Positions 1 through 64,000 of a DNA stretch of 64,000 nt are shown here, piece by piece. The position numbers and the translations under genes are program-made. Below the pieces are notes generated by a model. That model saw only the letters and a program-made list of their open reading frames with translations. It was not told where the DNA came from and did not search any database. The DNA comes from Microcoleus sp. (lineage in GTDB: Bacteria > Cyanobacteriota > Cyanobacteriia > Cyanobacteriales > Microcoleaceae), in assembly GCA_042408215.1 (NCBI GenBank), contig JAYFMW010000003.1:448001-512000 (forward strand), written 5' to 3'. Positions within the stretch are counted from its first letter, which is position 1, and every line of letters starts with the position of its first letter.

Positions 1-187
1 AGGCGACTGTTTTTATTGGCAGACTCCATAGGGTTATTGTTGGAGGTAGTTGAATTAGAAATTGTTGACTATTTATTGGCGTGTTGATGTATCATTGGGG
101 CAAGCCGAGTTTGCTTTTTACAAGGCGACTGCTAGAAGCGATCGAGGGTTCGACGTTCGATCGCTTTTAGTTTTTGGATTTTGGATT

Positions 188-685
188 TTAGACTTCGACT
201 ATAAAGGAGCTGCTGTTAGAGTTTTCGCGCAAGGCTTCTGCCATTCGCTCGACAGATTTTTCTATATCGTCCGAGGACATTCGCCCGAATTCGGCTTGAC
301 CTATGGCTGCGACGTGTGACGCGGCTTGCTCGAAGTCGCAGTCAAAAATACTTGCTAGCATCTTAATCGCCACGGTGGAAGTAATCCCAGTAGAGACGAT
401 CACGCACTTCTCTTGTCTTGATAGGTCAGTTAAGCCGATCGCCCGCGGCGCATCCTCTTCATCATCGCTGTCGGGAACGATGCGAATCGACTGCAAATTC
501 AAGTCGCAACTGTCCAAGAGGTCGGAGAGCGTCTCCCGCAATTCAGTCAACGCGCGGTAATGCCCCTGGACTTTCAGGATGAGGTTCGACACGTTGAAAT
601 CAATCTCGACAATCTCCCCCTTCATGGCATCGTCAAGCGGCGGCAGTGCGGAATGTTTGAATGTGTAGATGTTTGGATGTTCCAT
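188..685 (-). CDS. Hypothetical protein
   Basis: 165-aa ATG ORF with protein-like composition, co-oriented with the upstream gene. Confidence 0.7.
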   Translation of the reverse strand: MEHPNIYTFKHSALPPLDDAMKGEIVEIDFNVSNLILKVQGHYRALTELRETLSDLLDSCDLNLQSIRIVPDSDDEEDAPRAIGLTDLSRQEKCVIVSTGITSTVAIKMLASIFDCDFEQAASHVAAIGQAEFGRMSSDDIEKSVERMAEALRENSNSSSFIVEV

Positions 686-774
686 TGTTGTTAATAGGTG
701 GTAGGAAGCGATCGCCTAGCTCGAAGGCGATCGCGCTGGAAGCAGATGATGGAAGTCGAATTAGCGGAGGACTG

Positions 775-1611
775 CTACATCGCATCACCTCCGCTAGGGG
801 GCGAGCGAGCGCTCGACTCCGCGCCTGCAAATCCAAGCAGGTAACTGTCAATCAGTCCGTCGTCACAAAACGGGATAGCAGCGAACCGGCCAGCCGATCG
901 CCTGGATTGGACTGCTTCTAACGGCTTCTGCTGCAAGCCGACTTTGCCCAGTGTGGCAAACCAATCGATCGCGCGGTTGTGGCTGAAGGCATCCGGCGAA
1001 GGTGTCGGAACTTTTTCCGGGGGGTCTAACAAGTCCGACAAGAACCAATCACCAGGAACGAGCAGCCGCCAAATCTCGTAGAGCGTCTTGAACGTTCGCG
1101 ACCTGCTACCAAGACTCAGAACCCATCCCCCGGTGACGGATTTACATAAATCTAGGCAGGCAGCGCGCGCCAATCTGAATACCCGAATGAAGCTGCATTT
1201 TTGCACCGGGGTGATGTCCTTTGCCTCGTAAATTGTCTGTTTGTACGATCGCACTTGCTCCATTAATTCCTGATTCTCGGCGCGCAGCCGCGCGATCTCT
1301 GCCAGCACAGCATCCAGTTCGGAGGGTTCGATTTGTTCCGAAGCGCGATCGGCATCGAGGGATTTTTCGATCGGCTCCAGGGCTTGAATAATTTCGACAC
1401 CGGGGGGAGTTTCGATCGGCTGATTGTCGCAAAGTGCGATCGGCTCCTGGGCTTGAAAAATCGGGAACGGCTGACCGACAAGCGCGGCAACCCAAGTCTC
1501 GCGGCGAGTCTTGTTGCCGTCGGGCGTAATTCCTAATTCCTGCGCGATCTCTTTGAGCTCCGGCAGTAGGTGTTTGTCTAGTAGTTCGCGGGTGTAGATG
1601 TGTAGATCCAT
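775..1611 (-). CDS. Hypothetical protein with N-terminal HeH/Rho-N-like motif and coiled coil
   Basis: LPELKEIAQELGI...RRETWVAAL motif and coiled-coil segment. Start may be 1611 or 1671. Confidence 0.7.
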   Translation of the reverse strand: MDLHIYTRELLDKHLLPELKEIAQELGITPDGNKTRRETWVAALVGQPFPIFQAQEPIALCDNQPIETPPGVEIIQALEPIEKSLDADRASEQIEPSELDAVLAEIARLRAENQELMEQVRSYKQTIYEAKDITPVQKCSFIRVFRLARAACLDLCKSVTGGWVLSLGSRSRTFKTLYEIWRLLVPGDWFLSDLLDPPEKVPTPSPDAFSHNRAIDWFATLGKVGLQQKPLEAVQSRRSAGRFAAIPFCDDGLIDSYLLGFAGAESSARSPPSGGDAM

Positions 1612-1752
1612 GATTTTGAAGAAAGGGGCGAGTATGCAGTCCCGCCCCGTCTCGTTGGGGTATGCAGGCAATCTATGGGAGATTTAACGCAGAGGTTCTG
1701 CAAAACCAAGCATTCACGCGGCTGAGCCGAATCCCTTTGTTGTATCTACCTT

Positions 1753-1800
1753 TCCATACTTTAGTATAGACATATTTATTTGTCAACACTAAAGTATGGA
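1753..1800. promoter_or_regulatory. 13-bp inverted repeat (TCCATACTTTAGT / ACTAAAGTATGGA) around a leftward TTGACA; candidate operator
   Basis: Perfect IR at 1753-1765 and 1788-1800, between the divergent XRE gene and 775..1611. Confidence 0.55.
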
Positions 1801-1812
1801 TTCTATAGTAAA

Positions 1813-2166
1813 ATGAATCCAGACACAGGTAACGAGAAAAAAGAGACCTTGAAAAACTTAATTGAAGCGGCGGGTACAACTCAACGCCAGTTAAGTAGGG
1901 ATACCAGTATTGCCGAAGTGACGATTAACACTTGGGCGGCTGGCCGTAAAATACCCCGACTTGACAATGCTGCTTTGGTTGCCAGCCAGTTGGGAGTTTC
2001 GTTGAAAACTTTGGCGAAATCGATGCACCTTGATGTAGTGGCTATCCCCGGCGACTATAGCCTGGTCGAACTCAAGGCAATTGCCGCCGAGTTAGGGATC
2101 GAAAGGGTGGAGGACTTGCCCGAAGACTATCAAGCTCTGAGGCGGATGCGCGATCGGCAAAACTGA
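1813..2166 (+). CDS. XRE/Cro-CI family HTH regulator
   Basis: TQRQLSRDTSIAEVTINTWAAGRKIPRLDNAALVASQLGVS is a typical HTH_3 pattern. Confidence 0.88.
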   Translation: MNPDTGNEKKETLKNLIEAAGTTQRQLSRDTSIAEVTINTWAAGRKIPRLDNAALVASQLGVSLKTLAKSMHLDVVAIPGDYSLVELKAIAAELGIERVEDLPEDYQALRRMRDRQN

Positions 2167-2183
2167 CGCGCTCCCAAAATACC

Positions 2184-2229
2184 GCTACACATAAAAGCTT
2201 CTCCCATGAGAGTCGTATTTATGTGTAGC
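2184..2229. promoter_or_regulatory. 12-bp inverted repeat GCTACACATAAA / TTTATGTGTAGC
   Basis: Perfect IR in the intergenic gap; terminator or binding site. Confidence 0.4.
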
Positions 2230-2246
2230 CCTACAAAGTAGAAACC

Positions 2247-2897
2247 ATGAAGCAACTCACGCTGTTTGACGCCCTACCTGTCGAAAGCAGTATCAAACCG
2301 GGGAACTGGGTGAAGCTGCGGCGCAAGAGCAATAATGCCGCCTATTGGAAGAAAGGAGAGATCGTTCGGGTCGAGTCTGTCCATCCCTCGGATGGCAGTA
2401 TTAGATTTTGGAACGAGAGAACTGAAGGCTGGGGGTATCTGTATCCCGACCAGATTGTACTGGTGCCGCTACCCGCTGATTCTGTATCAAGTGCGATCGC
2501 CTTTGATACAGAATCAACACCCGAGTCCGTTGATACAGAATCAACACCCGAGTCCGTTGATACAGAATCAAAACCAGAGCCCGCAGGAATTGATTCTGTA
2601 TCAGAGCCGATCGCCCTTGATACAGAATCAAAACCAGAGTCCGTTGAAATTGATTCTGTATCAGGGCCCGTCAGCACCTACTCCCCCAAAGGAACGGCCC
2701 GCTGCGGGGAACTGAAATACTTTCGATTCAGCTACCGCTGCGGAAAAAAAATGAAACACGTCCACATTCCCGGCGGGTGTACTCGCGTCTTGCTCGCTCA
2801 GCAAAGAGCAGCCGAAGTGATGGAACTTTCGGCCGCTGGAGTTCCGGCAGTCGAGATTTGCGATCGCATCAAGCAGTGGAGCGGCAAAGTTACCTAG
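2247..2897 (+). CDS. Hypothetical protein with internal DTES/DSVS repeats and a basic C-terminal domain
   Basis: 216-aa ORF: SH3-like N-part, repeat linker, YFRFSYR..HVHIPGG C-domain. Confidence 0.75.
   Translation: MKQLTLFDALPVESSIKPGNWVKLRRKSNNAAYWKKGEIVRVESVHPSDGSIRFWNERTEGWGYLYPDQIVLVPLPADSVSSAIAFDTESTPESVDTESTPESVDTESKPEPAGIDSVSEPIALDTESKPESVEIDSVSGPVSTYSPKGTARCGELKYFRFSYRCGKKMKHVHIPGGCTRVLLAQQRAAEVMELSAAGVPAVEICDRIKQWSGKVT
2477..2663. repeat. Seven copies of (T)TGATACAGAATCA in both orientations
   Basis: Forward at 2503, 2530, 2557, 2617; reverse at 2477, 2591, 2651. Confidence 0.9.
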
Positions 2898-3396
2898 AAA
2901 TCGAATGCACCCAGAACTGGCCGTCGTAGGCGCAAGTCCGGCGAACGAGCTCGTAAGAATAGTGCAGCCCCGCGCCGCTGACGCTCGTGTCGTAACCGCC
3001 TGCAAAGTATTCGCCGTAGGGGTCGTTAACAATCAGCCCGGTTTCGTCGTACCCGCGCCCGACGATGATGTGGCCCGACCGGGTGAACATCCCGTGAACG
3101 ATGACGGGGTTGTTGTTGTCGAGCGACTGTTGGATGCCCTCGATCGATCCGTACCACGTAAAGTCATCCTTGCAGCCGTAAGCGCGGACGACCTTTGCCA
3201 AGTCCTCTGCCGAATGCCGGCTCAATTTCTGGCCGCGGACGTACTCGAACAGCTCGTCTTCAAGTTGCCATGCCGAATTTTTCGACCTAATGCCGTGGTA
3301 ATCCAAACACATCGCTACCGAGGTTAAATTGCACGTTCCTTCGGGGTGGTATACATTGTCTAATTGAGAAAAGTGCCTCACGCTCAATACTTTCAT
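2890..3396 (-). CDS. C39-like cysteine peptidase (possible lysin)
   Basis: SQLDN...GTCNLTSVAM (Cys), SGHII (His), VNDPYG (Asp). Confidence 0.88.
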   Translation of the reverse strand: MKVLSVRHFSQLDNVYHPEGTCNLTSVAMCLDYHGIRSKNSAWQLEDELFEYVRGQKLSRHSAEDLAKVVRAYGCKDDFTWYGSIEGIQQSLDNNNPVIVHGMFTRSGHIIVGRGYDETGLIVNDPYGEYFAGGYDTSVSGAGLHYSYELVRRTCAYDGQFWVHSISR

Positions 3397-3581
3397 CCTT
3401 GCCTCCTAGGAGATGGAGCCAGCAAACCAATCAGCGCGCCGTTGCATCCGGTAGCCAAATAAATCAATTCTTGCGGGACTCTCTTGTCTTGTGCAGCCAA
3501 AGAAATCCCCCCCACTGTCACCGCCGAAGAAATCGCACACAGCGAACCAACAATCATCCGATACGACCAAACATCAAGCAT
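3393..3581 (-). CDS. Small two-TM membrane protein (holin-like position)
   Basis: Two hydrophobic stretches; ATGA overlap with the peptidase gene. Confidence 0.65.
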   Translation of the reverse strand: MLDVWSYRMIVGSLCAISSAVTVGGISLAAQDKRVPQELIYLATGCNGALIGLLAPSPRRQG

Positions 3582-3594
3582 CGCAACTATTCAC

Positions 3595-3876
3595 CTAAAA
3601 CCCAGTTTTTTCGTTATCGTATTCTTTCAACAAATCTTCTTCGATCTCGTTGATAGTCCCCCGCAAGTGATACCCGTGCTCCAAGTTTAAGAATTTTTGC
3701 ACGTCTCGAACTTCCGCCCGCAATCCGATAAAAAGCGCCTTCAAAACAGTCAGCTTTCGTTGAATAGTGGCAAGCAGTCCCAGCACGCCTCGGGTCACGT
3801 TCCAGAGCGCAATAGTGCTAACCAGAAAGGCGAAGACCGAAGACAAGTTAGAAATAATTTCGCTGGCATATTTCAT
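3595..3876 (-). CDS. Small TM + coiled-coil protein
   Basis: 93-aa ORF tightly packed in the operon. Confidence 0.65.
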   Translation of the reverse strand: MKYASEIISNLSSVFAFLVSTIALWNVTRGVLGLLATIQRKLTVLKALFIGLRAEVRDVQKFLNLEHGYHLRGTINEIEEDLLKEYDNEKTGF

Positions 3877-3877
3877 C

Positions 3878-4210
3878 TCACGTATAGTTCTCTATTTGAA
3901 TTTCATATAATTCTATCCACCGCTTCGGATAGAACTTGAGAGAGTAATATTCCTCGCCCTCAAACTCGGTAAATCGAATCAGCTTGCAAGCATTGAGCGG
4001 CAAAATAACGCTGGCCCCCTCAACGTCAAATCCCGCTACTGGATCGAAAATCTGCACCAACTCCCCGGCGACGCGCCAAGGAGTCGGCGCATCCGGTGAA
4101 GATATCCGAACTCTTGCTACAGGCCAAGTCAGACTCCCCGGAATGTAAACCGGCTCGACTGGATCGCTTGCCTTCCGATGAAATTGACTCGAAAAAATCG
4201 CCGTCCACAT
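3878..4210 (-). CDS. Hypothetical beta-rich protein
   Basis: 110-aa ORF; TAATG coupling with the upstream fragment. Confidence 0.7.
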   Translation of the reverse strand: MWTAIFSSQFHRKASDPVEPVYIPGSLTWPVARVRISSPDAPTPWRVAGELVQIFDPVAGFDVEGASVILPLNACKLIRFTEFEGEEYYSLKFYPKRWIELYEIQIENYT

Positions 4211-4323
4211 TATTCAGACTTAAATAACTTAAGCGCTTTCAGTTTTTCAGGTTCTTTGAAGTTCGTATCGATATTTACTCTCGTGCCGCTCTCAAGAATG
4301 AAATAAGTAGGTTTTCGATTTTC
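4210..4323 (-). pseudogene. C-terminal fragment of a gene cut by the IS (ENRKPTYFILESG...LFKSE*)
   Basis: Open frame from the IS right end to a TAA that overlaps the ATG of 3878..4210. Confidence 0.55.
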
Positions 4324-4359
4324 TTGACATACTCCCCGGCGTAAACGCGCGGGGATTCT

Positions 4360-5520
4360 TTACGCTTCATCGACTGATGCTACCGAAATAGTCTTACTCT
4401 GTCTCAGCGTACATTTAAGGTCGTGCCGATGCCCCATGCCGACCATTTCTATATTCCTAGCAGCGTTTTCATCTCTATCTTGCTCGGTGCCACAACTCAA
4501 ACAAAGCACTGAGCGAATAGACAAATCAATTTTCCCCCACTTAAAACCACAGTCTGAGCAGACCTGGCTAGTTGGCTCCCATCTACTAATTACTTTGAAT
4601 TCTCTGCCCAACTTTTCGGACTTAGCCTCGCACAAAGTTCGGAATTCGTACCATCCTTGCTGACTAATTGCTCTTGAAAGTTTCCGGTTCTTAACCATGC
4701 CCGATACATTGAGGTCTTCCCAAATAATCACTTGGTTTTCGTTAACTATTTTGGTCGATAATTTGTGCAGGAAGTCTTGGCGGGTATCGGCAATCTGATT
4801 GTGCAGTTTGGCAATTCTGATTCGAGTTACACTTCTTCTCCTAGAGTCATGAGGTTGACGAGCTAATTTGCGTTGCAGTTTGCGAACTTTCCGATCTAAC
4901 TTTTTATAACTAGGGCTTTCAGCTTTCTCGCCATTGCTCATCACCGCAAAGGTTTTGATTCCTAGGTCGATTCCAATGCTAGGGTTTTTAGCCTCAGCCT
5001 GAATTGGTTGAACCTCTATAACAAAACTCAAGAAATAACGATTTGCACAATCCTTGATTACCGTGACGGAGCTAGGTTCAGAGGGTAGCTCCCTCGACCA
5101 AATTGGGCTGACAATTCCAATCTTGGCTAAGTAAATACCACGATGTTTAAATGAGAATCCTCCAACTCTAAAACGTGCCGATTGACTGCCAGTTCTTTTT
5201 TTGAACTTAGGATATCCGACTTTACGTCCTTTTCTCTTTCCCTTGCAGGAGTTAAAAAAGTTTTTGAAAGCAACATCTAAGTCGGCAACAGACTGTTGTA
5301 ATGGGACGCACGACACCTCTCCTAGCCAAGCCCTTTCTTCAGTATTCTTAGCCTGAGTAATGACGATTTTTTGCAAATCTGCCGAACTTGGCTTTTTATC
5401 TGACTGCTTGCAGAGTGCAAGCGCATCGTTCCAGACCACTCGGACGCAGCCAAACAACCGAGCTAGGCTCTGCTGTTGTTGGCTGGTTGGGTAAAATCTG
5501 TAGCGATATCTTGCTTTCAT
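4360..5520 (-). CDS. tnpB: RNA-guided endonuclease TnpB, apparently intact
   Basis: RYRFYPT start, GIDLG, WEDLN, CSDC/CLSC zinc finger, DRDENAA. Confidence 0.95.
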   Translation of the reverse strand: MKARYRYRFYPTSQQQQSLARLFGCVRVVWNDALALCKQSDKKPSSADLQKIVITQAKNTEERAWLGEVSCVPLQQSVADLDVAFKNFFNSCKGKRKGRKVGYPKFKKRTGSQSARFRVGGFSFKHRGIYLAKIGIVSPIWSRELPSEPSSVTVIKDCANRYFLSFVIEVQPIQAEAKNPSIGIDLGIKTFAVMSNGEKAESPSYKKLDRKVRKLQRKLARQPHDSRRRSVTRIRIAKLHNQIADTRQDFLHKLSTKIVNENQVIIWEDLNVSGMVKNRKLSRAISQQGWYEFRTLCEAKSEKLGREFKVISRWEPTSQVCSDCGFKWGKIDLSIRSVLCLSCGTEQDRDENAARNIEMVGMGHRHDLKCTLRQSKTISVASVDEA

Positions 5521-5569
5521 GGTTGTGCTAAGATTGGTCTGCCACTAAATTATATCTTGGTTTCCAGAA

Positions 5570-5967
5570 ATGACAACTTTTATCGCCGATAACGCCATTC
5601 TGTTACAGAACTTAAAATACACTTGGTCTGTGTAACAAAGTACCGTCGGTCTGTATTTACGGGTGAAAGCCTTGATTTGATTGAAAAATCGTTTCGAGAG
5701 GTTGCTGAAAAAATGAATTTTCAGGTTCTAGAGTTTAATGGTGAAGGTAATCACGTTCATGGGCTGATTGAGTATCCGCCTAAACTTTCTATTTCTCAAA
5801 TAGTGAATGCTTTGAAAGGAGTTTCTAGCCGTCGGTACGGACAGGCTGTACACAAAAAACCCCACAAAGAAGCTTTATGGAGTCCTAGCTATTTTGCGGT
5901 TTCTGTAGGCGGTGCACCTTTGGAAGTATTGAAGGAATATATTAGAAATCAAGAAAAGCCGTCCTAA
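5570..5967 (+). pseudogene. tnpA: Y1 (HUH) transposase TnpA with a damaged 5' end
   Basis: HLVCVTKYR, NHVH and EYIRNQ present; ATG at 5570 is out of frame and there is an in-frame TAA at 5590-5592. Confidence 0.8.
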
Positions 5968-5996
5968 AAGGACGGGGCTTGTATCCCATTTTCTTG

Positions 5997-6374
5997 GTCA
6001 AAATCACCACCGGTATTAAATGGGTTGCGGGTACGTGGTACGCGATACCCGGGCTTGTTATTCCTTTTGCGTTGGGAGAGGTACGATCGTACTACCTGGC
6101 TGTAAATTATCAATACAGCGAAGTGACGAATACTTACAACCACTGGCAAATGGGCGGTCATTGCTTCTTGCCAGGCGGTATAGGCTGGAAAGCTGCCGGA
6201 ACGCCGGCCGAAGTTGTCATGACGCTCCAGCATCACCACGGTAGCGATAGCAGCGCTCTTACTTTTAGATCGCCGGCTGGGAGTGGAGATAGAGGTCTAG
6301 AAGTTAAGCCTAATTTTGACATAACAATCAGCGGCTTAGGGTTTATAGAATTTGCTCTCAAGCGTTTTGGATGA
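5997..6374 (+). pseudogene. 5'-truncated beta-rich protein abutting the IS left end
   Basis: VKITTGIKWVAGTWYAIPG...FALKRFG* looks protein-like, has no native start and is co-oriented with the downstream operon. Confidence 0.55.
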
Positions 6375-6424
6375 CTTGCTCAAAATCGTTCAAAGAGTAG
6401 AGGCAAAGAGATAGATAATAGAAC

Positions 6425-8086
6425 ATGAGTAAGATTTCATTCGACACAGAAAACCAGGAAATTCAAGTAACCCGAAGCATCGGGAAAAATGGGGATGGAA
6501 AAATTACCATCAACAGAGAAGGAGGTGCAATTGAGATTAATTTAGGGATTGCATCAATTGGAGCGACAGCCGAGTACGGCGGCGCTATATCTCTCGGCAT
6601 TGCGGGGCAAGAGGTCACTTGGGGGAGAGAGGGAGGCACTATCCATATCGGAATTGGCGGCTTTGCTGTGGACGTAGAGGCAAAAGATTGCATTATCACG
6701 GAAACAAAATCTATTTTCGGGCAAATCGTCGCGCAGCGAAGTTACCCCGACCCGGGGTGTAAATTACCCGATCCGCCAACTCCAACACCAACTCCAACCC
6801 CAACACCAACACCCGCGCTTAATGCAGTAGAAGTTCCCGATACTGAGACCGAAGGTTGGGTATTTGTTCATGTGAGATATTACGGAGGACGACTCTCGGT
6901 CGGGTCTCCATATCCGGCGCCGGAGAGATTTGAGGATCGTTATATCGTAAGTCCTGTTGATGAATTTAGGTCTGCGTGGGTCAAGGCAGCTCCTTTTGAT
7001 ATCGACATTATGACTCTATATCCACCGCCGAAACGGACGCTAATAAAAAAAGGCACAACACTGTGGATGCACTATATCGAGGTTAAAGATGCTAGCTGGA
7101 AAGGAGGCGGAGGCTATTCCCAAGTACCTACGCTTGCCATGCAAAATGCGGTTAGTGTTTACTTCACCTCAGACACTAGCCCGTTGTTTTTCTGGGGGCG
7201 CTTTAGCGATATCCGTAAATTTTTAAGGATTAAAAACGAGCAAAATGCTATCAAAGGAGCGCAGCTAGACAAGTACGGTATTCCCCCCGCCCTCCATGAA
7301 TGGATACCATACGCTTGTATCCCCTTTAGAGGGCCATTAGACAATCCCAAACCTAAACCTCTCTTACCCACAGGAAACAAACCACCCGTGAACGATTGCT
7401 GTGAAGAAATTTTGGACATATTAGAAGATATCAAGGAAGCCTACGCGGTAGACCGCATTTTAAAAGACAAATTTCCGGTATCGAATACATTTATGGCCCC
7501 GGAATGCGATCCGGCGGCTACCACGGAGGCGACAAATTTTTATGAAATTTTGCAGTGTCTGTTTCGGATGCTCTCGCACGGTTTGATTTTTGAACCGCGC
7601 GTGTCAATCAAAGACGCTGACGCTGCCAAAGCCGGCGACCAAGAATGTAAGACGCGGTACCTCAACGCGACGGGCTGGGCATCGGCAGTATCGGAAGCGT
7701 TAATGGAAGTAAAAGACGACGGTAACGTGTCTACAAATATGGACATTAGAAGCGGTTTTGCAGCTACTCAAACAATGGTTGGCGTAGCAGATGCGCTCAC
7801 CAAATTAGATGCAATTCTCGACTGCATGGGTTTAACCCTAATGCCTAAAGTGGAGTCGATTCAAACGCCTTACAACTGCTTTATTAAGATAGGTAAAGGA
7901 TTTGGCGAAGGCAACGAGCGGCAAATTGACTTAAACCAAGATGAGGCGACAGAGAAATTATTGCCCGACTTCTTGCAGACTAAAATCAACAAAATTAAAA
8001 CAGTTGCAATTCACCCCAGGATCGAAACTATTTTAGACATTTTGCAAAGGATAGAATCAAACTTACCGCCGCAAAGCAATGGTTAA
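6425..8086 (+). CDS. Large hypothetical protein (Gly/beta-rich N-domain, Pro-Thr linker); possibly virion structural
   Basis: 553-aa ORF with a (PT)n linker near 6770-6815. Confidence 0.85.
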   Translation: MSKISFDTENQEIQVTRSIGKNGDGKITINREGGAIEINLGIASIGATAEYGGAISLGIAGQEVTWGREGGTIHIGIGGFAVDVEAKDCIITETKSIFGQIVAQRSYPDPGCKLPDPPTPTPTPTPTPTPALNAVEVPDTETEGWVFVHVRYYGGRLSVGSPYPAPERFEDRYIVSPVDEFRSAWVKAAPFDIDIMTLYPPPKRTLIKKGTTLWMHYIEVKDASWKGGGGYSQVPTLAMQNAVSVYFTSDTSPLFFWGRFSDIRKFLRIKNEQNAIKGAQLDKYGIPPALHEWIPYACIPFRGPLDNPKPKPLLPTGNKPPVNDCCEEILDILEDIKEAYAVDRILKDKFPVSNTFMAPECDPAATTEATNFYEILQCLFRMLSHGLIFEPRVSIKDADAAKAGDQECKTRYLNATGWASAVSEALMEVKDDGNVSTNMDIRSGFAATQTMVGVADALTKLDAILDCMGLTLMPKVESIQTPYNCFIKIGKGFGEGNERQIDLNQDEATEKLLPDFLQTKINKIKTVAIHPRIETILDILQRIESNLPPQSNG

Positions 8087-8342
8087 ACAATCGGCAGTTA
8101 CTCAGGCTGATATTAAGGTATTTATCGCGCGCCAAGTGAAAGACGATGTAAGGCAACTCCGGCGCGAGCGCGCGCTAGAGCGGATTAACGTTTTAAAAGC
8201 CGTCGGCGTCGGCCACATGGACAATTATATAGACGAGTGGGAACAAGACTTTGCCAACTCCACCACCTCGCCCAAGTCGCCGGAACCCAAAAATAAGAAG
8301 CTCAAGAAAATCACTAGCGTAAGACGGGATGTAAGACGATGA
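8079..8342 (+). CDS. Hypothetical basic protein
   Basis: Overlaps both neighbours (translational coupling). Confidence 0.7.
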   Translation: MVKQSAVTQADIKVFIARQVKDDVRQLRRERALERINVLKAVGVGHMDNYIDEWEQDFANSTTSPKSPEPKNKKLKKITSVRRDVRR

Positions 8343-9280
8343 ACCCACAGGCCGGCGTTACAGTTGAAAATTCTAGCCTCGCAATCACTCTCGGCGTCAA
8401 GCTGGGGAGTTGGTTTCAGGGCATAGGCAGCCAAATCGGCAACATACTTTCAAGGGGCCTTTTAAATGTAAAAAGCCTTTTGAGTAACATGGTCAACGGC
8501 ACGAAAGAGCTGTTCGGCGCGATCGCCCGAGGCGACTGGAACATCTTTAAAAACTGGCTCAAAGAAGATCCTGTTGCGGTCACTGCCGGCGCTGTCGCCG
8601 TGCTACTAATCGGTGGCATCGTCGTCGGCGCTGTCGCCGGAGGAGTGGCTGCAATTGCCACTGCTGTCGCTGGTGCTGGAACAGTTGGCGGCATAACACT
8701 GGCCGGCATTATGCCCTCGCTGGTACAGGGAGCTGTCTCTGTCGGCGAGACAATCTATAACTTTGATTTCAACAAATCAGACGATCAATTATTGAAAGAG
8801 CTCAATCAAGGTTTTATCAACTTTGTGGGCGTAGCGGGCGAGTCGCTCGGGCGATCGCTTGCCAATTTCATCATTGGGGGCGACAAACTGCCGAAACTGC
8901 GGATAGACCGAAACGCGATGCGGACTATGTTTCTGGTACTTGAAGACGAATCGGAGACGGGCGAGGAAATTTTGCAGGAACTCAGCACGATCGGCTGGGC
9001 GATATTCAAGTTGGCGAGGCAAGCTTTGTTTGCTGCGGGATTTATCAATTTTAGGAAATGGGCTAAGCAGAACGTCAAGAGCGGCATCCCGTGGATTGAC
9101 AAAGCTATTGCCTCCTGGGGAACCGGCAAACCGCTAATTTTGAGCGAAGAAATTAACGAATTCGTGCAAACAGTCGAGGAAGGTAACGTCGCATTGGGCA
9201 ACTTCTTAGAAAATATTCTCGAAGGCTTCGGCGGCGGCACTAAGGAAGCCGTGATTCGGCGGTTTGTAGTTTATAGCTAA
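8339..9280 (+). CDS. Hypothetical membrane protein with a long Ala/Gly/Val hydrophobic segment
   Basis: 313-aa ORF; ATGA overlap. Confidence 0.85.
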   Translation: MNPQAGVTVENSSLAITLGVKLGSWFQGIGSQIGNILSRGLLNVKSLLSNMVNGTKELFGAIARGDWNIFKNWLKEDPVAVTAGAVAVLLIGGIVVGAVAGGVAAIATAVAGAGTVGGITLAGIMPSLVQGAVSVGETIYNFDFNKSDDQLLKELNQGFINFVGVAGESLGRSLANFIIGGDKLPKLRIDRNAMRTMFLVLEDESETGEEILQELSTIGWAIFKLARQALFAAGFINFRKWAKQNVKSGIPWIDKAIASWGTGKPLILSEEINEFVQTVEEGNVALGNFLENILEGFGGGTKEAVIRRFVVYS

Positions 9281-9297
9281 ATGCTGCGAAACCAGAA

Positions 9298-10143
9298 ATG
9301 AGCACCGAGAGAACAGAGGCAAGAATTGCTCGCATTCTTGCGAAGAGCGACATTACATTTACTCGCATCGCCGGACAACCTGACAAGAAGCCGTCCGAGC
9401 AAAGCCACTTCGACGTTTATGAGCTCACGCTCGACAAGGATGACGAACCAGTCAAAATATTGATTTCCGGCAGCCAGCCGTTTATCGCCTTGCAGGCTAG
9501 TCTGCTGCCAGCAATTCAGCAGCTAATTAGGGCTGAAATTGAGCGCGCTGATTTGGCTCAACTTGTCGGTTATCCGTACGGCGATTACGTCGAACAGCAC
9601 GTCGCCCCCGCGAGCGTGCAAATTCACTGGCGGTTGTCCGGCACTCGCCCCTACGAACCGGCAAAGCTAATTCGCAAACTCGGAGGAAAAAAGCCGCCGA
9701 CACCGTACCTGACTATCCCAAACATCCACCGCAGCAAATGCACTTGGGAAAATATTTTAGCAGCGGCGGGTGGCGAGAACGGTTACACGTACGGCGGACA
9801 CTATGCCGTCGCTTTGATGGGAGACAAAACAACCGACGCAAAAATCGGCAAAGGCGGCCAGATGAAAGCCTATGCCAACTCGAAAGGGGCGGCGACTGAG
9901 TTAGTAGAACGCGCTGCCGAATTGAGCAAGTCCCGCGTTTTGCGGCTGGTGCACGGGGAAGAAGTGCGATCGACTAAATTAAAAATGCGAGTATTTCCCG
10001 CGTGGTTTTTAATCTTCAACTCTCGGCTCGCACAGGAAAACCGCGAGCTAAACATCAGGACAGACACCGGGCAGAAAATCCAACTCGGTTACAAACCGGC
10101 AGATGTTCGCGAGGTTATCCGCAAGTGTTTAGAGAAGGGTTAG
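9298..10143 (+). CDS. Hypothetical protein
   Basis: 281-aa ORF that ends the + strand operon. Confidence 0.85.
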   Translation: MSTERTEARIARILAKSDITFTRIAGQPDKKPSEQSHFDVYELTLDKDDEPVKILISGSQPFIALQASLLPAIQQLIRAEIERADLAQLVGYPYGDYVEQHVAPASVQIHWRLSGTRPYEPAKLIRKLGGKKPPTPYLTIPNIHRSKCTWENILAAAGGENGYTYGGHYAVALMGDKTTDAKIGKGGQMKAYANSKGAATELVERAAELSKSRVLRLVHGEEVRSTKLKMRVFPAWFLIFNSRLAQENRELNIRTDTGQKIQLGYKPADVREVIRKCLEKG

Positions 10144-10186
10144 CGGCAGTCAGTCTAAATAGAACTTGTGCGATTCCCAATATTCC

Positions 10187-10828
10187 TTATTTTTTGTTTC
10201 CAATGACTGTGCTACCCGGCTCTATGCGATAATCTGGTGTCGGCTCGCCCCAACACTCAAAATCTTCAAACAGCTCAGGGCGCCGCTCTAGATACCAATG
10301 CCAAGCACCCTCCCACCATTTCCAAGCCTGCCAAAAAACGTGAGGAATGATTGAGCGATCGACATGATATCCTTGAGCGTCTCGATGCCATTGGAGCGAG
10401 CAAGCGTTAGCGTATCCATATTTTGCGTAGGTAAAAGCGTATTGGTGAGGAACACAAACCTCGCAGCCGTTACTTAGAGGCAGCGGTACGGACTCAATAA
10501 ATCCATCTCTGGTTACTAATACTTTTAGATATCCTTGACACGTCAAAGGGATATCGACGGGCATCGCTTCGGCCTGCACTTGATTATCCCGATACCAACC
10601 AAATACTGAATCTCCCTCCCTATATAAAGAGCCGGGAGTGAATCGATTCTTAATCCAGTCGGGCAAATGGTCAAATTCTGCTAGGACTTCTTTAATTAGT
10701 TCAAGTGTATTCGATTCTGTCGAAGTGTTAACGGTTCTTGTTATTACTCCTTTGGCACGACTTGCCTCGATTGGGAATGTGGTAGCTATGTATTTTTCGA
10801 TTGCTTTTCTAAACTTGACTTTAAACAT
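10187..10828 (-). CDS. Hypothetical Trp-rich protein (cargo)
   Basis: 213-aa ORF convergent with the operon; AT-rich upstream region. Confidence 0.7.
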   Translation of the reverse strand: MFKVKFRKAIEKYIATTFPIEASRAKGVITRTVNTSTESNTLELIKEVLAEFDHLPDWIKNRFTPGSLYREGDSVFGWYRDNQVQAEAMPVDIPLTCQGYLKVLVTRDGFIESVPLPLSNGCEVCVPHQYAFTYAKYGYANACSLQWHRDAQGYHVDRSIIPHVFWQAWKWWEGAWHWYLERRPELFEDFECWGEPTPDYRIEPGSTVIGNKK

Positions 10829-11229
10829 TTTTCATTGTATTTTTTCCATCGTTCCATTATATTCCACCGACGACAATGACTAAACTTTAAATCAATACTC
10901 ATTTTTTTTGCCAAATCTAGTGCAATTAGTGGGGTAAATCCTCCTCATATTTGACACCCGCGCCGAGGGTTTATTTCATCAACTGTCGCGATGTATTTAG
11001 AATCCTCGCCCGGTGTCTTCATGTCGCGGTAGTAGTATGTGTGAAGTGAGTAATATTCGCCGCAAATTACCTTTCCTATTTATTCAGATTTCCAAATCTT
11101 GATCGAGTGACATTTGTATAGCATTGCTTGTCTAGTATGGTGCTAGCGGTGCGCTAGTATGCCGGCGGCGAGCGACGGAAATTAGTTACAAAGAATTACT
11201 GGGTAAGTGATTTTATAACTGCCGCCGTG

Positions 11230-11820
11230 CTATTTTTCCCACAACGTCCTAAATCGCGCTGGATCGAGCGCGGTATATCGGACAGTGTGTTCGATCGACC
11301 TATGACCCAAATACTCTTGAATCAGTCGCGTGTCGTTGCCTTGTGCGGTCAGGGCATAGCCGCAACTGTGCCGCAACATATGGTGATGAAAAGGTATTTC
11401 GAGTTTTGCGATCGCACAAACCGCCGCAAGTGCTTTCGTCACACCGTCGCGAGTCAGCACTAGACCCGTCCGACTCGTAAACATCCAAGGGCTTTTGGTC
11501 GGTTGGCGCGATCGCAACTTGGTACAAAGTCGGCACTCATCCGCCATCATTGGATGCACTCCAGAATTACTTCCCTTGAGTCGGTGAATGTGGATGCGGG
11601 CCTCTTCCAGTTCTATTTGCTCCCACTTCAATCCGATTAGCTCACTGATTCTCAGGCCGTGGCGGTAACTTAGCAGTATAATTAAGTAGTTGCGAGTAGC
11701 TAAGAAAGTATCTTTATTTGCCTTTGTCGCCGTCAACAGGCGTGTTATCTCGGATTCTAGCAGGTATTCTCTATCCCTCCGAGAAGCGTTGGTCGGTCTC
11801 CCTGCTCTGCAATTAACCAT
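11230..11820 (-). CDS. Short tyrosine recombinase, FimB/FimE-like
   Basis: GLRISE (R), RLKG (K), HMLRH, LGH, VRYT (Y); 196 aa, catalytic domain only. Confidence 0.93.
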   Translation of the reverse strand: MVNCRAGRPTNASRRDREYLLESEITRLLTATKANKDTFLATRNYLIILLSYRHGLRISELIGLKWEQIELEEARIHIHRLKGSNSGVHPMMADECRLCTKLRSRQPTKSPWMFTSRTGLVLTRDGVTKALAAVCAIAKLEIPFHHHMLRHSCGYALTAQGNDTRLIQEYLGHRSIEHTVRYTALDPARFRTLWEK

Positions 11821-12046
11821 AAAATCTTAGTCAATTCCTACATTTGAAAGGCTTGTATCTGCGTTGTTTTGCGAGATTGCGCTCTGCATAACACACATTT
11901 TGTATAGTTTAACCCGTGAGAGTGTAGGAAGTGCTGGAACTATCGGTATGTCAAGGATTTGAGACGCGCAGCGCTTGCAGTTTGGGGGATTTTTAGGGCA
12001 ACGCCAGGAGCCGATCGGGCGATAGCCATTAAGCGGACTCTACTGA

Positions 12047-12295
12047 TTAAGTTTTACCGCCAATCAATTTTAATTCATCCGCCGTGTAAACTGTCCGCTG
12101 GTAATCGCACCTCGACTCAACGCACTGCTCTATCCCGTCAACCGAAAGCATCCCTAGCAACGTTTTGCCACACTTAGGGCACCTTCTCAAAAAACATTTT
12201 GTTACCCAGACACCGCCGATATTGATTTGTCGTAAGTATGCACCGTGCCGCGCGTACTTTTTAGCGAGATTGTGTTCGATTGTTGCTGCTGACAT
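12047..12295 (-). CDS. Small Zn-ribbon protein
   Basis: CPKC ... CVESRC. Confidence 0.6.
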   Translation of the reverse strand: MSAATIEHNLAKKYARHGAYLRQINIGGVWVTKCFLRRCPKCGKTLLGMLSVDGIEQCVESRCDYQRTVYTADELKLIGGKT

Positions 12296-12332
12296 AAGAA
12301 CAGGGGATTCCCATCAGTTTGCGCGGCAGGAG

Positions 12333-12440
12333 TGATATCAAATCCGTTGGTATCGTCCTGTATTCATCTCTCTCTTCTCTTCCTCTGCGGTCTCTGCGGT
12401 CTCTGCGGTTTAATCATTCCGAAACAACCGTAAACGAGAG
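12333..12440 (+). repeat. Dispersed ~110-bp repeat; inverted relative at 54131-54240
   Basis: GATATCAAATCCG...CTCTGCGGTT(T/A)AATCATTCCG..ACAACC shared by both copies. Confidence 0.75.
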
Positions 12441-12718
12441 GACCAATGTTTCGACACTAATGAACAGAACCTCTATATTAGACATCTCCAAGAATTATAG
12501 CAGTTTTCAATCGGATGAAATACAGCAGACGGCTGTAGGGACACGACTGCCTGGTCACCTACCGGACATCTGTACTTCACTCAACTGAGAAATGCTATAT
12601 TGTGGAACAGGCCGGACAGCCTGTTCAAGACAGGCTGTTCTGGAGATGTCTATTCAAGTCAGTCGGCGTTGCCGATCATCCGCCAGACGCCGACTCCGGG
12701 AATCAATGCACAAAGGAC

Positions 12719-14642
12719 TTACATACAAAATCTCACTTTTTGCGATCCTTCAATCATGCTTAGGGCAAATTCAGCAGAAGTGAACTCTTTTTCATTTGTA
12801 TTATTTAACTTGGCTAGATTACCTGCTAACGCCTGAATATCAATCACTCCCCCAACTTGGCCTTTACAAGAAACATTGATCTTTTCATCTCCCTGTTCGC
12901 CACTAAGTTTTCGCAATCCTTTTGTAATCTTAACTGTTTCAGATGCTGCTATTTGGTCAATGGGATCTACGCCACAATTCACTGATTGTGACTTGAGAGA
13001 AAGGTCAACCGTCTTCACCTCTCCCTTAAACAAGCAGAGTAATATATTATCTGACAGCCGCTCCCTTCGGAGGATGGTCAGTTTATGCTTAGGGTTAGCA
13101 ACACTTTTATCTTTGATGAGAGTGCTATAACCTTCTATTTCTAAACCTGGCCAGCCTGATACTACCTCTGAATGTAACAACAAGCCAGTAATTAATTCAT
13201 CTGCTTTAATTTCTGAAGTGCCAGAGCGAGTTGTAGTATCTGTTTTTAAGTCGGATGAAGTCACTCGCCCCATGCTAAAAGCTCCATCTTGCAAGCAGTC
13301 AACCCAATAAGAATCTACCCAAAAGAAACGGAGAGCTTCTGGCGGGAGTAAGCGTTCGGCGGGGACGAGATAGTTAAAAGGAATGCCTTTGAGAAGTTCT
13401 AAATCGGCGAACCAATTGGCGATCGCCTCCGGTAGGTTAACGTTACTATCATTGGCTTCCCCTTGGAAAGGCAGGTGCAGTACCTGTAACTGCAACTGGT
13501 TGAGATTTTGAGCATTAGCTCGCTTCCAATTAAACAACTCAACAGCAAGGCGTTGGTTTTGGAGAGTTAGCATTCGCCCTAATTCCCAAGCAGCAGCGTA
13601 GGAAACATCAAACAGACCGCTATGAGAATCGTAACGCACTAGCGCATCAGCCATTGGAACTGGCTCAGACAGCTTATCTGAGCTTTTACCTGGACTGAGG
13701 GGACTATGATACCAGGAAATAGTTTTATCTCCCTGTCGGAGAGCGTGTGGGAGAGGCACATAGCCCTGCTTTAGGTAGTTGTTAGCCTCACGATTTTGTG
13801 GTTCGGGAAGTTCGGGAAGTCTGAGGGTATCCGGGTTGCGATCGAGATTTTTTACCAATGCCGTAAAATTGTGCTGATTATTGACACAGGTAAAGCTCCA
13901 ACTGGTTAAGCTGACTAAGCGGATTAACTCGTTATCTTTCGCTCCTTGGTAGTCAAACTCTCCTTCTTGTCCTTTTGCTCCTTTATAGCGGTTTTCCAGA
14001 GCCACTAAATGAACTGTACTGGCTTCGCCTGGTTGAGGCAGTCGGTTGCCTAACACGGTTGCTAAAGCTTCACTCAGAGGCTTGCCGTCAGCATCAGTAA
14101 GTTCGTTAATGTGAGCGAGGAGAGCTACCTCTTTTTGGGTAGGGAGAATCTGGGCTAAAAGTTTTTTAGGTACGTCAATAACGGTGAGTTCATCCCCATC
14201 AGTTTGTCCAGATTCTTTAGTGAAACCGGGGAATTTAGCCGCAATGCCTGTGAGGTCTTTTAATTTGATGGTTTGTGGCGTGGGTTTTTCTGATTCTCGA
14301 AATAGTAGGAGGGCTACCCAAGGAAGATCGGAATCATTTGTATTAACCGATCGATCGCTCCCAAGGTAAGGTGCTACGCTTGAGAGTAATGTGCGGCAGC
14401 GCATTGGAATGTTCGCCCAAGTTTCCCGATGGGGGAAAGACTGCGTAAATATCATTCTGAGTTAGCGGGGCAAAACGATGTCCGCTAACAACAAAATCAA
14501 GAATTTGCGAAAATTTCTCCTCGGCTATTTTTCCCGATGTCTTGGTTTTAATTGTTTGCTCAACCGTAACTTTATAGTCGCCGCTGTCTAGGGGTGGTTG
14601 GTTATACTCGATGAATTTAACTTTAAGATTGGACGCAGACAT
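12719..14642 (-). pseudogene. Large conserved hypothetical protein (type I recall beside DUF6603-like genes), frameshifted
   Basis: ORFs 14343..14642 and 12719..14455 join as ...LPWERS|VNTNDSDLPWVALLLF if one GATC of the GATCGATC at 14349-14356 is removed. Confidence 0.8.
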
Positions 14643-14797
14643 TGGATTAATCCTCTTGCTAAAAAAAGCGATGGAGTGCTAGGAATTGGTAGTTTTGAGT
14701 GAGCATTTGTTTCACTTAACTTGCGGAGCAATTACAAAAGCGTCAGCTACGGAGTTAGTCAGTTGAACGTCTTGGTTGGGTGTGAAGCCGAGAGATT

Positions 14798-16025
14798 TTG
14801 ACACTCCCCAGCTATCAAGGCGAGGGGATTCTTTGTTCATAGACCCAACTTGCTCAGACAGGATTTCTCCAGCCAAAGTAGAGGTCGAATCTCCCAAAGC
14901 GTTCGGGTCTAGGACCCAAGTTCCGGTATGCCCTACCGTACTCAAGGCTGATTTCAGAATATTAATCGCTGCGTTCCAATCTCTGTCCATAACAAATCCA
15001 CATTCACAAGCGTGGGTTCTTACGGATAGGGATTTTTTTACGATTGCACCGCAGTTAGAACATTTCTGTGACGTGTAGGCAGGATTGACAGCAACTGTTA
15101 CCCGACCAAACTTCACGCCAAAATATTCCAACCACTTTCTGAATTGATACCAACCTGCATCATTAATTGACTTAGCGAGACAGTGATTCTTCACTAGGTT
15201 CTTGATCCTCAAATCGACCTAGGCGACCAAATCGTTAGATTGGATTACGCAACGCGCCAGTCTAGAGGCGTGTTCTTCACGTTGCCTACTTATTTTGAGG
15301 TGTACTCGCCCTAATCGATTAATTGCTTTCTTTCGGTTGGCAGAGCCTTTCTTTTTGCGAGAAACACGGCGTTGTCGAAACTTCAACCGTTTCTCACTTG
15401 TTCGATAAAACTTGGGATTCGGTTCAGTATGACCATCGGAGTCTGTATAAAACTCTTTCAACCCCACGTCCAATCCAACTGTTTTGCCTACGGGCGCTGT
15501 ATCTACATTATTGTCAGCACTGATTGCAAACTGAACATAGTAGCCGTCGGCGCGACGTATTAAGCGAACGCGCTTAATCTGATCGATTTGGTAGAAGTTA
15601 AGATCCCACGTCCCTTTTAGTTTAAGCTTGCCAATTCCCTTTTTGTCGGTGAATGTGATTTGCTTCCGAGTTTCTGAAAGCTTCCAACCACTGACTTTAT
15701 ACTCAACTGAGCGACTGTTTTTCAGGAAAGTCGGATAACCCTTCTTTCCGGGCACAGCTTTCTTGCAGTTGTCGTAGAACCGAGCAATCGCAGAATAAGC
15801 CCTTTCCACAGAGGCTTGGCAAGCACTAGAATTCAAATCTTTGACAAAAGCAAACTCTTCTCTGAGCGCAGTGCTGTGTCGGTACAAGTCTTTTTGCCCT
15901 ATTCCTCGGTTGTCTATCCAAAAGCGGACGCACTTATTCCGAACGAATTGAGCAGTTCTGATTGCCTCGTCTATTGCTGCGTACTGATTTGGTTTGCCTT
16001 TAGCCTTGAATTCTCAAACGAACAT
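14798..16025 (-). pseudogene. tnpB: tnpB pseudogene
   Basis: MFV*EFKAKGK (stop at codon 4) and DLVA*VDL (stop at 15219, RuvC-II region); GLDVG, CSNC and DRDWNAA retained. Confidence 0.9.
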
Positions 16026-16103
16026 TTTACGTGAGAACTCGCTACGCTAAAAGTCTAGCACAAAGCCGTCCTTTTAGGACGGGGCTTTAAACCCAAGTTT
16101 TTG
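14798..16103 (-). mobile_element. Non-autonomous tnpB-only IS200/IS605 element inserted 3' of TTAC
   Basis: Left end hairpin with AAAG guide; right end GAAT-hairpin-TCAA; precise removal restores the host frame. Confidence 0.92.
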
Positions 16104-16381
16104 GTAAAAGTTGGTTGCGTAGATTGTTACTGGTACTGGCGATGCTGTTCTTGATAGTAGTTCTGCGGCTTGCATCCGTGGCTGATTTTGCGCTAAAAGC
16201 GGGAATATTTTTCCAAGCGTAGGGATTCTCTGTTGGTTCTATGTCCTATTGCAACTTAGTTACTTCGATGCTTTGAGTGTTGCCAGGTGCAGGCGGTTTG
16301 CCGGGAACAATGCGGAAGCCAGAAAGGGTATTATCTAAAAACTGTTGCTCGTTCGTTTCTGGTGGCAGAAGACGCTCCCCA

Positions 16382-18369
16382 AATGGGAGTGTGAGCAGTG
16401 AACCCAAAAAATGCACAGATTTCTATTATCTAAGAATATCATGTCAACCGCAAGAAGTCAAGCGATGACCTCGAAAAAAAAAGGCGAATTTTTTGAATTC
16501 TTATTAAGAAAAATTAAGTAAACTTGGTAAGTTCGAGATTGTTGGTATAGATAATTAGGACATAGCACTACGACTTGTTGGTGAACAGAACCTCTATACC
16601 TATCTGCGTACATCAGCGTGGCTCTGCGGTGAAAACCGAGCATTTTGCGATCGCCCACCATCTATCTCTTCGGCCGCGGCCCTAAAAAAGTAACATTTCG
16701 ATATGTTTTTCGGCGCTGACTAGATGTATAATTTAATAATGGGAGTGTGAGCAGTAAAGCCCAAAAATGCACAGATTTCTATTATCTAAGAATATCATGT
16801 CAACCGCAAGAAGTCAAGCGATGACCTCGAAAAAAAAAGGCGAATTTTTTGAATTCTTATTAAGAAAAATTAAGTAAACTTGGTAAGTTCGAGATTGTTG
16901 GTATAGATAATTAGGACATAGCACTACGACTTGTTGGTGAACAGAACCTCTATACCTATCTGCATAGCTCAGCGTGGCTCAGCGGTGAAAACCGAGCATT
17001 TTGCGATCGCCCACCATCTATCTCTTCGGCCGCGGCCCTAAAAAAGTAACATTTCGATATGTTTTTCGGCGCTGACTAGATGTATAATTTAATAATGGGA
17101 GTGTGAGCAGTGAAGCCCAAAAATGCACAGATTTCTATTATCTAAGAATATCATGTCAACCGCAAGAAGTCAAGCGATGACCTCGAAAAAAAAAGGCGAA
17201 TTTTTTGAATTCTTATTAAGAAAAATTAAGTAAACTTGGTAAGTTCGAGATTGTTGGTATAGATAATTAGGACATAGCACTACGACTTGTTGGTGAACAG
17301 AAGCTCTAGATTAAGAAAGATCTGCGTACATCAGCGTGGCTCAGCGGTGAAAACCGAGCATTTTGCGATCGCCCACCATCTATCTCTTCGGCCGCGGCCC
17401 TAAAAAAGTAACATTTCGATATGTTTTTCGGCGCTGACTAGATGTATAATTTAATAATGGGAGTGCGATCGGTAAAGCCCAAAAATGCACAGATTTCTAT
17501 TATCTAAGAATATCATGTCAACCGCAAGAAGTCAAGCGATGACCTCGAAAAAAAAAGGCGAATTTTTTGAATTCTTATTAAGAAAAATTAAGTAAACTTG
17601 GTAAGTTCGAGATTGTTGGTATAGATAATTAGGACATAGCACTACGACTTGTTGGTGAACAGAACCTCTATACCTATCTGCGTAGCTCAGCGTGGCTCAG
17701 CGGTGAAAACCGAGCATTTTGCGATCGCCCACCATCTATCTCTTCGGCCGCGGCCCTAAAAAAGTAACATTTCGATATGTTTTTCGGCGCTGACTAGATG
17801 TATAATTTAATAATGGGAGTGCGATCGGTAAAGCCCAAAAATGCACAGATTTCTATTATCTAAGAATATCATGTCAACCGCAAGAAGTCAAGCGATGACC
17901 TCGAAAAAAAAAGGCGAATTTTTTGAATTCTTATTAAGAAAAATTAAGTAAACTTGGTAAGTTCGAGATTGTTGGTATAGATAATTAGGACATAGCACTA
18001 CGACTTGTTGGTGAACAGAACCTCTATACCTATCTGCATAGCTCAGCGTGGCTCAGCGGTGAAAACCGAGCATTTTGCGATCGCCCACCATCTATCTCTT
18101 CGGCCGCGGCCCTAAAAAAGTAACATTTCGATATGTTTTTCGGCGCTGACTAGATGTATAATTTAATAATGGGAGTGCGATCGGTAAAGCCCAAAAATGC
18201 ACAGATTTCTATTATCTAAGAATATCATGTCAACCGCAAGAAGTCAAGCGATTACCTCGAAAAAAAAAGGCGAATTTTTGAGATATTATTAAGAAAAATT
18301 AAGTAAACTTGGTAAGTTCGAGATTGTTGGTATAGATAATTATGACATACGACTACGACTTGTTTGTGA
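16382..18369. repeat. Tandem array of a ~356-bp unit: 5 full copies plus the native partial copy
   Basis: Units start at 16382, 16738, 17094, 17456, 17812 and 18168 (periods 356, 356, 362, 356, 356); the last runs into the gor start. Confidence 0.97.
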
Positions 18370-19685
18370 TAGGTGCGGGTTCCGGCGGATTAGCGAGTTC
18401 CAAGCGGGCTGCATCCTACGGAGCAAAAGTGGCGATCGCCGAAAACGACTTAGTAGGCGGAACCTGCGTAATTCGCGGCTGCGTGCCCAAAAAACTGATG
18501 GTTTACGCCTCAACATTTTCGCACCTTTATGAAGATGCGATCGGCTACGGTTGGAGCCCAGTAGAAAGCAGCTTCGACTGGGAAAAACTCGTCACCACCG
18601 TAGACACAGAAGTGCGACGACTCAGCAAACTACACATCAGCTTTCTCGAAAAAGCCGGAGTCGAATTAATTTCAGGATACGCCAAATTTATCGATCCTCA
18701 CACCGTCGAAGTTGGTGACAAACAAATCACCGCCGCCAAAATCTTAATCGCTGTCGGCGGTGAAGCCCATCGCATTGACATTCCTGGTATCGAACACGCA
18801 ATTACTTCCCGCGAAATCTTCCTGCTAAAAGAGCAACCAAAACGGTTGGCAATTTGGGGAGGTGGCTACATCGGCGTTGAATTTGCTTGCATCATGAATG
18901 GGTTGGGAAGTCAAGTAACTCAAATCATCCGCCGCGACTTAATTTTGAACGAATTTGATGCAGAAATTCGCACCAACGTCCAAGAAGGAATGGTTAAGCA
19001 CGGAGTTGAATTTTTGACAGGAAGCTCGATCGCACAAATTGAGAAAACCCCAGAAGGCCTAAAATTAACTTTGTCAGGAAAATCCGAAGAAACCTTGACA
19101 GTAGATGCGCTGTTGTGCGCTACCGGGCGTTTACCTAATTTAGAAAAATTGGGTTTAGAAAATGCGGGAGTAGAAACAGATAAAGGTGCGATCTCTGTCA
19201 CCAAAGACAGCCGCACCAGTCAGCCACACATTTTTGCAGTGGGAGACTGTACTAACCGGATTAATTTAACACCAATTGCGATCGCCGAAGGTCGCGCTTT
19301 TGCAGATACTGAATTTGGTAATAACCCCAGATCAATCAGTCATGAAAATGTGGCATCAGCGGTATTTTCCCAGCCGGAAGCTGCTACAGTTGGCTTAACG
19401 GAAGAGTCAGCAAGAGCCAAGTTTCCCGAATCAATCAAGTGTTATACAGCCAAGTTTCGGCCGATGTTTCATGCTTTGACTGGTGCAGATGAGAAGACTT
19501 TTGTCAAGTTAGTTGTTGAAACTAATACTGACAGAGTTTTGGGCGTGCACATGGTGGGGAAAGATGCGGGCGAGATTATTCAAGGCATGGCGATCGCTGT
19601 TAATATGGGAGCTACGAAGAAAGACTTCGATGCAACTATTGGCATTCATCCATCAACTGCTGAGGAGTTTGTGACTCTGCGGTAA
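18342..19685 (+). CDS. gor: Glutathione reductase
   Basis: DLFVIGAGSGG, GGTCVIRGCVPKK, GGGYIG, IHPSTAEE. Confidence 0.97.
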   Translation: MTYDYDLFVIGAGSGGLASSKRAASYGAKVAIAENDLVGGTCVIRGCVPKKLMVYASTFSHLYEDAIGYGWSPVESSFDWEKLVTTVDTEVRRLSKLHISFLEKAGVELISGYAKFIDPHTVEVGDKQITAAKILIAVGGEAHRIDIPGIEHAITSREIFLLKEQPKRLAIWGGGYIGVEFACIMNGLGSQVTQIIRRDLILNEFDAEIRTNVQEGMVKHGVEFLTGSSIAQIEKTPEGLKLTLSGKSEETLTVDALLCATGRLPNLEKLGLENAGVETDKGAISVTKDSRTSQPHIFAVGDCTNRINLTPIAIAEGRAFADTEFGNNPRSISHENVASAVFSQPEAATVGLTEESARAKFPESIKCYTAKFRPMFHALTGADEKTFVKLVVETNTDRVLGVHMVGKDAGEIIQGMAIAVNMGATKKDFDATIGIHPSTAEEFVTLR

Positions 19686-19710
19686 ATAGGGCGAAGTCGT
19701 TAGCAGCAGC

Positions 19711-19734
19711 AGCCAGGGACTTAAGTCCCTGGCT
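19711..19734 (+). terminator. Perfect palindrome after gor
   Basis: AGCCAGGGACTTAAGTCCCTGGCT. Confidence 0.5.
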
Positions 19735-19995
19735 AATAGCTAAAGTCGGTTAAAACCGACTGAAGATTACCATTTTTAATCAGCTTTTCAGGGCGGGCTA
19801 GAAGCCCACCCCACAATAAAATTCAATTTTTGTGGAACAGGCTCTTGCTTGTGATTCTTTGTGGAACAGGCTCTTGCTTGCGATCGATATTGGTGCAGTT
19901 TTACACCCCAAGCGGATTCATGCTCAAAATATTATTTTAAATTATTTGAACCTTTTTTGAACTTGTCCTGTCTAAACCCCTCAGATAACGAACTG

Positions 19996-20604
19996 GTGAG
20001 GGAGACTTCACAGGTGTTAGGTGTGTCAGCCAATGTTTTAATCGATGACTGTTCCGACTCGGACTTAGTTGCTCAATGTTTAAAGGGCGATCGCACTTGC
20101 TTTCGCTACCTTTACCAACGCTACCAACACAAAGTCAGGTCAACCCTTTACCAACTCTGCGGGCCCTCACTTCTTGACGACTTAACGCAAGAAGTATTCC
20201 TGCGAGTCTGGAAAGGATTACCCAAACTCAAGCACCAAGACAACTTTTCTACTTGGCTTTATCGAATCACTTGGAATGTGGCTTCTAACCAAAGACAAGC
20301 ATTTGCTAAACAGCATTCTTTTGATTCCAAACTCAAAAATCAAGAAGAAATGGATCGGGTTATTGTCAAAGATAATACCTCGGACTTGATGCAGTTGCAC
20401 TATCAAGATTTAGTGCAGCGGGGATTGGAGCAATTGAGCTTTGAACACCGCAGCGTTTTGGTGCTGCACGACTTAGAAGACATCCCGCAAAAAGAAGTAG
20501 CCAAAATTTTGGGACTGCCGGCGGGAACTGTCAAATCTCGCGTGTTTTATGCCCGAAATGCTGTGCGAAAATTTTTGCAAAAAGAAGGTGTCCGCGAGCT
20601 ATGA
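19996..20604 (+). CDS. ECF sigma-70 factor (start uncertain)
   Basis: DDLTQEVFLRVW, FSTWLYRITWN, EVAKILGLPAGTVKSR. Confidence 0.92.
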   Translation: MRETSQVLGVSANVLIDDCSDSDLVAQCLKGDRTCFRYLYQRYQHKVRSTLYQLCGPSLLDDLTQEVFLRVWKGLPKLKHQDNFSTWLYRITWNVASNQRQAFAKQHSFDSKLKNQEEMDRVIVKDNTSDLMQLHYQDLVQRGLEQLSFEHRSVLVLHDLEDIPQKEVAKILGLPAGTVKSRVFYARNAVRKFLQKEGVREL

Positions 20605-21038
20605 ATAACCAAAGCAGCGACCAAGAGTTAGTTAATTTCTTGAAGCAATATCGCCCAAATCTTCCTGAAGCTGCGCCAGATTTAGAGCAAAAAATTTTAG
20701 CAACAATAGAAAGGAATGAGGAAGTAGAGAAAAAGCAAAATTACCTGGAAAAAGTGCGTTATATCGCATCTAACAACAGGTCAATTATTCCCGGTTTTCC
20801 CCAGTGGGCTTTCCCTCCTGCGATTGCAGCGACGCTGATAGTTTGCTGGTCTGGCTATCGCCTGCTAGTCCCCGCACAATTTAACCCGGATGAGGGGGCG
20901 CACCTAGAAGCATTTATAGTAAATAATTGGGAAGATGTATTGCAGGATTCTCACGGCGAAAATATGAGCGATCGCGCGCAAACAGACTGGTTTAATTTCG
21001 CTGTTACCGCTGACAGCGAACCGCCAACAACTCACTAA
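20601..21038 (+). CDS. Putative single-TM anti-sigma factor, copy 1
   Basis: ATGA overlap with the ECF sigma; one TM segment. Confidence 0.8.
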   Translation: MNNQSSDQELVNFLKQYRPNLPEAAPDLEQKILATIERNEEVEKKQNYLEKVRYIASNNRSIIPGFPQWAFPPAIAATLIVCWSGYRLLVPAQFNPDEGAHLEAFIVNNWEDVLQDSHGENMSDRAQTDWFNFAVTADSEPPTTH

Positions 21039-21057
21039 TTTCAAAGAGGTAATTTTC

Positions 21058-21543
21058 ATGTCAATTCGTCGCATTTCTGCCCTAGCCGTTTTAATGCTGA
21101 CTCTCGGCAGCACAACCGCAGCAATCGCAGTTCCCAATCCCATAGAACCGCAAACTGTTGCACAAAATCAGCGACCAAATCGACCTGGTGGTAAGGAAGG
21201 TGGGATGTTCGACAAACTTAATTTAAGCGCAGACCAAAAACAGAAAATGCAGGCAGTTCGCGATCAATATAAAGACCAAATTTCCCAGCGAATGCAAGCA
21301 GTGCGTCAAGCCAGACAAGAATTAAAAACTATGATGGCCGGCACGGCAAATGCCAGCCAAATGCGCGATAAACACCGTCAAATCATGGGATTGAGACAAC
21401 AGTTGGAAGATGTGCAATTTGAAAGTACACTGGCAATGCGAGAGCTACTCACGTCTGAACAGCGCAGCCAATTGGCTCAACTGATGCAGCAGCGGCAGCA
21501 AGCTGCCAAAAACCGGACGCCAAACGGCCCAAAACCACAGTAA
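21058..21543 (+). CDS. Spy/CpxP-family periplasmic chaperone, copy 1
   Basis: Signal peptide; LNLSADQ and LLTSEQR (LTxxQ) motifs. Confidence 0.9.
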   Translation: MSIRRISALAVLMLTLGSTTAAIAVPNPIEPQTVAQNQRPNRPGGKEGGMFDKLNLSADQKQKMQAVRDQYKDQISQRMQAVRQARQELKTMMAGTANASQMRDKHRQIMGLRQQLEDVQFESTLAMRELLTSEQRSQLAQLMQQRQQAAKNRTPNGPKPQ

Positions 21544-21775
21544 TTTAATGGGGAATTGGTAATGGGGAATTGGTAATCGGCGTGTTTTCTTTCCCCGGAG
21601 ATCCCCTAGCCCCCTTAATAAGGGGGGACAAGAGCGATCTTTCGTCACCCCCTACTCACACCCTACTCCCAAGGGTGCGGGGGATGCGAGGGGGTTCGAG
21701 ACTCGACTACAAGCGACATTTATTATGGGTCTTAAATCCTTTGTTAAGTAAGTCCTATTTAAGTTAAAATAATTA

Positions 21776-21877
21776 TAGGACTTACGCAAAAAAACCGGTT
21801 TCTGAGAAAATTCAGGCATCTCTGTGACAGATATTGACGTAGAAACCGGGTTTTTGGCCCCCAGTGCGTAAGTCCTA
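21776..21877. mobile_element. MITE-like element with TAGGACTTACGCA terminal IRs (second copy 23836-23937)
   Basis: 13-bp TIR plus an internal AAACCGG/CCGGTTT hairpin. Confidence 0.7.
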
Positions 21878-21908
21878 AATTAGTTGTAGATTTAATCAAA
21901 AACGCTTA

Positions 21909-22664
21909 ATGAATTTACCCAAAAATTCGAGTTACATTTATTTACACGGATTTGCTTCCAGTCCCGATTCCCTTAAGGGAAAATATTTCCGCGATCGCTT
22001 TTCTTCCCTAGCAATCGATCTGAAAATTCCCGATCTCAATCAAAATGATTTTTCTCGCCTCACCCTCACCCGCCAATTACACCAAATAGAAACAGCATTT
22101 TTGCAACCCCAAACCCTTCAAAATGTCAAAAAATCTGGTGAAGTCACAATAATTGGGTCGAGTTTTGGGGGGCTGACAGCGGCTTGGTTAGCCCAGCGAC
22201 AATTATCAGTAAAACAAATAGTTTTGCTAGCACCAGCTTTTCAATTCCTGTCTCACTGGCTGCCGCTGTTGGGACAGCAACAGTTAGAAAAGTGGCGGTC
22301 TGAGAAATATTTACCCGTTTACCACTCCCGCGAACAGCGCGATCTGCCGCTGAATTATCAGTTTGTGGTCGATCTGGATCAATACCCTGAACAAAAATTA
22401 ATGCGAGCGGTGCCTACGTTAATTATCAAAGATAATACCTCGGACTTGATGCAGTTGCACTATCAAGATTTAGTGCAGCGGGGCTTGGAGCAATTGAGCT
22501 TTGAACACCGCAGCGTTTTGGTGCTGCACGACTTAGAAGACATCCCGCAAAAAGAAGTAGCCAAAATTTTGGGACTGCCGGCGGGAACTGTCAAATCTCG
22601 CGTGTTTTATGCCCGAAATGCTGTGCGAAAATTTTTGCAAAAAGAAGGTGTCCGCGAGCTATGA
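21909..22664 (+). CDS. Chimera: YqiA-like esterase N-part fused in frame to ECF sigma region 4
   Basis: YLHGFASS and GSSFGG, then ...VPTLI|IKDNTSDLMQ...GTVKSR; created by the duplication junction. Confidence 0.85.
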   Translation: MNLPKNSSYIYLHGFASSPDSLKGKYFRDRFSSLAIDLKIPDLNQNDFSRLTLTRQLHQIETAFLQPQTLQNVKKSGEVTIIGSSFGGLTAAWLAQRQLSVKQIVLLAPAFQFLSHWLPLLGQQQLEKWRSEKYLPVYHSREQRDLPLNYQFVVDLDQYPEQKLMRAVPTLIIKDNTSDLMQLHYQDLVQRGLEQLSFEHRSVLVLHDLEDIPQKEVAKILGLPAGTVKSRVFYARNAVRKFLQKEGVREL

Positions 22665-23098
22665 ATAACCAAAGCAGCGACCAAGAGTTAGTTAATTTCT
22701 TGAAGCAATATCGCCCAAATCTTCCTGAAGCTGCGCCAGATTTAGAGCAAAAAATTTTAGCAACAATAGAAAGGAATGAGGAAGTAGAGAAAAAGCAAAA
22801 TTACCTGGAAAAAGTGCGTTATATCGCATCTAACAACAGGTCAATTATTCCCGGTTTTCCCCAGTGGGCTTTCCCTCCTGCGATTGCAGCGACGCTGATA
22901 GTTTGCTGGTCTGGCTATCGCCTGCTAGTCCCCGCACAATTTAACCCGGATGAGGGGGCGCACCTAGAAGCATTTATAGTAAATAATTGGGAAGATGTAT
23001 TGCAGGATTCTCACGGCGAAAATATGAGCGATCGCGCGCAAACAGACTGGTTTAATTTCGCTGTTACCGCTGACAGCGAACCGCCAACAACTCACTAA
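22661..23098 (+). CDS. Putative anti-sigma factor, copy 2
   Basis: Identical to 20601..21038. Confidence 0.8.
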   Translation: MNNQSSDQELVNFLKQYRPNLPEAAPDLEQKILATIERNEEVEKKQNYLEKVRYIASNNRSIIPGFPQWAFPPAIAATLIVCWSGYRLLVPAQFNPDEGAHLEAFIVNNWEDVLQDSHGENMSDRAQTDWFNFAVTADSEPPTTH

Positions 23099-23117
23099 TT
23101 TCAAAGAGGTAATTTTC

Positions 23118-23603
23118 ATGTCAATTCGTCGCATTTCTGCCCTAGCCGTTTTAATGCTGACTCTCGGCAGCACAACCGCAGCAATCGCAGTTCCCAATCC
23201 CATAGAACCGCAAACTGTTGCACAAAATCAGCGACCAAATCGACCTGGTGGTAAGGAAGGTGGGATGTTCGACAAACTTAATTTAAGCGCAGACCAAAAA
23301 CAGAAAATGCAGGCAGTTCGCGATCAATATAAAGACCAAATTTCCCAGCGAATGCAAGCAGTGCGTCAAGCCAGACAAGAATTAAAAACTATGATGGCCG
23401 GCACGGCAAATGCCAGCCAAATGCGCGATAAACACCGTCAAATCATGGGATTGAGACAACAGTTGGAAGATGTGCAATTTGAAAGTACACTGGCAATGCG
23501 AGAGCTACTCACGTCTGAACAGCGCAGCCAATTGGCTCAACTGATGCAGCAGCGGCAGCAAGCTGCCAAAAACCGGACGCCAAACGGCCCAAAACCACAG
23601 TAA
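23118..23603 (+). CDS. Spy/CpxP-family protein, copy 2
   Basis: Identical to 21058..21543. Confidence 0.9.
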   Translation: MSIRRISALAVLMLTLGSTTAAIAVPNPIEPQTVAQNQRPNRPGGKEGGMFDKLNLSADQKQKMQAVRDQYKDQISQRMQAVRQARQELKTMMAGTANASQMRDKHRQIMGLRQQLEDVQFESTLAMRELLTSEQRSQLAQLMQQRQQAAKNRTPNGPKPQ

Positions 23604-23968
23604 TTTAATGGGGAATTGGTAATGGGGAATTGGTAATCGGCGTGTTTTCTTTCCCCGGAGATCCCCTAGCCCCCTTAATAAGGGGGGACAAGAGCGATCT
23701 TTCGTCACCCCCTACTCACACCCTACTCCCAAGGGTGCGGGGGATGCGAGGGGGTTCGAGACTCGACTACAAGCGACATTTATTATGGGTCTTAAATCCT
23801 TTGTTAAGTAAGTCCTATTTAAGTTAAAATAATTATAGGACTTACGCAAAAAAACCGGTTTCTGAGAAAATTCAGGCATCTCTGTGACAGATATTGACGT
23901 AGAAACCGGGTTTTTGGCCCCCAGTGCGTAAGTCCTAAATTAGTTGTAGATTTAATCAAAAACGCTTA

Positions 23969-24646
23969 ATGAATTTACCCAAAAATTCGAGTTACATTTA
24001 TTTACACGGATTTGCTTCCAGTCCCGATTCCCTTAAGGGAAAATATTTCCGCGATCGCTTTTCTTCCCTAGCAATCGATCTGAAAATTCCCGATCTCAAT
24101 CAAAATGATTTTTCTCGCCTCACCCTCACCCGCCAATTACACCAAATAGAAACAGCATTTTTGCAACCCCAAACCCTTCAAAATGTCAAAAAATCTGGTG
24201 AAGTCACAATAATTGGGTCGAGTTTTGGGGGGCTGACAGCGGCTTGGTTAGCCCAGCGACAATTATCAGTAAAACAAATAGTTTTGCTAGCACCAGCTTT
24301 TCAATTCCTGTCTCACTGGCTGCCGCTGTTGGGACAGCAACAGTTAGAAAAGTGGCGGTCTGAGAAATATTTACCCGTTTACCACTCCCGCGAACAGCGC
24401 GATCTGCCGCTGAATTATCAGTTTGTGGTCGATCTGGATCAATACCCTGAACAAAAATTAATGCGAGCGGTGCCTACGTTAATTATGCACGGCCTGCATG
24501 ATACAATAATACCGATTCAAGCTAGCAGAAATTTTGCCGCTAACCGTCCCTGGGTGCAATTAATCGAACTAGAAGATGACCATTCTTTGGGAAATTTCCT
24601 AGCAGAAATTTGGGAAGCGATTCAAAAGTTTTGCCAATTCAACTAA
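23969..24646 (+). CDS. YqiA/YcfP-family alpha/beta hydrolase, intact
   Basis: HGFASS, GSSFGG, HGLHD, DDHSL. Confidence 0.9.
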   Translation: MNLPKNSSYIYLHGFASSPDSLKGKYFRDRFSSLAIDLKIPDLNQNDFSRLTLTRQLHQIETAFLQPQTLQNVKKSGEVTIIGSSFGGLTAAWLAQRQLSVKQIVLLAPAFQFLSHWLPLLGQQQLEKWRSEKYLPVYHSREQRDLPLNYQFVVDLDQYPEQKLMRAVPTLIMHGLHDTIIPIQASRNFAANRPWVQLIELEDDHSLGNFLAEIWEAIQKFCQFN

Positions 24647-24678
24647 AATTTGATTAACTTGCAAGTCTCAACACTCAA

Positions 24679-25437
24679 ATGACTCAAAAAGATCGATCGA
24701 CTCGCACCTTAGCCGTTGACATTGGCGGAAGCGGCATCAAAGTTATGGTTTTGGACGCCCAAGGCCAACCCCAAACGGAACGCAGCCGTTTAGAAACACC
24801 TCAACCGCCCAAGCCCGAACCCGTACTGGAAGCCATAGCCTCCTTAGCCGGGGGACAAGGGGACTTCGACAGAGTATCCGTCGGTTTCCCCGGAGTCGTG
24901 CGTCGCGGCGTCACCAAAACCGCAGTCAATTTAGATCCGTCTTGGATCGATTTTGACCTAGCAACTACCCTCAAAGATCGCTTAGGAAAACCTGTGCGAG
25001 TGGCCAATGATGCCGATATTCAAGGATTGGGATCAATTGCTGGTAACGGAGTAGAATTAGTAATTACTCTTGGTACAGGTTGCGGTTCTTCTTTATTTGT
25101 CGATGGCATCTTAGTGCCTAATCTGGAACTCGGACATCACCCGTTTCGAAAAGGGGAAACTTACGAACAGCAATTAGGGCGTTTGGCCTTTGATACCGTC
25201 GGCTCCAAAAGATGGAATCGCCGTCTGCAAAAGGCGATATTCTGTCTGCAAAATCTGTTTAGTTTGGATTATTTATACCTCGGCGGTGGTAATACTAAAA
25301 AAATTGTTTTTGAATTACCAGCCCAGGTAAAAATAGTGCCGAATGTGAGCGGTTTGTTAGGCGGAATTGCTTTGTGGCGCGATGAAAATAGTCATAAGTC
25401 ATTAGTTCAATTACTGCATTTGCCTTCTTCCTTCTGA
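24679..25437 (+). CDS. ppgK: ROK-family polyphosphate glucokinase
   Basis: [28 protein letters not shown]. Confidence 0.82.
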
Positions 25438-25502
25438 CTGACATCCGTTACATCCGTTACATCCGTTACAAAATCCGTTGCCGAACTTCCTTCTTATATA
25501 CC

Positions 25503-26741
25503 ATGCTTCCCTTTATCCGAAAAGACTTAGCCCAACTTACCGCATACACTCCCCATCCGGGTGCAGCGTCAGGAGAATCAGCGCCGTCGGAAAGTGCGAT
25601 CGATCGCCTGGATACCAACGAATGTCCCTACGACTTACCAGGGGAATTAAAACAAAAGTTAGCTTGGAGTTACCAGCAGCTAATTGAGACAAATCGCTAT
25701 CCAGACGGTGGCCACGCAGCACTGAAAGAGGCGATCGCCCAATACGTCAATGAATCGATCGCAGAATCGATCGCTGTACCTCCCCTTGACAAGGGAGGTT
25801 TAGGGGGAGTTACACCGCTAAAAACAGGCATTACAGCCGACAATATTTCTGTCGGTAACGGTTCCGACGAACTAATTCGATCGCTCTTAATTGCGACGTG
25901 CTTGGGCTCAGTTGGCTCCATTTTCGTTGCGAATCCCACCTTTTCGATGTATGGAATTATCGCCCAAACCCTGGGAATTCCCGTTGTCAGTGCTGGGCGA
26001 AAACCAGAGACTTTTGAAATCGATATCGAGGTGGCTAAAAGGGCGATCCTCTCCGAGGGCTGCGCTAACGCCCAAACGGAAAATCCACCCGTGCGCGTCG
26101 TCTTTGTCGTTCATCCCAATTCCCCCACCGCCAATGCTTTGACAACCGATGAAATAGAATGGTTGTCAACTTTACCCGAAGATATTTTAGTAGTAATTGA
26201 CGAAGCCTATTTTGAATTCAGCCAAAATACCTTAGCTGGAAAATTACACCAACATCCGAATTGGATAATTTTGCGAACATTTTCCAAAGCATTTCGACTA
26301 GCATCAATGAGAGTCGGATATGCGATCGCCCATCCCTCACTCACAGCCGCCTTAGAAAAAATCCGCCTTCCTTACAATCTCCCCGCTTTCTCCCAATTAG
26401 CAGCAGAATTTGCCCTAGCCCAGCGACAATTATTGCTAGCAACAATCCCTGAGACTATATCAGAAAGAGCCAAATTAATTGCAGCGCTAACTCAGCATCG
26501 AAAATTGCAAGTTTGGCCGAGTGCGGCTAACTTCATTTACCTGCGGGTGAAAGCCGACGATTCCCTACGGGATAGCTCCGCTTCACGTAATTTAGAAGAA
26601 CAAGAACACAAACAAATCATGGAGCAACTAAAAGCTCAAGGAACATTAATTCGCCATACTGGGGGAGGTTTGCGAATTACGGTTGGTAGCCCGGAGGAAA
26701 ATCAGCGAACAGTCGATCGCATTTCTGGGATTTTGACTTGA
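25503..26741 (+). CDS. hisC: Histidinol-phosphate aminotransferase with three small in-frame insertions
   Basis: LDTNECP, NRYP, GNGSDE, PNSPT, DEAY, RTFSKAF. Confidence 0.95.
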
Positions 26742-26791
26742 CAAAAAACATAAAAAATGGTATGAATTCAGCCAAATTAATCATACCATTT

Positions 26792-27361
26792 TTAGCGATC
26801 GACCTGTCGCGCCCTCCGAATTGTTTGGGGAAATACGCCGATTAAAAGCGCCAAAGCTCGATCGGGAATTTGTACCACTGTTGGCGCATCAAAATATTGT
26901 TCAAACTGAGTTAAAAGCATTTGCGATCGTTCCAAAGCAGCCGGCTTAGCCGTTAACTGTTCCGTTAAGCGCACCCAGTGTCGCCGAATTCCAAAAGCTT
27001 TCTGTCTTTCTTCGGGAGATTGAAGGTAAACCAAGCAAAAGTCACCCACGGGAATTGCTTCCTGAGAGTCAAGATCAAAAGCACCCCCGACGGCGGCCCC
27101 AGGCCCAGCAAACTCCGCGTGGAAGCGTTTAATCAAAATTAAACCGTTCCGGCGATGGCTATCTACCATCAACAGTTGGCCGCTGTTGAGTTCTGCGATC
27201 GTGTCCGATGGGTGGGGGTTGTGAATCAAATCTGTGTCGGGGTTTCGATGTCGAGCTTCCGTGCCAACACGGCTAGCGCGGACAATACAATGAGATCTAA
27301 AATCAGAGCTGGATGAAGTATCAACTTTGCGATACTCCCGCTGTTGATCGAGGTGATCCAT
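26792..27361 (-). CDS. Conserved cyanobacterial hypothetical protein, Crp/Fnr-like (start uncertain)
   Basis: HAEFAGPGAAVGG core and HTH-like tail LALLIGVFPQTI. Confidence 0.7.
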   Translation of the reverse strand: MDHLDQQREYRKVDTSSSSDFRSHCIVRASRVGTEARHRNPDTDLIHNPHPSDTIAELNSGQLLMVDSHRRNGLILIKRFHAEFAGPGAAVGGAFDLDSQEAIPVGDFCLVYLQSPEERQKAFGIRRHWVRLTEQLTAKPAALERSQMLLTQFEQYFDAPTVVQIPDRALALLIGVFPQTIRRARQVDR

Positions 27362-27397
27362 TTAAACTTACACACAATATTGTCACAAGGTGGTAAC

Positions 27398-27841
27398 TTG
27401 AGCGCGATCGAATATCAAATGCACGTAGAACAAGCAGTAGACACACTCAAAGCGGATCTCCCGACGCTTTTTGAGCAAGACATCAGCTACGACATCTACA
27501 CAAAAGATGTCTATTTTCAAGACCCTGTTAACAAATTTAAAGGAAAAATCAACTACCGGATTATCTTTTGGACTCTGCGATTTCACGGTCAACTATTTTT
27601 CACCGAGATTTTCTTCGACCTCCACGACGTAACTCAGACAGCCCCTGATACTATTCTGGCAAATTGGACTGTTCGCGGGGTATTGCGCGTTCCCTGGAAA
27701 GCTCGGATATTCTTCAACGGCTATTCTACTTACAAGCTGGATGAAGACGGCTTAATTTACCAACATATCGACACCTGGGACAGAGAACCAGGAGAGATTT
27801 TAAACCAGTTTTTCCGCAAGGGAGAAGCAATCAATAAGTAG
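27398..27841 (+). CDS. DUF2358 (NTF2-like) protein
   Basis: DIYTKDVYFQDPVNKFKG, PWKARIFFNGYSTY; start 27398 or 27419. Confidence 0.85.
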   Translation: MSAIEYQMHVEQAVDTLKADLPTLFEQDISYDIYTKDVYFQDPVNKFKGKINYRIIFWTLRFHGQLFFTEIFFDLHDVTQTAPDTILANWTVRGVLRVPWKARIFFNGYSTYKLDEDGLIYQHIDTWDREPGEILNQFFRKGEAINK

Positions 27842-27893
27842 AAGGAAGAAGGAAGAAGGAAGAAGGAAGAAGGAAGAAGGAAGAAGGAAGAAG
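27840..27893 (+). repeat. Heptamer STRR (AGAAGGA)n
   Basis: About 7 tandem copies. Confidence 0.95.
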
Positions 27894-28015
27894 ACTTATG
27901 CAGAAAGCTTTTTAGTCATCCGTATTTTACGTTAAATTACGTGGATTTGCTGAACTAAAAATTAACCTATATTTATTGGTAAAGTTCATTATTAAACGTA
28001 AAATGTTTTTCTGTT

Positions 28016-28048
28016 AGCTCCCAGACTTCTTAAAGAAGTCTGGGAGCT
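28016..28048. terminator. Hairpin between convergent genes
   Basis: AGCTCCCAGACTTCTT / AAGAAGTCTGGGAGCT. Confidence 0.6.
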
Positions 28049-28079
28049 GGGTATTCTTTTTTTTTAACCCGTCGATCGC

Positions 28080-29564
28080 TTAATTAGCCGAACCTAAAAT
28101 CAAGCCCGATCGCGCCGGCAGCATCAATTCTAAATGCCGAGTTTCCCCTTCACCTTTCCAAACAAACTCACCTTGACCAAACAGCAATTTATCGTGAGGA
28201 GATTTCACACTTCGGCCGCGCTCAGTGACCGGCGCCTCAAAGCTAATATTTGCAGATTCCGTCGCAACATTGACAGCAATAACTATTTCCTCATCCCCCA
28301 AAATTCTAGCAAAAACATAAACCGTTCCCTCAGCCAACAAAATTTGGTACGATCCAGTGCGGAGAGCGCAGTATTTGTGCCGCAAAGCGATCAACTGCTT
28401 GTGGTAATCTAAAACATCAAGTTCCCAATCAGATTCTAAGGGAAAACCGCGACGGGAATCTGGATCGAGAGCACCGGGTAAACCAACTTCATCACCGTAG
28501 TAAATGCTGGGAGCTCCGGGAAAAGTTAACAGCAGCAAAGTAGCGAGTTCAACGCTCTTTTTGTCACCTCCAGCAATTGTGATTAACCTCGCGGTATCGT
28601 GACTCGCTAACAAATTTAGTTGAGTTAGCTGTATTTCCCAAGGATACAATTCTAAAACATCCTGAATTTTGTCGCCGTACTCCTTAGCAAAAAGCGGCGG
28701 ATAGGGACGGTAAGAACGACCTTCAATTTGAGCTAAATCCACTCGATCGCCCGCAGCAAAAGCAATAGTCGGCCCAGCAAAAAGATAATTCATCACCCCG
28801 TCAAATTGAGTACCGTCGAGCCATTCCCTCCCATCCTCCCAGACTTCGCCCACAATGTAAGCTTCGGGATTAATTGCTTTAACTCGTTCTCGAAATTCCT
28901 GCCAAAATCCTGGTGTTTTAATTTCAAAAGGAACATCTAGCCGCCAGCCGTCGATACCGAATTTAATCCAGTATTCGGCTATTTCCATGATATATTCTCG
29001 CACTTCTGGATTGTCGTGATTGAATTCAGGAAGTGCTCGATTTCCGTCCCAACCGACATAATTAGCTGGCAAATTGCCATCGTAAGCAGATAGCGGCCAG
29101 CCTTCTATTTTAAACCAATCCAACCAGGGAGAATGGGGGCCGTTTTCGAGGATGTCGTGGAAGAAGAAAAAGCCCCGGCTGGCGTGGTTAAATACGCCGT
29201 CGAGGACGATTTTGATGTTGCGAGCGTGGGCGGCATCTAGAAGCTCTTTAAAAGCCGGATTGCCGCCCAACATCGGATCGACTTGATAGTAGTCGTGGGT
29301 GTGGTAGCGGTGATTGCTGGCGGATTGAAAAATCGGGGTAAAGTAAATGGCGTTAATGCCTAAATCTTGCAAGTAGTCTAGCTGTTCCATCACGCCCCAC
29401 AAGTCGCCGCCTTTGTAGCCTTGCAGGGTGGGGATTTCGTGCCATTCTTCCCACATGAAGTTTTGCAGCAGGCGTTTGCGGGGCTGTTTGCTTTTGGCGA
29501 AGCGATCGGGGAATATTTGGTAGAATACCGCGTGTTTAACCCAGTCCGGTGTTTGAATTTGCAT
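28080..29564 (-). CDS. GH13 neopullulanase / cyclomaltodextrinase
   Basis: FYQIFPDRF, DGVFNH, DGWRLDV, GEVW, SHD. Confidence 0.93.
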   Translation of the reverse strand: MQIQTPDWVKHAVFYQIFPDRFAKSKQPRKRLLQNFMWEEWHEIPTLQGYKGGDLWGVMEQLDYLQDLGINAIYFTPIFQSASNHRYHTHDYYQVDPMLGGNPAFKELLDAAHARNIKIVLDGVFNHASRGFFFFHDILENGPHSPWLDWFKIEGWPLSAYDGNLPANYVGWDGNRALPEFNHDNPEVREYIMEIAEYWIKFGIDGWRLDVPFEIKTPGFWQEFRERVKAINPEAYIVGEVWEDGREWLDGTQFDGVMNYLFAGPTIAFAAGDRVDLAQIEGRSYRPYPPLFAKEYGDKIQDVLELYPWEIQLTQLNLLASHDTARLITIAGGDKKSVELATLLLLTFPGAPSIYYGDEVGLPGALDPDSRRGFPLESDWELDVLDYHKQLIALRHKYCALRTGSYQILLAEGTVYVFARILGDEEIVIAVNVATESANISFEAPVTERGRSVKSPHDKLLFGQGEFVWKGEGETRHLELMLPARSGLILGSAN

Positions 29565-29643
29565 AGAATCCTCGTAGCTTGCTATGGCTTAGGCTACTGT
29601 AGCTCATGTTGCTCCTGGATCTAGCTTGTGGTAGAAAGCCATT

Positions 29644-29920
29644 GGGTATTTCAACTCCACTTCGACTTCGCTCTGTTACCGTCTTTTTGGCTTCACTCTG
29701 TTACCGCGTTTTTTTAAATCGCCATAATTTATTGATGAGTATTTCAACTCCACTTTGACTACCCTTCGGCTACGCTCAGGGGGGTCTGCTGTCGTGACCG
29801 TCTTTTGCTCTGTTACCGTCTTTTTTTTAGTTTTTTTTAGGTGCCATAATTTATGGCTGGGTATTTTAACTCACACTTCGGCTTCGCGAGCGTGACCGGT
29901 TCGGTTTCGCTCTGTTACCA
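29644..29920 (+). repeat. Three degenerate direct repeats (G.GTATTT.AACTC...CTCTGTTACC)
   Basis: Copies start near 29644, 29737 and 29859. Confidence 0.7.
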
Positions 29921-30023
29921 AACTTCCTCCTGTTACCAAACTTCCTCCTTTCCCCCCTTGTCAAGAAGTCCTCACCATCAGACACTGGACTTGGAGAGTT
30001 CATCGGCCCCTGGAGGAAGTACC

Positions 30024-31313
30024 TTGAAAAGAGTCTTAGCCATCATTCTCGGTGGCGGTGTAGGCACCCGCCTCTACCCCCTAACCAAACTGCGAGCCAA
30101 ACCCGCAGTTCCCCTCGCTGGTAAATATCGCCTCATCGATATTCCCGTCAGCAACTGTATCAACTCAGAAATACTCAAAATTTACGTCCTCACCCAGTTC
30201 AACTCGGCATCCCTGAACCGCCACATTGCTCGTACCTACCAATTTTCCGGCTTCACAGAAGGATTTGCTGAGGTACTGGCGGCCCAGCAAACTCAGGAAA
30301 ACCCTGACTGGTTTCAAGGGACAGCCGATGCAGTTCGTCAGTATCTCTGGATGCTAGAAGACTGGGACGTCGATGAATACTTGATTCTTTCAGGCGATCA
30401 TCTCTACCGCATGGACTACCGGAAGTTTGTAGAGAGACACCGCGAAACTAACGCCGACATCACCCTCTCTGTTTTACCAATGGACGAGAAGCGGGCCTCG
30501 GATTTTGGTTTGATGAAAATTGACGATAATGGTCGCATTGTTTCTTTTAGCGAAAAGCCAAAAGGCGATGCGCTCAAACAAATGCAGGTCGATACTACTA
30601 AATTGGGATTGACACCGGAACAAGCCAAGGAAAGTCCTTACATTGCTTCGATGGGGATTTATGTCTTCAAAAAAGAGGTTCTGATTAAACTGCTTAAAGA
30701 ATCCCCTAACCAAACTGATTTTGGCAAAGAGATTATTCCGGCATCTTCAAAAGACCACAACGTTCAAGCTTATTTATTTGACGATTATTGGGAAGATATC
30801 GGAACGATTGAGGCTTTTTACGATGCTAATTTGGCGCTGACAAAACAGCCTCAGCCGCCTTTTAGTTTCTACGATGAAAATGCTCCAATTTACACTCGCC
30901 CACGTTTCTTGCCACCGACTAAGCTGTTAGATGCTAGCGTGACGGAATCGATTATTGCTGAAGGTTGTATTCTTAAACAGTGCCGGATCGACCATTCTGT
31001 GTTGGGAGTTCGATCGCGCATTGAAGCCGGATGTACAATTCAAGACTCTCTGCTGATGGGTTGTGACTTTTACGAAGCCGACGCCGAACGACATTCTAGT
31101 TTAGAAAACAGTGGCGTCCCTCTCGGCATCGGTGCAGATACTACAATTCGTCGCGCGATTGTGGATAAAAATGCTCGCATCGGCCGCAATGTTCAAATAA
31201 TTAATAAAGACCGAGTGGAAGAAGCCAATCGCGAAAGCGAAGGTTTTTACATCCGCAGTGGCATTGTTGTAGTGCTGAAAAACGCCACGATTCCCGATGG
31301 AACTATCATTTAG
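30024..31313 (+). CDS. glgC: ADP-glucose pyrophosphorylase
   Basis: [35 protein letters not shown] start after GGAGG. Confidence 0.97.
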
Positions 31314-31400
31314 TTATTAGTCATTAGTCATTAGTCATTAGTCATTAGTCATTAGTCATTAGTCATTAGTCATTAGTCATTAGTCATTAGTCATTAGTCA
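31309..31400 (+). repeat. Heptamer STRR (TCATTAG)n
   Basis: About 12 copies. Related tracts at 32171-32206, 32601-32631, 37780-37870, 46890-47115, 48340-48405 and 48501-48545. Confidence 0.95.
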
Positions 31401-31608
31401 GAATCAAAAATTCGGCGTGCATAAGTGCCTTTATTGAATCTTGCCTTCTGCATAAGTGCCTTCTCCCGAAAGCAAGCTTTCTGCGTTAGGTAGTCCTTAG
31501 TTCTTGAATTTTAAATCTGTTGGCTGCTGACCGGTGACTGATGATAAATGATTTTTAGTTAATGAATAATCAGCAATGAAAAATCACCAATGACCAATGA
31601 CCAATGAC

Positions 31609-31812
31609 TTAGTAAGGGGCGGTCTGTGTTACAGTCGGCTGTGATACGGACAGCTTCGAGCTCTTGCGTCTGGCGAATAGCTTCTGAGTCTTGTATTTGC
31701 GATCGTAGCACTGCTGACAAATGCGCTGCCCGCTTCTAAGCACAACACAACTCTCGGAATTGTGTTTCCAATCGTCGCAGCAGCCGCAAGGCCAACTTAG
31801 CAAATAATTCAT
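31609..31812 (-). CDS. Possible small Cys-rich protein
   Basis: CGCC...C...CQQC followed by a basic tail; STRR directly after the stop. Confidence 0.4.
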   Translation of the reverse strand: MNYLLSWPCGCCDDWKHNSESCVVLRSGQRICQQCYDRKYKTQKLFARRKSSKLSVSQPTVTQTAPY

Positions 31813-32650
31813 GATAGTAGCACCACAGTAGCGTTGCAAAGTTCTTAAGATACTATCTATCCTATCTTAATTACACTGAGGGTGTGTGTGTTCTAGTTAA
31901 CAGACAACTGAAAGATTATGTTATATGATGTTGACCGCTATCTCGACCGAGGCTGAAAAAAAGTGAAAGCGCAGCCGCTTTCCTCACCTTTTTTTGGCTT
32001 TGACTCGTGCTAATACTTGGCAGAAATGCTCAAGGGAATCCTGATGAAATAGCCCGGAAAATCAAGCAGATTACATGGCTGGTCTCTACTGATATTAAAG
32101 CCCAGCAAATTGACCGATGTGTAGCAATTTTAATTGTTAACCAACGAAGGGATTTATCCGTGAGAGGAATTCTCAAATCTCAAATCTCAAATCTCAAATC
32201 TCAAATCGCCTGACTCACAGAGGGGAAGCAAGGGCAGCCACTTACCCTCTGGGCTCCTCAACCCTTCGGGAACAGAAATGCCGACGGACTATAACTCCTC
32301 CCGGTCACTGACCGCGATCGGCGCAGGCTCGCCCAACGACTGCGTTTATCCGCTCGCGTAGTCGAAGGGCGAGCGGGTAAACGCAGTCGTTGTGTCGAAG
32401 TGTCGGAGCAAGGGTTTTATTCTCAAAAATTGACAAGCTCTTTCTTGTAGGTGCGGAAATTGCGATCGAAAGCCCAGCAACAACCGAACTCGATCGAGTC
32501 CAAACCTTTGATAACCTATAATTTGGATCAGATGCCACAGGCACTTTCGCCCCGGCATCAAACTTATTCGCGATCCTATTAATTTGGGATTTTATGCTTT
32601 CTAACAACTAACAACTAACAACTAACAACTAATAAAGAGGAGATAGATTA

Positions 32651-33664
32651 ATGGCTGCAACTGATTTTAAAGACTATTACGCAATTCTGGGACTCACCAA
32701 AACCGCCAACACTGATGAGATTAAAAAAACTTTTCGCAAACTAGCCCGAAAATATCACCCGGATATGAACCCTGGTAACAAAGAAGCCGAAGCTCGTTTT
32801 AAAGAAGTTAACGAAGCCTACGAAGTTTTGGCAGACCCAGAAAAACGCCAAAAATACGACCAATACGGTCAATACTGGAAGCAAGCTGCCGCGACTCCAG
32901 GCGGATGGCCAGGCGGGGGCGGTACTGCTGTAGACTTTGGTGGCGTTGACTTCAGCCAGTACGGCAGTTTTGATGAATTTATCAATGCGTTGCTTGGCCG
33001 GGCGGGCGGTGCTGGTGCCGGTGCTGGCCGCAGCGGGAAATGGAATTACAGCAACTACCGCAGTACCTCCGGCGGGCCGACTGGTTTTGGCGGATTTGAA
33101 GATTTTGCGGGCTACGAAAACCGCGCCACCAGCACTTCTCTCGACACCGAGGTTGCTATTTCCCTGACTCTGGGGGAAGCATTTCGTGGGACTTCCAAGG
33201 GAGTCGCCACTGGCGAAGTTTCGATTCCCGCGGGAGTGAAAACCGGCAGCAAAATTCGGGTAAAAGGCAAAGGTCAAGTTGACCCGTACACGAAGCAGCA
33301 TGGAGATTTGTACCTAAAATTAGAAGTTTTGCCTCACCCTTTCTTCCAGTTTGAGGGAGAGAATTTGGTCTGCGAAGTGCCGATAACTCCAGATGAAGCG
33401 GTGCTGGGAGCATTGATTGAAGTGCCGGCTCCAGAAGGTATGATTACTGTAAAGTTTCCAGCGGGGATTCGTTCTGGTCAGTCTTTGCGATTGCGGGGCA
33501 AAGGATGGCCGAAACCGAAGAAAGATGAACGCACTGATTTGTTAGTCAAAATTGCGATCGTGCCGCCGAAAGAACTCACCACTGTCGATCGCGAGTGCTA
33601 CGAAAAAATCAAGACAAATCGTACTTTTAATCCTCGCAGTAATCTCAACCAAATGCTGCTTTAA
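32651..33664 (+). CDS. DnaJ class B (CbpA-like) co-chaperone
   Basis: J domain with HPD, G/F-rich region, DnaJ_C, no zinc finger. Confidence 0.93.
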
Positions 33665-33826
33665 ACGAGCTAACATTGGTCACACCCAAATCCTCGCATT
33701 TCTGAAAAATTCAAGAGGGACACAACAAGGCTGTGTCCCTAGTTCGTGCAGCGCTGTCATTTGCCAAAAACCCTGTTAACAAGTCAAGTTTGATTCGCCC
33801 CTAATTTGCAGTTTCAAACCAGACGC

Positions 33827-34114
33827 TCAAGATTCTTCGCTAGCTCTTATCTCAGTAAGTTGGCTATCGTGTATGATCTCGGTTTTAAATTCGTTAGCTC
33901 CGTCGTTCTCTAGCTTTTTGATGTAGTCGGTCGATTTTTTAACAGTTTCCTCTCTACTGTTATAGGGGCCATAGAGGTGGGTACTCTTGGGCGAATCTGT
34001 ACGAACTTCTAACCACCACTCGCCCTGTCGATTTCTGCTACTGCTAGCAGGTTTAGCTAGCACCCACAAGGCAAGCAAAAACAGACCAAACATAACAACT
34101 GGAAATTCAAGCAT
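33827..34114 (-). CDS. DUF1816-like protein with N-terminal TM
   Basis: WWLEVRTDSPKSTHLYGPY. Confidence 0.7.
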   Translation of the reverse strand: MLEFPVVMFGLFLLALWVLAKPASSSRNRQGEWWLEVRTDSPKSTHLYGPYNSREETVKKSTDYIKKLENDGANEFKTEIIHDSQLTEIRASEES

Positions 34115-34234
34115 ATTTACCTCTGGGAAAATTTAAGTAGTTCCTACCATTCTCAATTTACCAGGGCCACGGGAGCGATCGAATCGTCCTAAATGCTGAT
34201 TTGAACCCGATATTTTTTGACAGTTGCTACACTC

Positions 34235-34528
34235 TTAAGCAGCAACACCATCTAACTGTTCGCTATCGCAAAGGGTGAGTTCCGAAGGCTGACACTGTTG
34301 GATGCGGATGCTAAGCCTCTGGGCTCCTTCGCTTTCCAAGTCTTCGATGTAGCCCGGAGTATTAGTTGAGGCTTCTTTGTCGCTGTCAAAAGGGCCAAAA
34401 TAGTAGGTACAGCGGGGCAAATCTGTGACAATTTCTACCCACCATTGCTCTTGTCTCCTGCGGCGGCGAGGCGCTGCAAGCAGGCACAAGGCTATGAAGT
34501 AGATACAGAATAGATAAAATCCGAGCAT
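34235..34528 (-). CDS. DUF1816 protein with N-terminal TM
   Basis: WWVEIVTDLPRCTYYFGPF...GYIEDLESEGA...PSELT. Confidence 0.8.
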   Translation of the reverse strand: MLGFYLFCIYFIALCLLAAPRRRRRQEQWWVEIVTDLPRCTYYFGPFDSDKEASTNTPGYIEDLESEGAQRLSIRIQQCQPSELTLCDSEQLDGVAA

Positions 34529-34664
34529 ATTTTTTCTGTCGTAGGGCCATCGGTATTGTAAAACTTCATTAAGATTGTAAGCATCAATAGACGATTGTAG
34601 TATCATATAGTCAGGAGGGTCTAATGAGATAATTATTGCGCTTGTTAAAAAATGGAGAGTCTGA

Positions 34665-35879
34665 ATGCAACTAGCAGAAAGACATATCATTAAATCCACC
34701 GAGAATCGTTTTGTTGAAATTGACGGATTAGCCTTTAAATCCAAAAATTTGTACAATGCTGCTAACTACGTGATTCGCCAAAACTTCCTATACGGATGGG
34801 GATATCTGAATTACAACAAAATGGCTCAGTTGATGAAATCTCATCAAGCATATAAGGCATTACCAGCCAAGGTAAGTCAACAAATATTGATGATATTGGA
34901 CAAGAATTGGCAAGCTTTTTTTGAAGCCGTTAAAGCTTACAATATTGAGCAAACAAAATTTACTGGTAGCCCAAAGTTACCCAAGTACAAAGATAAAGTC
35001 AAAGGTCGGAATATTCTCGTCTATACGATTCAGGCGATTAGTAGCAAGCAATTGAAGAAAGGAATTATCAAGCTGTCCGGGACTAATATTTTAATTAAAA
35101 CCAAAATAAAACCAGAGCAAATTTGTCAAGTTAGGTTAGTTCCTAAGTGTGATTCTTATGTAATTGAGGTAATTTATAATGAGCCGGAGTCCACCATTGA
35201 TGAAAATCAGAAAGAATTAGTAGCTAGTATTGATTTAGGATTGAATAATTTAGTGGCGCTAACTTCAAATCAGCCGGGATTTGTCCCTTTACTGATTAAC
35301 GGGCGACCATTAAAATCAATTAATCAATTTTACAACAAGCGTAAAGCGCAGCTACAATCTCGATTAAAAGAGAGTCGCAAAACCTGTAGAATTCAGCGCT
35401 TGACTCGTTGTAGAAACCAAAAAATCGATAATTACTTACACCAGGCCAGTCGTTCTATTATCAATCTTTTAAGATCGGGAAAGATTGGGACTCTGGTAAT
35501 AGGGAAAAATGTGCAATGGAAAAACCAGATTAATTTGGGGAAACAAACTAATCAGAACTTCGTAACAGTTCCTCATGCTCGATTGATTGAGATGTTGGAA
35601 TATAAGGCTGTATTGGTTGGAATCAAAGTGATTGTACAGGAAGAATCATATACTTCTCAATCTAGTTTCCTAAATTTAGATCCAATTCCTGTCTACGGGA
35701 ATAGTGATGCCCAGAAACAGGGATTTAGTGGCAAACGAATTAAGAGAGGATTGTACAAAACATCCTGCGGTCAATTAATTAATGCCGATGTTAATGGGTC
35801 TTACAATATTATGCGAAAAGCAATCCCAAATGCCTTGTGCAATGGGATAGGTCGTGGGCGTAGTTCAGCCCGTGGTTAA
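34665..35879 (+). CDS. tnpB: TnpB-family protein, solo, atypical RuvC-II and no zinc finger
   Basis: SKNLYN, SIDLGLNN, LVIGKN, QEESYTS, INADVNG. Confidence 0.88.
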   Translation: MQLAERHIIKSTENRFVEIDGLAFKSKNLYNAANYVIRQNFLYGWGYLNYNKMAQLMKSHQAYKALPAKVSQQILMILDKNWQAFFEAVKAYNIEQTKFTGSPKLPKYKDKVKGRNILVYTIQAISSKQLKKGIIKLSGTNILIKTKIKPEQICQVRLVPKCDSYVIEVIYNEPESTIDENQKELVASIDLGLNNLVALTSNQPGFVPLLINGRPLKSINQFYNKRKAQLQSRLKESRKTCRIQRLTRCRNQKIDNYLHQASRSIINLLRSGKIGTLVIGKNVQWKNQINLGKQTNQNFVTVPHARLIEMLEYKAVLVGIKVIVQEESYTSQSSFLNLDPIPVYGNSDAQKQGFSGKRIKRGLYKTSCGQLINADVNGSYNIMRKAIPNALCNGIGRGRSSARG

Positions 35880-36224
35880 TCCGCTCGAAGTAAAAAAGAA
35901 AGGGGAGGGACTTAATGCCTCCCATGTCATGCAATAAATGACTATACTTTTACAAGCTATGCCGTGGCTATTGATTTTTTGAAATATATCAAAGTAACTT
36001 GGTGGCTGAAATCAACCTCTGTGCAGATTTTGAGCCGATCGAGAATTCTCCTAAAATATTCGGCAAAATACGCCAGAATATGGTAGGGACACCGGCCTGC
36101 CGTGTCCGCCCAAAAACAAAACCCGCCGGTGCGGGCCTCTTTGACAACATACTGATAACACTTGCTAACTGAAAAATTCAGAGCAAAAAACCTCACCCTA
36201 GGGCCACCGGCATGCCGTGGCCGC

Positions 36225-36980
36225 TTACCGCTTGCTTTCGGGGAACTGATCTATGCCAGCCCAACCGTAAAAAACCAGCTCGTCGTTTTGGACTCGACAC
36301 CTGTCTACTCGCAGTTGAGTGCCTTCGAGAGCAAATTTGTCTAAGTCTAGCAAGTTATTTACATGAGCAATTAAGGCTTTGCCCAAGTCGGCGGCTTGCT
36401 CGTCACCTCCATAAGTAACGCTGACAAATTGAATTTTGCGCCGCTCTTCTACTTGCAATTGAGCTGTAATATCTATGTTGACAGGTTCGCTGGCATTGCC
36501 GACTGTAATCTCTGACTGAAGCCGAATCGATTTGTCGGCGCCGAAGCTGACTTCAGTGTTTTGAAAGTGCAGAGATTGTTCTTGGTAATTCAGTCTCTGG
36601 AGTTTTTCAACTACAAAAGGTGTATTGAATGAGGTGGTTAAATCTGACTGACTTAAGACTATTCTCATGTTCGCCTGGGTAGGCTGTCGCAATTTCACTT
36701 TTCCTGCAAAAATCGCCCCAAAATCAATTGAGAGTGCTTGCAGGTAGAGTTCCATCACTTCGATGCGGAGGCCGTTGTACATCAACATACCTTTGCCCAC
36801 GAAGTCGAAACCGTCGATGCTTCCCTGTAATAGTTTGGCCACAGGTTCGACTCGGATGTTGGCTTCGGCCTTTTCCGAACGTTTGAATAAGGCCGCGATC
36901 GCAGCTCCTGCTACTTTGCTGACAAGGCGATCGCCACTTTGACCTTGAAAGGATGTACCGCTAAACAAAGCTGCTACCAT
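36225..36980 (-). CDS. DUF2993/LmeA-like protein
   Basis: KLLQGSIDG, LRQPTQA, DLTTSFN pattern. Confidence 0.78.
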   Translation of the reverse strand: MVAALFSGTSFQGQSGDRLVSKVAGAAIAALFKRSEKAEANIRVEPVAKLLQGSIDGFDFVGKGMLMYNGLRIEVMELYLQALSIDFGAIFAGKVKLRQPTQANMRIVLSQSDLTTSFNTPFVVEKLQRLNYQEQSLHFQNTEVSFGADKSIRLQSEITVGNASEPVNIDITAQLQVEERRKIQFVSVTYGGDEQAADLGKALIAHVNNLLDLDKFALEGTQLRVDRCRVQNDELVFYGWAGIDQFPESKR

Positions 36981-37197
36981 TGATTCGTTTGCTGATCTAC
37001 AGTCGCCATTATAACCTCTTATTAAGAAATGTTAAAATAGCTTGTGCTTATTCACATCATAAGCAGATATTATTTTCTGGGTGTGGATGGAAAACAACAC
37101 TTTGACCCAAAGACACTTCCAGACTTCGACTACGCGAGCGTGCGCGGTTCCTGAGCGTAGTCGAAGGGTCGAAGGGAGTGCGCCACATTTTTGAATT

Positions 37198-37791
37198 TTA
37201 AAGGCTCAGGGGGGTGCCTGCTTTGCAAGTGCGATCGAGCAATGCGCCATCCCAAACGGTTTGTTCGATCGTAGCGCAAAGCAAATTAGCTCCCGTCAGG
37301 TTAGCGCCACGCAGTACGGCTCCATTCAGGATAGCTTCTTCCAAGTCCGCTCCCGACAAATCAGCGCCGGACAAATTGGCATTGCTCAAATCTGCGTGGT
37401 GCAAAATTGCCCTAGCCAAATTCACAGCCCGCAAATCAGCGCCCCGAAAATCGACACCGCTCAAATCCAAATTCCCGATCGACACCCCTGCTAGAAAGGC
37501 TCCCCCAAAACTGGCGTCGCACAGTTGAGCATTCGTGAAGGAAGCTCCCCGCAAGTCAGCATTGCGAAAATCTGCGCCTCGCAAGTCTGCGCCGCTCAAA
37601 TCTGCGCCCCGGAGGTTGGCTCGCAGTATCGCCCGCTGCAAATTTGCACCGGCGAGATTGGCTCCTGTCAAGTTGGCTTGAGACAAATCGGCATCAGCTA
37701 GTTCGGCTCCCGATAAGTCAGCGCCAGCTAAATGATAGCCGGCTAGCATTTTAATTTTGCCTTGGCAAATGGCTTCTATGTCATTAGTCAT
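37198..37791 (-). CDS. Pentapeptide repeat protein
   Basis: Many A(D/N)Lxx repeats. Confidence 0.95.
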   Translation of the reverse strand: MTNDIEAICQGKIKMLAGYHLAGADLSGAELADADLSQANLTGANLAGANLQRAILRANLRGADLSGADLRGADFRNADLRGASFTNAQLCDASFGGAFLAGVSIGNLDLSGVDFRGADLRAVNLARAILHHADLSNANLSGADLSGADLEEAILNGAVLRGANLTGANLLCATIEQTVWDGALLDRTCKAGTPLSL

Positions 37792-37881
37792 TAGTTATTG
37801 GTCATTAGTTATTGGTTATTGGTTATTAGTCATTAGTCAGCAGTCAACAATCCACAATCAACAGTCCACAGTGAAGTTATT

Positions 37882-39300
37882 TTAAAATGCTGAAGTTACG
37901 GAGGGAGAGCGATCGCCCAAATCCTCCAACCACACATTAGGCAGTTGGCTGGGGCGGCTCGGTAACTCCATTAAACCCATTTCTGTCAGCCTGACTACAT
38001 TACCGAGGGTTTCGACCAAGGCTGGATCGAAGCTCGTGTCACTGATTTCCCGGCATTTTTCCCAAGCTGCTGTCAAACTCAAAGCTGGACGATCGCCTCG
38101 CGCTTGAGTTAGCTCTTGAAAATAAGCGATTAACCCCAAAATCCGGGAAGCAATCGGTATCTCTGCGCCTCGCAAACCCTCTGGCTTGCCGCTGCCGTCC
38201 CAGTGTTCGAGTTTATGCTTGACAATTTCGGCGACAGGTGCTAGTTCCGGCATTGCTTGCAGGAGTTGGGAACCGATGAAACTGCGATCTCGCCAAAATG
38301 CCAGAGTCTGTTGGTCGAATTGATCGGGGGTGCGATCGAACACCTGATTCGGGGCCGAAACCAAGCCGACTCGAAACAGCAATCCCGCCAACCGCAGCCG
38401 CCGTAATTGCAAAGCCGGCAAATCCAAAAGTTGACCCAAAGTTTCCGACAAAGCCGCCACTTGCAAAGACGCGGTGGGATTTGCGGTATCGCGTTCATCC
38501 ACGCGCTGGGCCATCCGTAGAAATGCTTGAAGTTTATTGGCGTTCAAATTGCGACTGACGCGCAAAGCTTGACCTTCTAATTCCCACAATTCTCTAGTTT
38601 GGCGGTTAATGGCCACCAGTTGCTGCTGAGAACTTTGGAGGTAAGTCACAATCCGCGTGACGACACCGCTAATGTCAGCAAGGGGCGGGCCGACTGTGGT
38701 GAGGATTTCTTGGTGAATTTGCAGTAATTTGTCTGCGAGATGGCGATCGTAATGTCGCGTTTGTTCTATAAAAATTTCTGCCGCCGCCGACACCAAAGAC
38801 TGGTCAAAGGACCACAAACCGTAGAATTTTCGCTCTGTATCTACTTCTGGCTTACCTTCGGGCAGGTATTCTGTGTGCGAAAGTTCGCGACAAAGCACCA
38901 TTGCTTTGTAGGTTGGGGCGAGGATAATTAGATTCCATTCTTCGACTATGGGGTCGATCGGATCTAGATTTACTAAAGATACATTTTCTAGTTGACCGGT
39001 TTTGTGGGTAGCAAAACCGCTATCGGCTACTGCGCCGATGACAACGCACCGAGACGCATTAGCAATATCCAGGTAGCGATCGGCTTCTTGCAAATACCAT
39101 TTTCCCTGCTGGAATGTCACCAAAACCAGGGGTTTGACGGCGATATCGTCCCCGGCACTGGTTTGCAAGATGTGGTCTTCTAGGGCGTGACACAGGGCTA
39201 CCAGGGTATTTTTGAAGTAAACCCCGTAGCTAGAAGGCAGTTTTCCGTCGGGAAGTGTAGCTTGTAGTCTGGCGAGAGTTGATTCTGGATTCATTAACAA
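37882..39300 (-). CDS. DICT sensory domain + degenerate HD-GYP domain
   Basis: KNTLVALCHALED, FQQGKWY, EEWNLII; HWDGSGKPEGLRGAEIP. Confidence 0.85.
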   Translation of the reverse strand: MLMNPESTLARLQATLPDGKLPSSYGVYFKNTLVALCHALEDHILQTSAGDDIAVKPLVLVTFQQGKWYLQEADRYLDIANASRCVVIGAVADSGFATHKTGQLENVSLVNLDPIDPIVEEWNLIILAPTYKAMVLCRELSHTEYLPEGKPEVDTERKFYGLWSFDQSLVSAAAEIFIEQTRHYDRHLADKLLQIHQEILTTVGPPLADISGVVTRIVTYLQSSQQQLVAINRQTRELWELEGQALRVSRNLNANKLQAFLRMAQRVDERDTANPTASLQVAALSETLGQLLDLPALQLRRLRLAGLLFRVGLVSAPNQVFDRTPDQFDQQTLAFWRDRSFIGSQLLQAMPELAPVAEIVKHKLEHWDGSGKPEGLRGAEIPIASRILGLIAYFQELTQARGDRPALSLTAAWEKCREISDTSFDPALVETLGNVVRLTEMGLMELPSRPSQLPNVWLEDLGDRSPSVTSAF

Positions 39301-39488
39301 AACACGGTGCCGGCTCTTAATTCATTGTAGCGGGCGATCGGACTTCTGAATCAATCAATCAATTTTAGATTTTAGATTTTAGATGAAAAAATTGGAGAAA
39401 AGGTGCGCCTCGGCGCACCTACCGGATAGATAGGCAAGGGTATTTCCTAGGTCTCTCAAAGCTTTTTCCGGTATAAAACAACTTTGTT

Positions 39489-39692
39489 TTATTTACCTTT
39501 CGACTCAGAAACATCTGCAATCAAATCGTCTTTATCAACTTTCGGGACAAAATCAGGGCGTTCTTTCGATTCCCAACCGGGGGGGCGCTTGGAGTTGTAC
39601 CATGCAATGGAGCCGATACTAACAGCGGCAATAAATCCCACAACAAGAACTGCTATTGGAATCGTTAGGTTGCTATCTACCATTTGGTTCAA
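39489..39692 (-). CDS. psb35: Psb35-like small PSII assembly protein
   Basis: Single TM followed by IGSIAWYNSKRPPGW...RPDFVP. Confidence 0.65.
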   Translation of the reverse strand: MNQMVDSNLTIPIAVLVVGFIAAVSIGSIAWYNSKRPPGWESKERPDFVPKVDKDDLIADVSESKGK

Positions 39693-39927
39693 ATCCTGAT
39701 TAACTCTACTTTTGTATAATTTTAAGTGCTAATGGCGTTTTGTCGATCTACCTGAAGACTGAAAAAGTGAGTAAATTGCCGTCAATCGATTTGAGATTTG
39801 GGATTTTAGATTTTAGATTGGAGAAAGTGACCCCGTCCTGATTCCTCGAAGGAATGAATCTTGGGGCTTCTACCCTGGATGCTTTCGGTCATAATGTTGA
39901 GATGTTGGAAATTGGAGGGCTAATTTT

Positions 39928-42900
39928 ATGCCGTTGGGGACAATAGCATTGCTGTTGGCTGCTAGTTTTGGTCTGGGTGCTTTACCGCTGACTCGATGGA
40001 TGGTGCGAGTGTTGGCCGGCAAAGATTTGAGGGCGCTGGGCACGGGGAATGTTGGCGTGTCGGCTGCTTTCATTCACGGGGGAAAGTTAGCGGGAATTGC
40101 TGCGGTGTTGGCGGAAATTGCCAGAGGTATTATACCAGTTTTGGCTGCGCGATTTTGGTTCCCGGATCAAAGGGCGATCGCCCTTACCCTGTTAATTCCT
40201 CTAGTTGCGGGCCGATCGGCGATCGCCCGTGGAGGAGGTGTCACCAACGCTGTTTGGGGTGTTTTGGCATTTTCCCCGCCGGTGGCTGTCACATCGGGCA
40301 TTTCGGGGCTACTGGTGTGGAGTTTGGCTGAAGTTGTGTGGGGTAAGGGCGATCGGGCGAGGCTGTTTGCTACCCGTTGCGGATGTCTGAGCACCCCAAT
40401 CTGGGTTTGGGTGTGGCGGCAAAATATGGCAGAATTTTTAGCAGCAGCAGGATTAGCCTTGTTATTAACAGCAATTAATCTCAGTCAGGGTGATGATATG
40501 GCTTTCTCTAAATCGGAACAATTGCTTTCTCTCGATGACTCGTTAGATGCTAAAGTCTGTGGGGATAAAGCTGCAAAATTGTCTCAACTGAAACGAGGAA
40601 ATTTTAATGTACCGCCCGGTTGGATATTATTAAAAGAATCGGGCATCGGGAATCGGAAATCGGGCCTAGAAAATCGAAAATTGAGAATGGGGTCTTCAGA
40701 AAACAGTGAAAATTTATCAATCCCTAATTCTTTAATCGAACATCTAAAATCCCAAATCCCAAATCGGATGATTGTGCGATCTTCTGCTGCGGGAGAAGAC
40801 GGCGATATTAGTTCGGCGGCTGGACAATATCAAACCATTGGCCCAGTTTTCACTGAAACAGAATTGAGCAATGCAATTAATAGCTGTCGCCAGTCTTATT
40901 GGACTTCCGAAGCAGTTGCTTACCGTCGCCAGCGACAATTACCCGATACCCAAATGGCTGTATTAATTCAGCCTTATATTGACAGCAAAATTGCCGGAGT
41001 CATGTTCAGCCGCAATCCTTTAGACGGCGGTTCCCAGGTAATTATTGAAGCTTTACCGGGAGGAGCAGAATCAGTTGTCGGCGGACAATTTACTCCGGTG
41101 CATTTAGAAATTGATTTTAGTACATCTGAATCATTAGAACAAAGTTTAATTGAAATAGGACTTAACCCGGTGGTTGAGTCAAGTCAAAACCCGGAGGTTG
41201 AGTCAAGTCAAAACCCGGAGGTTGAGTCAAGTCAAAACCCGGAGGTTGAGTCAAGTCAAAACCCGGAGGTGGAGTCAAGTCAAAACCCGGAGGTTGAGTC
41301 AAGTCGGAGGTTGAGCGAAGTCGAAACCCCGGAGGTGGAGTCAAGTCAAAACCCGGAGGTGGAGTCAAGTCAAAACCCGGAGGTGGAGTCAAGTCAAAAC
41401 CCGGAGGTGGAGTCAAGTCAAAACCCGGAGGTTGAGCGAAGTCGAAACCCGGTTTCTTTGTCGGAGTGCATCCAGGATTGTGAAATTAAAACTAATTCAA
41501 TTATTGATAAATCCATTGTAGCAGAATTAGTAAAACAAGCGCAAGCAATCGAAGCATTTTTTCATGGAATACCCCAGGATATTGAGTGGAGTTGGGATGG
41601 CGAAAAACTATGGATTTTGCAAAGTCGCCCGATTACTAATTTGCAGCCTTTTTGGACGCGAACTATTGCAGCAGAAGTGATTCCAGGTGCAATTCGTCCG
41701 CTAACTTGGTCGATTAATCGCCCGCTGACTTGCGGGGTTTGGGGGGAAATATTTAAGGTGGTTTTAGGCGAGAGAGCAGCTAATTTAAACTTTAATGAAA
41801 CTGCAACTTTGCTGGGTTCTCACGCTTATTTTAATGCGACTTTGTTGGGCGAAATCTTTCGGATGATGGGATTACCTGAGCAGGGTTTGGAATTTTTGCT
41901 GAGAGGGCAAAAAATGGGCAAGCCGCCTTTGGGGAAGATTTTGCCCTCTTTGCCCGGTTTGTGGCGTCTGGTGCAGCGGGAGAGGGCGCTAAATGCAGAA
42001 TTTAAGGGCGATCGTACTTCTATTTTCCTCCCCGCACTGGAAAGTTTGCAGAAGGAAGAAGGAAGTTCAGCAACAGATTATGTAACGGATTTAACGGATT
42101 TAACGGAATTGTTGGAGAGAGCAGAGCAAATTCAGGAGTGGCTGAAACCGATTACTTACTACAATATATTAGGTCCGATCGGGCTGGCAATTCGTAAAGC
42201 AATTTTTCGCGTTTCCGATGAATGGCTGGACAATGACAGCGCTCCTGAAATCGCATCGGTGCGAGCTTTACAGCAGTTAGCCCAAAAGTTGCGACAAGCT
42301 GCGATTTCGCAATCTGACAAAACTATTTCCTTCGCACAATTAACACAGGTATTTGAAGAAAATTCGGCTCTGCTTGCAGAGTTTGAAAAGTGGCTTAATA
42401 CTTACGGATATTTGAGCGAAGTGGGGACGGATATCGCTGTTCCTACTTGGCGAGAACAACCGGAAACTTACCAAAAACTGTTAGTAAATATGGCGACAAA
42501 ATCCGCTGTAAATAATTTAGTCGAAAAGCGTGAATTGCCCTTGACTTTTTGGCAGAAGTGGCGATTGGATAAATGTCAGGAGCGAGCTACAGTCAAAAAC
42601 GAGATTAGCCAAGTTTACGCCCGGTTGTTGGCTCATTTGCGCTGGACTTTTTTGGAGATAGAAGCTGGCGGCTTAGCAATGGAGGTATTTCAGGAAGCTG
42701 GGGATATCTTTTATTTAGAATTTGGGGAGATTCAGCAGTGGATACGGAGCGGTGCTAGTGTTTCGTTTCAGGATACAATTAGGGAAAGGCGCGAACAGTT
42801 AAAAGCCGATCGCGATCGCCCGATTCCCCCTGTAGTCTACGGCAATCTGCTGCCAAATTCTCAGAAAAGGTCGATCGAACCAGCCACATCCGAAACTAAC

Positions 42901-43212
42901 ATCATGCAGGGAATTCCCGCAAGTATCGGCCGTGTCGAAGGCTTTGTCAAGATTTGTCGCACCGTGACCACAGATTTAGGAGAAAATGCGATCGTAGTAG
43001 TCCCATACACCGACGCAGGTTGGGCACCGCTGCTATTAGGAGCAACAGCAATTATCGCCGAAGTTGGCGGCCAACTATCTCACGGAGCAATTATCGCCCG
43101 CGAGTACAAAATTCCCGCAGTGATGAATATTTCCGAAGCCACAACTCGCCTGCGAGACGGTCAAAAAGTCCGAGTAGACGGCTATCTCGGCACCGTAGAA
43201 TTGCTGGAATAA
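39928..43212 (+). CDS. PlsY-like membrane domain fused to a PPDK/PEP-synthase-type phosphotransferase
   Basis: DLRALGTGNVG, RGGGV; GDKAAKL, VRSSAAGED, DIEW, LQSRPIT, GGQLSHGAIIARE. Confidence 0.9.
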   Translation: MPLGTIALLLAASFGLGALPLTRWMVRVLAGKDLRALGTGNVGVSAAFIHGGKLAGIAAVLAEIARGIIPVLAARFWFPDQRAIALTLLIPLVAGRSAIARGGGVTNAVWGVLAFSPPVAVTSGISGLLVWSLAEVVWGKGDRARLFATRCGCLSTPIWVWVWRQNMAEFLAAAGLALLLTAINLSQGDDMAFSKSEQLLSLDDSLDAKVCGDKAAKLSQLKRGNFNVPPGWILLKESGIGNRKSGLENRKLRMGSSENSENLSIPNSLIEHLKSQIPNRMIVRSSAAGEDGDISSAAGQYQTIGPVFTETELSNAINSCRQSYWTSEAVAYRRQRQLPDTQMAVLIQPYIDSKIAGVMFSRNPLDGGSQVIIEALPGGAESVVGGQFTPVHLEIDFSTSESLEQSLIEIGLNPVVESSQNPEVESSQNPEVESSQNPEVESSQNPEVESSQNPEVESSRRLSEVETPEVESSQNPEVESSQNPEVESSQNPEVESSQNPEVERSRNPVSLSECIQDCEIKTNSIIDKSIVAELVKQAQAIEAFFHGIPQDIEWSWDGEKLWILQSRPITNLQPFWTRTIAAEVIPGAIRPLTWSINRPLTCGVWGEIFKVVLGERAANLNFNETATLLGSHAYFNATLLGEIFRMMGLPEQGLEFLLRGQKMGKPPLGKILPSLPGLWRLVQRERALNAEFKGDRTSIFLPALESLQKEEGSSATDYVTDLTDLTELLERAEQIQEWLKPITYYNILGPIGLAIRKAIFRVSDEWLDNDSAPEIASVRALQQLAQKLRQAAISQSDKTISFAQLTQVFEENSALLAEFEKWLNTYGYLSEVGTDIAVPTWREQPETYQKLLVNMATKSAVNNLVEKRELPLTFWQKWRLDKCQERATVKNEISQVYARLLAHLRWTFLEIEAGGLAMEVFQEAGDIFYLEFGEIQQWIRSGASVSFQDTIRERREQLKADRDRPIPPVVYGNLLPNSQKRSIEPATSETNIMQGIPASIGRVEGFVKICRTVTTDLGENAIVVVPYTDAGWAPLLLGATAIIAEVGGQLSHGAIIAREYKIPAVMNISEATTRLRDGQKVRVDGYLGTVELLE
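41165..41452 (+). repeat. In-frame 24-bp tandem repeat (PEVESSQN), about 11-12 units
   Basis: CCGGAGGT(T/G)GAGTCAAGTCAAAAC repeated; two variant units read GTTGAGCGAAGTCGAAAC. Confidence 0.95.
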
Positions 43213-43325
43213 ACGGAAAGAAAAATGTAAAAATTCATACATTCTGTAGGGGCGGGTTCCACCAACAATAATTGCCCAAAACAAACAATCTCGCAAACCC
43301 GCCCCCACCCCACAAAAAACCTTTC

Positions 43326-45056
43326 CTAAGCCTTTAAGAAATTCTGGACAACATAGTTCCCTACATTTCTACCAGAACTCAAACCATCTACATTAGCACT
43401 CATGAAATGGATGCCTCCGTAAATGCGACTCATGCCCGATTCATCAGCCGCTTGGCCAAAGTTTTCATAAGTTCGCAAACTATTGATAGACTTATCTCCC
43501 TTGTCCCCAAAGCCAAAATCCGAACCAAATACAGAGTTCATAACAGCCTCTCCTGCACCGCTAAAGGTACTGTGTCCCGACATATACTCCGGGAAAGGCG
43601 GAGTAGTTAGCAGTGGCTGCCACTGAGGGTCGGCTGTGGTGTTAGGATTATTGTCTTTGTCAGCTTGGCTGATAGCTGTGATGGGCCGCCAGAAGTTGTA
43701 TTGATACTTGGAATCCCAGCAGATAATAGCTGCATCGGCGAGGGCAATATTTAGCAGGGCGAACAACCGGGCGCAATCTTCCAGGGAGTTACCCGTGAGG
43801 GCCGATACATCTTCGGCGATTTGGTTCCAGTGGCCCGGAGGCGCAAACGTACCTGCGCCGTTAGCCCAGAAGTTGCCGATCTCAGCTTGATCAGGGGTGC
43901 GCGTGAGACTGTCAATTTTGCCGATTTCTTTGACGTAGTTCAATTCCTCTGCGTACTTGGCGCTGTCGAGGGCGGGGGGGCCCGACGGGCGAAATTGAGA
44001 ACCGCTAGTCATCGCAAAGGGAGTAACCTCCGGCCACTGCGGCGACAGCCCTGGGGCAAAATCGGGGGGAGTCGGAACCCAACTGCCGGGGTCGGTTTTG
44101 GGGATGTACTCCACGACTTTGCTGGCGCCGTCTGTACTCCGCCAAGCGATAATTTGGTCGGCAACTTGCTGTCCGAGGGCGATACCGTCGTCTTTGGATT
44201 TCCCGTCGGGGATTTTGGCTAAAGACGATGTGTATGCTTCATTGAATTTGACCGCTTGGGCTGGATAAACGCTGACTAAGACGCGGTGGGCTGCGGCGGC
44301 TGTGGCGGCTTCTTCTGACGCGCCTGCTGGTGCATCTATGTTGACCCGGTAAGGGCTATATTTTTTACTAATAGAGTTAACAGCATCGTAAATAGCTGCG
44401 TGAACCATTGCCATGTTGCGGGAGGCTAGGGGAGGTGCGGTGCTGTCTGTCCGCACGGCGTCGAGTAAGCTGGCGTTCCAGTCTGTGACGGGGTTTCCTG
44501 ATATGTGAGTTGTGAAGTTGTTGCGGTTGATGGTGCTACTGTTGACTCCTGGTAATACTGCTAAGAATTCACCCGTGAGTTTGTCTTGAATTACGGTGCT
44601 GTTGCTGTTAGCGCCAGTGCCTGGTTGGATGTTTAAATCTTCAAAGGTGAGACCGTCGAGCAATCGAATTTTATCATTGCCGTTGCTGAAGTCGGCGATG
44701 TAGTCGGCTGTGGCTACAGTTGAGCCGCCACTGCGTTTAGCAATGGCAAATATATCATCGCCTTCGCCACCGGTGATGCTATCGCTGCCTGCGCCGGCGT
44801 AAATGGTGTCGTTCCCGGAGTTGCCGGAAATTACGTCGCCGCCTTTGCCTCCCCAGATGATGTCGTCGTCTGCACCACCGAATATCGTATCGTTGCCTTG
44901 GTCGCCACAGATTTTGTCTTTGCCTGTATCGCCTTCGATGAAGTCGTCTCCGCTATTGGCGTAAATTATGTCGTTGCCATCCAAGCCGTTAATTCTGTCT
45001 GATTCGGACGTTCCTTGGAGATAGTCAAATTTGGCAGTACCTGTGATGGATGTCAT
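43326..45056 (-). CDS. Vanadium haloperoxidase / PAP2-family enzyme with N-terminal RTX Ca-binding repeats
   Basis: GxGxD nonapeptides; KYQYNFWRP, PEYMSGH, SRIYGGIH. Confidence 0.88.
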   Translation of the reverse strand: MTSITGTAKFDYLQGTSESDRINGLDGNDIIYANSGDDFIEGDTGKDKICGDQGNDTIFGGADDDIIWGGKGGDVISGNSGNDTIYAGAGSDSITGGEGDDIFAIAKRSGGSTVATADYIADFSNGNDKIRLLDGLTFEDLNIQPGTGANSNSTVIQDKLTGEFLAVLPGVNSSTINRNNFTTHISGNPVTDWNASLLDAVRTDSTAPPLASRNMAMVHAAIYDAVNSISKKYSPYRVNIDAPAGASEEAATAAAAHRVLVSVYPAQAVKFNEAYTSSLAKIPDGKSKDDGIALGQQVADQIIAWRSTDGASKVVEYIPKTDPGSWVPTPPDFAPGLSPQWPEVTPFAMTSGSQFRPSGPPALDSAKYAEELNYVKEIGKIDSLTRTPDQAEIGNFWANGAGTFAPPGHWNQIAEDVSALTGNSLEDCARLFALLNIALADAAIICWDSKYQYNFWRPITAISQADKDNNPNTTADPQWQPLLTTPPFPEYMSGHSTFSGAGEAVMNSVFGSDFGFGDKGDKSINSLRTYENFGQAADESGMSRIYGGIHFMSANVDGLSSGRNVGNYVVQNFLKA

Positions 45057-45352
45057 TGGTATAATTTGATTTTTTGTATTAACTAGCTAAAACTATTAGC
45101 AGTTATAAATGCTAAGACCTGTTAGCTGGCAATTTCATATTAGTAAACTTTCGGGTTAGTTAGGAAACATCGCACCGTAACTTAATTAAATCTTTAGTAT
45201 TTAACGGGTTTTTATGATTTTTTTTCGCTGTAAATATGCGTATAAATACGGTCATCAAAACTAATTTAAATACTGCATATTTGTTAAATACTTACAATAA
45301 AACTGTTTTTTTAATGTTTAGATAAATACAGGGCGATCGATCTATCCCCGCC

Positions 45353-45587
45353 GTAGGGACAGGGCATTGCCTATTAGTGTCAACTTAACTTCTAACCCAG
45401 TCACAGACTGCTGTTTGACTATTAAGCCCAGATCCCCCCTAACCCCCCTTAAGAAGGGGGGGATAAGAGTTCGATCAAAGTCCCCCTTCTTAAGGGGGAT
45501 TTAGGGGGATCTAGACTTAGGTAAAAGCGAGAGATACCAAGGGTTTCAGGCTTAAGTTGACACCAATGGGCATTGCCCTGTCCCTAC
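45353..45587. mobile_element. MITE (TIR GTGTCAACTTAA / TTAAGTTGACAC) inside a GTAG REP-like palindrome
   Basis: GTAGGGACA-GGGCATTGCC-[element]-GGGCATTGCC-CTGTCCCTAC. Confidence 0.8.
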
Positions 45588-45666
45588 TTGATCAACCTGG
45601 AATACGCTGTATGTTTTTGATTACCATAAAAGGAGCGTATTGTGTAACTAAATAAGTAAATATTTA

Positions 45667-46887
45667 TTAAGCACTTCTCAAGGCTGCGATCGGGTCGAGT
45701 TTGGCGGCTTGGCGGGCGGGGATCACGCCGAAGAAGAGGCCGACGCCACCGGATACACTGACTGCAAGGGCGATCGCCACTGGGGATATTCCAGCTTGCA
45801 GGGGAGTGAAATTACCTAGGAGCAAAATACCGGTGACACCTACGCAAGTGCCGACTAAGCCCCCGGCGGCGGATAAAATCACAGCTTCGACAATAAATTG
45901 AAACAGGATATCTTGTTGGGATGCTCCGATCGCCTTTCTGAGCCCAATTTCCTGAGTGCGTTCGCTGACGGACACCAGCATAATATTCATAATACCAATT
46001 CCGCCGACTAATAGGGAAATGCTAGCAACAGCAGTTAACATAATAGTCAGAGCGCCGGAAATTGCACCCATTCTTGCCATTAAATCTTTCTGATTTCTAA
46101 CAGTAAAGTCATCTTCTGTGGTAATTTTGTGTCGCAATCTCAGCAGGTTTTCTACCTGAAATTGAGCCGCCTCCATTTGCGATTCATCTTTAATAGAAAT
46201 AAACAGCGAGGTGACAGCTAAACCGTAGGGAGATGTCCGCCCGACAATCCGGTTTGCCATTGTGGCGATCGGCACTGCGGCGGAATTGTCATAATTCGTG
46301 CCAAAAGATGTGCCTTTTGGTGCCAATACTCCAATTACTTTAAGACTGACATTTTTAATCCGTATCTGTTCGCCCAAGGGATTTGTATTGCCAAAAAGTT
46401 TCTCGGCTAATTCTGAACCGAGAACCACAACTTGGTTACTTTGTTTGACATCAATATCTGTCAAAAACCGCCCTTTAGCCATTTCAAACTTTCGGACTTC
46501 CAGAAATTCGGGAATCGTGCCAAAAATGAGAGCCGAAACATTTTTGTTGCTGTAGCGAACTATTTCGGAACTATTAAGTTCTGCTGAGACACCTTGAACC
46601 GAAGGGACTTGAGTGGCGATCGCCTTTGCGTCTGGTAGTACGAGGGTTTGAGGCGCATTTGAGATGGCATTTCGCCTAGCGTTAGGTACTCCAGCCCTGA
46701 CGATTAATACATTTGTACCGAGGGATTGAACTTGTCCCGCTACAAATTTTTGAGCGCCTTCTCCAACTCCAATCATCGCAATCACTGAGGCGTTGCCGAC
46801 AATCATCCCAATCATTGTTAAACTACTGCGGGTTTTGTTAGCTAGTAGGGTTTGACCGGCCATTTTGACGCTTTCAATAAAATTCAT
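45667..46887 (-). CDS. MacB/FtsX-family ABC permease
   Basis: RSSLTMIG, GGIGIMNIMLVSVSERTQEIGLRKAIGA. Confidence 0.95.
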   Translation of the reverse strand: MNFIESVKMAGQTLLANKTRSSLTMIGMIVGNASVIAMIGVGEGAQKFVAGQVQSLGTNVLIVRAGVPNARRNAISNAPQTLVLPDAKAIATQVPSVQGVSAELNSSEIVRYSNKNVSALIFGTIPEFLEVRKFEMAKGRFLTDIDVKQSNQVVVLGSELAEKLFGNTNPLGEQIRIKNVSLKVIGVLAPKGTSFGTNYDNSAAVPIATMANRIVGRTSPYGLAVTSLFISIKDESQMEAAQFQVENLLRLRHKITTEDDFTVRNQKDLMARMGAISGALTIMLTAVASISLLVGGIGIMNIMLVSVSERTQEIGLRKAIGASQQDILFQFIVEAVILSAAGGLVGTCVGVTGILLLGNFTPLQAGISPVAIALAVSVSGGVGLFFGVIPARQAAKLDPIAALRSA

Positions 46888-47118
46888 AATTTGGGAATGG
46901 GGAATTGGGCATCGGGCATCGGGCATTGGGCATTGGCCAAAGAGGGAATTGGTAATTGAAACCAACAAATAACCAATGACTAATGACTAATGATTAATAG
47001 ACCTCTCCTAAAAAGATAGCGAAGAACAGGCATCCTGCCTGTTCCACAATAATTATGGGAGATGTCTAATGACTACTGACTAATGACTACTGACTAATGA
47101 CTACTGACTAATGACTTC

Positions 47119-48336
47119 TTAAGCACTTCTGAGTGCAACGATCGGGTCTAGTTTAGCAGCTTGTTTTGCGGGTACAATGCCGAAAAATAAGCCGATGCTG
47201 CCGGAAACGCCGACTGCAAGGGCGATCGCCACTGGGGAAACACTAGCTTGCAGAGGAGTGAACGCACCTACCAAAAGCACGCCACCGATACCGAATCCAG
47301 TGCCGATCGCACCACCAGCCGCCGACAAAATCACAGATTCAATCATAAACTGAATTAGGATATCTTGCTGAGAAGCTCCGATCGCCTTTCTGAGTCCAAT
47401 TTCCTTAGTACGTTCAGTAACAGAAACCAGCATAATATTCATAATCCCGATGCCGCCGACAAACAGCGAAATTGCCGCCACGAAAGCCAACATCAACGTC
47501 AAAGCCTCAGTAATACTGCCCAAAGTCTTCATTAAATCTTTCTGATTTCGGACAGTAAAATCATCCTCCTTAGTAATTTTGTGACGCAACCTGAGCAGAT
47601 TTTCTATTTGAAATTGAGCGGCTTGCATCATAGTTTCATCTTTGATGGAAACCGAAATAAATGTGACTTTTGTACCGTAGGGAGACGTTCTACCTACGAT
47701 GCGATTTGCCATTGTTGTCAGCGGCAAATAAACGTTCATATCTTGATTGTCACCAAAGCTGGAACCCTTTGCCTGCATGACCCCTATCACTTGAAAAGTC
47801 GAATTTTTGATGCGGATATATTGACCAATTGGCGGTGTATTACCAAACAATTGTTCTGCTGCTTCTGAACCTAAAGCTACTACATTTTCTTGTCTTTCTA
47901 AATCGAGTTTGTTTAAAAAACGACCTTGACCAACATCAAAGCTTCTGACTGTCAGAAATTCTGGGGTAGTTCCGACAATGGAAGATGAGACATTTTTGTT
48001 ACGATAGGTAACGAGTTGACTATCATTGAGACTGGGTGCGACTTCTTGGACAGAAGCAACTTGAGATGCGATCGCATCTGCATCTTCCAACACCAATGTC
48101 TGGGGCGGAATCACGGGGCGAGTTTGTGCTTCTGGACTTCCGGGAATAATAAATAGCAAGTTTGACCCCAGAGAGTTAACTTGTCCCTCGATAAATGTTT
48201 GAGCTCCTTCGCCGATGCCAATCATCGAAATTACGGAAGCATTACCGATGATAATTCCTAACATCGTCAAGCTACTGCGAAGTTTGTTTCCCATCAAAGT
48301 TGTGACGGCCATTTTGACGCTTTCAACAATGTCCAT
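47119..48336 (-). CDS. MacB/FtsX-family ABC permease (paralog)
   Basis: GGIGIMNIMLVSVTERTKEIGLRKAIGA. Confidence 0.95.
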   Translation of the reverse strand: MDIVESVKMAVTTLMGNKLRSSLTMLGIIIGNASVISMIGIGEGAQTFIEGQVNSLGSNLLFIIPGSPEAQTRPVIPPQTLVLEDADAIASQVASVQEVAPSLNDSQLVTYRNKNVSSSIVGTTPEFLTVRSFDVGQGRFLNKLDLERQENVVALGSEAAEQLFGNTPPIGQYIRIKNSTFQVIGVMQAKGSSFGDNQDMNVYLPLTTMANRIVGRTSPYGTKVTFISVSIKDETMMQAAQFQIENLLRLRHKITKEDDFTVRNQKDLMKTLGSITEALTLMLAFVAAISLFVGGIGIMNIMLVSVTERTKEIGLRKAIGASQQDILIQFMIESVILSAAGGAIGTGFGIGGVLLVGAFTPLQASVSPVAIALAVGVSGSIGLFFGIVPAKQAAKLDPIVALRSA

Positions 48337-48542
48337 AGTTTTTAGTCATTAGTCATTGGTCATTAGTTATTAGTCAGTAATTATTAGTTATTGGTCATTA
48401 GTCATATCATGTCCGCGTCAATAAACGTAAATTATGTAAGGCGGTTTCACCCGTATCTATGCTTTAAATCCAGGATATTTGTAAACCCGCCCTGCCACAG
48501 CTAATGACTAATGACTAATGACTAATGACTAATGACTAATGA

Positions 48543-50531
48543 CTATTTCTGATTCTTGATAATATCCTCCAGCTTTTTACCTGGAGGAAGTTCGGTAAAA
48601 ACCCGATCGCCCGCTTTTGCACCCTCTAAAATCTGAATCTTATTACCAATAGTCGAACCAATCGTAACTGGCTGAAACTTCGGCTGTTTTTTCTCATCGG
48701 GAATCAACACACCAGTTTGACCTTTATTAGTCACAATTGCCACAGTCGGCACAACTAAAGCATTGCTCAACTTTTGACCAACAAATCTCAAATCTACGTT
48801 CATCCCCGACTGCAACAAATCTTTGCCCGTGTCAATGGCTACGCGCACTTGAAATAGCGTCACATCCCGTTCTTTAACTGCTTCTGGTGCAATCAATTTA
48901 ACGCGACCTTTAAACACCTTATCTGGATAAGCATCAGCGACTATTTCAACTACTTGACCCGGTTTAATTTGACTGATATCCGCCTCCGGCACTTTCGCTA
49001 AAACTTCCACATCTCTTGCTAGAGCCACAATCGATGTTGAAGTTGCCGAAGTAGCATCCGATGCCGAAGTTGCCGGAGTCACAAAAGCTCCTTGAATAGC
49101 ATACCTTTGGGTAATCACTCCAGCAAAGGGAGCGCGAATTTTAGTATCTTCTAGCTGCACTTCTTGATAGTGGACTTGAGCTTGGGCTTCGGCTAAGTCA
49201 GCTTTAGCTTGAGCTATTTCTTCCGGGCGAGAGCCATTTACTTGTACTGCTAATTGGCTTTTTGCTTCAGCAACTGCTGCTTCAGCTTTAGCTATTTCTT
49301 CTGGACGATTGCCGTTTTCTACTTGTGCTAATTTGCTTTTGGCTTCGGCAACTTCTGCTTCGCTTTTAGCAATTTCTTCCGATCGCGTCCCGTTCTGCAA
49401 TTGCTTCAATCCTTGGCTCTCGACTTCAACAGCAGCTTGCAGTTGCTGGATTTGCGACAGCCGATTTTCTTGCAGTTGTTGCAGACGTCTTTCGGATTCA
49501 GTTAATTTAGCTTGGGCAGTACGATTTTCTTTAATTAATTCATCCAGTTTATCTTGAGCCAGAGCACCTTCTTTTACTAATGACCGATTGCGTTCCACAC
49601 GTTGAGCTGTGAGTTCGGCTTGGGCTTTACTCGATTCAATTTGGGTTTGTGCTTGGGCAATTTCTTGTTTTAAACTACCCGTTTGAGCATCTGCTAAACG
49701 AGCCTGAGCTTGGGCTAATCGAGCTCGCCCTTGGCTGACTTCTTCCACGCGGGTGCCGGCTCGCAGTTTTTGCAAGCCGGCTTGAGTTTGCTGCAAGCGG
49801 GATCTGGCTCCTGCGACTTCTTCAACGCGACTCCCGGCTTGGAGTTGGGCGAGACTGGCTTCGGCTTGATCTAAGCGCGCTTGAGCACTGGCGATGTCTT
49901 CCGATCGATTCCCGGCTTCGATTTTGGCAAGTTTGGCTCTAGCGCTAGCCTCGCGGGCTTTGGCTTGAGCGAGTTGGGCTTCTACGTCGCGACTTTCCAT
50001 GCGAGCAATAATTTGTCCTGCTTGGACTTTATCGCCCTGTTCGACAAATAATTCTGCGATCCGCCCGGAGCCTTTGGGGCTGAGATTCACGCGCTGTACG
50101 GGCTGCACCGTGCCGCTAGATGTAATCCGCACGGTGAGGTTTTGCGATTCCACCGGGACAGTCATGGTGGCGATCGCATCTACTTTCGGCTGCGATTTAC
50201 TATTTACTATATATATGGTGGTCGGCACAGCTAGCAACCCGGCTGCAACCAGCCCAAGAGCCCACCGATTCGGCTTCGGCGCGAGTTTCTTGGGGGACTG
50301 CTTTTGGGGGGTTTTGGCATCCGCAATCTGGGTATCTACGGTCTTGGTGTTTACAGCCTTAGTCTCTTCCACCTTGACCTGAGCTGCTTGCTTTTTGGGG
50401 CTAACGATCATAACCGACTCACCTAATTTAATCTCAGGATTACTTTTAAGGTAAAATTTTTGCTGATGCTTGGCATCGTCTTTGAGACTCATCCGATCGG
50501 GTGATTTTAAAAAAAGTTCCCCAACCAGCAT
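48543..50531 (-). CDS. HlyD/MacA-type periplasmic adaptor with an extended coiled coil (start uncertain)
   Basis: LFVEQGDKVQAGQ, repeated GxRxEEI units, IRAPFAGVI. Confidence 0.92.
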   Translation of the reverse strand: MLVGELFLKSPDRMSLKDDAKHQQKFYLKSNPEIKLGESVMIVSPKKQAAQVKVEETKAVNTKTVDTQIADAKTPQKQSPKKLAPKPNRWALGLVAAGLLAVPTTIYIVNSKSQPKVDAIATMTVPVESQNLTVRITSSGTVQPVQRVNLSPKGSGRIAELFVEQGDKVQAGQIIARMESRDVEAQLAQAKAREASARAKLAKIEAGNRSEDIASAQARLDQAEASLAQLQAGSRVEEVAGARSRLQQTQAGLQKLRAGTRVEEVSQGRARLAQAQARLADAQTGSLKQEIAQAQTQIESSKAQAELTAQRVERNRSLVKEGALAQDKLDELIKENRTAQAKLTESERRLQQLQENRLSQIQQLQAAVEVESQGLKQLQNGTRSEEIAKSEAEVAEAKSKLAQVENGNRPEEIAKAEAAVAEAKSQLAVQVNGSRPEEIAQAKADLAEAQAQVHYQEVQLEDTKIRAPFAGVITQRYAIQGAFVTPATSASDATSATSTSIVALARDVEVLAKVPEADISQIKPGQVVEIVADAYPDKVFKGRVKLIAPEAVKERDVTLFQVRVAIDTGKDLLQSGMNVDLRFVGQKLSNALVVPTVAIVTNKGQTGVLIPDEKKQPKFQPVTIGSTIGNKIQILEGAKAGDRVFTELPPGKKLEDIIKNQK

Positions 50532-50934
50532 CTATAAAGAATTATAGCTAATTTTTGCAACTTATTAAAAAATGTTAAGTTTTCTCAGCTAAAAGAGCTG
50601 GGATCGAACAAGTGCGATCGACGAGGCGTGTTTTCTCGATCCGGAGATCCCCCCTAACCCCCCTTAACAAGGGGAGTAGGGGAGTAGGGGGTGTGGGACA
50701 AGATCACTCTTGCGTCCCCCTTCTTAAGGGGGATTTAGGGGGATCTGAATCTGATTGTCAAGGCAAGAAAACACGCCCTAGGGCTGGATTTTTTGAAGAT
50801 TGGGGCGTTCCGGGGGCGGCGATCGGTAAACTTGGGTTGAGGCCACGCACTCTGTAACGGCGTCCTTGCTCAAAAACGAGTCGCTTAACAGGTTAAAATA
50901 TTTGCCAATCGCGTAAAATTCACTCGATCGTAAA

Positions 50935-51354
50935 ATGAATCTTCCTCAAAGCGTTACAATTCTGGCAATTTTACAGCTAATTAGCGCAATCTTCAGTCTC
51001 CTTGACGGCTTGTTGATATTACTTTTTGCAGGCATTTTTGGCGGGCTTGGTGCTGTTGTCGGCGGGGCGAAAGTGGGAACTGTAATCGGCGGCTTTATTG
51101 CAATTTTTGCCGCGCTCAGTCTGATTTTAGGCCTCATCTCCTTAGTCTTAACTTGGGGTTTGTTTCAACTTAAAACTTGGGCTTGGACGGGAACGTTAAT
51201 TGTTCACGTCATCGCCATAATCGCACAGTTGGCCAAAATGTTGGGTAGTGCTGGTACTGCGGTCAATTTTTTAACTCTTGGTTTTGCGATCGTTTGCATT
51301 TACTACCTGCTGCGGCCGGATGTTAAACAGGCTTTTGCGATCTCATCCGATTAG
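50935..51354 (+). CDS. Four-TM membrane protein
   Basis: Hydrophobic 139-aa ORF ending YYLLRPDVKQAF. Confidence 0.8.
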   Translation: MNLPQSVTILAILQLISAIFSLLDGLLILLFAGIFGGLGAVVGGAKVGTVIGGFIAIFAALSLILGLISLVLTWGLFQLKTWAWTGTLIVHVIAIIAQLAKMLGSAGTAVNFLTLGFAIVCIYYLLRPDVKQAFAISSD

Positions 51355-51459
51355 TAATTAATTGAATTGCGGCGTTGCAGTTTTCCAATAATTAGGAATT
51401 TTATCAAAAAAAAACGTTTTGACCGATAATAAAAGGTTGTCCAATATCAAGAAAGTCCC

Positions 51460-52476
51460 ATGAATACACAACAAGCCACAGATTTAATTAACCAACCAAT
51501 TCGAGTAGGCGTGCTCGGCTACGGCGGACTCGGCCAAGCCGCCGCCCGGTTACTCGCTCCCAAACGCGAAATGCTCTGGGTAGCCGCCGCCGATCAAAAA
51601 GGTTACGCTTATGGCCCAGAAGGCTTAAATTCCCAGAAGTGTGAGGCAATTTACAAGTCTCAAGGTTCATTAGGTTATTTGGAATCAGCGGGAATTTTGA
51701 GCGATCGCAGTATTCAAGAACTCATCCAAACAGCCCAAGGAGTAGACGGCTATTTCCTAGCATTACCAAATCTTCCCAACACATTCATGGCATCTGTAGC
51801 CAGACAATTTATCGAATCCGGCTGGAAAGGAGTATTAGTTGATGCCATCAAACGCACCAGCGCCGTCGAACAAATTCTCGCCATGAAATCCGAACTCCAA
51901 GCAGCAGGAATTACCTACATGACAGGCTGCGGTGCAACACCTGGGTTACTCACAGCAGCAGCAGCATTAGCCGCTCAAAGTTACGCAGAAGTGCACAGCG
52001 TTAAAATCACCTTTGGAGTCGGAATTGCCAATTGGGAAGCCTACCGAGCCACCATTCGCGAAGACATCGCACATTTGCCCGGTTATGATGTACCGAAAGC
52101 TCAAGCCATGTCTGATGCAGAAGTGGAAGCGCTGTTAGATACCACCAACGGTTTATTGAAGCTGGAAAATATGGAACACGCCGATGATATCATGTTGGAA
52201 TTGGCGGGAATTTGCGATCGCGATCGAGTCACAGTCGGCGGCATCGTCGATACCCGCAATGCCAAAAAACCCCTGAGCACGAACGTCCAAATTACCGGCC
52301 GCACCTTCGAGGGCAAAATCTCAACTCACACCTTTACTTTAGGCGACGAAACCAGCATGGCAGCGAACGTTTGTGGCCCAGCTTTCGGTTATCTGAAAGC
52401 AGGTATCATGCTGCAAAGAAAAGGCATTTCTGGCTTATTCACCGCCGCCGAAATCATGCCTCTATTTGTCAGGTAA
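51460..52476 (+). CDS. bioU: BioU biotin-biosynthesis dehydrogenase-like enzyme
   Basis: [40 protein letters not shown]. Confidence 0.85.
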
Positions 52477-53016
52477 TACCAATTTAATGGGTCGTTGCAC
52501 AGATCTCGATCCCCCTAAATCCCCCTTAAGAAGGGGGACTTTGAGAAGAATCTTGTCCCACCCTTATTAAGGGGGGCTGGTAATACCAATTTAATGGGTC
52601 GTTGCACAGATCTCGATCCCCCTAAATCCCCCTTAAGAAGGGGGACTTTGAGAAGAATCTTGTCCCACCCTTATTAAGGGGGGCTGGTAATACCAATTTA
52701 ATGGGTCGTTGCACAGATCTCGATCCCCCTAAATCCCCCTTAAGAAGGGGGACTTTGAGAAGAATCTTGTCCCACCCTTATTAAGGGGGGCTGGTAATAC
52801 CAATTTAATGGGTCGTTGCACAGATCTCGATCCCCCTAAATCCCCCTTAAGAAGGGGGACTTTGAGAAGAATCTTGTCCCACCCTTATTAAGGGGGGCTG
52901 GTAATACCAATTTAATGGGTCGTTGCACAGATCTCGATCCCCCTAAATCCCCCTTAAGAAGGGGGACTTTGAGAAGAATCTTGTCCCCCCCTTATTAAGG
53001 GGGGCTAGGGGGGATC
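52472..53016 (+). repeat. 107-bp tandem repeat x5
   Basis: Units start at 52472, 52579, 52686, 52793 and 52900; each holds a CCCCCTTAAGAAGGGGG hairpin. Confidence 0.96.
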
Positions 53017-53071
53017 AGATTCTATGCAGCCTCATAAAAAATTGGTATAAGCTAAAAATCATCGTCCTGGA

Positions 53072-53343
53072 CGCACTCTAACCCAAGAAACCGGGTTTTT
53101 TGTGAGAATACTGGTTATAGCCTTTAATATCGGTAAAAACCCGGTTTCTGACCACCCCGCACTCTAACCCAAGAAACCGGGTTTTTTGTGAGAATACTGG
53201 TTATAGCCTTTAATATCGGTAAAAACCCGGTTTCTGACCACCCCGCACTCTAACCCAAGAAACCGGGTTTTTTGTGAGAATACTGGTTATAGCCTTTAAT
53301 ATCGGTAAAAACCCGGTTTCTGACACCCCGCACTCTAACCCAA
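53072..53343 (+). repeat. 86-bp tandem repeat x3 plus a partial copy
   Basis: Units at 53072, 53158 and 53244; internal AGAAACCGGGTTTTT / AAAAACCCGGTTTCT IR. Confidence 0.95.
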
Positions 53344-53476
53344 ATAAGAATAGTTGAGATTTTTGATTTTTACTAGATCGCGGTTAAACTGTATTAATTG
53401 GTTTACTAAAAATTGTTTTCGAGACGCAGAATAATCAGTAACAATCTGGTTAACTAAAACATGGAGATAAGTAATC

Positions 53477-53959
53477 ATGGCAGAAGTTGAAGTTCTTGTA
53501 GAGAGTTTGTGGGAACTTGATGAGGATCAGCTAGAAGCTCAGCTAGGCGATCGTGCACAAGCCATAGGGGATGATGTTGCTGGACGTGGAGCAAAAGGGG
53601 TAGACCCAGCTTCCTTGGAATCTATTGATGTCAACGTTGCGGCTAGAGCATCCATCGATCCAAGATTGCTAGATGCTGGTCGCCAGCTTTTCGATCGCAT
53701 AAACCCCTTAGCTTACGAACTTATGTGCAAACCCCTCGGTGGAGACAATGCAGAGACTCAGAAGATTTTAGATGAAACAATCAATCAGAACTATACCAAA
53801 GCGGCTGGGATGTTGGCTCCTGTTTTAGTCAGTGGACTTGGGTTAGCTCCTGTCCTTGCTACTCTTCTTGCAACTTTAATTATCAAAAAGATTGCAAATA
53901 CGGGTGCTACAGCAATTTGCGAGACTTGGGAGAAAACTTTAGCAAAACCCGCAAGCTGA
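53477..53959 (+). CDS. Hypothetical protein: acidic N-part and C-terminal hydrophobic helical hairpin
   Basis: 160-aa ORF with GGAGA RBS; AAGMLAPVLVSGLGLAPVLATLLATLII. Confidence 0.85.
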   Translation: MAEVEVLVESLWELDEDQLEAQLGDRAQAIGDDVAGRGAKGVDPASLESIDVNVAARASIDPRLLDAGRQLFDRINPLAYELMCKPLGGDNAETQKILDETINQNYTKAAGMLAPVLVSGLGLAPVLATLLATLIIKKIANTGATAICETWEKTLAKPAS

Positions 53960-54291
53960 GTTATTTACAAAGATTGGTAATACAGTCCTGGACGCACTCC
54001 GACTCCTCGAAACCGGGTTTTTTACCAAATCTGCGCGCTGTAACGCATCTTCTCGCAAAAAACCCGGTTTCTGACCACCCGTGCGTCTAGGAGTATCATA
54101 AAAACTCTGTGAGGCGATCGCACTTTTGTACTCATATCGTTTCTGGTTGTACCGGAATGATTTAACCGCAGAGAACACAGAGGACACAGAGGGAGAGAAT
54201 AGAGATCTGAATAATTCCGATGCTACCGGATTTGATATCAGAGGTTTTGTCGGGCGATCGCACTTATCTACCCATATTTGCTGCTACGGCG

Positions 54292-57200
54292 TTAAAAACT
54301 TTTATCTTTTCCAACTACTTTTGGCACATCGTCGCATAGGCGGCGATCGCTCTTACTAACATTGGGGTTATTCTGCAAATAGTCACGCACGCGATCGCAA
54401 CCTTGTTCCAGTAGTTCATCGATTCCTCCTATCCGCCACAACTTAGCAGTGCCGTCCTTGCCAAGAGTAGCCATTAAGTTGCCATCAGCACTAAGACTTA
54501 TATTAGTGACTTCGCCTTGATGTTGAGCTTTGAAAGTAGTCAATAATTTTCCTGACATATCCCATACATGGATATCAGAGATAGCATCGCCGCCCACACC
54601 GATGTTCGCACTAGCTAATAAGTTACCCTGAGTATTAAGACCGATACTATTGAATGTGTTCCCAGCACCTTTAAACTTAACTAATTCCTTTCCTATCCCA
54701 GCCCCCAATTCACTTAAGAAGATATTGCCTCGATCTTGTGGGAACAAGTCGGTAGGTAGTGAATTCGCCACTAACAGCCTGCCATCGGAGCTAAAACCAA
54801 TAATACGCCTAGTTTCACCCAACTTATCGTTAGGACTTACCTTGTCGGGCAAGATTTCCCAGGTTTTATTATTCAAATTAAACAGATGGATAGTACCATC
54901 ATTCTCCACGACAGCCAATTGCTTACCATCAGGACGAAAAATAAGCTGGCTAATTGTTTTTTCAAAATTTCGGGATTTATACAACTCCTTCCCATTCGTG
55001 TCCAACAGGCGAATCGTACTATCTTTACCAACTGCCGCCAATTGCTGACCATCAGGGCTAAAAATGATTTGACTAATTTTGCCTTGAAAATCTACAAATC
55101 GCTTCAACTCATTAGCATTCAAATCCAACAGACGGACAGTGCCATCACTCTCTAAAACAGCTAGTTGCTTACCATCTGGACTGATGCTGATACTTATTAA
55201 GTTCGGAATTTTGCTTAACTCTACCACTGGCTTGTTCTCTATTTCCCACAAGCGAATGGTATGATCGTTACCTCGACTCGCAACTTGTCTGCCATTAGAG
55301 CTAGAAATAACCTCACGAATACTACCTTGATGGCCTTTAAGTTCAAATTGCAATGCTTGAGACAAACTTGATTTAATCGAAGAAGGATCATAAACATCAA
55401 TAATACCATCACCCTCTTGACCGATAATCAGATGACTACTGGCATCAAAAATGATACTTGAAGCTCTGCTTATACGTGTAAAATCATTCCACGATTTATC
55501 ATCTAAACTTCCAAAGTACGCACTACTCATGTCCGCTCCAAAGTCAGCTGCCAAGTGTTGACCATCAGGGCTGAAAACGAGATTGCCAAATAATGTCAAG
55601 TGAAAATTTTTGAACTCCGCCAACTTCTTCCCCGACACAAAGTCTGACAAGCCGAGGGTATCGTTAGATTGGGTAGCTACAACTAGCTGGTTGTTGGAGT
55701 TAAAGCTAATACTACTGAAATTGTCTTGAGATTTTTTTAATAGCTTTGGTTCACTTTCCGATAAGTTCCACAGGTAGATAGTCATTGCATAACCCGTCTT
55801 AATTCCCCCATTTACATAGGCTACAAGCTGCTTACCATCAGGACTGAACCTGAGCCCACGGTCATATACATGGGAATATGTAGACTGTGGAATAGAGGCT
55901 ACAAACTTTGGTGGCTCTTCTTGTTTTCCTTCTGAGTTCCACAGGCGAACTGTCCCTTGCTCGTCAATGGTTGCTAATAAGCGACCATCCCGATCAACAT
56001 CAAGTGTTACTTTACCTTTATGTCCTGAAAATACTTTGGATAGTTTTTGTCCATTCAAGTCTTGTAAGCGGACAATACCATCATTTCCTGCTGTAGCAAT
56101 CAGTAACGTACCATCAGGCGTAAAAAACATCTTATTCAAGTCTTGAGGCACTTCTATGCGGTTACGTTCTTTAGCTACATAGAATACCTTTCGCAAAGTT
56201 TGTAACACTTGAGGTTGAAGCTCAGTGTCTGGTTTTAAAAATGGTAGCTTACTTTCTGGCTTGAATAAGGATAAGTATCCAGGCCAATCTTTAAGATATT
56301 TCTGTGCTCGTAAGCTATCAAGCAACGCATTTAACTCTTGGTTGGGTAAGTTTGCTTCTGCGGATAGTCTAGTAGCCCTGATTTGACCTATCAGTGCATT
56401 TCTCTCTCCAATCAAAGAAAATACTAAACCTGTACCTAACCCCAGCATTACGCCTAATGCAATGCTCCAATTCCGACGAGTATTAAAGCTTTTTCGCCCG
56501 ACACTGCGCCGCACAAACTCCGCTTCTAATTTGTTCAGCCAGTTGTCCTGGGAATTGAGCTCCTTTTTGAGCAAATCAAGACGTGGGTTAGCATTCCAGA
56601 GATATTCTGCCTGTTGCTGGCTTTCCCACTCTTCAGCGGCAGGTGTCAACCGCCGTTGCAAAAGTAAACTCTCTTCATTCTCCTGTTTCCACCTCAGCAG
56701 CTTTTCCCACCCCCGCACCAAAGCATCATGGGCCGGTTCCACATAGGGATTCCCCTCCGCATCTTGCCCTTTCACTAACAACCTGGCTGTGCTAAAATGC
56801 TCAATTACTTCTTTAACTAAACTATTTCGATCGGGCGGATATTCCAATTCCGATAACGGGACTTGTCTACGCGCTAACTCACCCCCACCCAGGGCTACCA
56901 TCCGCAACATCACATCACGAATAACGTGGCTATAAGCTGGATTTTCTTGAACTAGCACCTGATATTCCTCATCAGCTCTTTGAGTCAGTGATAGGATTAC
57001 TCCTCCCAAGTCTTGATAATCTTCTTGAGTCAGCGCCCGGTCAATTGTTATACCTTCGTTTCCTGCATCCCATTGTCGCTTTAAATACTTGAGATAAAGT
57101 TCGCTCAAAGCAAAAGACAGCAGGGGCAATGCTCCCGGCATATCCGCCACTTCATTAATTAATTGTTCTACTAAATCGTGGGGTTGAAAATACATTACCC

Positions 57201-58734
57201 GTGTTTCTGCGGGTTTCTCAATCGCTTCCCTCAAATCCTTTCGTGTCATCGCGGGGACCATAAATCGTCCGTTGAGCCAACGACCTTTAAGCACTGTATT
57301 TCCTACGTTATAGCCTGTGGGGATAAACTGTAAGCCAGCATCTCTAACTTGGGCTTCAAAGTCAGAACGTAGGCTTAACACTACCCGTAATTTATCCCGA
57401 TGGGCGTTAATTGCTTTAAGTATTTGTTGGAAAAATTCCTTGCGCTCATCCTCATCTTGACAGAGTGTAATTATCTCTTCGCTTTGATCGATAAAGATTA
57501 ATAACTGGGAATTGGGATGATTTTTAGCCAAAACCGCAATACTTTGACTCAGAGTTTTTTGTTTATTTTGTAATTCAATTTTGGGTAATTGGGCATCAAC
57601 AAGGGCATTATTCAAGGCTTGAAAAGGTGTTTCTCCGGGGCGGATTGGTGATATAATACACCATTTGTCGCTTTTTTCCTGTTTCAATTTAGGAATTAAT
57701 CCGGCTTTTACCAAACTGGATTTACCTGAACCCGAAGCACCCAAAACCACTGTTAGAGGATTAGTTTTGACAATATTTTGTAACTTTTCTATTAGTTCGT
57801 TTCTACCGAAAAACAGTTTGTTGTGTTCCTCTTCAAACGGTAACAAGCCGCGATAGGGATTTTTGGAAACATCTAATGGTGGTGCTGGAGGTAGATTTAG
57901 CGCGTGTCCTGGTGTCAGGAAAATGTACTCGCCTTTATCGTGTTTTTTGAGGGAATGAATCCCTGGCGTCTGACGGATCGCACGAGCTTCTGTGGCAATT
58001 TCAATGCGATCGCGCAAATACACATAGAGATCGGTTGCCGTAATTACACCATCTCCCGCAGGCTTACCGGGTGCTGCTGGTGGAAAAGCATCGGCTTTAC
58101 CCTCAAGTGCTTCTATCAACGCATAAGCAAAGGGTGAATGGCTTCCAATTTGTCCGCGATCGTCTTTCAGGTTAAAAGCATCCCATGCAGATTGATCGTG
58201 GGAAGCCGAAGTTAGAACTTGCCATGCTGGGTCTTGAATGAAGCGATCGTAGCGTTCTTTGTGGATCGTACCTAGTTCGATCGGAATCGCTTTGCGTAGA
58301 CTTGACCAGCGAAAAGCACCCGCAAAACAACAGTCAAGAATACCTAAAAAGTGACGACAGGGAAGTTGAAGCAAGGCTTTATTCACCTCTGACATCGGCA
58401 GGTAAGTGCTAACATTGCCCAAGCGAGCACCTGGAGGAATCAGATAGCCTTCGGGGCCATCCTCGCCATTGAGAGCAATCCCATGTCCAGCATAGTAGAA
58501 AAGAAAGCGATCGCCCTTTTGAATTTGTTGTGGCAATTCTATCTCTAATACCTGCCGAAGTTGGCTGAGGTTAGCTGCTTGATTCAGCAGCAGAGTAACA
58601 TCGTAATGATGCTCGGTTTCGAGGATACGAGCGATTTCTGTCGCATCACTGACAGCAGTTTTAAGTGAAGAAATACCGTTGTTGTAGTCGTCAATGCCAA
58701 TGATTAGGGCGTAGCTGTGTTCAAAGTTTGACAT
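54292..58734 (-). CDS. Caspase-family (C14) protease + STAND NTPase (nSTAND1-like) + TM + WD40 repeats
   Basis: YYAGHG and LDCCFAG dyad; NPYRGL, GASGSGKSS, FIDQSEE, LPLL; TM WSIALGVMLGLG; GH..WD repeats. Confidence 0.93.
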   Translation of the reverse strand: MSNFEHSYALIIGIDDYNNGISSLKTAVSDATEIARILETEHHYDVTLLLNQAANLSQLRQVLEIELPQQIQKGDRFLFYYAGHGIALNGEDGPEGYLIPPGARLGNVSTYLPMSEVNKALLQLPCRHFLGILDCCFAGAFRWSSLRKAIPIELGTIHKERYDRFIQDPAWQVLTSASHDQSAWDAFNLKDDRGQIGSHSPFAYALIEALEGKADAFPPAAPGKPAGDGVITATDLYVYLRDRIEIATEARAIRQTPGIHSLKKHDKGEYIFLTPGHALNLPPAPPLDVSKNPYRGLLPFEEEHNKLFFGRNELIEKLQNIVKTNPLTVVLGASGSGKSSLVKAGLIPKLKQEKSDKWCIISPIRPGETPFQALNNALVDAQLPKIELQNKQKTLSQSIAVLAKNHPNSQLLIFIDQSEEIITLCQDEDERKEFFQQILKAINAHRDKLRVVLSLRSDFEAQVRDAGLQFIPTGYNVGNTVLKGRWLNGRFMVPAMTRKDLREAIEKPAETRVMYFQPHDLVEQLINEVADMPGALPLLSFALSELYLKYLKRQWDAGNEGITIDRALTQEDYQDLGGVILSLTQRADEEYQVLVQENPAYSHVIRDVMLRMVALGGGELARRQVPLSELEYPPDRNSLVKEVIEHFSTARLLVKGQDAEGNPYVEPAHDALVRGWEKLLRWKQENEESLLLQRRLTPAAEEWESQQQAEYLWNANPRLDLLKKELNSQDNWLNKLEAEFVRRSVGRKSFNTRRNWSIALGVMLGLGTGLVFSLIGERNALIGQIRATRLSAEANLPNQELNALLDSLRAQKYLKDWPGYLSLFKPESKLPFLKPDTELQPQVLQTLRKVFYVAKERNRIEVPQDLNKMFFTPDGTLLIATAGNDGIVRLQDLNGQKLSKVFSGHKGKVTLDVDRDGRLLATIDEQGTVRLWNSEGKQEEPPKFVASIPQSTYSHVYDRGLRFSPDGKQLVAYVNGGIKTGYAMTIYLWNLSESEPKLLKKSQDNFSSISFNSNNQLVVATQSNDTLGLSDFVSGKKLAEFKNFHLTLFGNLVFSPDGQHLAADFGADMSSAYFGSLDDKSWNDFTRISRASSIIFDASSHLIIGQEGDGIIDVYDPSSIKSSLSQALQFELKGHQGSIREVISSSNGRQVASRGNDHTIRLWEIENKPVVELSKIPNLISISISPDGKQLAVLESDGTVRLLDLNANELKRFVDFQGKISQIIFSPDGQQLAAVGKDSTIRLLDTNGKELYKSRNFEKTISQLIFRPDGKQLAVVENDGTIHLFNLNNKTWEILPDKVSPNDKLGETRRIIGFSSDGRLLVANSLPTDLFPQDRGNIFLSELGAGIGKELVKFKGAGNTFNSIGLNTQGNLLASANIGVGGDAISDIHVWDMSGKLLTTFKAQHQGEVTNISLSADGNLMATLGKDGTAKLWRIGGIDELLEQGCDRVRDYLQNNPNVSKSDRRLCDDVPKVVGKDKSF

Positions 58735-58773
58735 ATAGCGAGCCTAAAAAATTTGTAAGAGTTTGTAGGGGTA

Positions 58774-59396
58774 GGCCCCCGTGCATTGGTTGGTGTCAAC
58801 AAACAGGTTAAATGCACTCACAGACTGCTGTTTAACCGTTAGATCTAGATCCCCCCTAGCCCCCCTTAAGAAGGGGGGGACTGGAAGTGGTCAAAGTCAA
58901 CCCCTACTCCCCTTTTTCAGGGGGCGGAAGTGGTCAAAGTCAACCCCTACTCCCCTTTTTCAGGGGGCGGAAGTGGTCAAAGTCAACCCCTACTCCCCTT
59001 TTTCAGGGGGCGGAAGTGGTCAAAGTCAACCCCTACTCCCCTTTTTCAGGGGGCGGAAGTGGTCAAAGTCAACCCCTACTCCCCTTTTTCAGGGGGCGGA
59101 AGTGGTCAAAGTCAACCCCTACTCCCCTTTTTCAGGGGGCGGAAGTGGTCAAAGTCAACCCCTACTCCCCTTTTTCAGGGGGCGGAAGTGGTCAAAGTCA
59201 ACCCCTACTCCCCTTTTTCAGGGGGCGGAAGTGGTCAAAGTCAACCCCTACTCCCCTTTTTCAGGGGGGGACTGGAAGTGGTCAAAGTCAACCCCTACTC
59301 CCCTTTTTCAGGGGGATTTAGGGGGATCTCGACTCGGCTATAAGCGAGATTTATCAAAGTTTTTAGGCTGGTTGTTGACACCAATGGCCCCCGTGC
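58774..59396. mobile_element. MITE of the GTGTCAAC/GTTGACAC family in a REP-like site, expanded by an internal tandem repeat
   Basis: Flanking direct repeat GGCCCCCGTGC at 58774 and 59386. Confidence 0.8.
58883..59315 (+). repeat. 43-bp tandem repeat x10, no spacers
   Basis: GGAAGTGGTCAAAGTCAACCCCTACTCCCC...CAGGGGGC units, head to tail. Confidence 0.96.
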
Positions 59397-59450
59397 CTAC
59401 CCTGTATCCTCTGGGGCGATCGCAGGTGAATAGCCCCATTGACAAAACAC

Positions 59451-61583
59451 CTATCGCGTGAGTGTGATTTTAATCTCCTTCGTTGTCCACTCCTGACTCG
59501 GATCGAAAATTGCTGTTGCACGATAACCCGGAATTTCTGGTTGAGTATCAACATCAGCACCAACCGCAGCCAGAAGTTGTCCAAGTGGATTCTCACCACG
59601 GGGTAGTGTTGCTGATTTTTGGTCGATTTCTTGATCGAGTGAGGGCAACTCCAGCCAACGAAAATCATTCGGTTTGACCGTCGCAAAAACTTTCAAAGTT
59701 TCGGCGCCTTTGGAAGATTTTCCATGATCCGGGAGCTTGATTTGAAGCGGAATTAACATTTCTTGATTGGGATCGAATGGATAAAAAATCCCCTCTGGTA
59801 TTTGGAGTTGAATGCGGGAAACCGCCCAGTTTGATTCGAGATCCAGCACAGCAACATTCAAAACTTGAGAGTAAGTATTTTTAATTCGCAAGAATGCGTA
59901 CTCACCAGATTTAACAACTAAATTAGTCGGGTCGGGAAATGGCTGCGGTTTTTTAGGCATCCCTGGTTGCCAGTTTGGTTGTGTGAGTAATTCCACCTCT
60001 AGCTTGTTGGTCAAATCAGAAAATTGATTGCTCAACTGTTGAATCGCCTGATATTTTACTAAATGTACCAATCGTTTCACTACTTTTTGTGGAGCATCAG
60101 AATCCTCAATCTTTAACGCAGGTGTGAGGTTTTCGATCGGTGTACCAATGCAAATCTCATACTCCCCTTTTTGATTAACCGCAACTTGATAATCTTCCTT
60201 TTGTTGTGCATCCACCAGTTTCAACCAGCCATTTCCTGCCAGTGCTGCCTCGACTGCCTTCAATGCAGCATCTTCCTGCTCCTTAATAGCTTGATTCAGT
60301 TGATTGTCTTTCTCACCAACCTCTTTTTTGAAAAGGCGTACTCCCCGTACCAAATCAACAGGGGCTGATAGCATCACTGCTTGAGAACCTTGATCAATCT
60401 TGTCCTGACGTAGCACTTCAATTACATCTGCCCAGGCATCAGAAGCACCAACTTTTGTAATCTCAACGATCGCCACTTGCTGGTTTTTCTGGGTAAAATC
60501 TGTCGTGCCAAACCCATAGATTGCGAAGCGATAACCTGGACTGAGACCGTTTTCCATCCCTGCATCCAGCCGGACTTGTTTGGGGATTTTCTTCGGTTCT
60601 GAGCCTGCCTCAGTGACTTCTTCCTCAATTACTTCAAGCACATTCACAGCATATTGTAAAGATCCGCGCTCAACTCCGAAGACAAAGCGATCGCTCTCGC
60701 CCACCAGCATTGGCATCTGCTGAGGGAACTTGCTTTGAATTTTCGCACTGATGCGATCGTGCAATGTTTTGTACGTCAATCCTGAAGGGCTACTGGTTAA
60801 GGTATCAATCATCCAGTACGTCAGCGCCCCATGTCGCTCCTTACCACTCACCGTATACTCTAAGGCATACTCGCTAGGACGACAAGCAGCTAGCAATACA
60901 TAATCTTTAGATTGAGGCAGCCAGTGCCCAGGGGTAATACTTGCAGCCGTTTCATCAGTCAGAGTCTGCCAGTTTTCGATCAGCTCTTGTCGCGAAGCCA
61001 CCAAGCTTTCCGAGTCTCGGGGTGCTGTGTCGATTTCTCCAATTCCTCGAATTGCAACATCGTCGCCACGAGTTGCTTCTCCAGAGTGACAGCTATCCAT
61101 AATAACTGTGACAATCAACCCTTTGTCCGTCATCCGCTTCAACAGTGTCGCCAATTCCACATCGCGCAGGTAGCGCCCTCCTTCATTGCCAACATCCATT
61201 GGTACAATACCTTCATCAGGTTGGTCATTCCCCTTCAGTTCTGGATAGATGGTTGTCATCCGTCCTCCATGTCCAGAATAGTGAATGTAAACCTGCTCTC
61301 CTGGTTGAGCTATTTCTGTAATGGCATGAAACTGCGCCACAATGTTTTCATAAGTGGGTTCTGGGTATTTGGTTGCGATCGTTTCAGCGACTTCAGGATT
61401 CGGAGAAGTCAGCTTGAAAATCTTTTCAGAAGGAATCTTCAGTGTCTCTAAGAGGTAGCTTGCTACAAGATTGATGTCACCAAAGCATCCTTTAAGATTC
61501 TTGTACAACCGATTCGGCTGATAGCCGTCAATGCCAATTAATAAAGCGTAAATGTTCGGTGTTTGTTCAGATTTGTCAGTCAT
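59451..61583 (-). CDS. Caspase-family (C14, metacaspase/orthocaspase-like) protease with a long C-terminal region
   Basis: ALLIGID, LKGCFGD, HYSGHG, MDSCHSG, LAAC, HGALT. Confidence 0.92.
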   Translation of the reverse strand: MTDKSEQTPNIYALLIGIDGYQPNRLYKNLKGCFGDINLVASYLLETLKIPSEKIFKLTSPNPEVAETIATKYPEPTYENIVAQFHAITEIAQPGEQVYIHYSGHGGRMTTIYPELKGNDQPDEGIVPMDVGNEGGRYLRDVELATLLKRMTDKGLIVTVIMDSCHSGEATRGDDVAIRGIGEIDTAPRDSESLVASRQELIENWQTLTDETAASITPGHWLPQSKDYVLLAACRPSEYALEYTVSGKERHGALTYWMIDTLTSSPSGLTYKTLHDRISAKIQSKFPQQMPMLVGESDRFVFGVERGSLQYAVNVLEVIEEEVTEAGSEPKKIPKQVRLDAGMENGLSPGYRFAIYGFGTTDFTQKNQQVAIVEITKVGASDAWADVIEVLRQDKIDQGSQAVMLSAPVDLVRGVRLFKKEVGEKDNQLNQAIKEQEDAALKAVEAALAGNGWLKLVDAQQKEDYQVAVNQKGEYEICIGTPIENLTPALKIEDSDAPQKVVKRLVHLVKYQAIQQLSNQFSDLTNKLEVELLTQPNWQPGMPKKPQPFPDPTNLVVKSGEYAFLRIKNTYSQVLNVAVLDLESNWAVSRIQLQIPEGIFYPFDPNQEMLIPLQIKLPDHGKSSKGAETLKVFATVKPNDFRWLELPSLDQEIDQKSATLPRGENPLGQLLAAVGADVDTQPEIPGYRATAIFDPSQEWTTKEIKITLTR

Positions 61584-61615
61584 TTTTAATTCATTGCTCC
61601 AGTGTCTTTTATCGG

Positions 61616-62098
61616 GTAGGGACACTCCAAAAGCCCATAGGTGTCAACTTAAGGTCAAACCCAGTCAGAGACTGTTGTTTGACTATTAAATCTAGATCCC
61701 CCCGCATTCTTGCCCCCTACTCAACCCCTACTCCCCTTAAGAAGGGGGGGACAAGAGTCTTCTCAAAGTCCCCCTTCTTAAGGGGGATTTAGGGGGATCT
61801 AGACTTAGGTAAAAACCAGATTTCTCAGGGCTTTCAGGCTTAAGTTGACACCAATGGGCAGTGCCCATTAGTGTCAACTTAAGCTCAAACCTAGTCACAG
61901 ATTGCTGTTTGACTATTAAATCTAGATCCCCCCGCATTCTTGCCCCCTACTCCCCCTTAAGAAGGGGGGGATAAGAGTCCGATCAAAGTCCCCCTTCTTA
62001 AGGGGGATTTAGGGGGATCTAGACTTCGCCTAAAAGCGACATTTATTATGGGTTTTAGGCTTAAGTTGACACCAATGGGTCCGGCGCCGTGTCCCTAC
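61616..62098. mobile_element. Two head-to-tail copies of the GTGTCAAC-TIR MITE inside one GTAGGGACAC...GTGTCCCTAC palindrome
   Basis: TIR pairs near 61640/61850 and 61870/62070. Confidence 0.78.
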
Positions 62099-62116
62099 AG
62101 ATCGATCGCGAATACA

Positions 62117-63031
62117 TCAAGCCATTTGTGCGCGGGTTTTGACAGCGACAATTCCGTCTGGCTTCAACCCCTTTTTCTGCTGAAATTCCTTGACGGCTTT
62201 ATCTGTTGCCGGCCCAAATTCACCATCAGCCCCAACTGCAACGCCAGCCTTTTTCAAGCCTTCCTGAAGCTTGAGGACATCCGAGCCTTCCATTCTGGGC
62301 ATCGCTAAGCGCAACGTTCTGGGTTTGTTATCCCACGGCGCTTTAGGAAACCCTGGAGCCGGAGAGCGATTAAGTGCACCCTCGGTTTGCGGGCCAAAGC
62401 CGCCATCCTCGCTAATCTTTGCATTAGGATTGTTCTGATTCCAAAGCTGCTGAAATGCGAGTATTGATGTACTGCGAAGATCGATCGTGCCCCCGCCTTG
62501 GTAGTCGAAGTGAGGTGGATCGTTCGGTAATGGATTCCAGCCATACCGCATTAAATAAGGTTCCCAGCCTAGGGCATCTTCAATGTCGATCGCTAACCCA
62601 GTTTGGTGGTTGCTGGTTCCTGGTGCAGCTACAGGATTAGAGTTGTTGAAGCGATCGTTATACAGCAACATTTGTTGGGCGATCGTGCGGTAAGCAGAGT
62701 TCACCTGCATCGTTTGACCTCGATCTTGAATCGCTCTCTGGAGTGCCTGTTTTGCAGGGGCTTGTACATAGGGAAAGGCTGCATCCAGCAAGTCTACATT
62801 CAGGTCATCAAAACTGACAAAAGCATCTGGCATCATCAGTTGCATTTGATAAATTAACTGCTGGGATAAGCCATTGACCACCGCAGTCGAAGACATGGGT
62901 GCATCTCGGAGCAATCCGGGGAAACTGCCTTTAATTTCCAACATATCCCGTTGGACAAATTCTGCACAGGCTTCGACAATTACAGGTTGATTAAATAGAA
63001 TATCGCTTGAGTCAGTCATGGTTTTCTCCAA
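62117..63031 (-). CDS. M15 (VanY-like) Zn peptidase with peptidoglycan-binding domains
   Basis: NSAYRT..QQ, APGTSNHQTGLAID, DPPHF; DGxFGPxT repeats. Confidence 0.88.
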   Translation of the reverse strand: MEKTMTDSSDILFNQPVIVEACAEFVQRDMLEIKGSFPGLLRDAPMSSTAVVNGLSQQLIYQMQLMMPDAFVSFDDLNVDLLDAAFPYVQAPAKQALQRAIQDRGQTMQVNSAYRTIAQQMLLYNDRFNNSNPVAAPGTSNHQTGLAIDIEDALGWEPYLMRYGWNPLPNDPPHFDYQGGGTIDLRSTSILAFQQLWNQNNPNAKISEDGGFGPQTEGALNRSPAPGFPKAPWDNKPRTLRLAMPRMEGSDVLKLQEGLKKAGVAVGADGEFGPATDKAVKEFQQKKGLKPDGIVAVKTRAQMA

Positions 63032-63158
63032 TTAGTTTGAATTTGGTCATTCCTGGATTCACAAACTCTATCTCTAGGGCGATGCACACCGCACCTTACC
63101 CCCACAGATCTTGTAACAATTGCTTGATTGCGTAATTTAAATTGTTACAAAATCGATT

Positions 63159-64000
63159 TTATAGTCCCAATTTTTTGAGAGTTTGGGCCCCGACAACACC
63201 ATCCGCCGTTAGCCCTTTTTGCTTTTGAAAAAGCCGCACAGCACTATCGGTGTCTTTGCCAAAGAATCCATCTGGTTCGATATTGATTCCTGCTGTTTTC
63301 AAAGCTTCTTGTACTTGACGAACATCCTCACCTTGCATCATGGGTTCGGTGAGTTTCAAAGTGCGAGGTGCTTCTGAGATTGTTTCACCTGTTACTTCTT
63401 TGCCTGTTCCTTCATAGGTTAAGAATGACTGCCAGGGTTTTCCCAAAAACAGTGCTCGTTCAGCCAATCGTCGGCGTGTCAGCCCTAGCCAGGGTTGACC
63501 ATTTACCTTATTCCACACAGGAAACTGATTGGCTGCTCCTTGATAATCTCCGTTGTTCAACAGCTTCAGAAGAGTTGAACCTCCAAAACCTTTTCTTCCT
63601 GGGCCGACGTTGAAGCAGAAACAAACCAGTGCAGAAAACTGATTGTCATTGAGCTGAAATTCAACCGCATCCTCAACATAGGATTCAAATTTTTCTAAAT
63701 CTCCGCTCAGCAATTCTTCTGCTTGCGTTTGGCTAATGGTCATTCCTGGAAACACATCATTACCAGTGTGTCCGTAACCAATTGTCAAAACTCCACCGCC
63801 ATCATCATAGGCAGTTAGTACACATCCTTCAAAGGTAGTTAGAAGCTTGAAACCTGCTTGATTGATGTGTCTTGAACCTCTGCGTCCTGCTACATCAGGC
63901 GGTTGTTTGTCTGGAGGAGCAATGTTGTATGTTTTAGCCACGCTGAACCGTAAAGCATCAATTAATGTCTCTATGTCTCCATTAGTTTCGGTAACTTTAA
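63159..64000 (-). CDS. GH24 lysozyme + PG-binding domain; N-terminus runs off the window
   Basis: FEGCVLTAYDDGGGVLTIGYGHT, FNVG, GLTRRRLAE; the frame is open from 63998 (KVTETNGDIETLIDALRFSVAK). Confidence 0.92.
   Translation of the reverse strand, partial: KVTETNGDIETLIDALRFSVAKTYNIAPPDKQPPDVAGRRGSRHINQAGFKLLTTFEGCVLTAYDDGGGVLTIGYGHTGNDVFPGMTISQTQAEELLSGDLEKFESYVEDAVEFQLNDNQFSALVCFCFNVGPGRKGFGGSTLLKLLNNGDYQGAANQFPVWNKVNGQPWLGLTRRRLAERALFLGKPWQSFLTYEGTGKEVTGETISEAPRTLKLTEPMMQGEDVRQVQEALKTAGINIEPDGFFGKDTDSAVRLFQKQKGLTADGVVGAQTLKKLGL

Follow-up and report, generated by a model that had tools for sequence, protein, structure and literature searches.

What do two caspase-like proteases do when they are encoded side by side with two peptidoglycan hydrolases and a small hydrophobic protein on a cyanobacterial chromosome? 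To our knowledge the caspase homologues of cyanobacteria have been linked with programmed death for many years and we know of no dedicated substrates for them, while the protease-gated defence effectors known to us target DNA or membranes. The locus considered here lies in a window of 64,000 nucleotides from Microcoleus sp. (contig JAYFMW010000003.1, positions 448,001 to 512,000), for which an earlier note had proposed that sensing triggers proteolysis, releasing a membrane-permeabilising protein and wall hydrolases for either abortive infection or necridium-type filament breakage. The reading that we favour, with a probability of roughly 0.55, is that of a caspase-gated self-lysis module serving abortive defence.

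Layout of the Locus

Five open reading frames are confirmed at 53477..64000 of the window, with the gene of a 160-residue protein on the + strand converging on four co-oriented genes on the - strand:

53477..53959, + strand: 160-residue protein, predicted all-helical, unnamed family; predicted membrane effector
53645..53650, + strand: dipeptide R57-A58 of the 160-residue protein; candidate caspase site ahead of the helical core
54292..58734, - strand: caspase(C14)-nSTAND1-TM-WD40 protein, 1480 aa; predicted sensor/initiator
59451..61583, - strand: free-standing metacaspase-like C14 protease, 710 aa; predicted executioner
62117..63019, - strand: M15 zinc peptidase with peptidoglycan (PG)-binding domain, 300 aa
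62930..63019, - strand: acidic leader of the M15 peptidase, 30 aa, ending at K30-G31
63159..64000 (part within the window), - strand: GH24 lysozyme with PG-binding domain, 301 aa
63879..64000 (part within the window), - strand: lysozyme leader, 62 aa, ending at R61-R62-G63

The gene order, the catalytic dyads and the Walker A motif described in the earlier note are thus all borne out by the reading frames and by Pfam. The lysozyme gene begins past the end of the window; its most likely start codon is an ATG located 64 bases after position 64000 (locus L001, 11159-12064), and the likely start codons of the M15 peptidase and the free caspase are the ATGs at 63019 (300 aa) and 61583 (710 aa, within a 724-aa frame). 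From their translations we take the reading frames past the window to be pilus and chaperone genes (PilC, PilT, PilB, GrpE, DnaK and DnaJ). No phage-like structural or packaging genes were recognised in the block, as had been said before, nor among the flanking frames. A signal peptide is not evident in the M15 peptidase, where its absence had already been remarked, or in the lysozyme and the free caspase, because every hydrophobic segment of the three stays at or below 1.07 on the Kyte-Doolittle scale. RNA-library contigs of relatives, which cannot by themselves show transcription, strand or operon structure, span the caspase, M15 and lysozyme genes; they cover the 160-residue gene in part and the propeller only slightly.

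The Two Caspases

Pfam PF00656 (C14) scores above its cut-off in both caspases. In the 1480-residue protein the C14 domain (residues 8-261) is followed by nSTAND1 (PF20703, 293-709, E 3.8e-104), a TM-like helix at residues 758-776 (Kyte-Doolittle 2.07) and C-terminal WD40 repeats, so that it combines what defines an nSTAND1 sensor: an NTPase with Walker A, an N-terminal effector domain and C-terminal repeats. Its dyad H84/C136 and Walker A motif GASGSGKSS are intact, AGHG and DCC motifs are present in its homologues, and a sequence search of the PDB gave no match to its N-terminal half. Across 11 close homologues the caspase domain is 82-91% identical and the C-terminal parts are 23-40% identical or unalignable; such a pairing of a conserved caspase part with a variable propeller would fit a diversifying sensor.

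The free caspase aligns with yeast metacaspase, retains its dyad (H105/C165, counted from the ATG at 61583) and matches the PADLOC model 'caspase' PDLC02987 (E 2e-41). In the yeast enzyme the counterparts of its residues D36 and D163 are, by alignment, the aspartates of GCxND and DSCHSG, and the GCxxD and D-x-C aspartates are kept in its homologues. Asp95 and Asp211 of TbMCA2 are acidic metacaspase S1 residues for Arg/Lys at P1 (PMC4357240), to which D36 and D163 are equivalent by alignment. The acidic S1 candidates of the STAND caspase, D30 and D134, are placed by motif only. A defence caspase from Lysobacter cleaves its zymogen effector at R-G (bioRxiv 10.1101/2025.11.14.688446), and from this precedent together with the S1 residues we infer that the caspases of the locus would be specific for Arg or Lys.

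Leaders and a Shared Junction Motif

The dipeptide (R/K)-(G/A/S) closes the N-terminal leaders of the lysozyme, the M15 peptidase and the 160-residue protein, in each case right where the core starts. The same basic-small motif is found in the free caspase, where TRG...IRG motifs lie behind the catalytic cysteine and an Arg occupies the IR[GSR] position in 40/40 distinct homologues; R-G sites in its C-terminal region (∼400 aa, DUF4384-like as a lead only) are not conserved. A longer common motif, D-V-A-x-R-G, fails across homologues and the basic-small dipeptide alone holds.

The lysozyme (PF00959, E 5e-45, with a PG-binding domain) has an intact E-x8-D-x5-T pattern with E79, D88 and T94 invariant, and its model has the GH24 fold (Z 21.6 and rmsd 2.0 over 143 aligned residues with 9kbs). 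The 62-residue leader is modeled as a compact folded domain and R61-R62-G63 sits three residues before the point at which phage GH24 enzymes begin. All 30 distinct leader-bearing lysozymes have [RK][GAS] at the junction, and 80 viral loci, yielding 55 distinct GH24 enzymes, contain neither a leader nor a C14, CHAT or 160-residue gene. The leader was not found within longer proteins, a weak test, and when the lysozyme model was used for fold searches the GH24 domain took up the matches, so that the leader fold was barely probed.

For the M15 peptidase Pfam PF02557 (VanY/M15) is above cut-off, a PG-binding domain is again present, the Zn motifs SNHQxGLAxD and DPPH are intact and S136, H138, D145 and H170 are invariant in 15 sequences. 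C18, the sole and hence unpaired Cys of the protein in the window, is invariant, making the leader a candidate cysteine-switch propeptide; a predicted complex of the leader (residues 1-30) on the core with zinc scored 0.11 against a mark of 0.32, with the leader fold uncertain, and weighs neither for nor against such a switch. Leaderless relatives begin where the M15 core begins after the leader. A leader with Cys and [RK][GA] occurs in 56 M15 rows, 51 of which have a C14 or CHAT gene within 2.1 kb, while none of the 21 rows lacking it is near such a gene (19 of the 21 have at least 3 kb on both sides), with some loci entered twice in these counts; one leader-bearing protein (L150) is an exception in that no caspase is adjacent. 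The correlation rests on few independent events, since the split needs no more than 3 changes on an M15 tree of 28 sequences and a single origin is possible. Viral matches to the M15 peptidase are distant only.

Since the leaders share a junction motif and lie beside caspases, the caspases likely remove them. The earlier idea of proteolytic gating had been general; it gains from the common junctions and from leaderless relatives that have no caspase neighbors. We consider cleavage at the junctions quite likely, and the leaders probably act as inhibitors, although here our confidence is lower.

The 160-Residue Protein and Its Linkage to Caspases

Residues 1-57 of the 160-residue protein are acidic (net charge -10), with candidate cut sites at K40-G41 and R57-A58, and are followed by a predicted all-helical region whose hydrophobic hairpin at ∼106-142 reaches a Kyte-Doolittle value of 2.16 in a 19-residue window. 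This hydropathy suits a membrane-inserting effector. In an alignment of 54 family sequences C84, C148 and W151 never vary. Close-family sequences have [RK][GAS] 5-14 residues ahead of G68 in 202 of 206 distinct cases (background 0.16); among distant members the motif is near background (35/116).

No Pfam or NCBIfam family matches the protein or its family and a profile search of the PDB was negative. The best fold-search match of the model was a ribosomal L29-like hairpin with Z 5.0, leaving no meaningful match to known pore formers, and Foldseek returned only globins, none better than E 0.18. Rows for saposin-like proteins and for EntV were rejected as being at noise level (Z 3.4-3.9).

Linkage to caspase-fold proteases is strong. 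The earlier note had named a lack of linkage in other genomes as a ground for refuting it, and that outcome is not what is seen: of 37 distinct 160-residue loci flanked on either side by 3 kb or more, 35 carry a gene for a C14 or CHAT protease no farther than 3 kb away (rough chance 0.04), and in the remaining two a C14 gene lies at a distance of 5.5 and 8.5 kb. Moreover, the 160-residue domain is found fused to M15 (L140), to C14 (P0251, P0256), to CHAT (P0265, P0271) and to a phage-type lysozyme (P0150). The wider family comprises 482 clusters at 50% identity. Given its size, its lack of a name and its association with caspase-fold proteases, we regard it as a candidate for a new death effector far outside the cyanobacteria too.

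A Proposed Caspase-Gated Route to Lysis

In the mechanism that we propose the nSTAND1-caspase would sense a threat and switch on the second caspase. The latter would cleave at Arg/Lys-Gly/Ala sites and so strip the leaders, which until then likely hold the lysozyme, the M15 peptidase and the 160-residue protein in a latent state. Once freed, the helical protein would breach the membrane and the hydrolases would digest the wall, the outcome probably being abortive defence of the filament. The initiator-executioner order, STAND caspase before free caspase, is put at slightly better than even; pore formation by the 160-residue protein, suggested by its model, is favored by a similarly small degree, and we lean to the same extent toward a phage or other invader as the trigger. 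The cassette offers three candidate caspase substrates with cut sites at the residue level, which reduces the question to a simple cleavage assay.

A more ambitious version, which we advance tentatively and believe somewhat less than we doubt it, makes the cassette the host counterpart of phage holin-endolysin lysis, with an NLR-like initiator caspase, an executioner that uses one R-G code, interchangeable hydrolase zymogens (a cysteine-switch M15 peptidase and a pro-lysozyme among them) and a new helical pore family. Some loci have the 160-residue gene and proteases with no hydrolases and others have hydrolases and a caspase with no 160-residue gene, so that strict holin-endolysin dependence is not universal. 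If this version is correct, a filament could excise an infected cell, wall included, and with the 160-residue protein a new and widespread family of helical pore formers would have its first member.

A point against self-lysis is that a cytoplasmic lysozyme spares the wall of its own cell and needs no latency. It is for enzymes encountering peptidoglycan outside the cell that latency is most sensible, and the hydrolases and helical protein might, once matured, be released at cell death as a weapon against neighbors, competitors or predatory bacteria. The invariant Cys pair, as expected for a disulfide, suggests that the 160-residue protein could work outside the cytoplasm; the TM helix ahead of the propeller could, as a candidate topology, place the sensor in the periplasm; and effectors vary by locus (GH24, M15, M74, C39-like and GH19). 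Signal peptides are nevertheless not evident, the loci examined contain no recurrent secretion or immunity genes and published STAND/caspase sensors kill their own cell, so that we regard an outward weapon as unlikely.

Somewhat less probable still is that the 160-residue protein regulates the caspases, as an inhibitor, adaptor or decoy substrate, with the leaders as docking or export tags. Its gene does accompany caspase-fold proteases without hydrolases and its domain occurs in fusions with C14 and CHAT, the SAVED-CHAT/PCaspase system includes a caspase inhibitor that can be cleaved (PCi), the lysozyme leader is modeled as a compact domain of its own and the genome carries a separate tail-sheath locus. 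That locus is, however, on another contig, the hydropathy of the helical hairpin suits membrane insertion, and leaders whose ends coincide exactly with the N-termini that free-standing relatives have by nature, and that track caspase genes, are more readily seen as the removable inhibitors of the self-lysis reading.

Distribution

As judged from sequence, the five genes travel together as a mobile chromosomal cassette of filamentous cyanobacteria. Of 79 distinct loci, 17 contain the complete set; the chromosomal site is not always the same, several being occupied, and the cassette occurs also in Argonema, Microseira, Stenomitos and the genome G040. Sensor domains are swapped in some cassettes and some copies are broken. 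Effectors differ as well, and the swapped-in M74 (L109, L163) and C39-like (L042, L043, L136, L180) hydrolases have a leader with R-G before the catalytic domain.

The other purpose that the earlier note had entertained, developmental filament breakage through necridia and hormogonium release, loses ground here. Digesting the wall of one cell would break a trichome, the nearest named homologues are from filamentous Microcoleus and the relatives' RNA-library contigs cover the caspase, M15 and lysozyme genes, which is not proof of transcription. Yet a core developmental programme should be stable, and the cassette is patchy (13/36 same-genus and 14/401 phylum genomes), with differing sites, swapped sensor domains and broken copies; we consider this purpose improbable. 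Decayed prophage lysis genes beside caspase genes by chance can be rejected, even though phage enzymes share 50-62% identity with the GH24 domain, in view of conserved catalytic residues and linkage, the gene fusions, phage-free flanks, a 160-residue family not found in viral contigs and 0/80 viral lysozyme loci with a leader or caspase. Self-lysis in abortive defence is the reading that we retain.

Comparison with Known Systems

The earlier note had cited gasdermins as effectors that neighboring caspase-like proteases activate, and bacterial gasdermin-caspase systems likewise combine a caspase-like protease with a small neighbor that is a candidate membrane effector. Gasdermins are, however, beta-rich with a C-terminal inhibitory peptide, whereas the 160-residue protein is predicted to be all-helical with an N-terminal leader, a predicted fold that does not fit a gasdermin; no gasdermin was listed in fold searches with the model, searches that cannot exclude a family. 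PADLOC PDC-M35 is also a protease-effector pair, with a trypsin-like protease (A) beside a protein of ∼150 aa (B). PDC-M35B models match 24 of 27 unfused 160-residue family members (E 1e-10 to 5e-3), collinearly over the C-terminal two thirds; reciprocal HMM and hhalign tests were negative, the protein of the window reaches E 0.01 only and PDC-M35A has no match on contig C3 of the genome that encodes it. The proteases are of different classes, and hydrolases were not seen in two PDC-M35 loci that were read. Phage holin-endolysin cassettes and the latent M23 peptidase LytM differ in that the present cassette is chromosomal, free of phage genes and predicted to be caspase-gated, and phage GH24 relatives lack the leader of the cassette lysozyme.

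As in SAVED-CHAT/PCaspase (bioRxiv 10.1101/2023.06.23.546230), there are two caspase-fold proteases per locus, read as initiator and executioner, and several downstream substrates with an abortive outcome are common to that system and to our reading of the cassette. The sensor is nSTAND1-TM-WD40 rather than a SAVED domain, no CRISPR link is seen, and the substrates would be wall hydrolases and a hydrophobic protein rather than a sigma factor, an inhibitor and a kinase.

Caspase-alpha/beta-hydrolase and caspase-EACC1 modules (bioRxiv 10.1101/2025.11.14.688446; for the EACC1 system also PMC7159879) similarly place a STAND- or beta-propeller-fused caspase beside a latent effector, and the R-G cleavage motif of the alpha/beta-hydrolase system has a candidate counterpart in the cassette. 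EACC1 forms pores once its N-part is removed (bioRxiv 10.1101/2025.11.14.688446), and such a loss of an N-terminal inhibitory part is what we propose for the 160-residue protein. EACC1 has beta strands (bioRxiv 10.1101/2025.11.14.688446), unlike the predicted all-helical protein; no EACC1 Pfam match was found among 21 and 54 members of its family, no Pfam or NCBIfam match to Pepco/Trypco, CATASP, alpha/beta-hydrolase or MBL was found for the protein or family, and the EACC1-type caspase model NF047832 gives the two caspases 65.5 and 18 bits against a cut-off of 140. The effectors here are instead peptidoglycan hydrolases and an all-helical protein, and unlike those modules there are two caspases and up to three effectors with one motif. 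What is new, at the sequence level, is the set of leaders with a common junction motif on the lysozyme, the M15 peptidase and the 160-residue protein. If our reading is correct, wall hydrolases that are caspase-activated zymogens would constitute a new effector class and provide a route for removing one cell from a filament.

Composition and setting of the cassette

Translation of the window (G000:C3:448001-512000 in our numbering of the source genome) yields the five genes of the earlier note in the arrangement described there, four co-oriented and the 160-aa gene convergent with them. Pfam assigns C14-nSTAND1-WD40 to the 1480-aa protein, a C14 domain to the second protease (710 aa), VanY/M15 and PG-binding domains to the M15 product and GH24 and PG-binding domains to the lysozyme, and finds no family for the 160-aa protein. 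Both caspase dyads and the Walker A motif, previously read as intact, are indeed so (the STAND protein has H84/C136 and GASGSGKSS, the 710-aa caspase H105/C165), as are the M15 zinc ligands and lysozyme E79, D88 and T94. The lysozyme gene starts 64 bases outside the window, and the ORFs past it we take, from the look of their translations, to be pilus and chaperone genes. The genome holds one copy of each cassette gene, with distant paralogues also of the NTPase and caspase domains, and the nearest named homologues of the cassette are from Microcoleus. A separate locus of this genome, G000:C30:546000-557100 (L187), contains a tail-sheath gene beside tube/VgrG-like ones and may encode a contractile injection system. 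Other features of the window are as follows.

188-14455: unannotated ORF cluster including a 578-aa ORF (12719-14455), by resemblance presumably a mobile-element remnant
2890-3396: ORF that we take to be C39-like peptidase-like
11230-11820: presumably an integrase-like gene
19861-24646: ~2.06-kb tandem duplication in which the 161-aa ORFs at 21058 and 23118 are identical, either a recent event or an assembly artefact
21909-22664: chimeric esterase/sigma-factor ORF within that duplication
52480-53340, 58880-59310, 61630-62060: tandem repeats seen by eye in intergenic DNA around and inside the cassette (units of ~111 bp x ~5, ~85 bp x 3 and 38 bp x ~11), accompanied by CCCCC..GGGGG hairpin elements that occur genome-wide in contigs of relatives

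Linkage of the five genes

Neighbourhood conservation across genomes bears out the earlier grouping of these genes. The 98 fetched loci of the 160-aa gene comprise 79 distinct core sequences, 37 of them with at least 3 kb on each side, and in 35 of these 37 a C14 or CHAT gene lies within 3 kb, against a rough chance expectation of 0.04 derived from the gene density of the source genome; in the remaining two, C14 lies 5.5 and 8.5 kb away. Where at least 9 kb is available on each side (20 loci), C14 is found in 15, the NTPase in 11, M15 in 10, lysozyme in 11 and all partners in 5. All partners occur together in 17 of the 79 distinct loci, whatever the flank length. Among 14 longer family members scanned there are fusions to C14 (two), CHAT (two) and a phage-type lysozyme domain (one), and the metagenome locus L140 joins the 160-aa domain to an M15 peptidase in one protein.

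Conserved as a group, the cassette is patchily distributed and mobile. The 160-aa gene occurs in 13/36 same-genus genomes, 1/24 other genomes of the order and 14/401 of the phylum, the lysozyme leader in 13 of the 401, all within those 14 (kin, not independent). Flanking genes differ and gene order is rearranged from genome to genome, and the block is found in Argonema, Microseira, Stenomitos and one further compared genome (G040).

Leader junctions and protease specificity

The lysozyme, the M15 peptidase and the 160-aa protein each carry an N-terminal extension closed, where the core begins, by a basic-small dipeptide (candidate cut sites R62-G63, K30-G31 and R57-A58). The 62-residue lysozyme leader is predicted to form a compact beta-beta-beta-alpha-beta domain (pLDDT 79-88); its junction is [RK][GAS] in 30/30 distinct sequences, and 26 of these 30 enzymes share their locus with a C14/CHAT gene, the remaining four loci ending near a contig edge. 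In the close 160-aa family [RK][GAS] immediately precedes the helical core in 202 of 206 distinct sequences (background 0.16). The figure is only 35 of 116 in the distant family, which may use other proteases, or else the claim may be limited to the cyanobacterial clade. C39-like enzymes occupying the same cassette slot have R-G ahead of the domain.

For M15 we compiled 83 rows, some loci being fetched twice and 6 being unplaceable fragments. An acidic leader with Cys and [RK][GA] is present in 56 rows and absent in 21, of which 18 start 10-18 residues before the anchor, two carry another domain and one has an unclear start. A C14/CHAT gene lies within 2.1 kb in 51 of the 56 leader-bearing rows; four of the other five stop at a contig edge and one (L150) is a true orphan. 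Among the 21 leaderless rows, which belong to several families in other gene contexts, none has such a neighbour, 19 having at least 3 kb on each side. A tree built from 28 non-redundant cores shows three switches between leader-bearing and leaderless, and a single origin may be compatible with this. Four leaderless M15 genes (L154, L155, L157, L151) sit in variable, signal-less wall-hydrolase clusters at one hotspot of same-genus genomes, with no caspase, and a fifth (L156) is flanked by ORFs similar to the window 188-14455 cluster.

Apart from Met, C18 is the sole invariant residue of the M15 leader and the only Cys of the window protein. Since a zinc-binding propeptide residue holds LytM latent (PMC4594094), this leader may reasonably be proposed to act as a cysteine switch. 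A leader Cys and an S-R-G junction recur in the two M74 zinc peptidases that take the place of M15 in cassettes elsewhere. Astacin-type and M23 peptidases lie near 160-aa family genes (L081 249-1313, L137 8164-9429, L111 8848-11001); both astacins begin with an extension that contains Cys and R-G or R-S, so the zymogen code may reach further enzymes.

The closest PDB relatives of the free caspase are metacaspases, and it keeps both aspartates aligned to the metacaspase S1 pocket (Asp95/Asp211; PMC4357240). Its own IR[GSR] site has Arg in 40/40 homologues.

The 160-aa protein

A profile search recovers 482 family clusters at 50% identity; those compared with Pfam matched none of its families, and neither fold searches nor a PDB profile search gave a convincing likeness to solved folds. 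Of five models, the best (pLDDT 82, against 39-51 for the rest) is all-helical, and its helices 106-121 and 125-142 make up a hydrophobic hairpin (hydropathy 2.16). The N-terminal part is acidic, as had been noted, with net charge -10 over residues 1-57 and 0 over the rest, and C84, C148 and W151 are invariant across 54 diverse members. Anatomy and context together suggest a membrane role.

GH19-CHAT fusions lie immediately upstream of family genes at L134 3-2285 and L135 441-3050. At L146 6764-10051, on a metagenome contig of non-cyanobacterial appearance, a distant homologue (31%) without the Arg site comes straight after a 928-aa CHAT protein.

Proposed mechanism

We predict, with a probability of roughly 0.55, a self-lysis sequence that runs from the sensing propeller through both caspases to wall digestion. 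Among close STAND homologues (11 compared), identity is 82-91% in the caspase domain and 23-40% in the C-terminal part where that aligns at all; this variable propeller would sense an invader or envelope damage, perhaps from the periplasm in view of a helix at 758-776. The NTPase would gather the initiator caspase into clusters, as is general for STAND proteins, and clustering would activate the free caspase by way of the R-G loop that it carries. Removal of the effector leaders, the strongest step, would follow; the helical 160-aa protein would then open the inner membrane, giving the signal-less hydrolases access to the wall, which they would digest.

That the same enzymes form a weapon aimed outward is unlikely, though the best placed of the rivals. 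A little less probable still is that the 160-aa protein and the leaders serve as a regulator or tag. Developmental breakage is more improbable than either, given the patchy occurrence of the cassette. A prophage remnant is very improbable: the 55 distinct GH24 enzymes from 80 viral loci, 37 of which have at most 12 extra residues, include none that has the leader or is accompanied by C14, CHAT or the 160-aa gene.

Relation to known systems

PADLOC models of PDC-M35B weakly match 24 of 27 unfused 160-aa family members, and reciprocal tests were negative. PDC-M35B adjoins a trypsin-like protease, PDC-M35A; the main text of the PADLOC candidate preprint does not name PDC-M35. In two same-genus genomes (L276 2188-3425, L277 2652-3895) the protease is followed by a small hydrophobic-hairpin protein with a Phd/YefM-like tail extension.

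Searches of open full-text articles gave no description of caspase-activated peptidoglycan hydrolases or of the 160-aa family; published supplements list many gene neighbourhoods, and this cassette could be among them. Passages of PMC8195603 and PMC3482391 hold nothing closer to it. In a trypsin-NucA system, lysozyme and papain-like wall peptidases are mentioned as EAD1-linked effectors (PMC7159879), and SAVED-CHAT with PCaspase forms a two-protease initiator-executioner cascade (bioRxiv 10.1101/2023.06.23.546230). R-G motifs are where a Lysobacter defence caspase cuts its hydrolase zymogen, and loss of the N-terminal part turns the EACC1 effector into a pore (bioRxiv 10.1101/2025.11.14.688446); the sections of that preprint covered here mention peptidoglycan-binding sensor domains once, and lysozyme or the cell wall nowhere. 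The cassette follows the logic of protease-effector defence modules already known, and its effectors lie outside those described.
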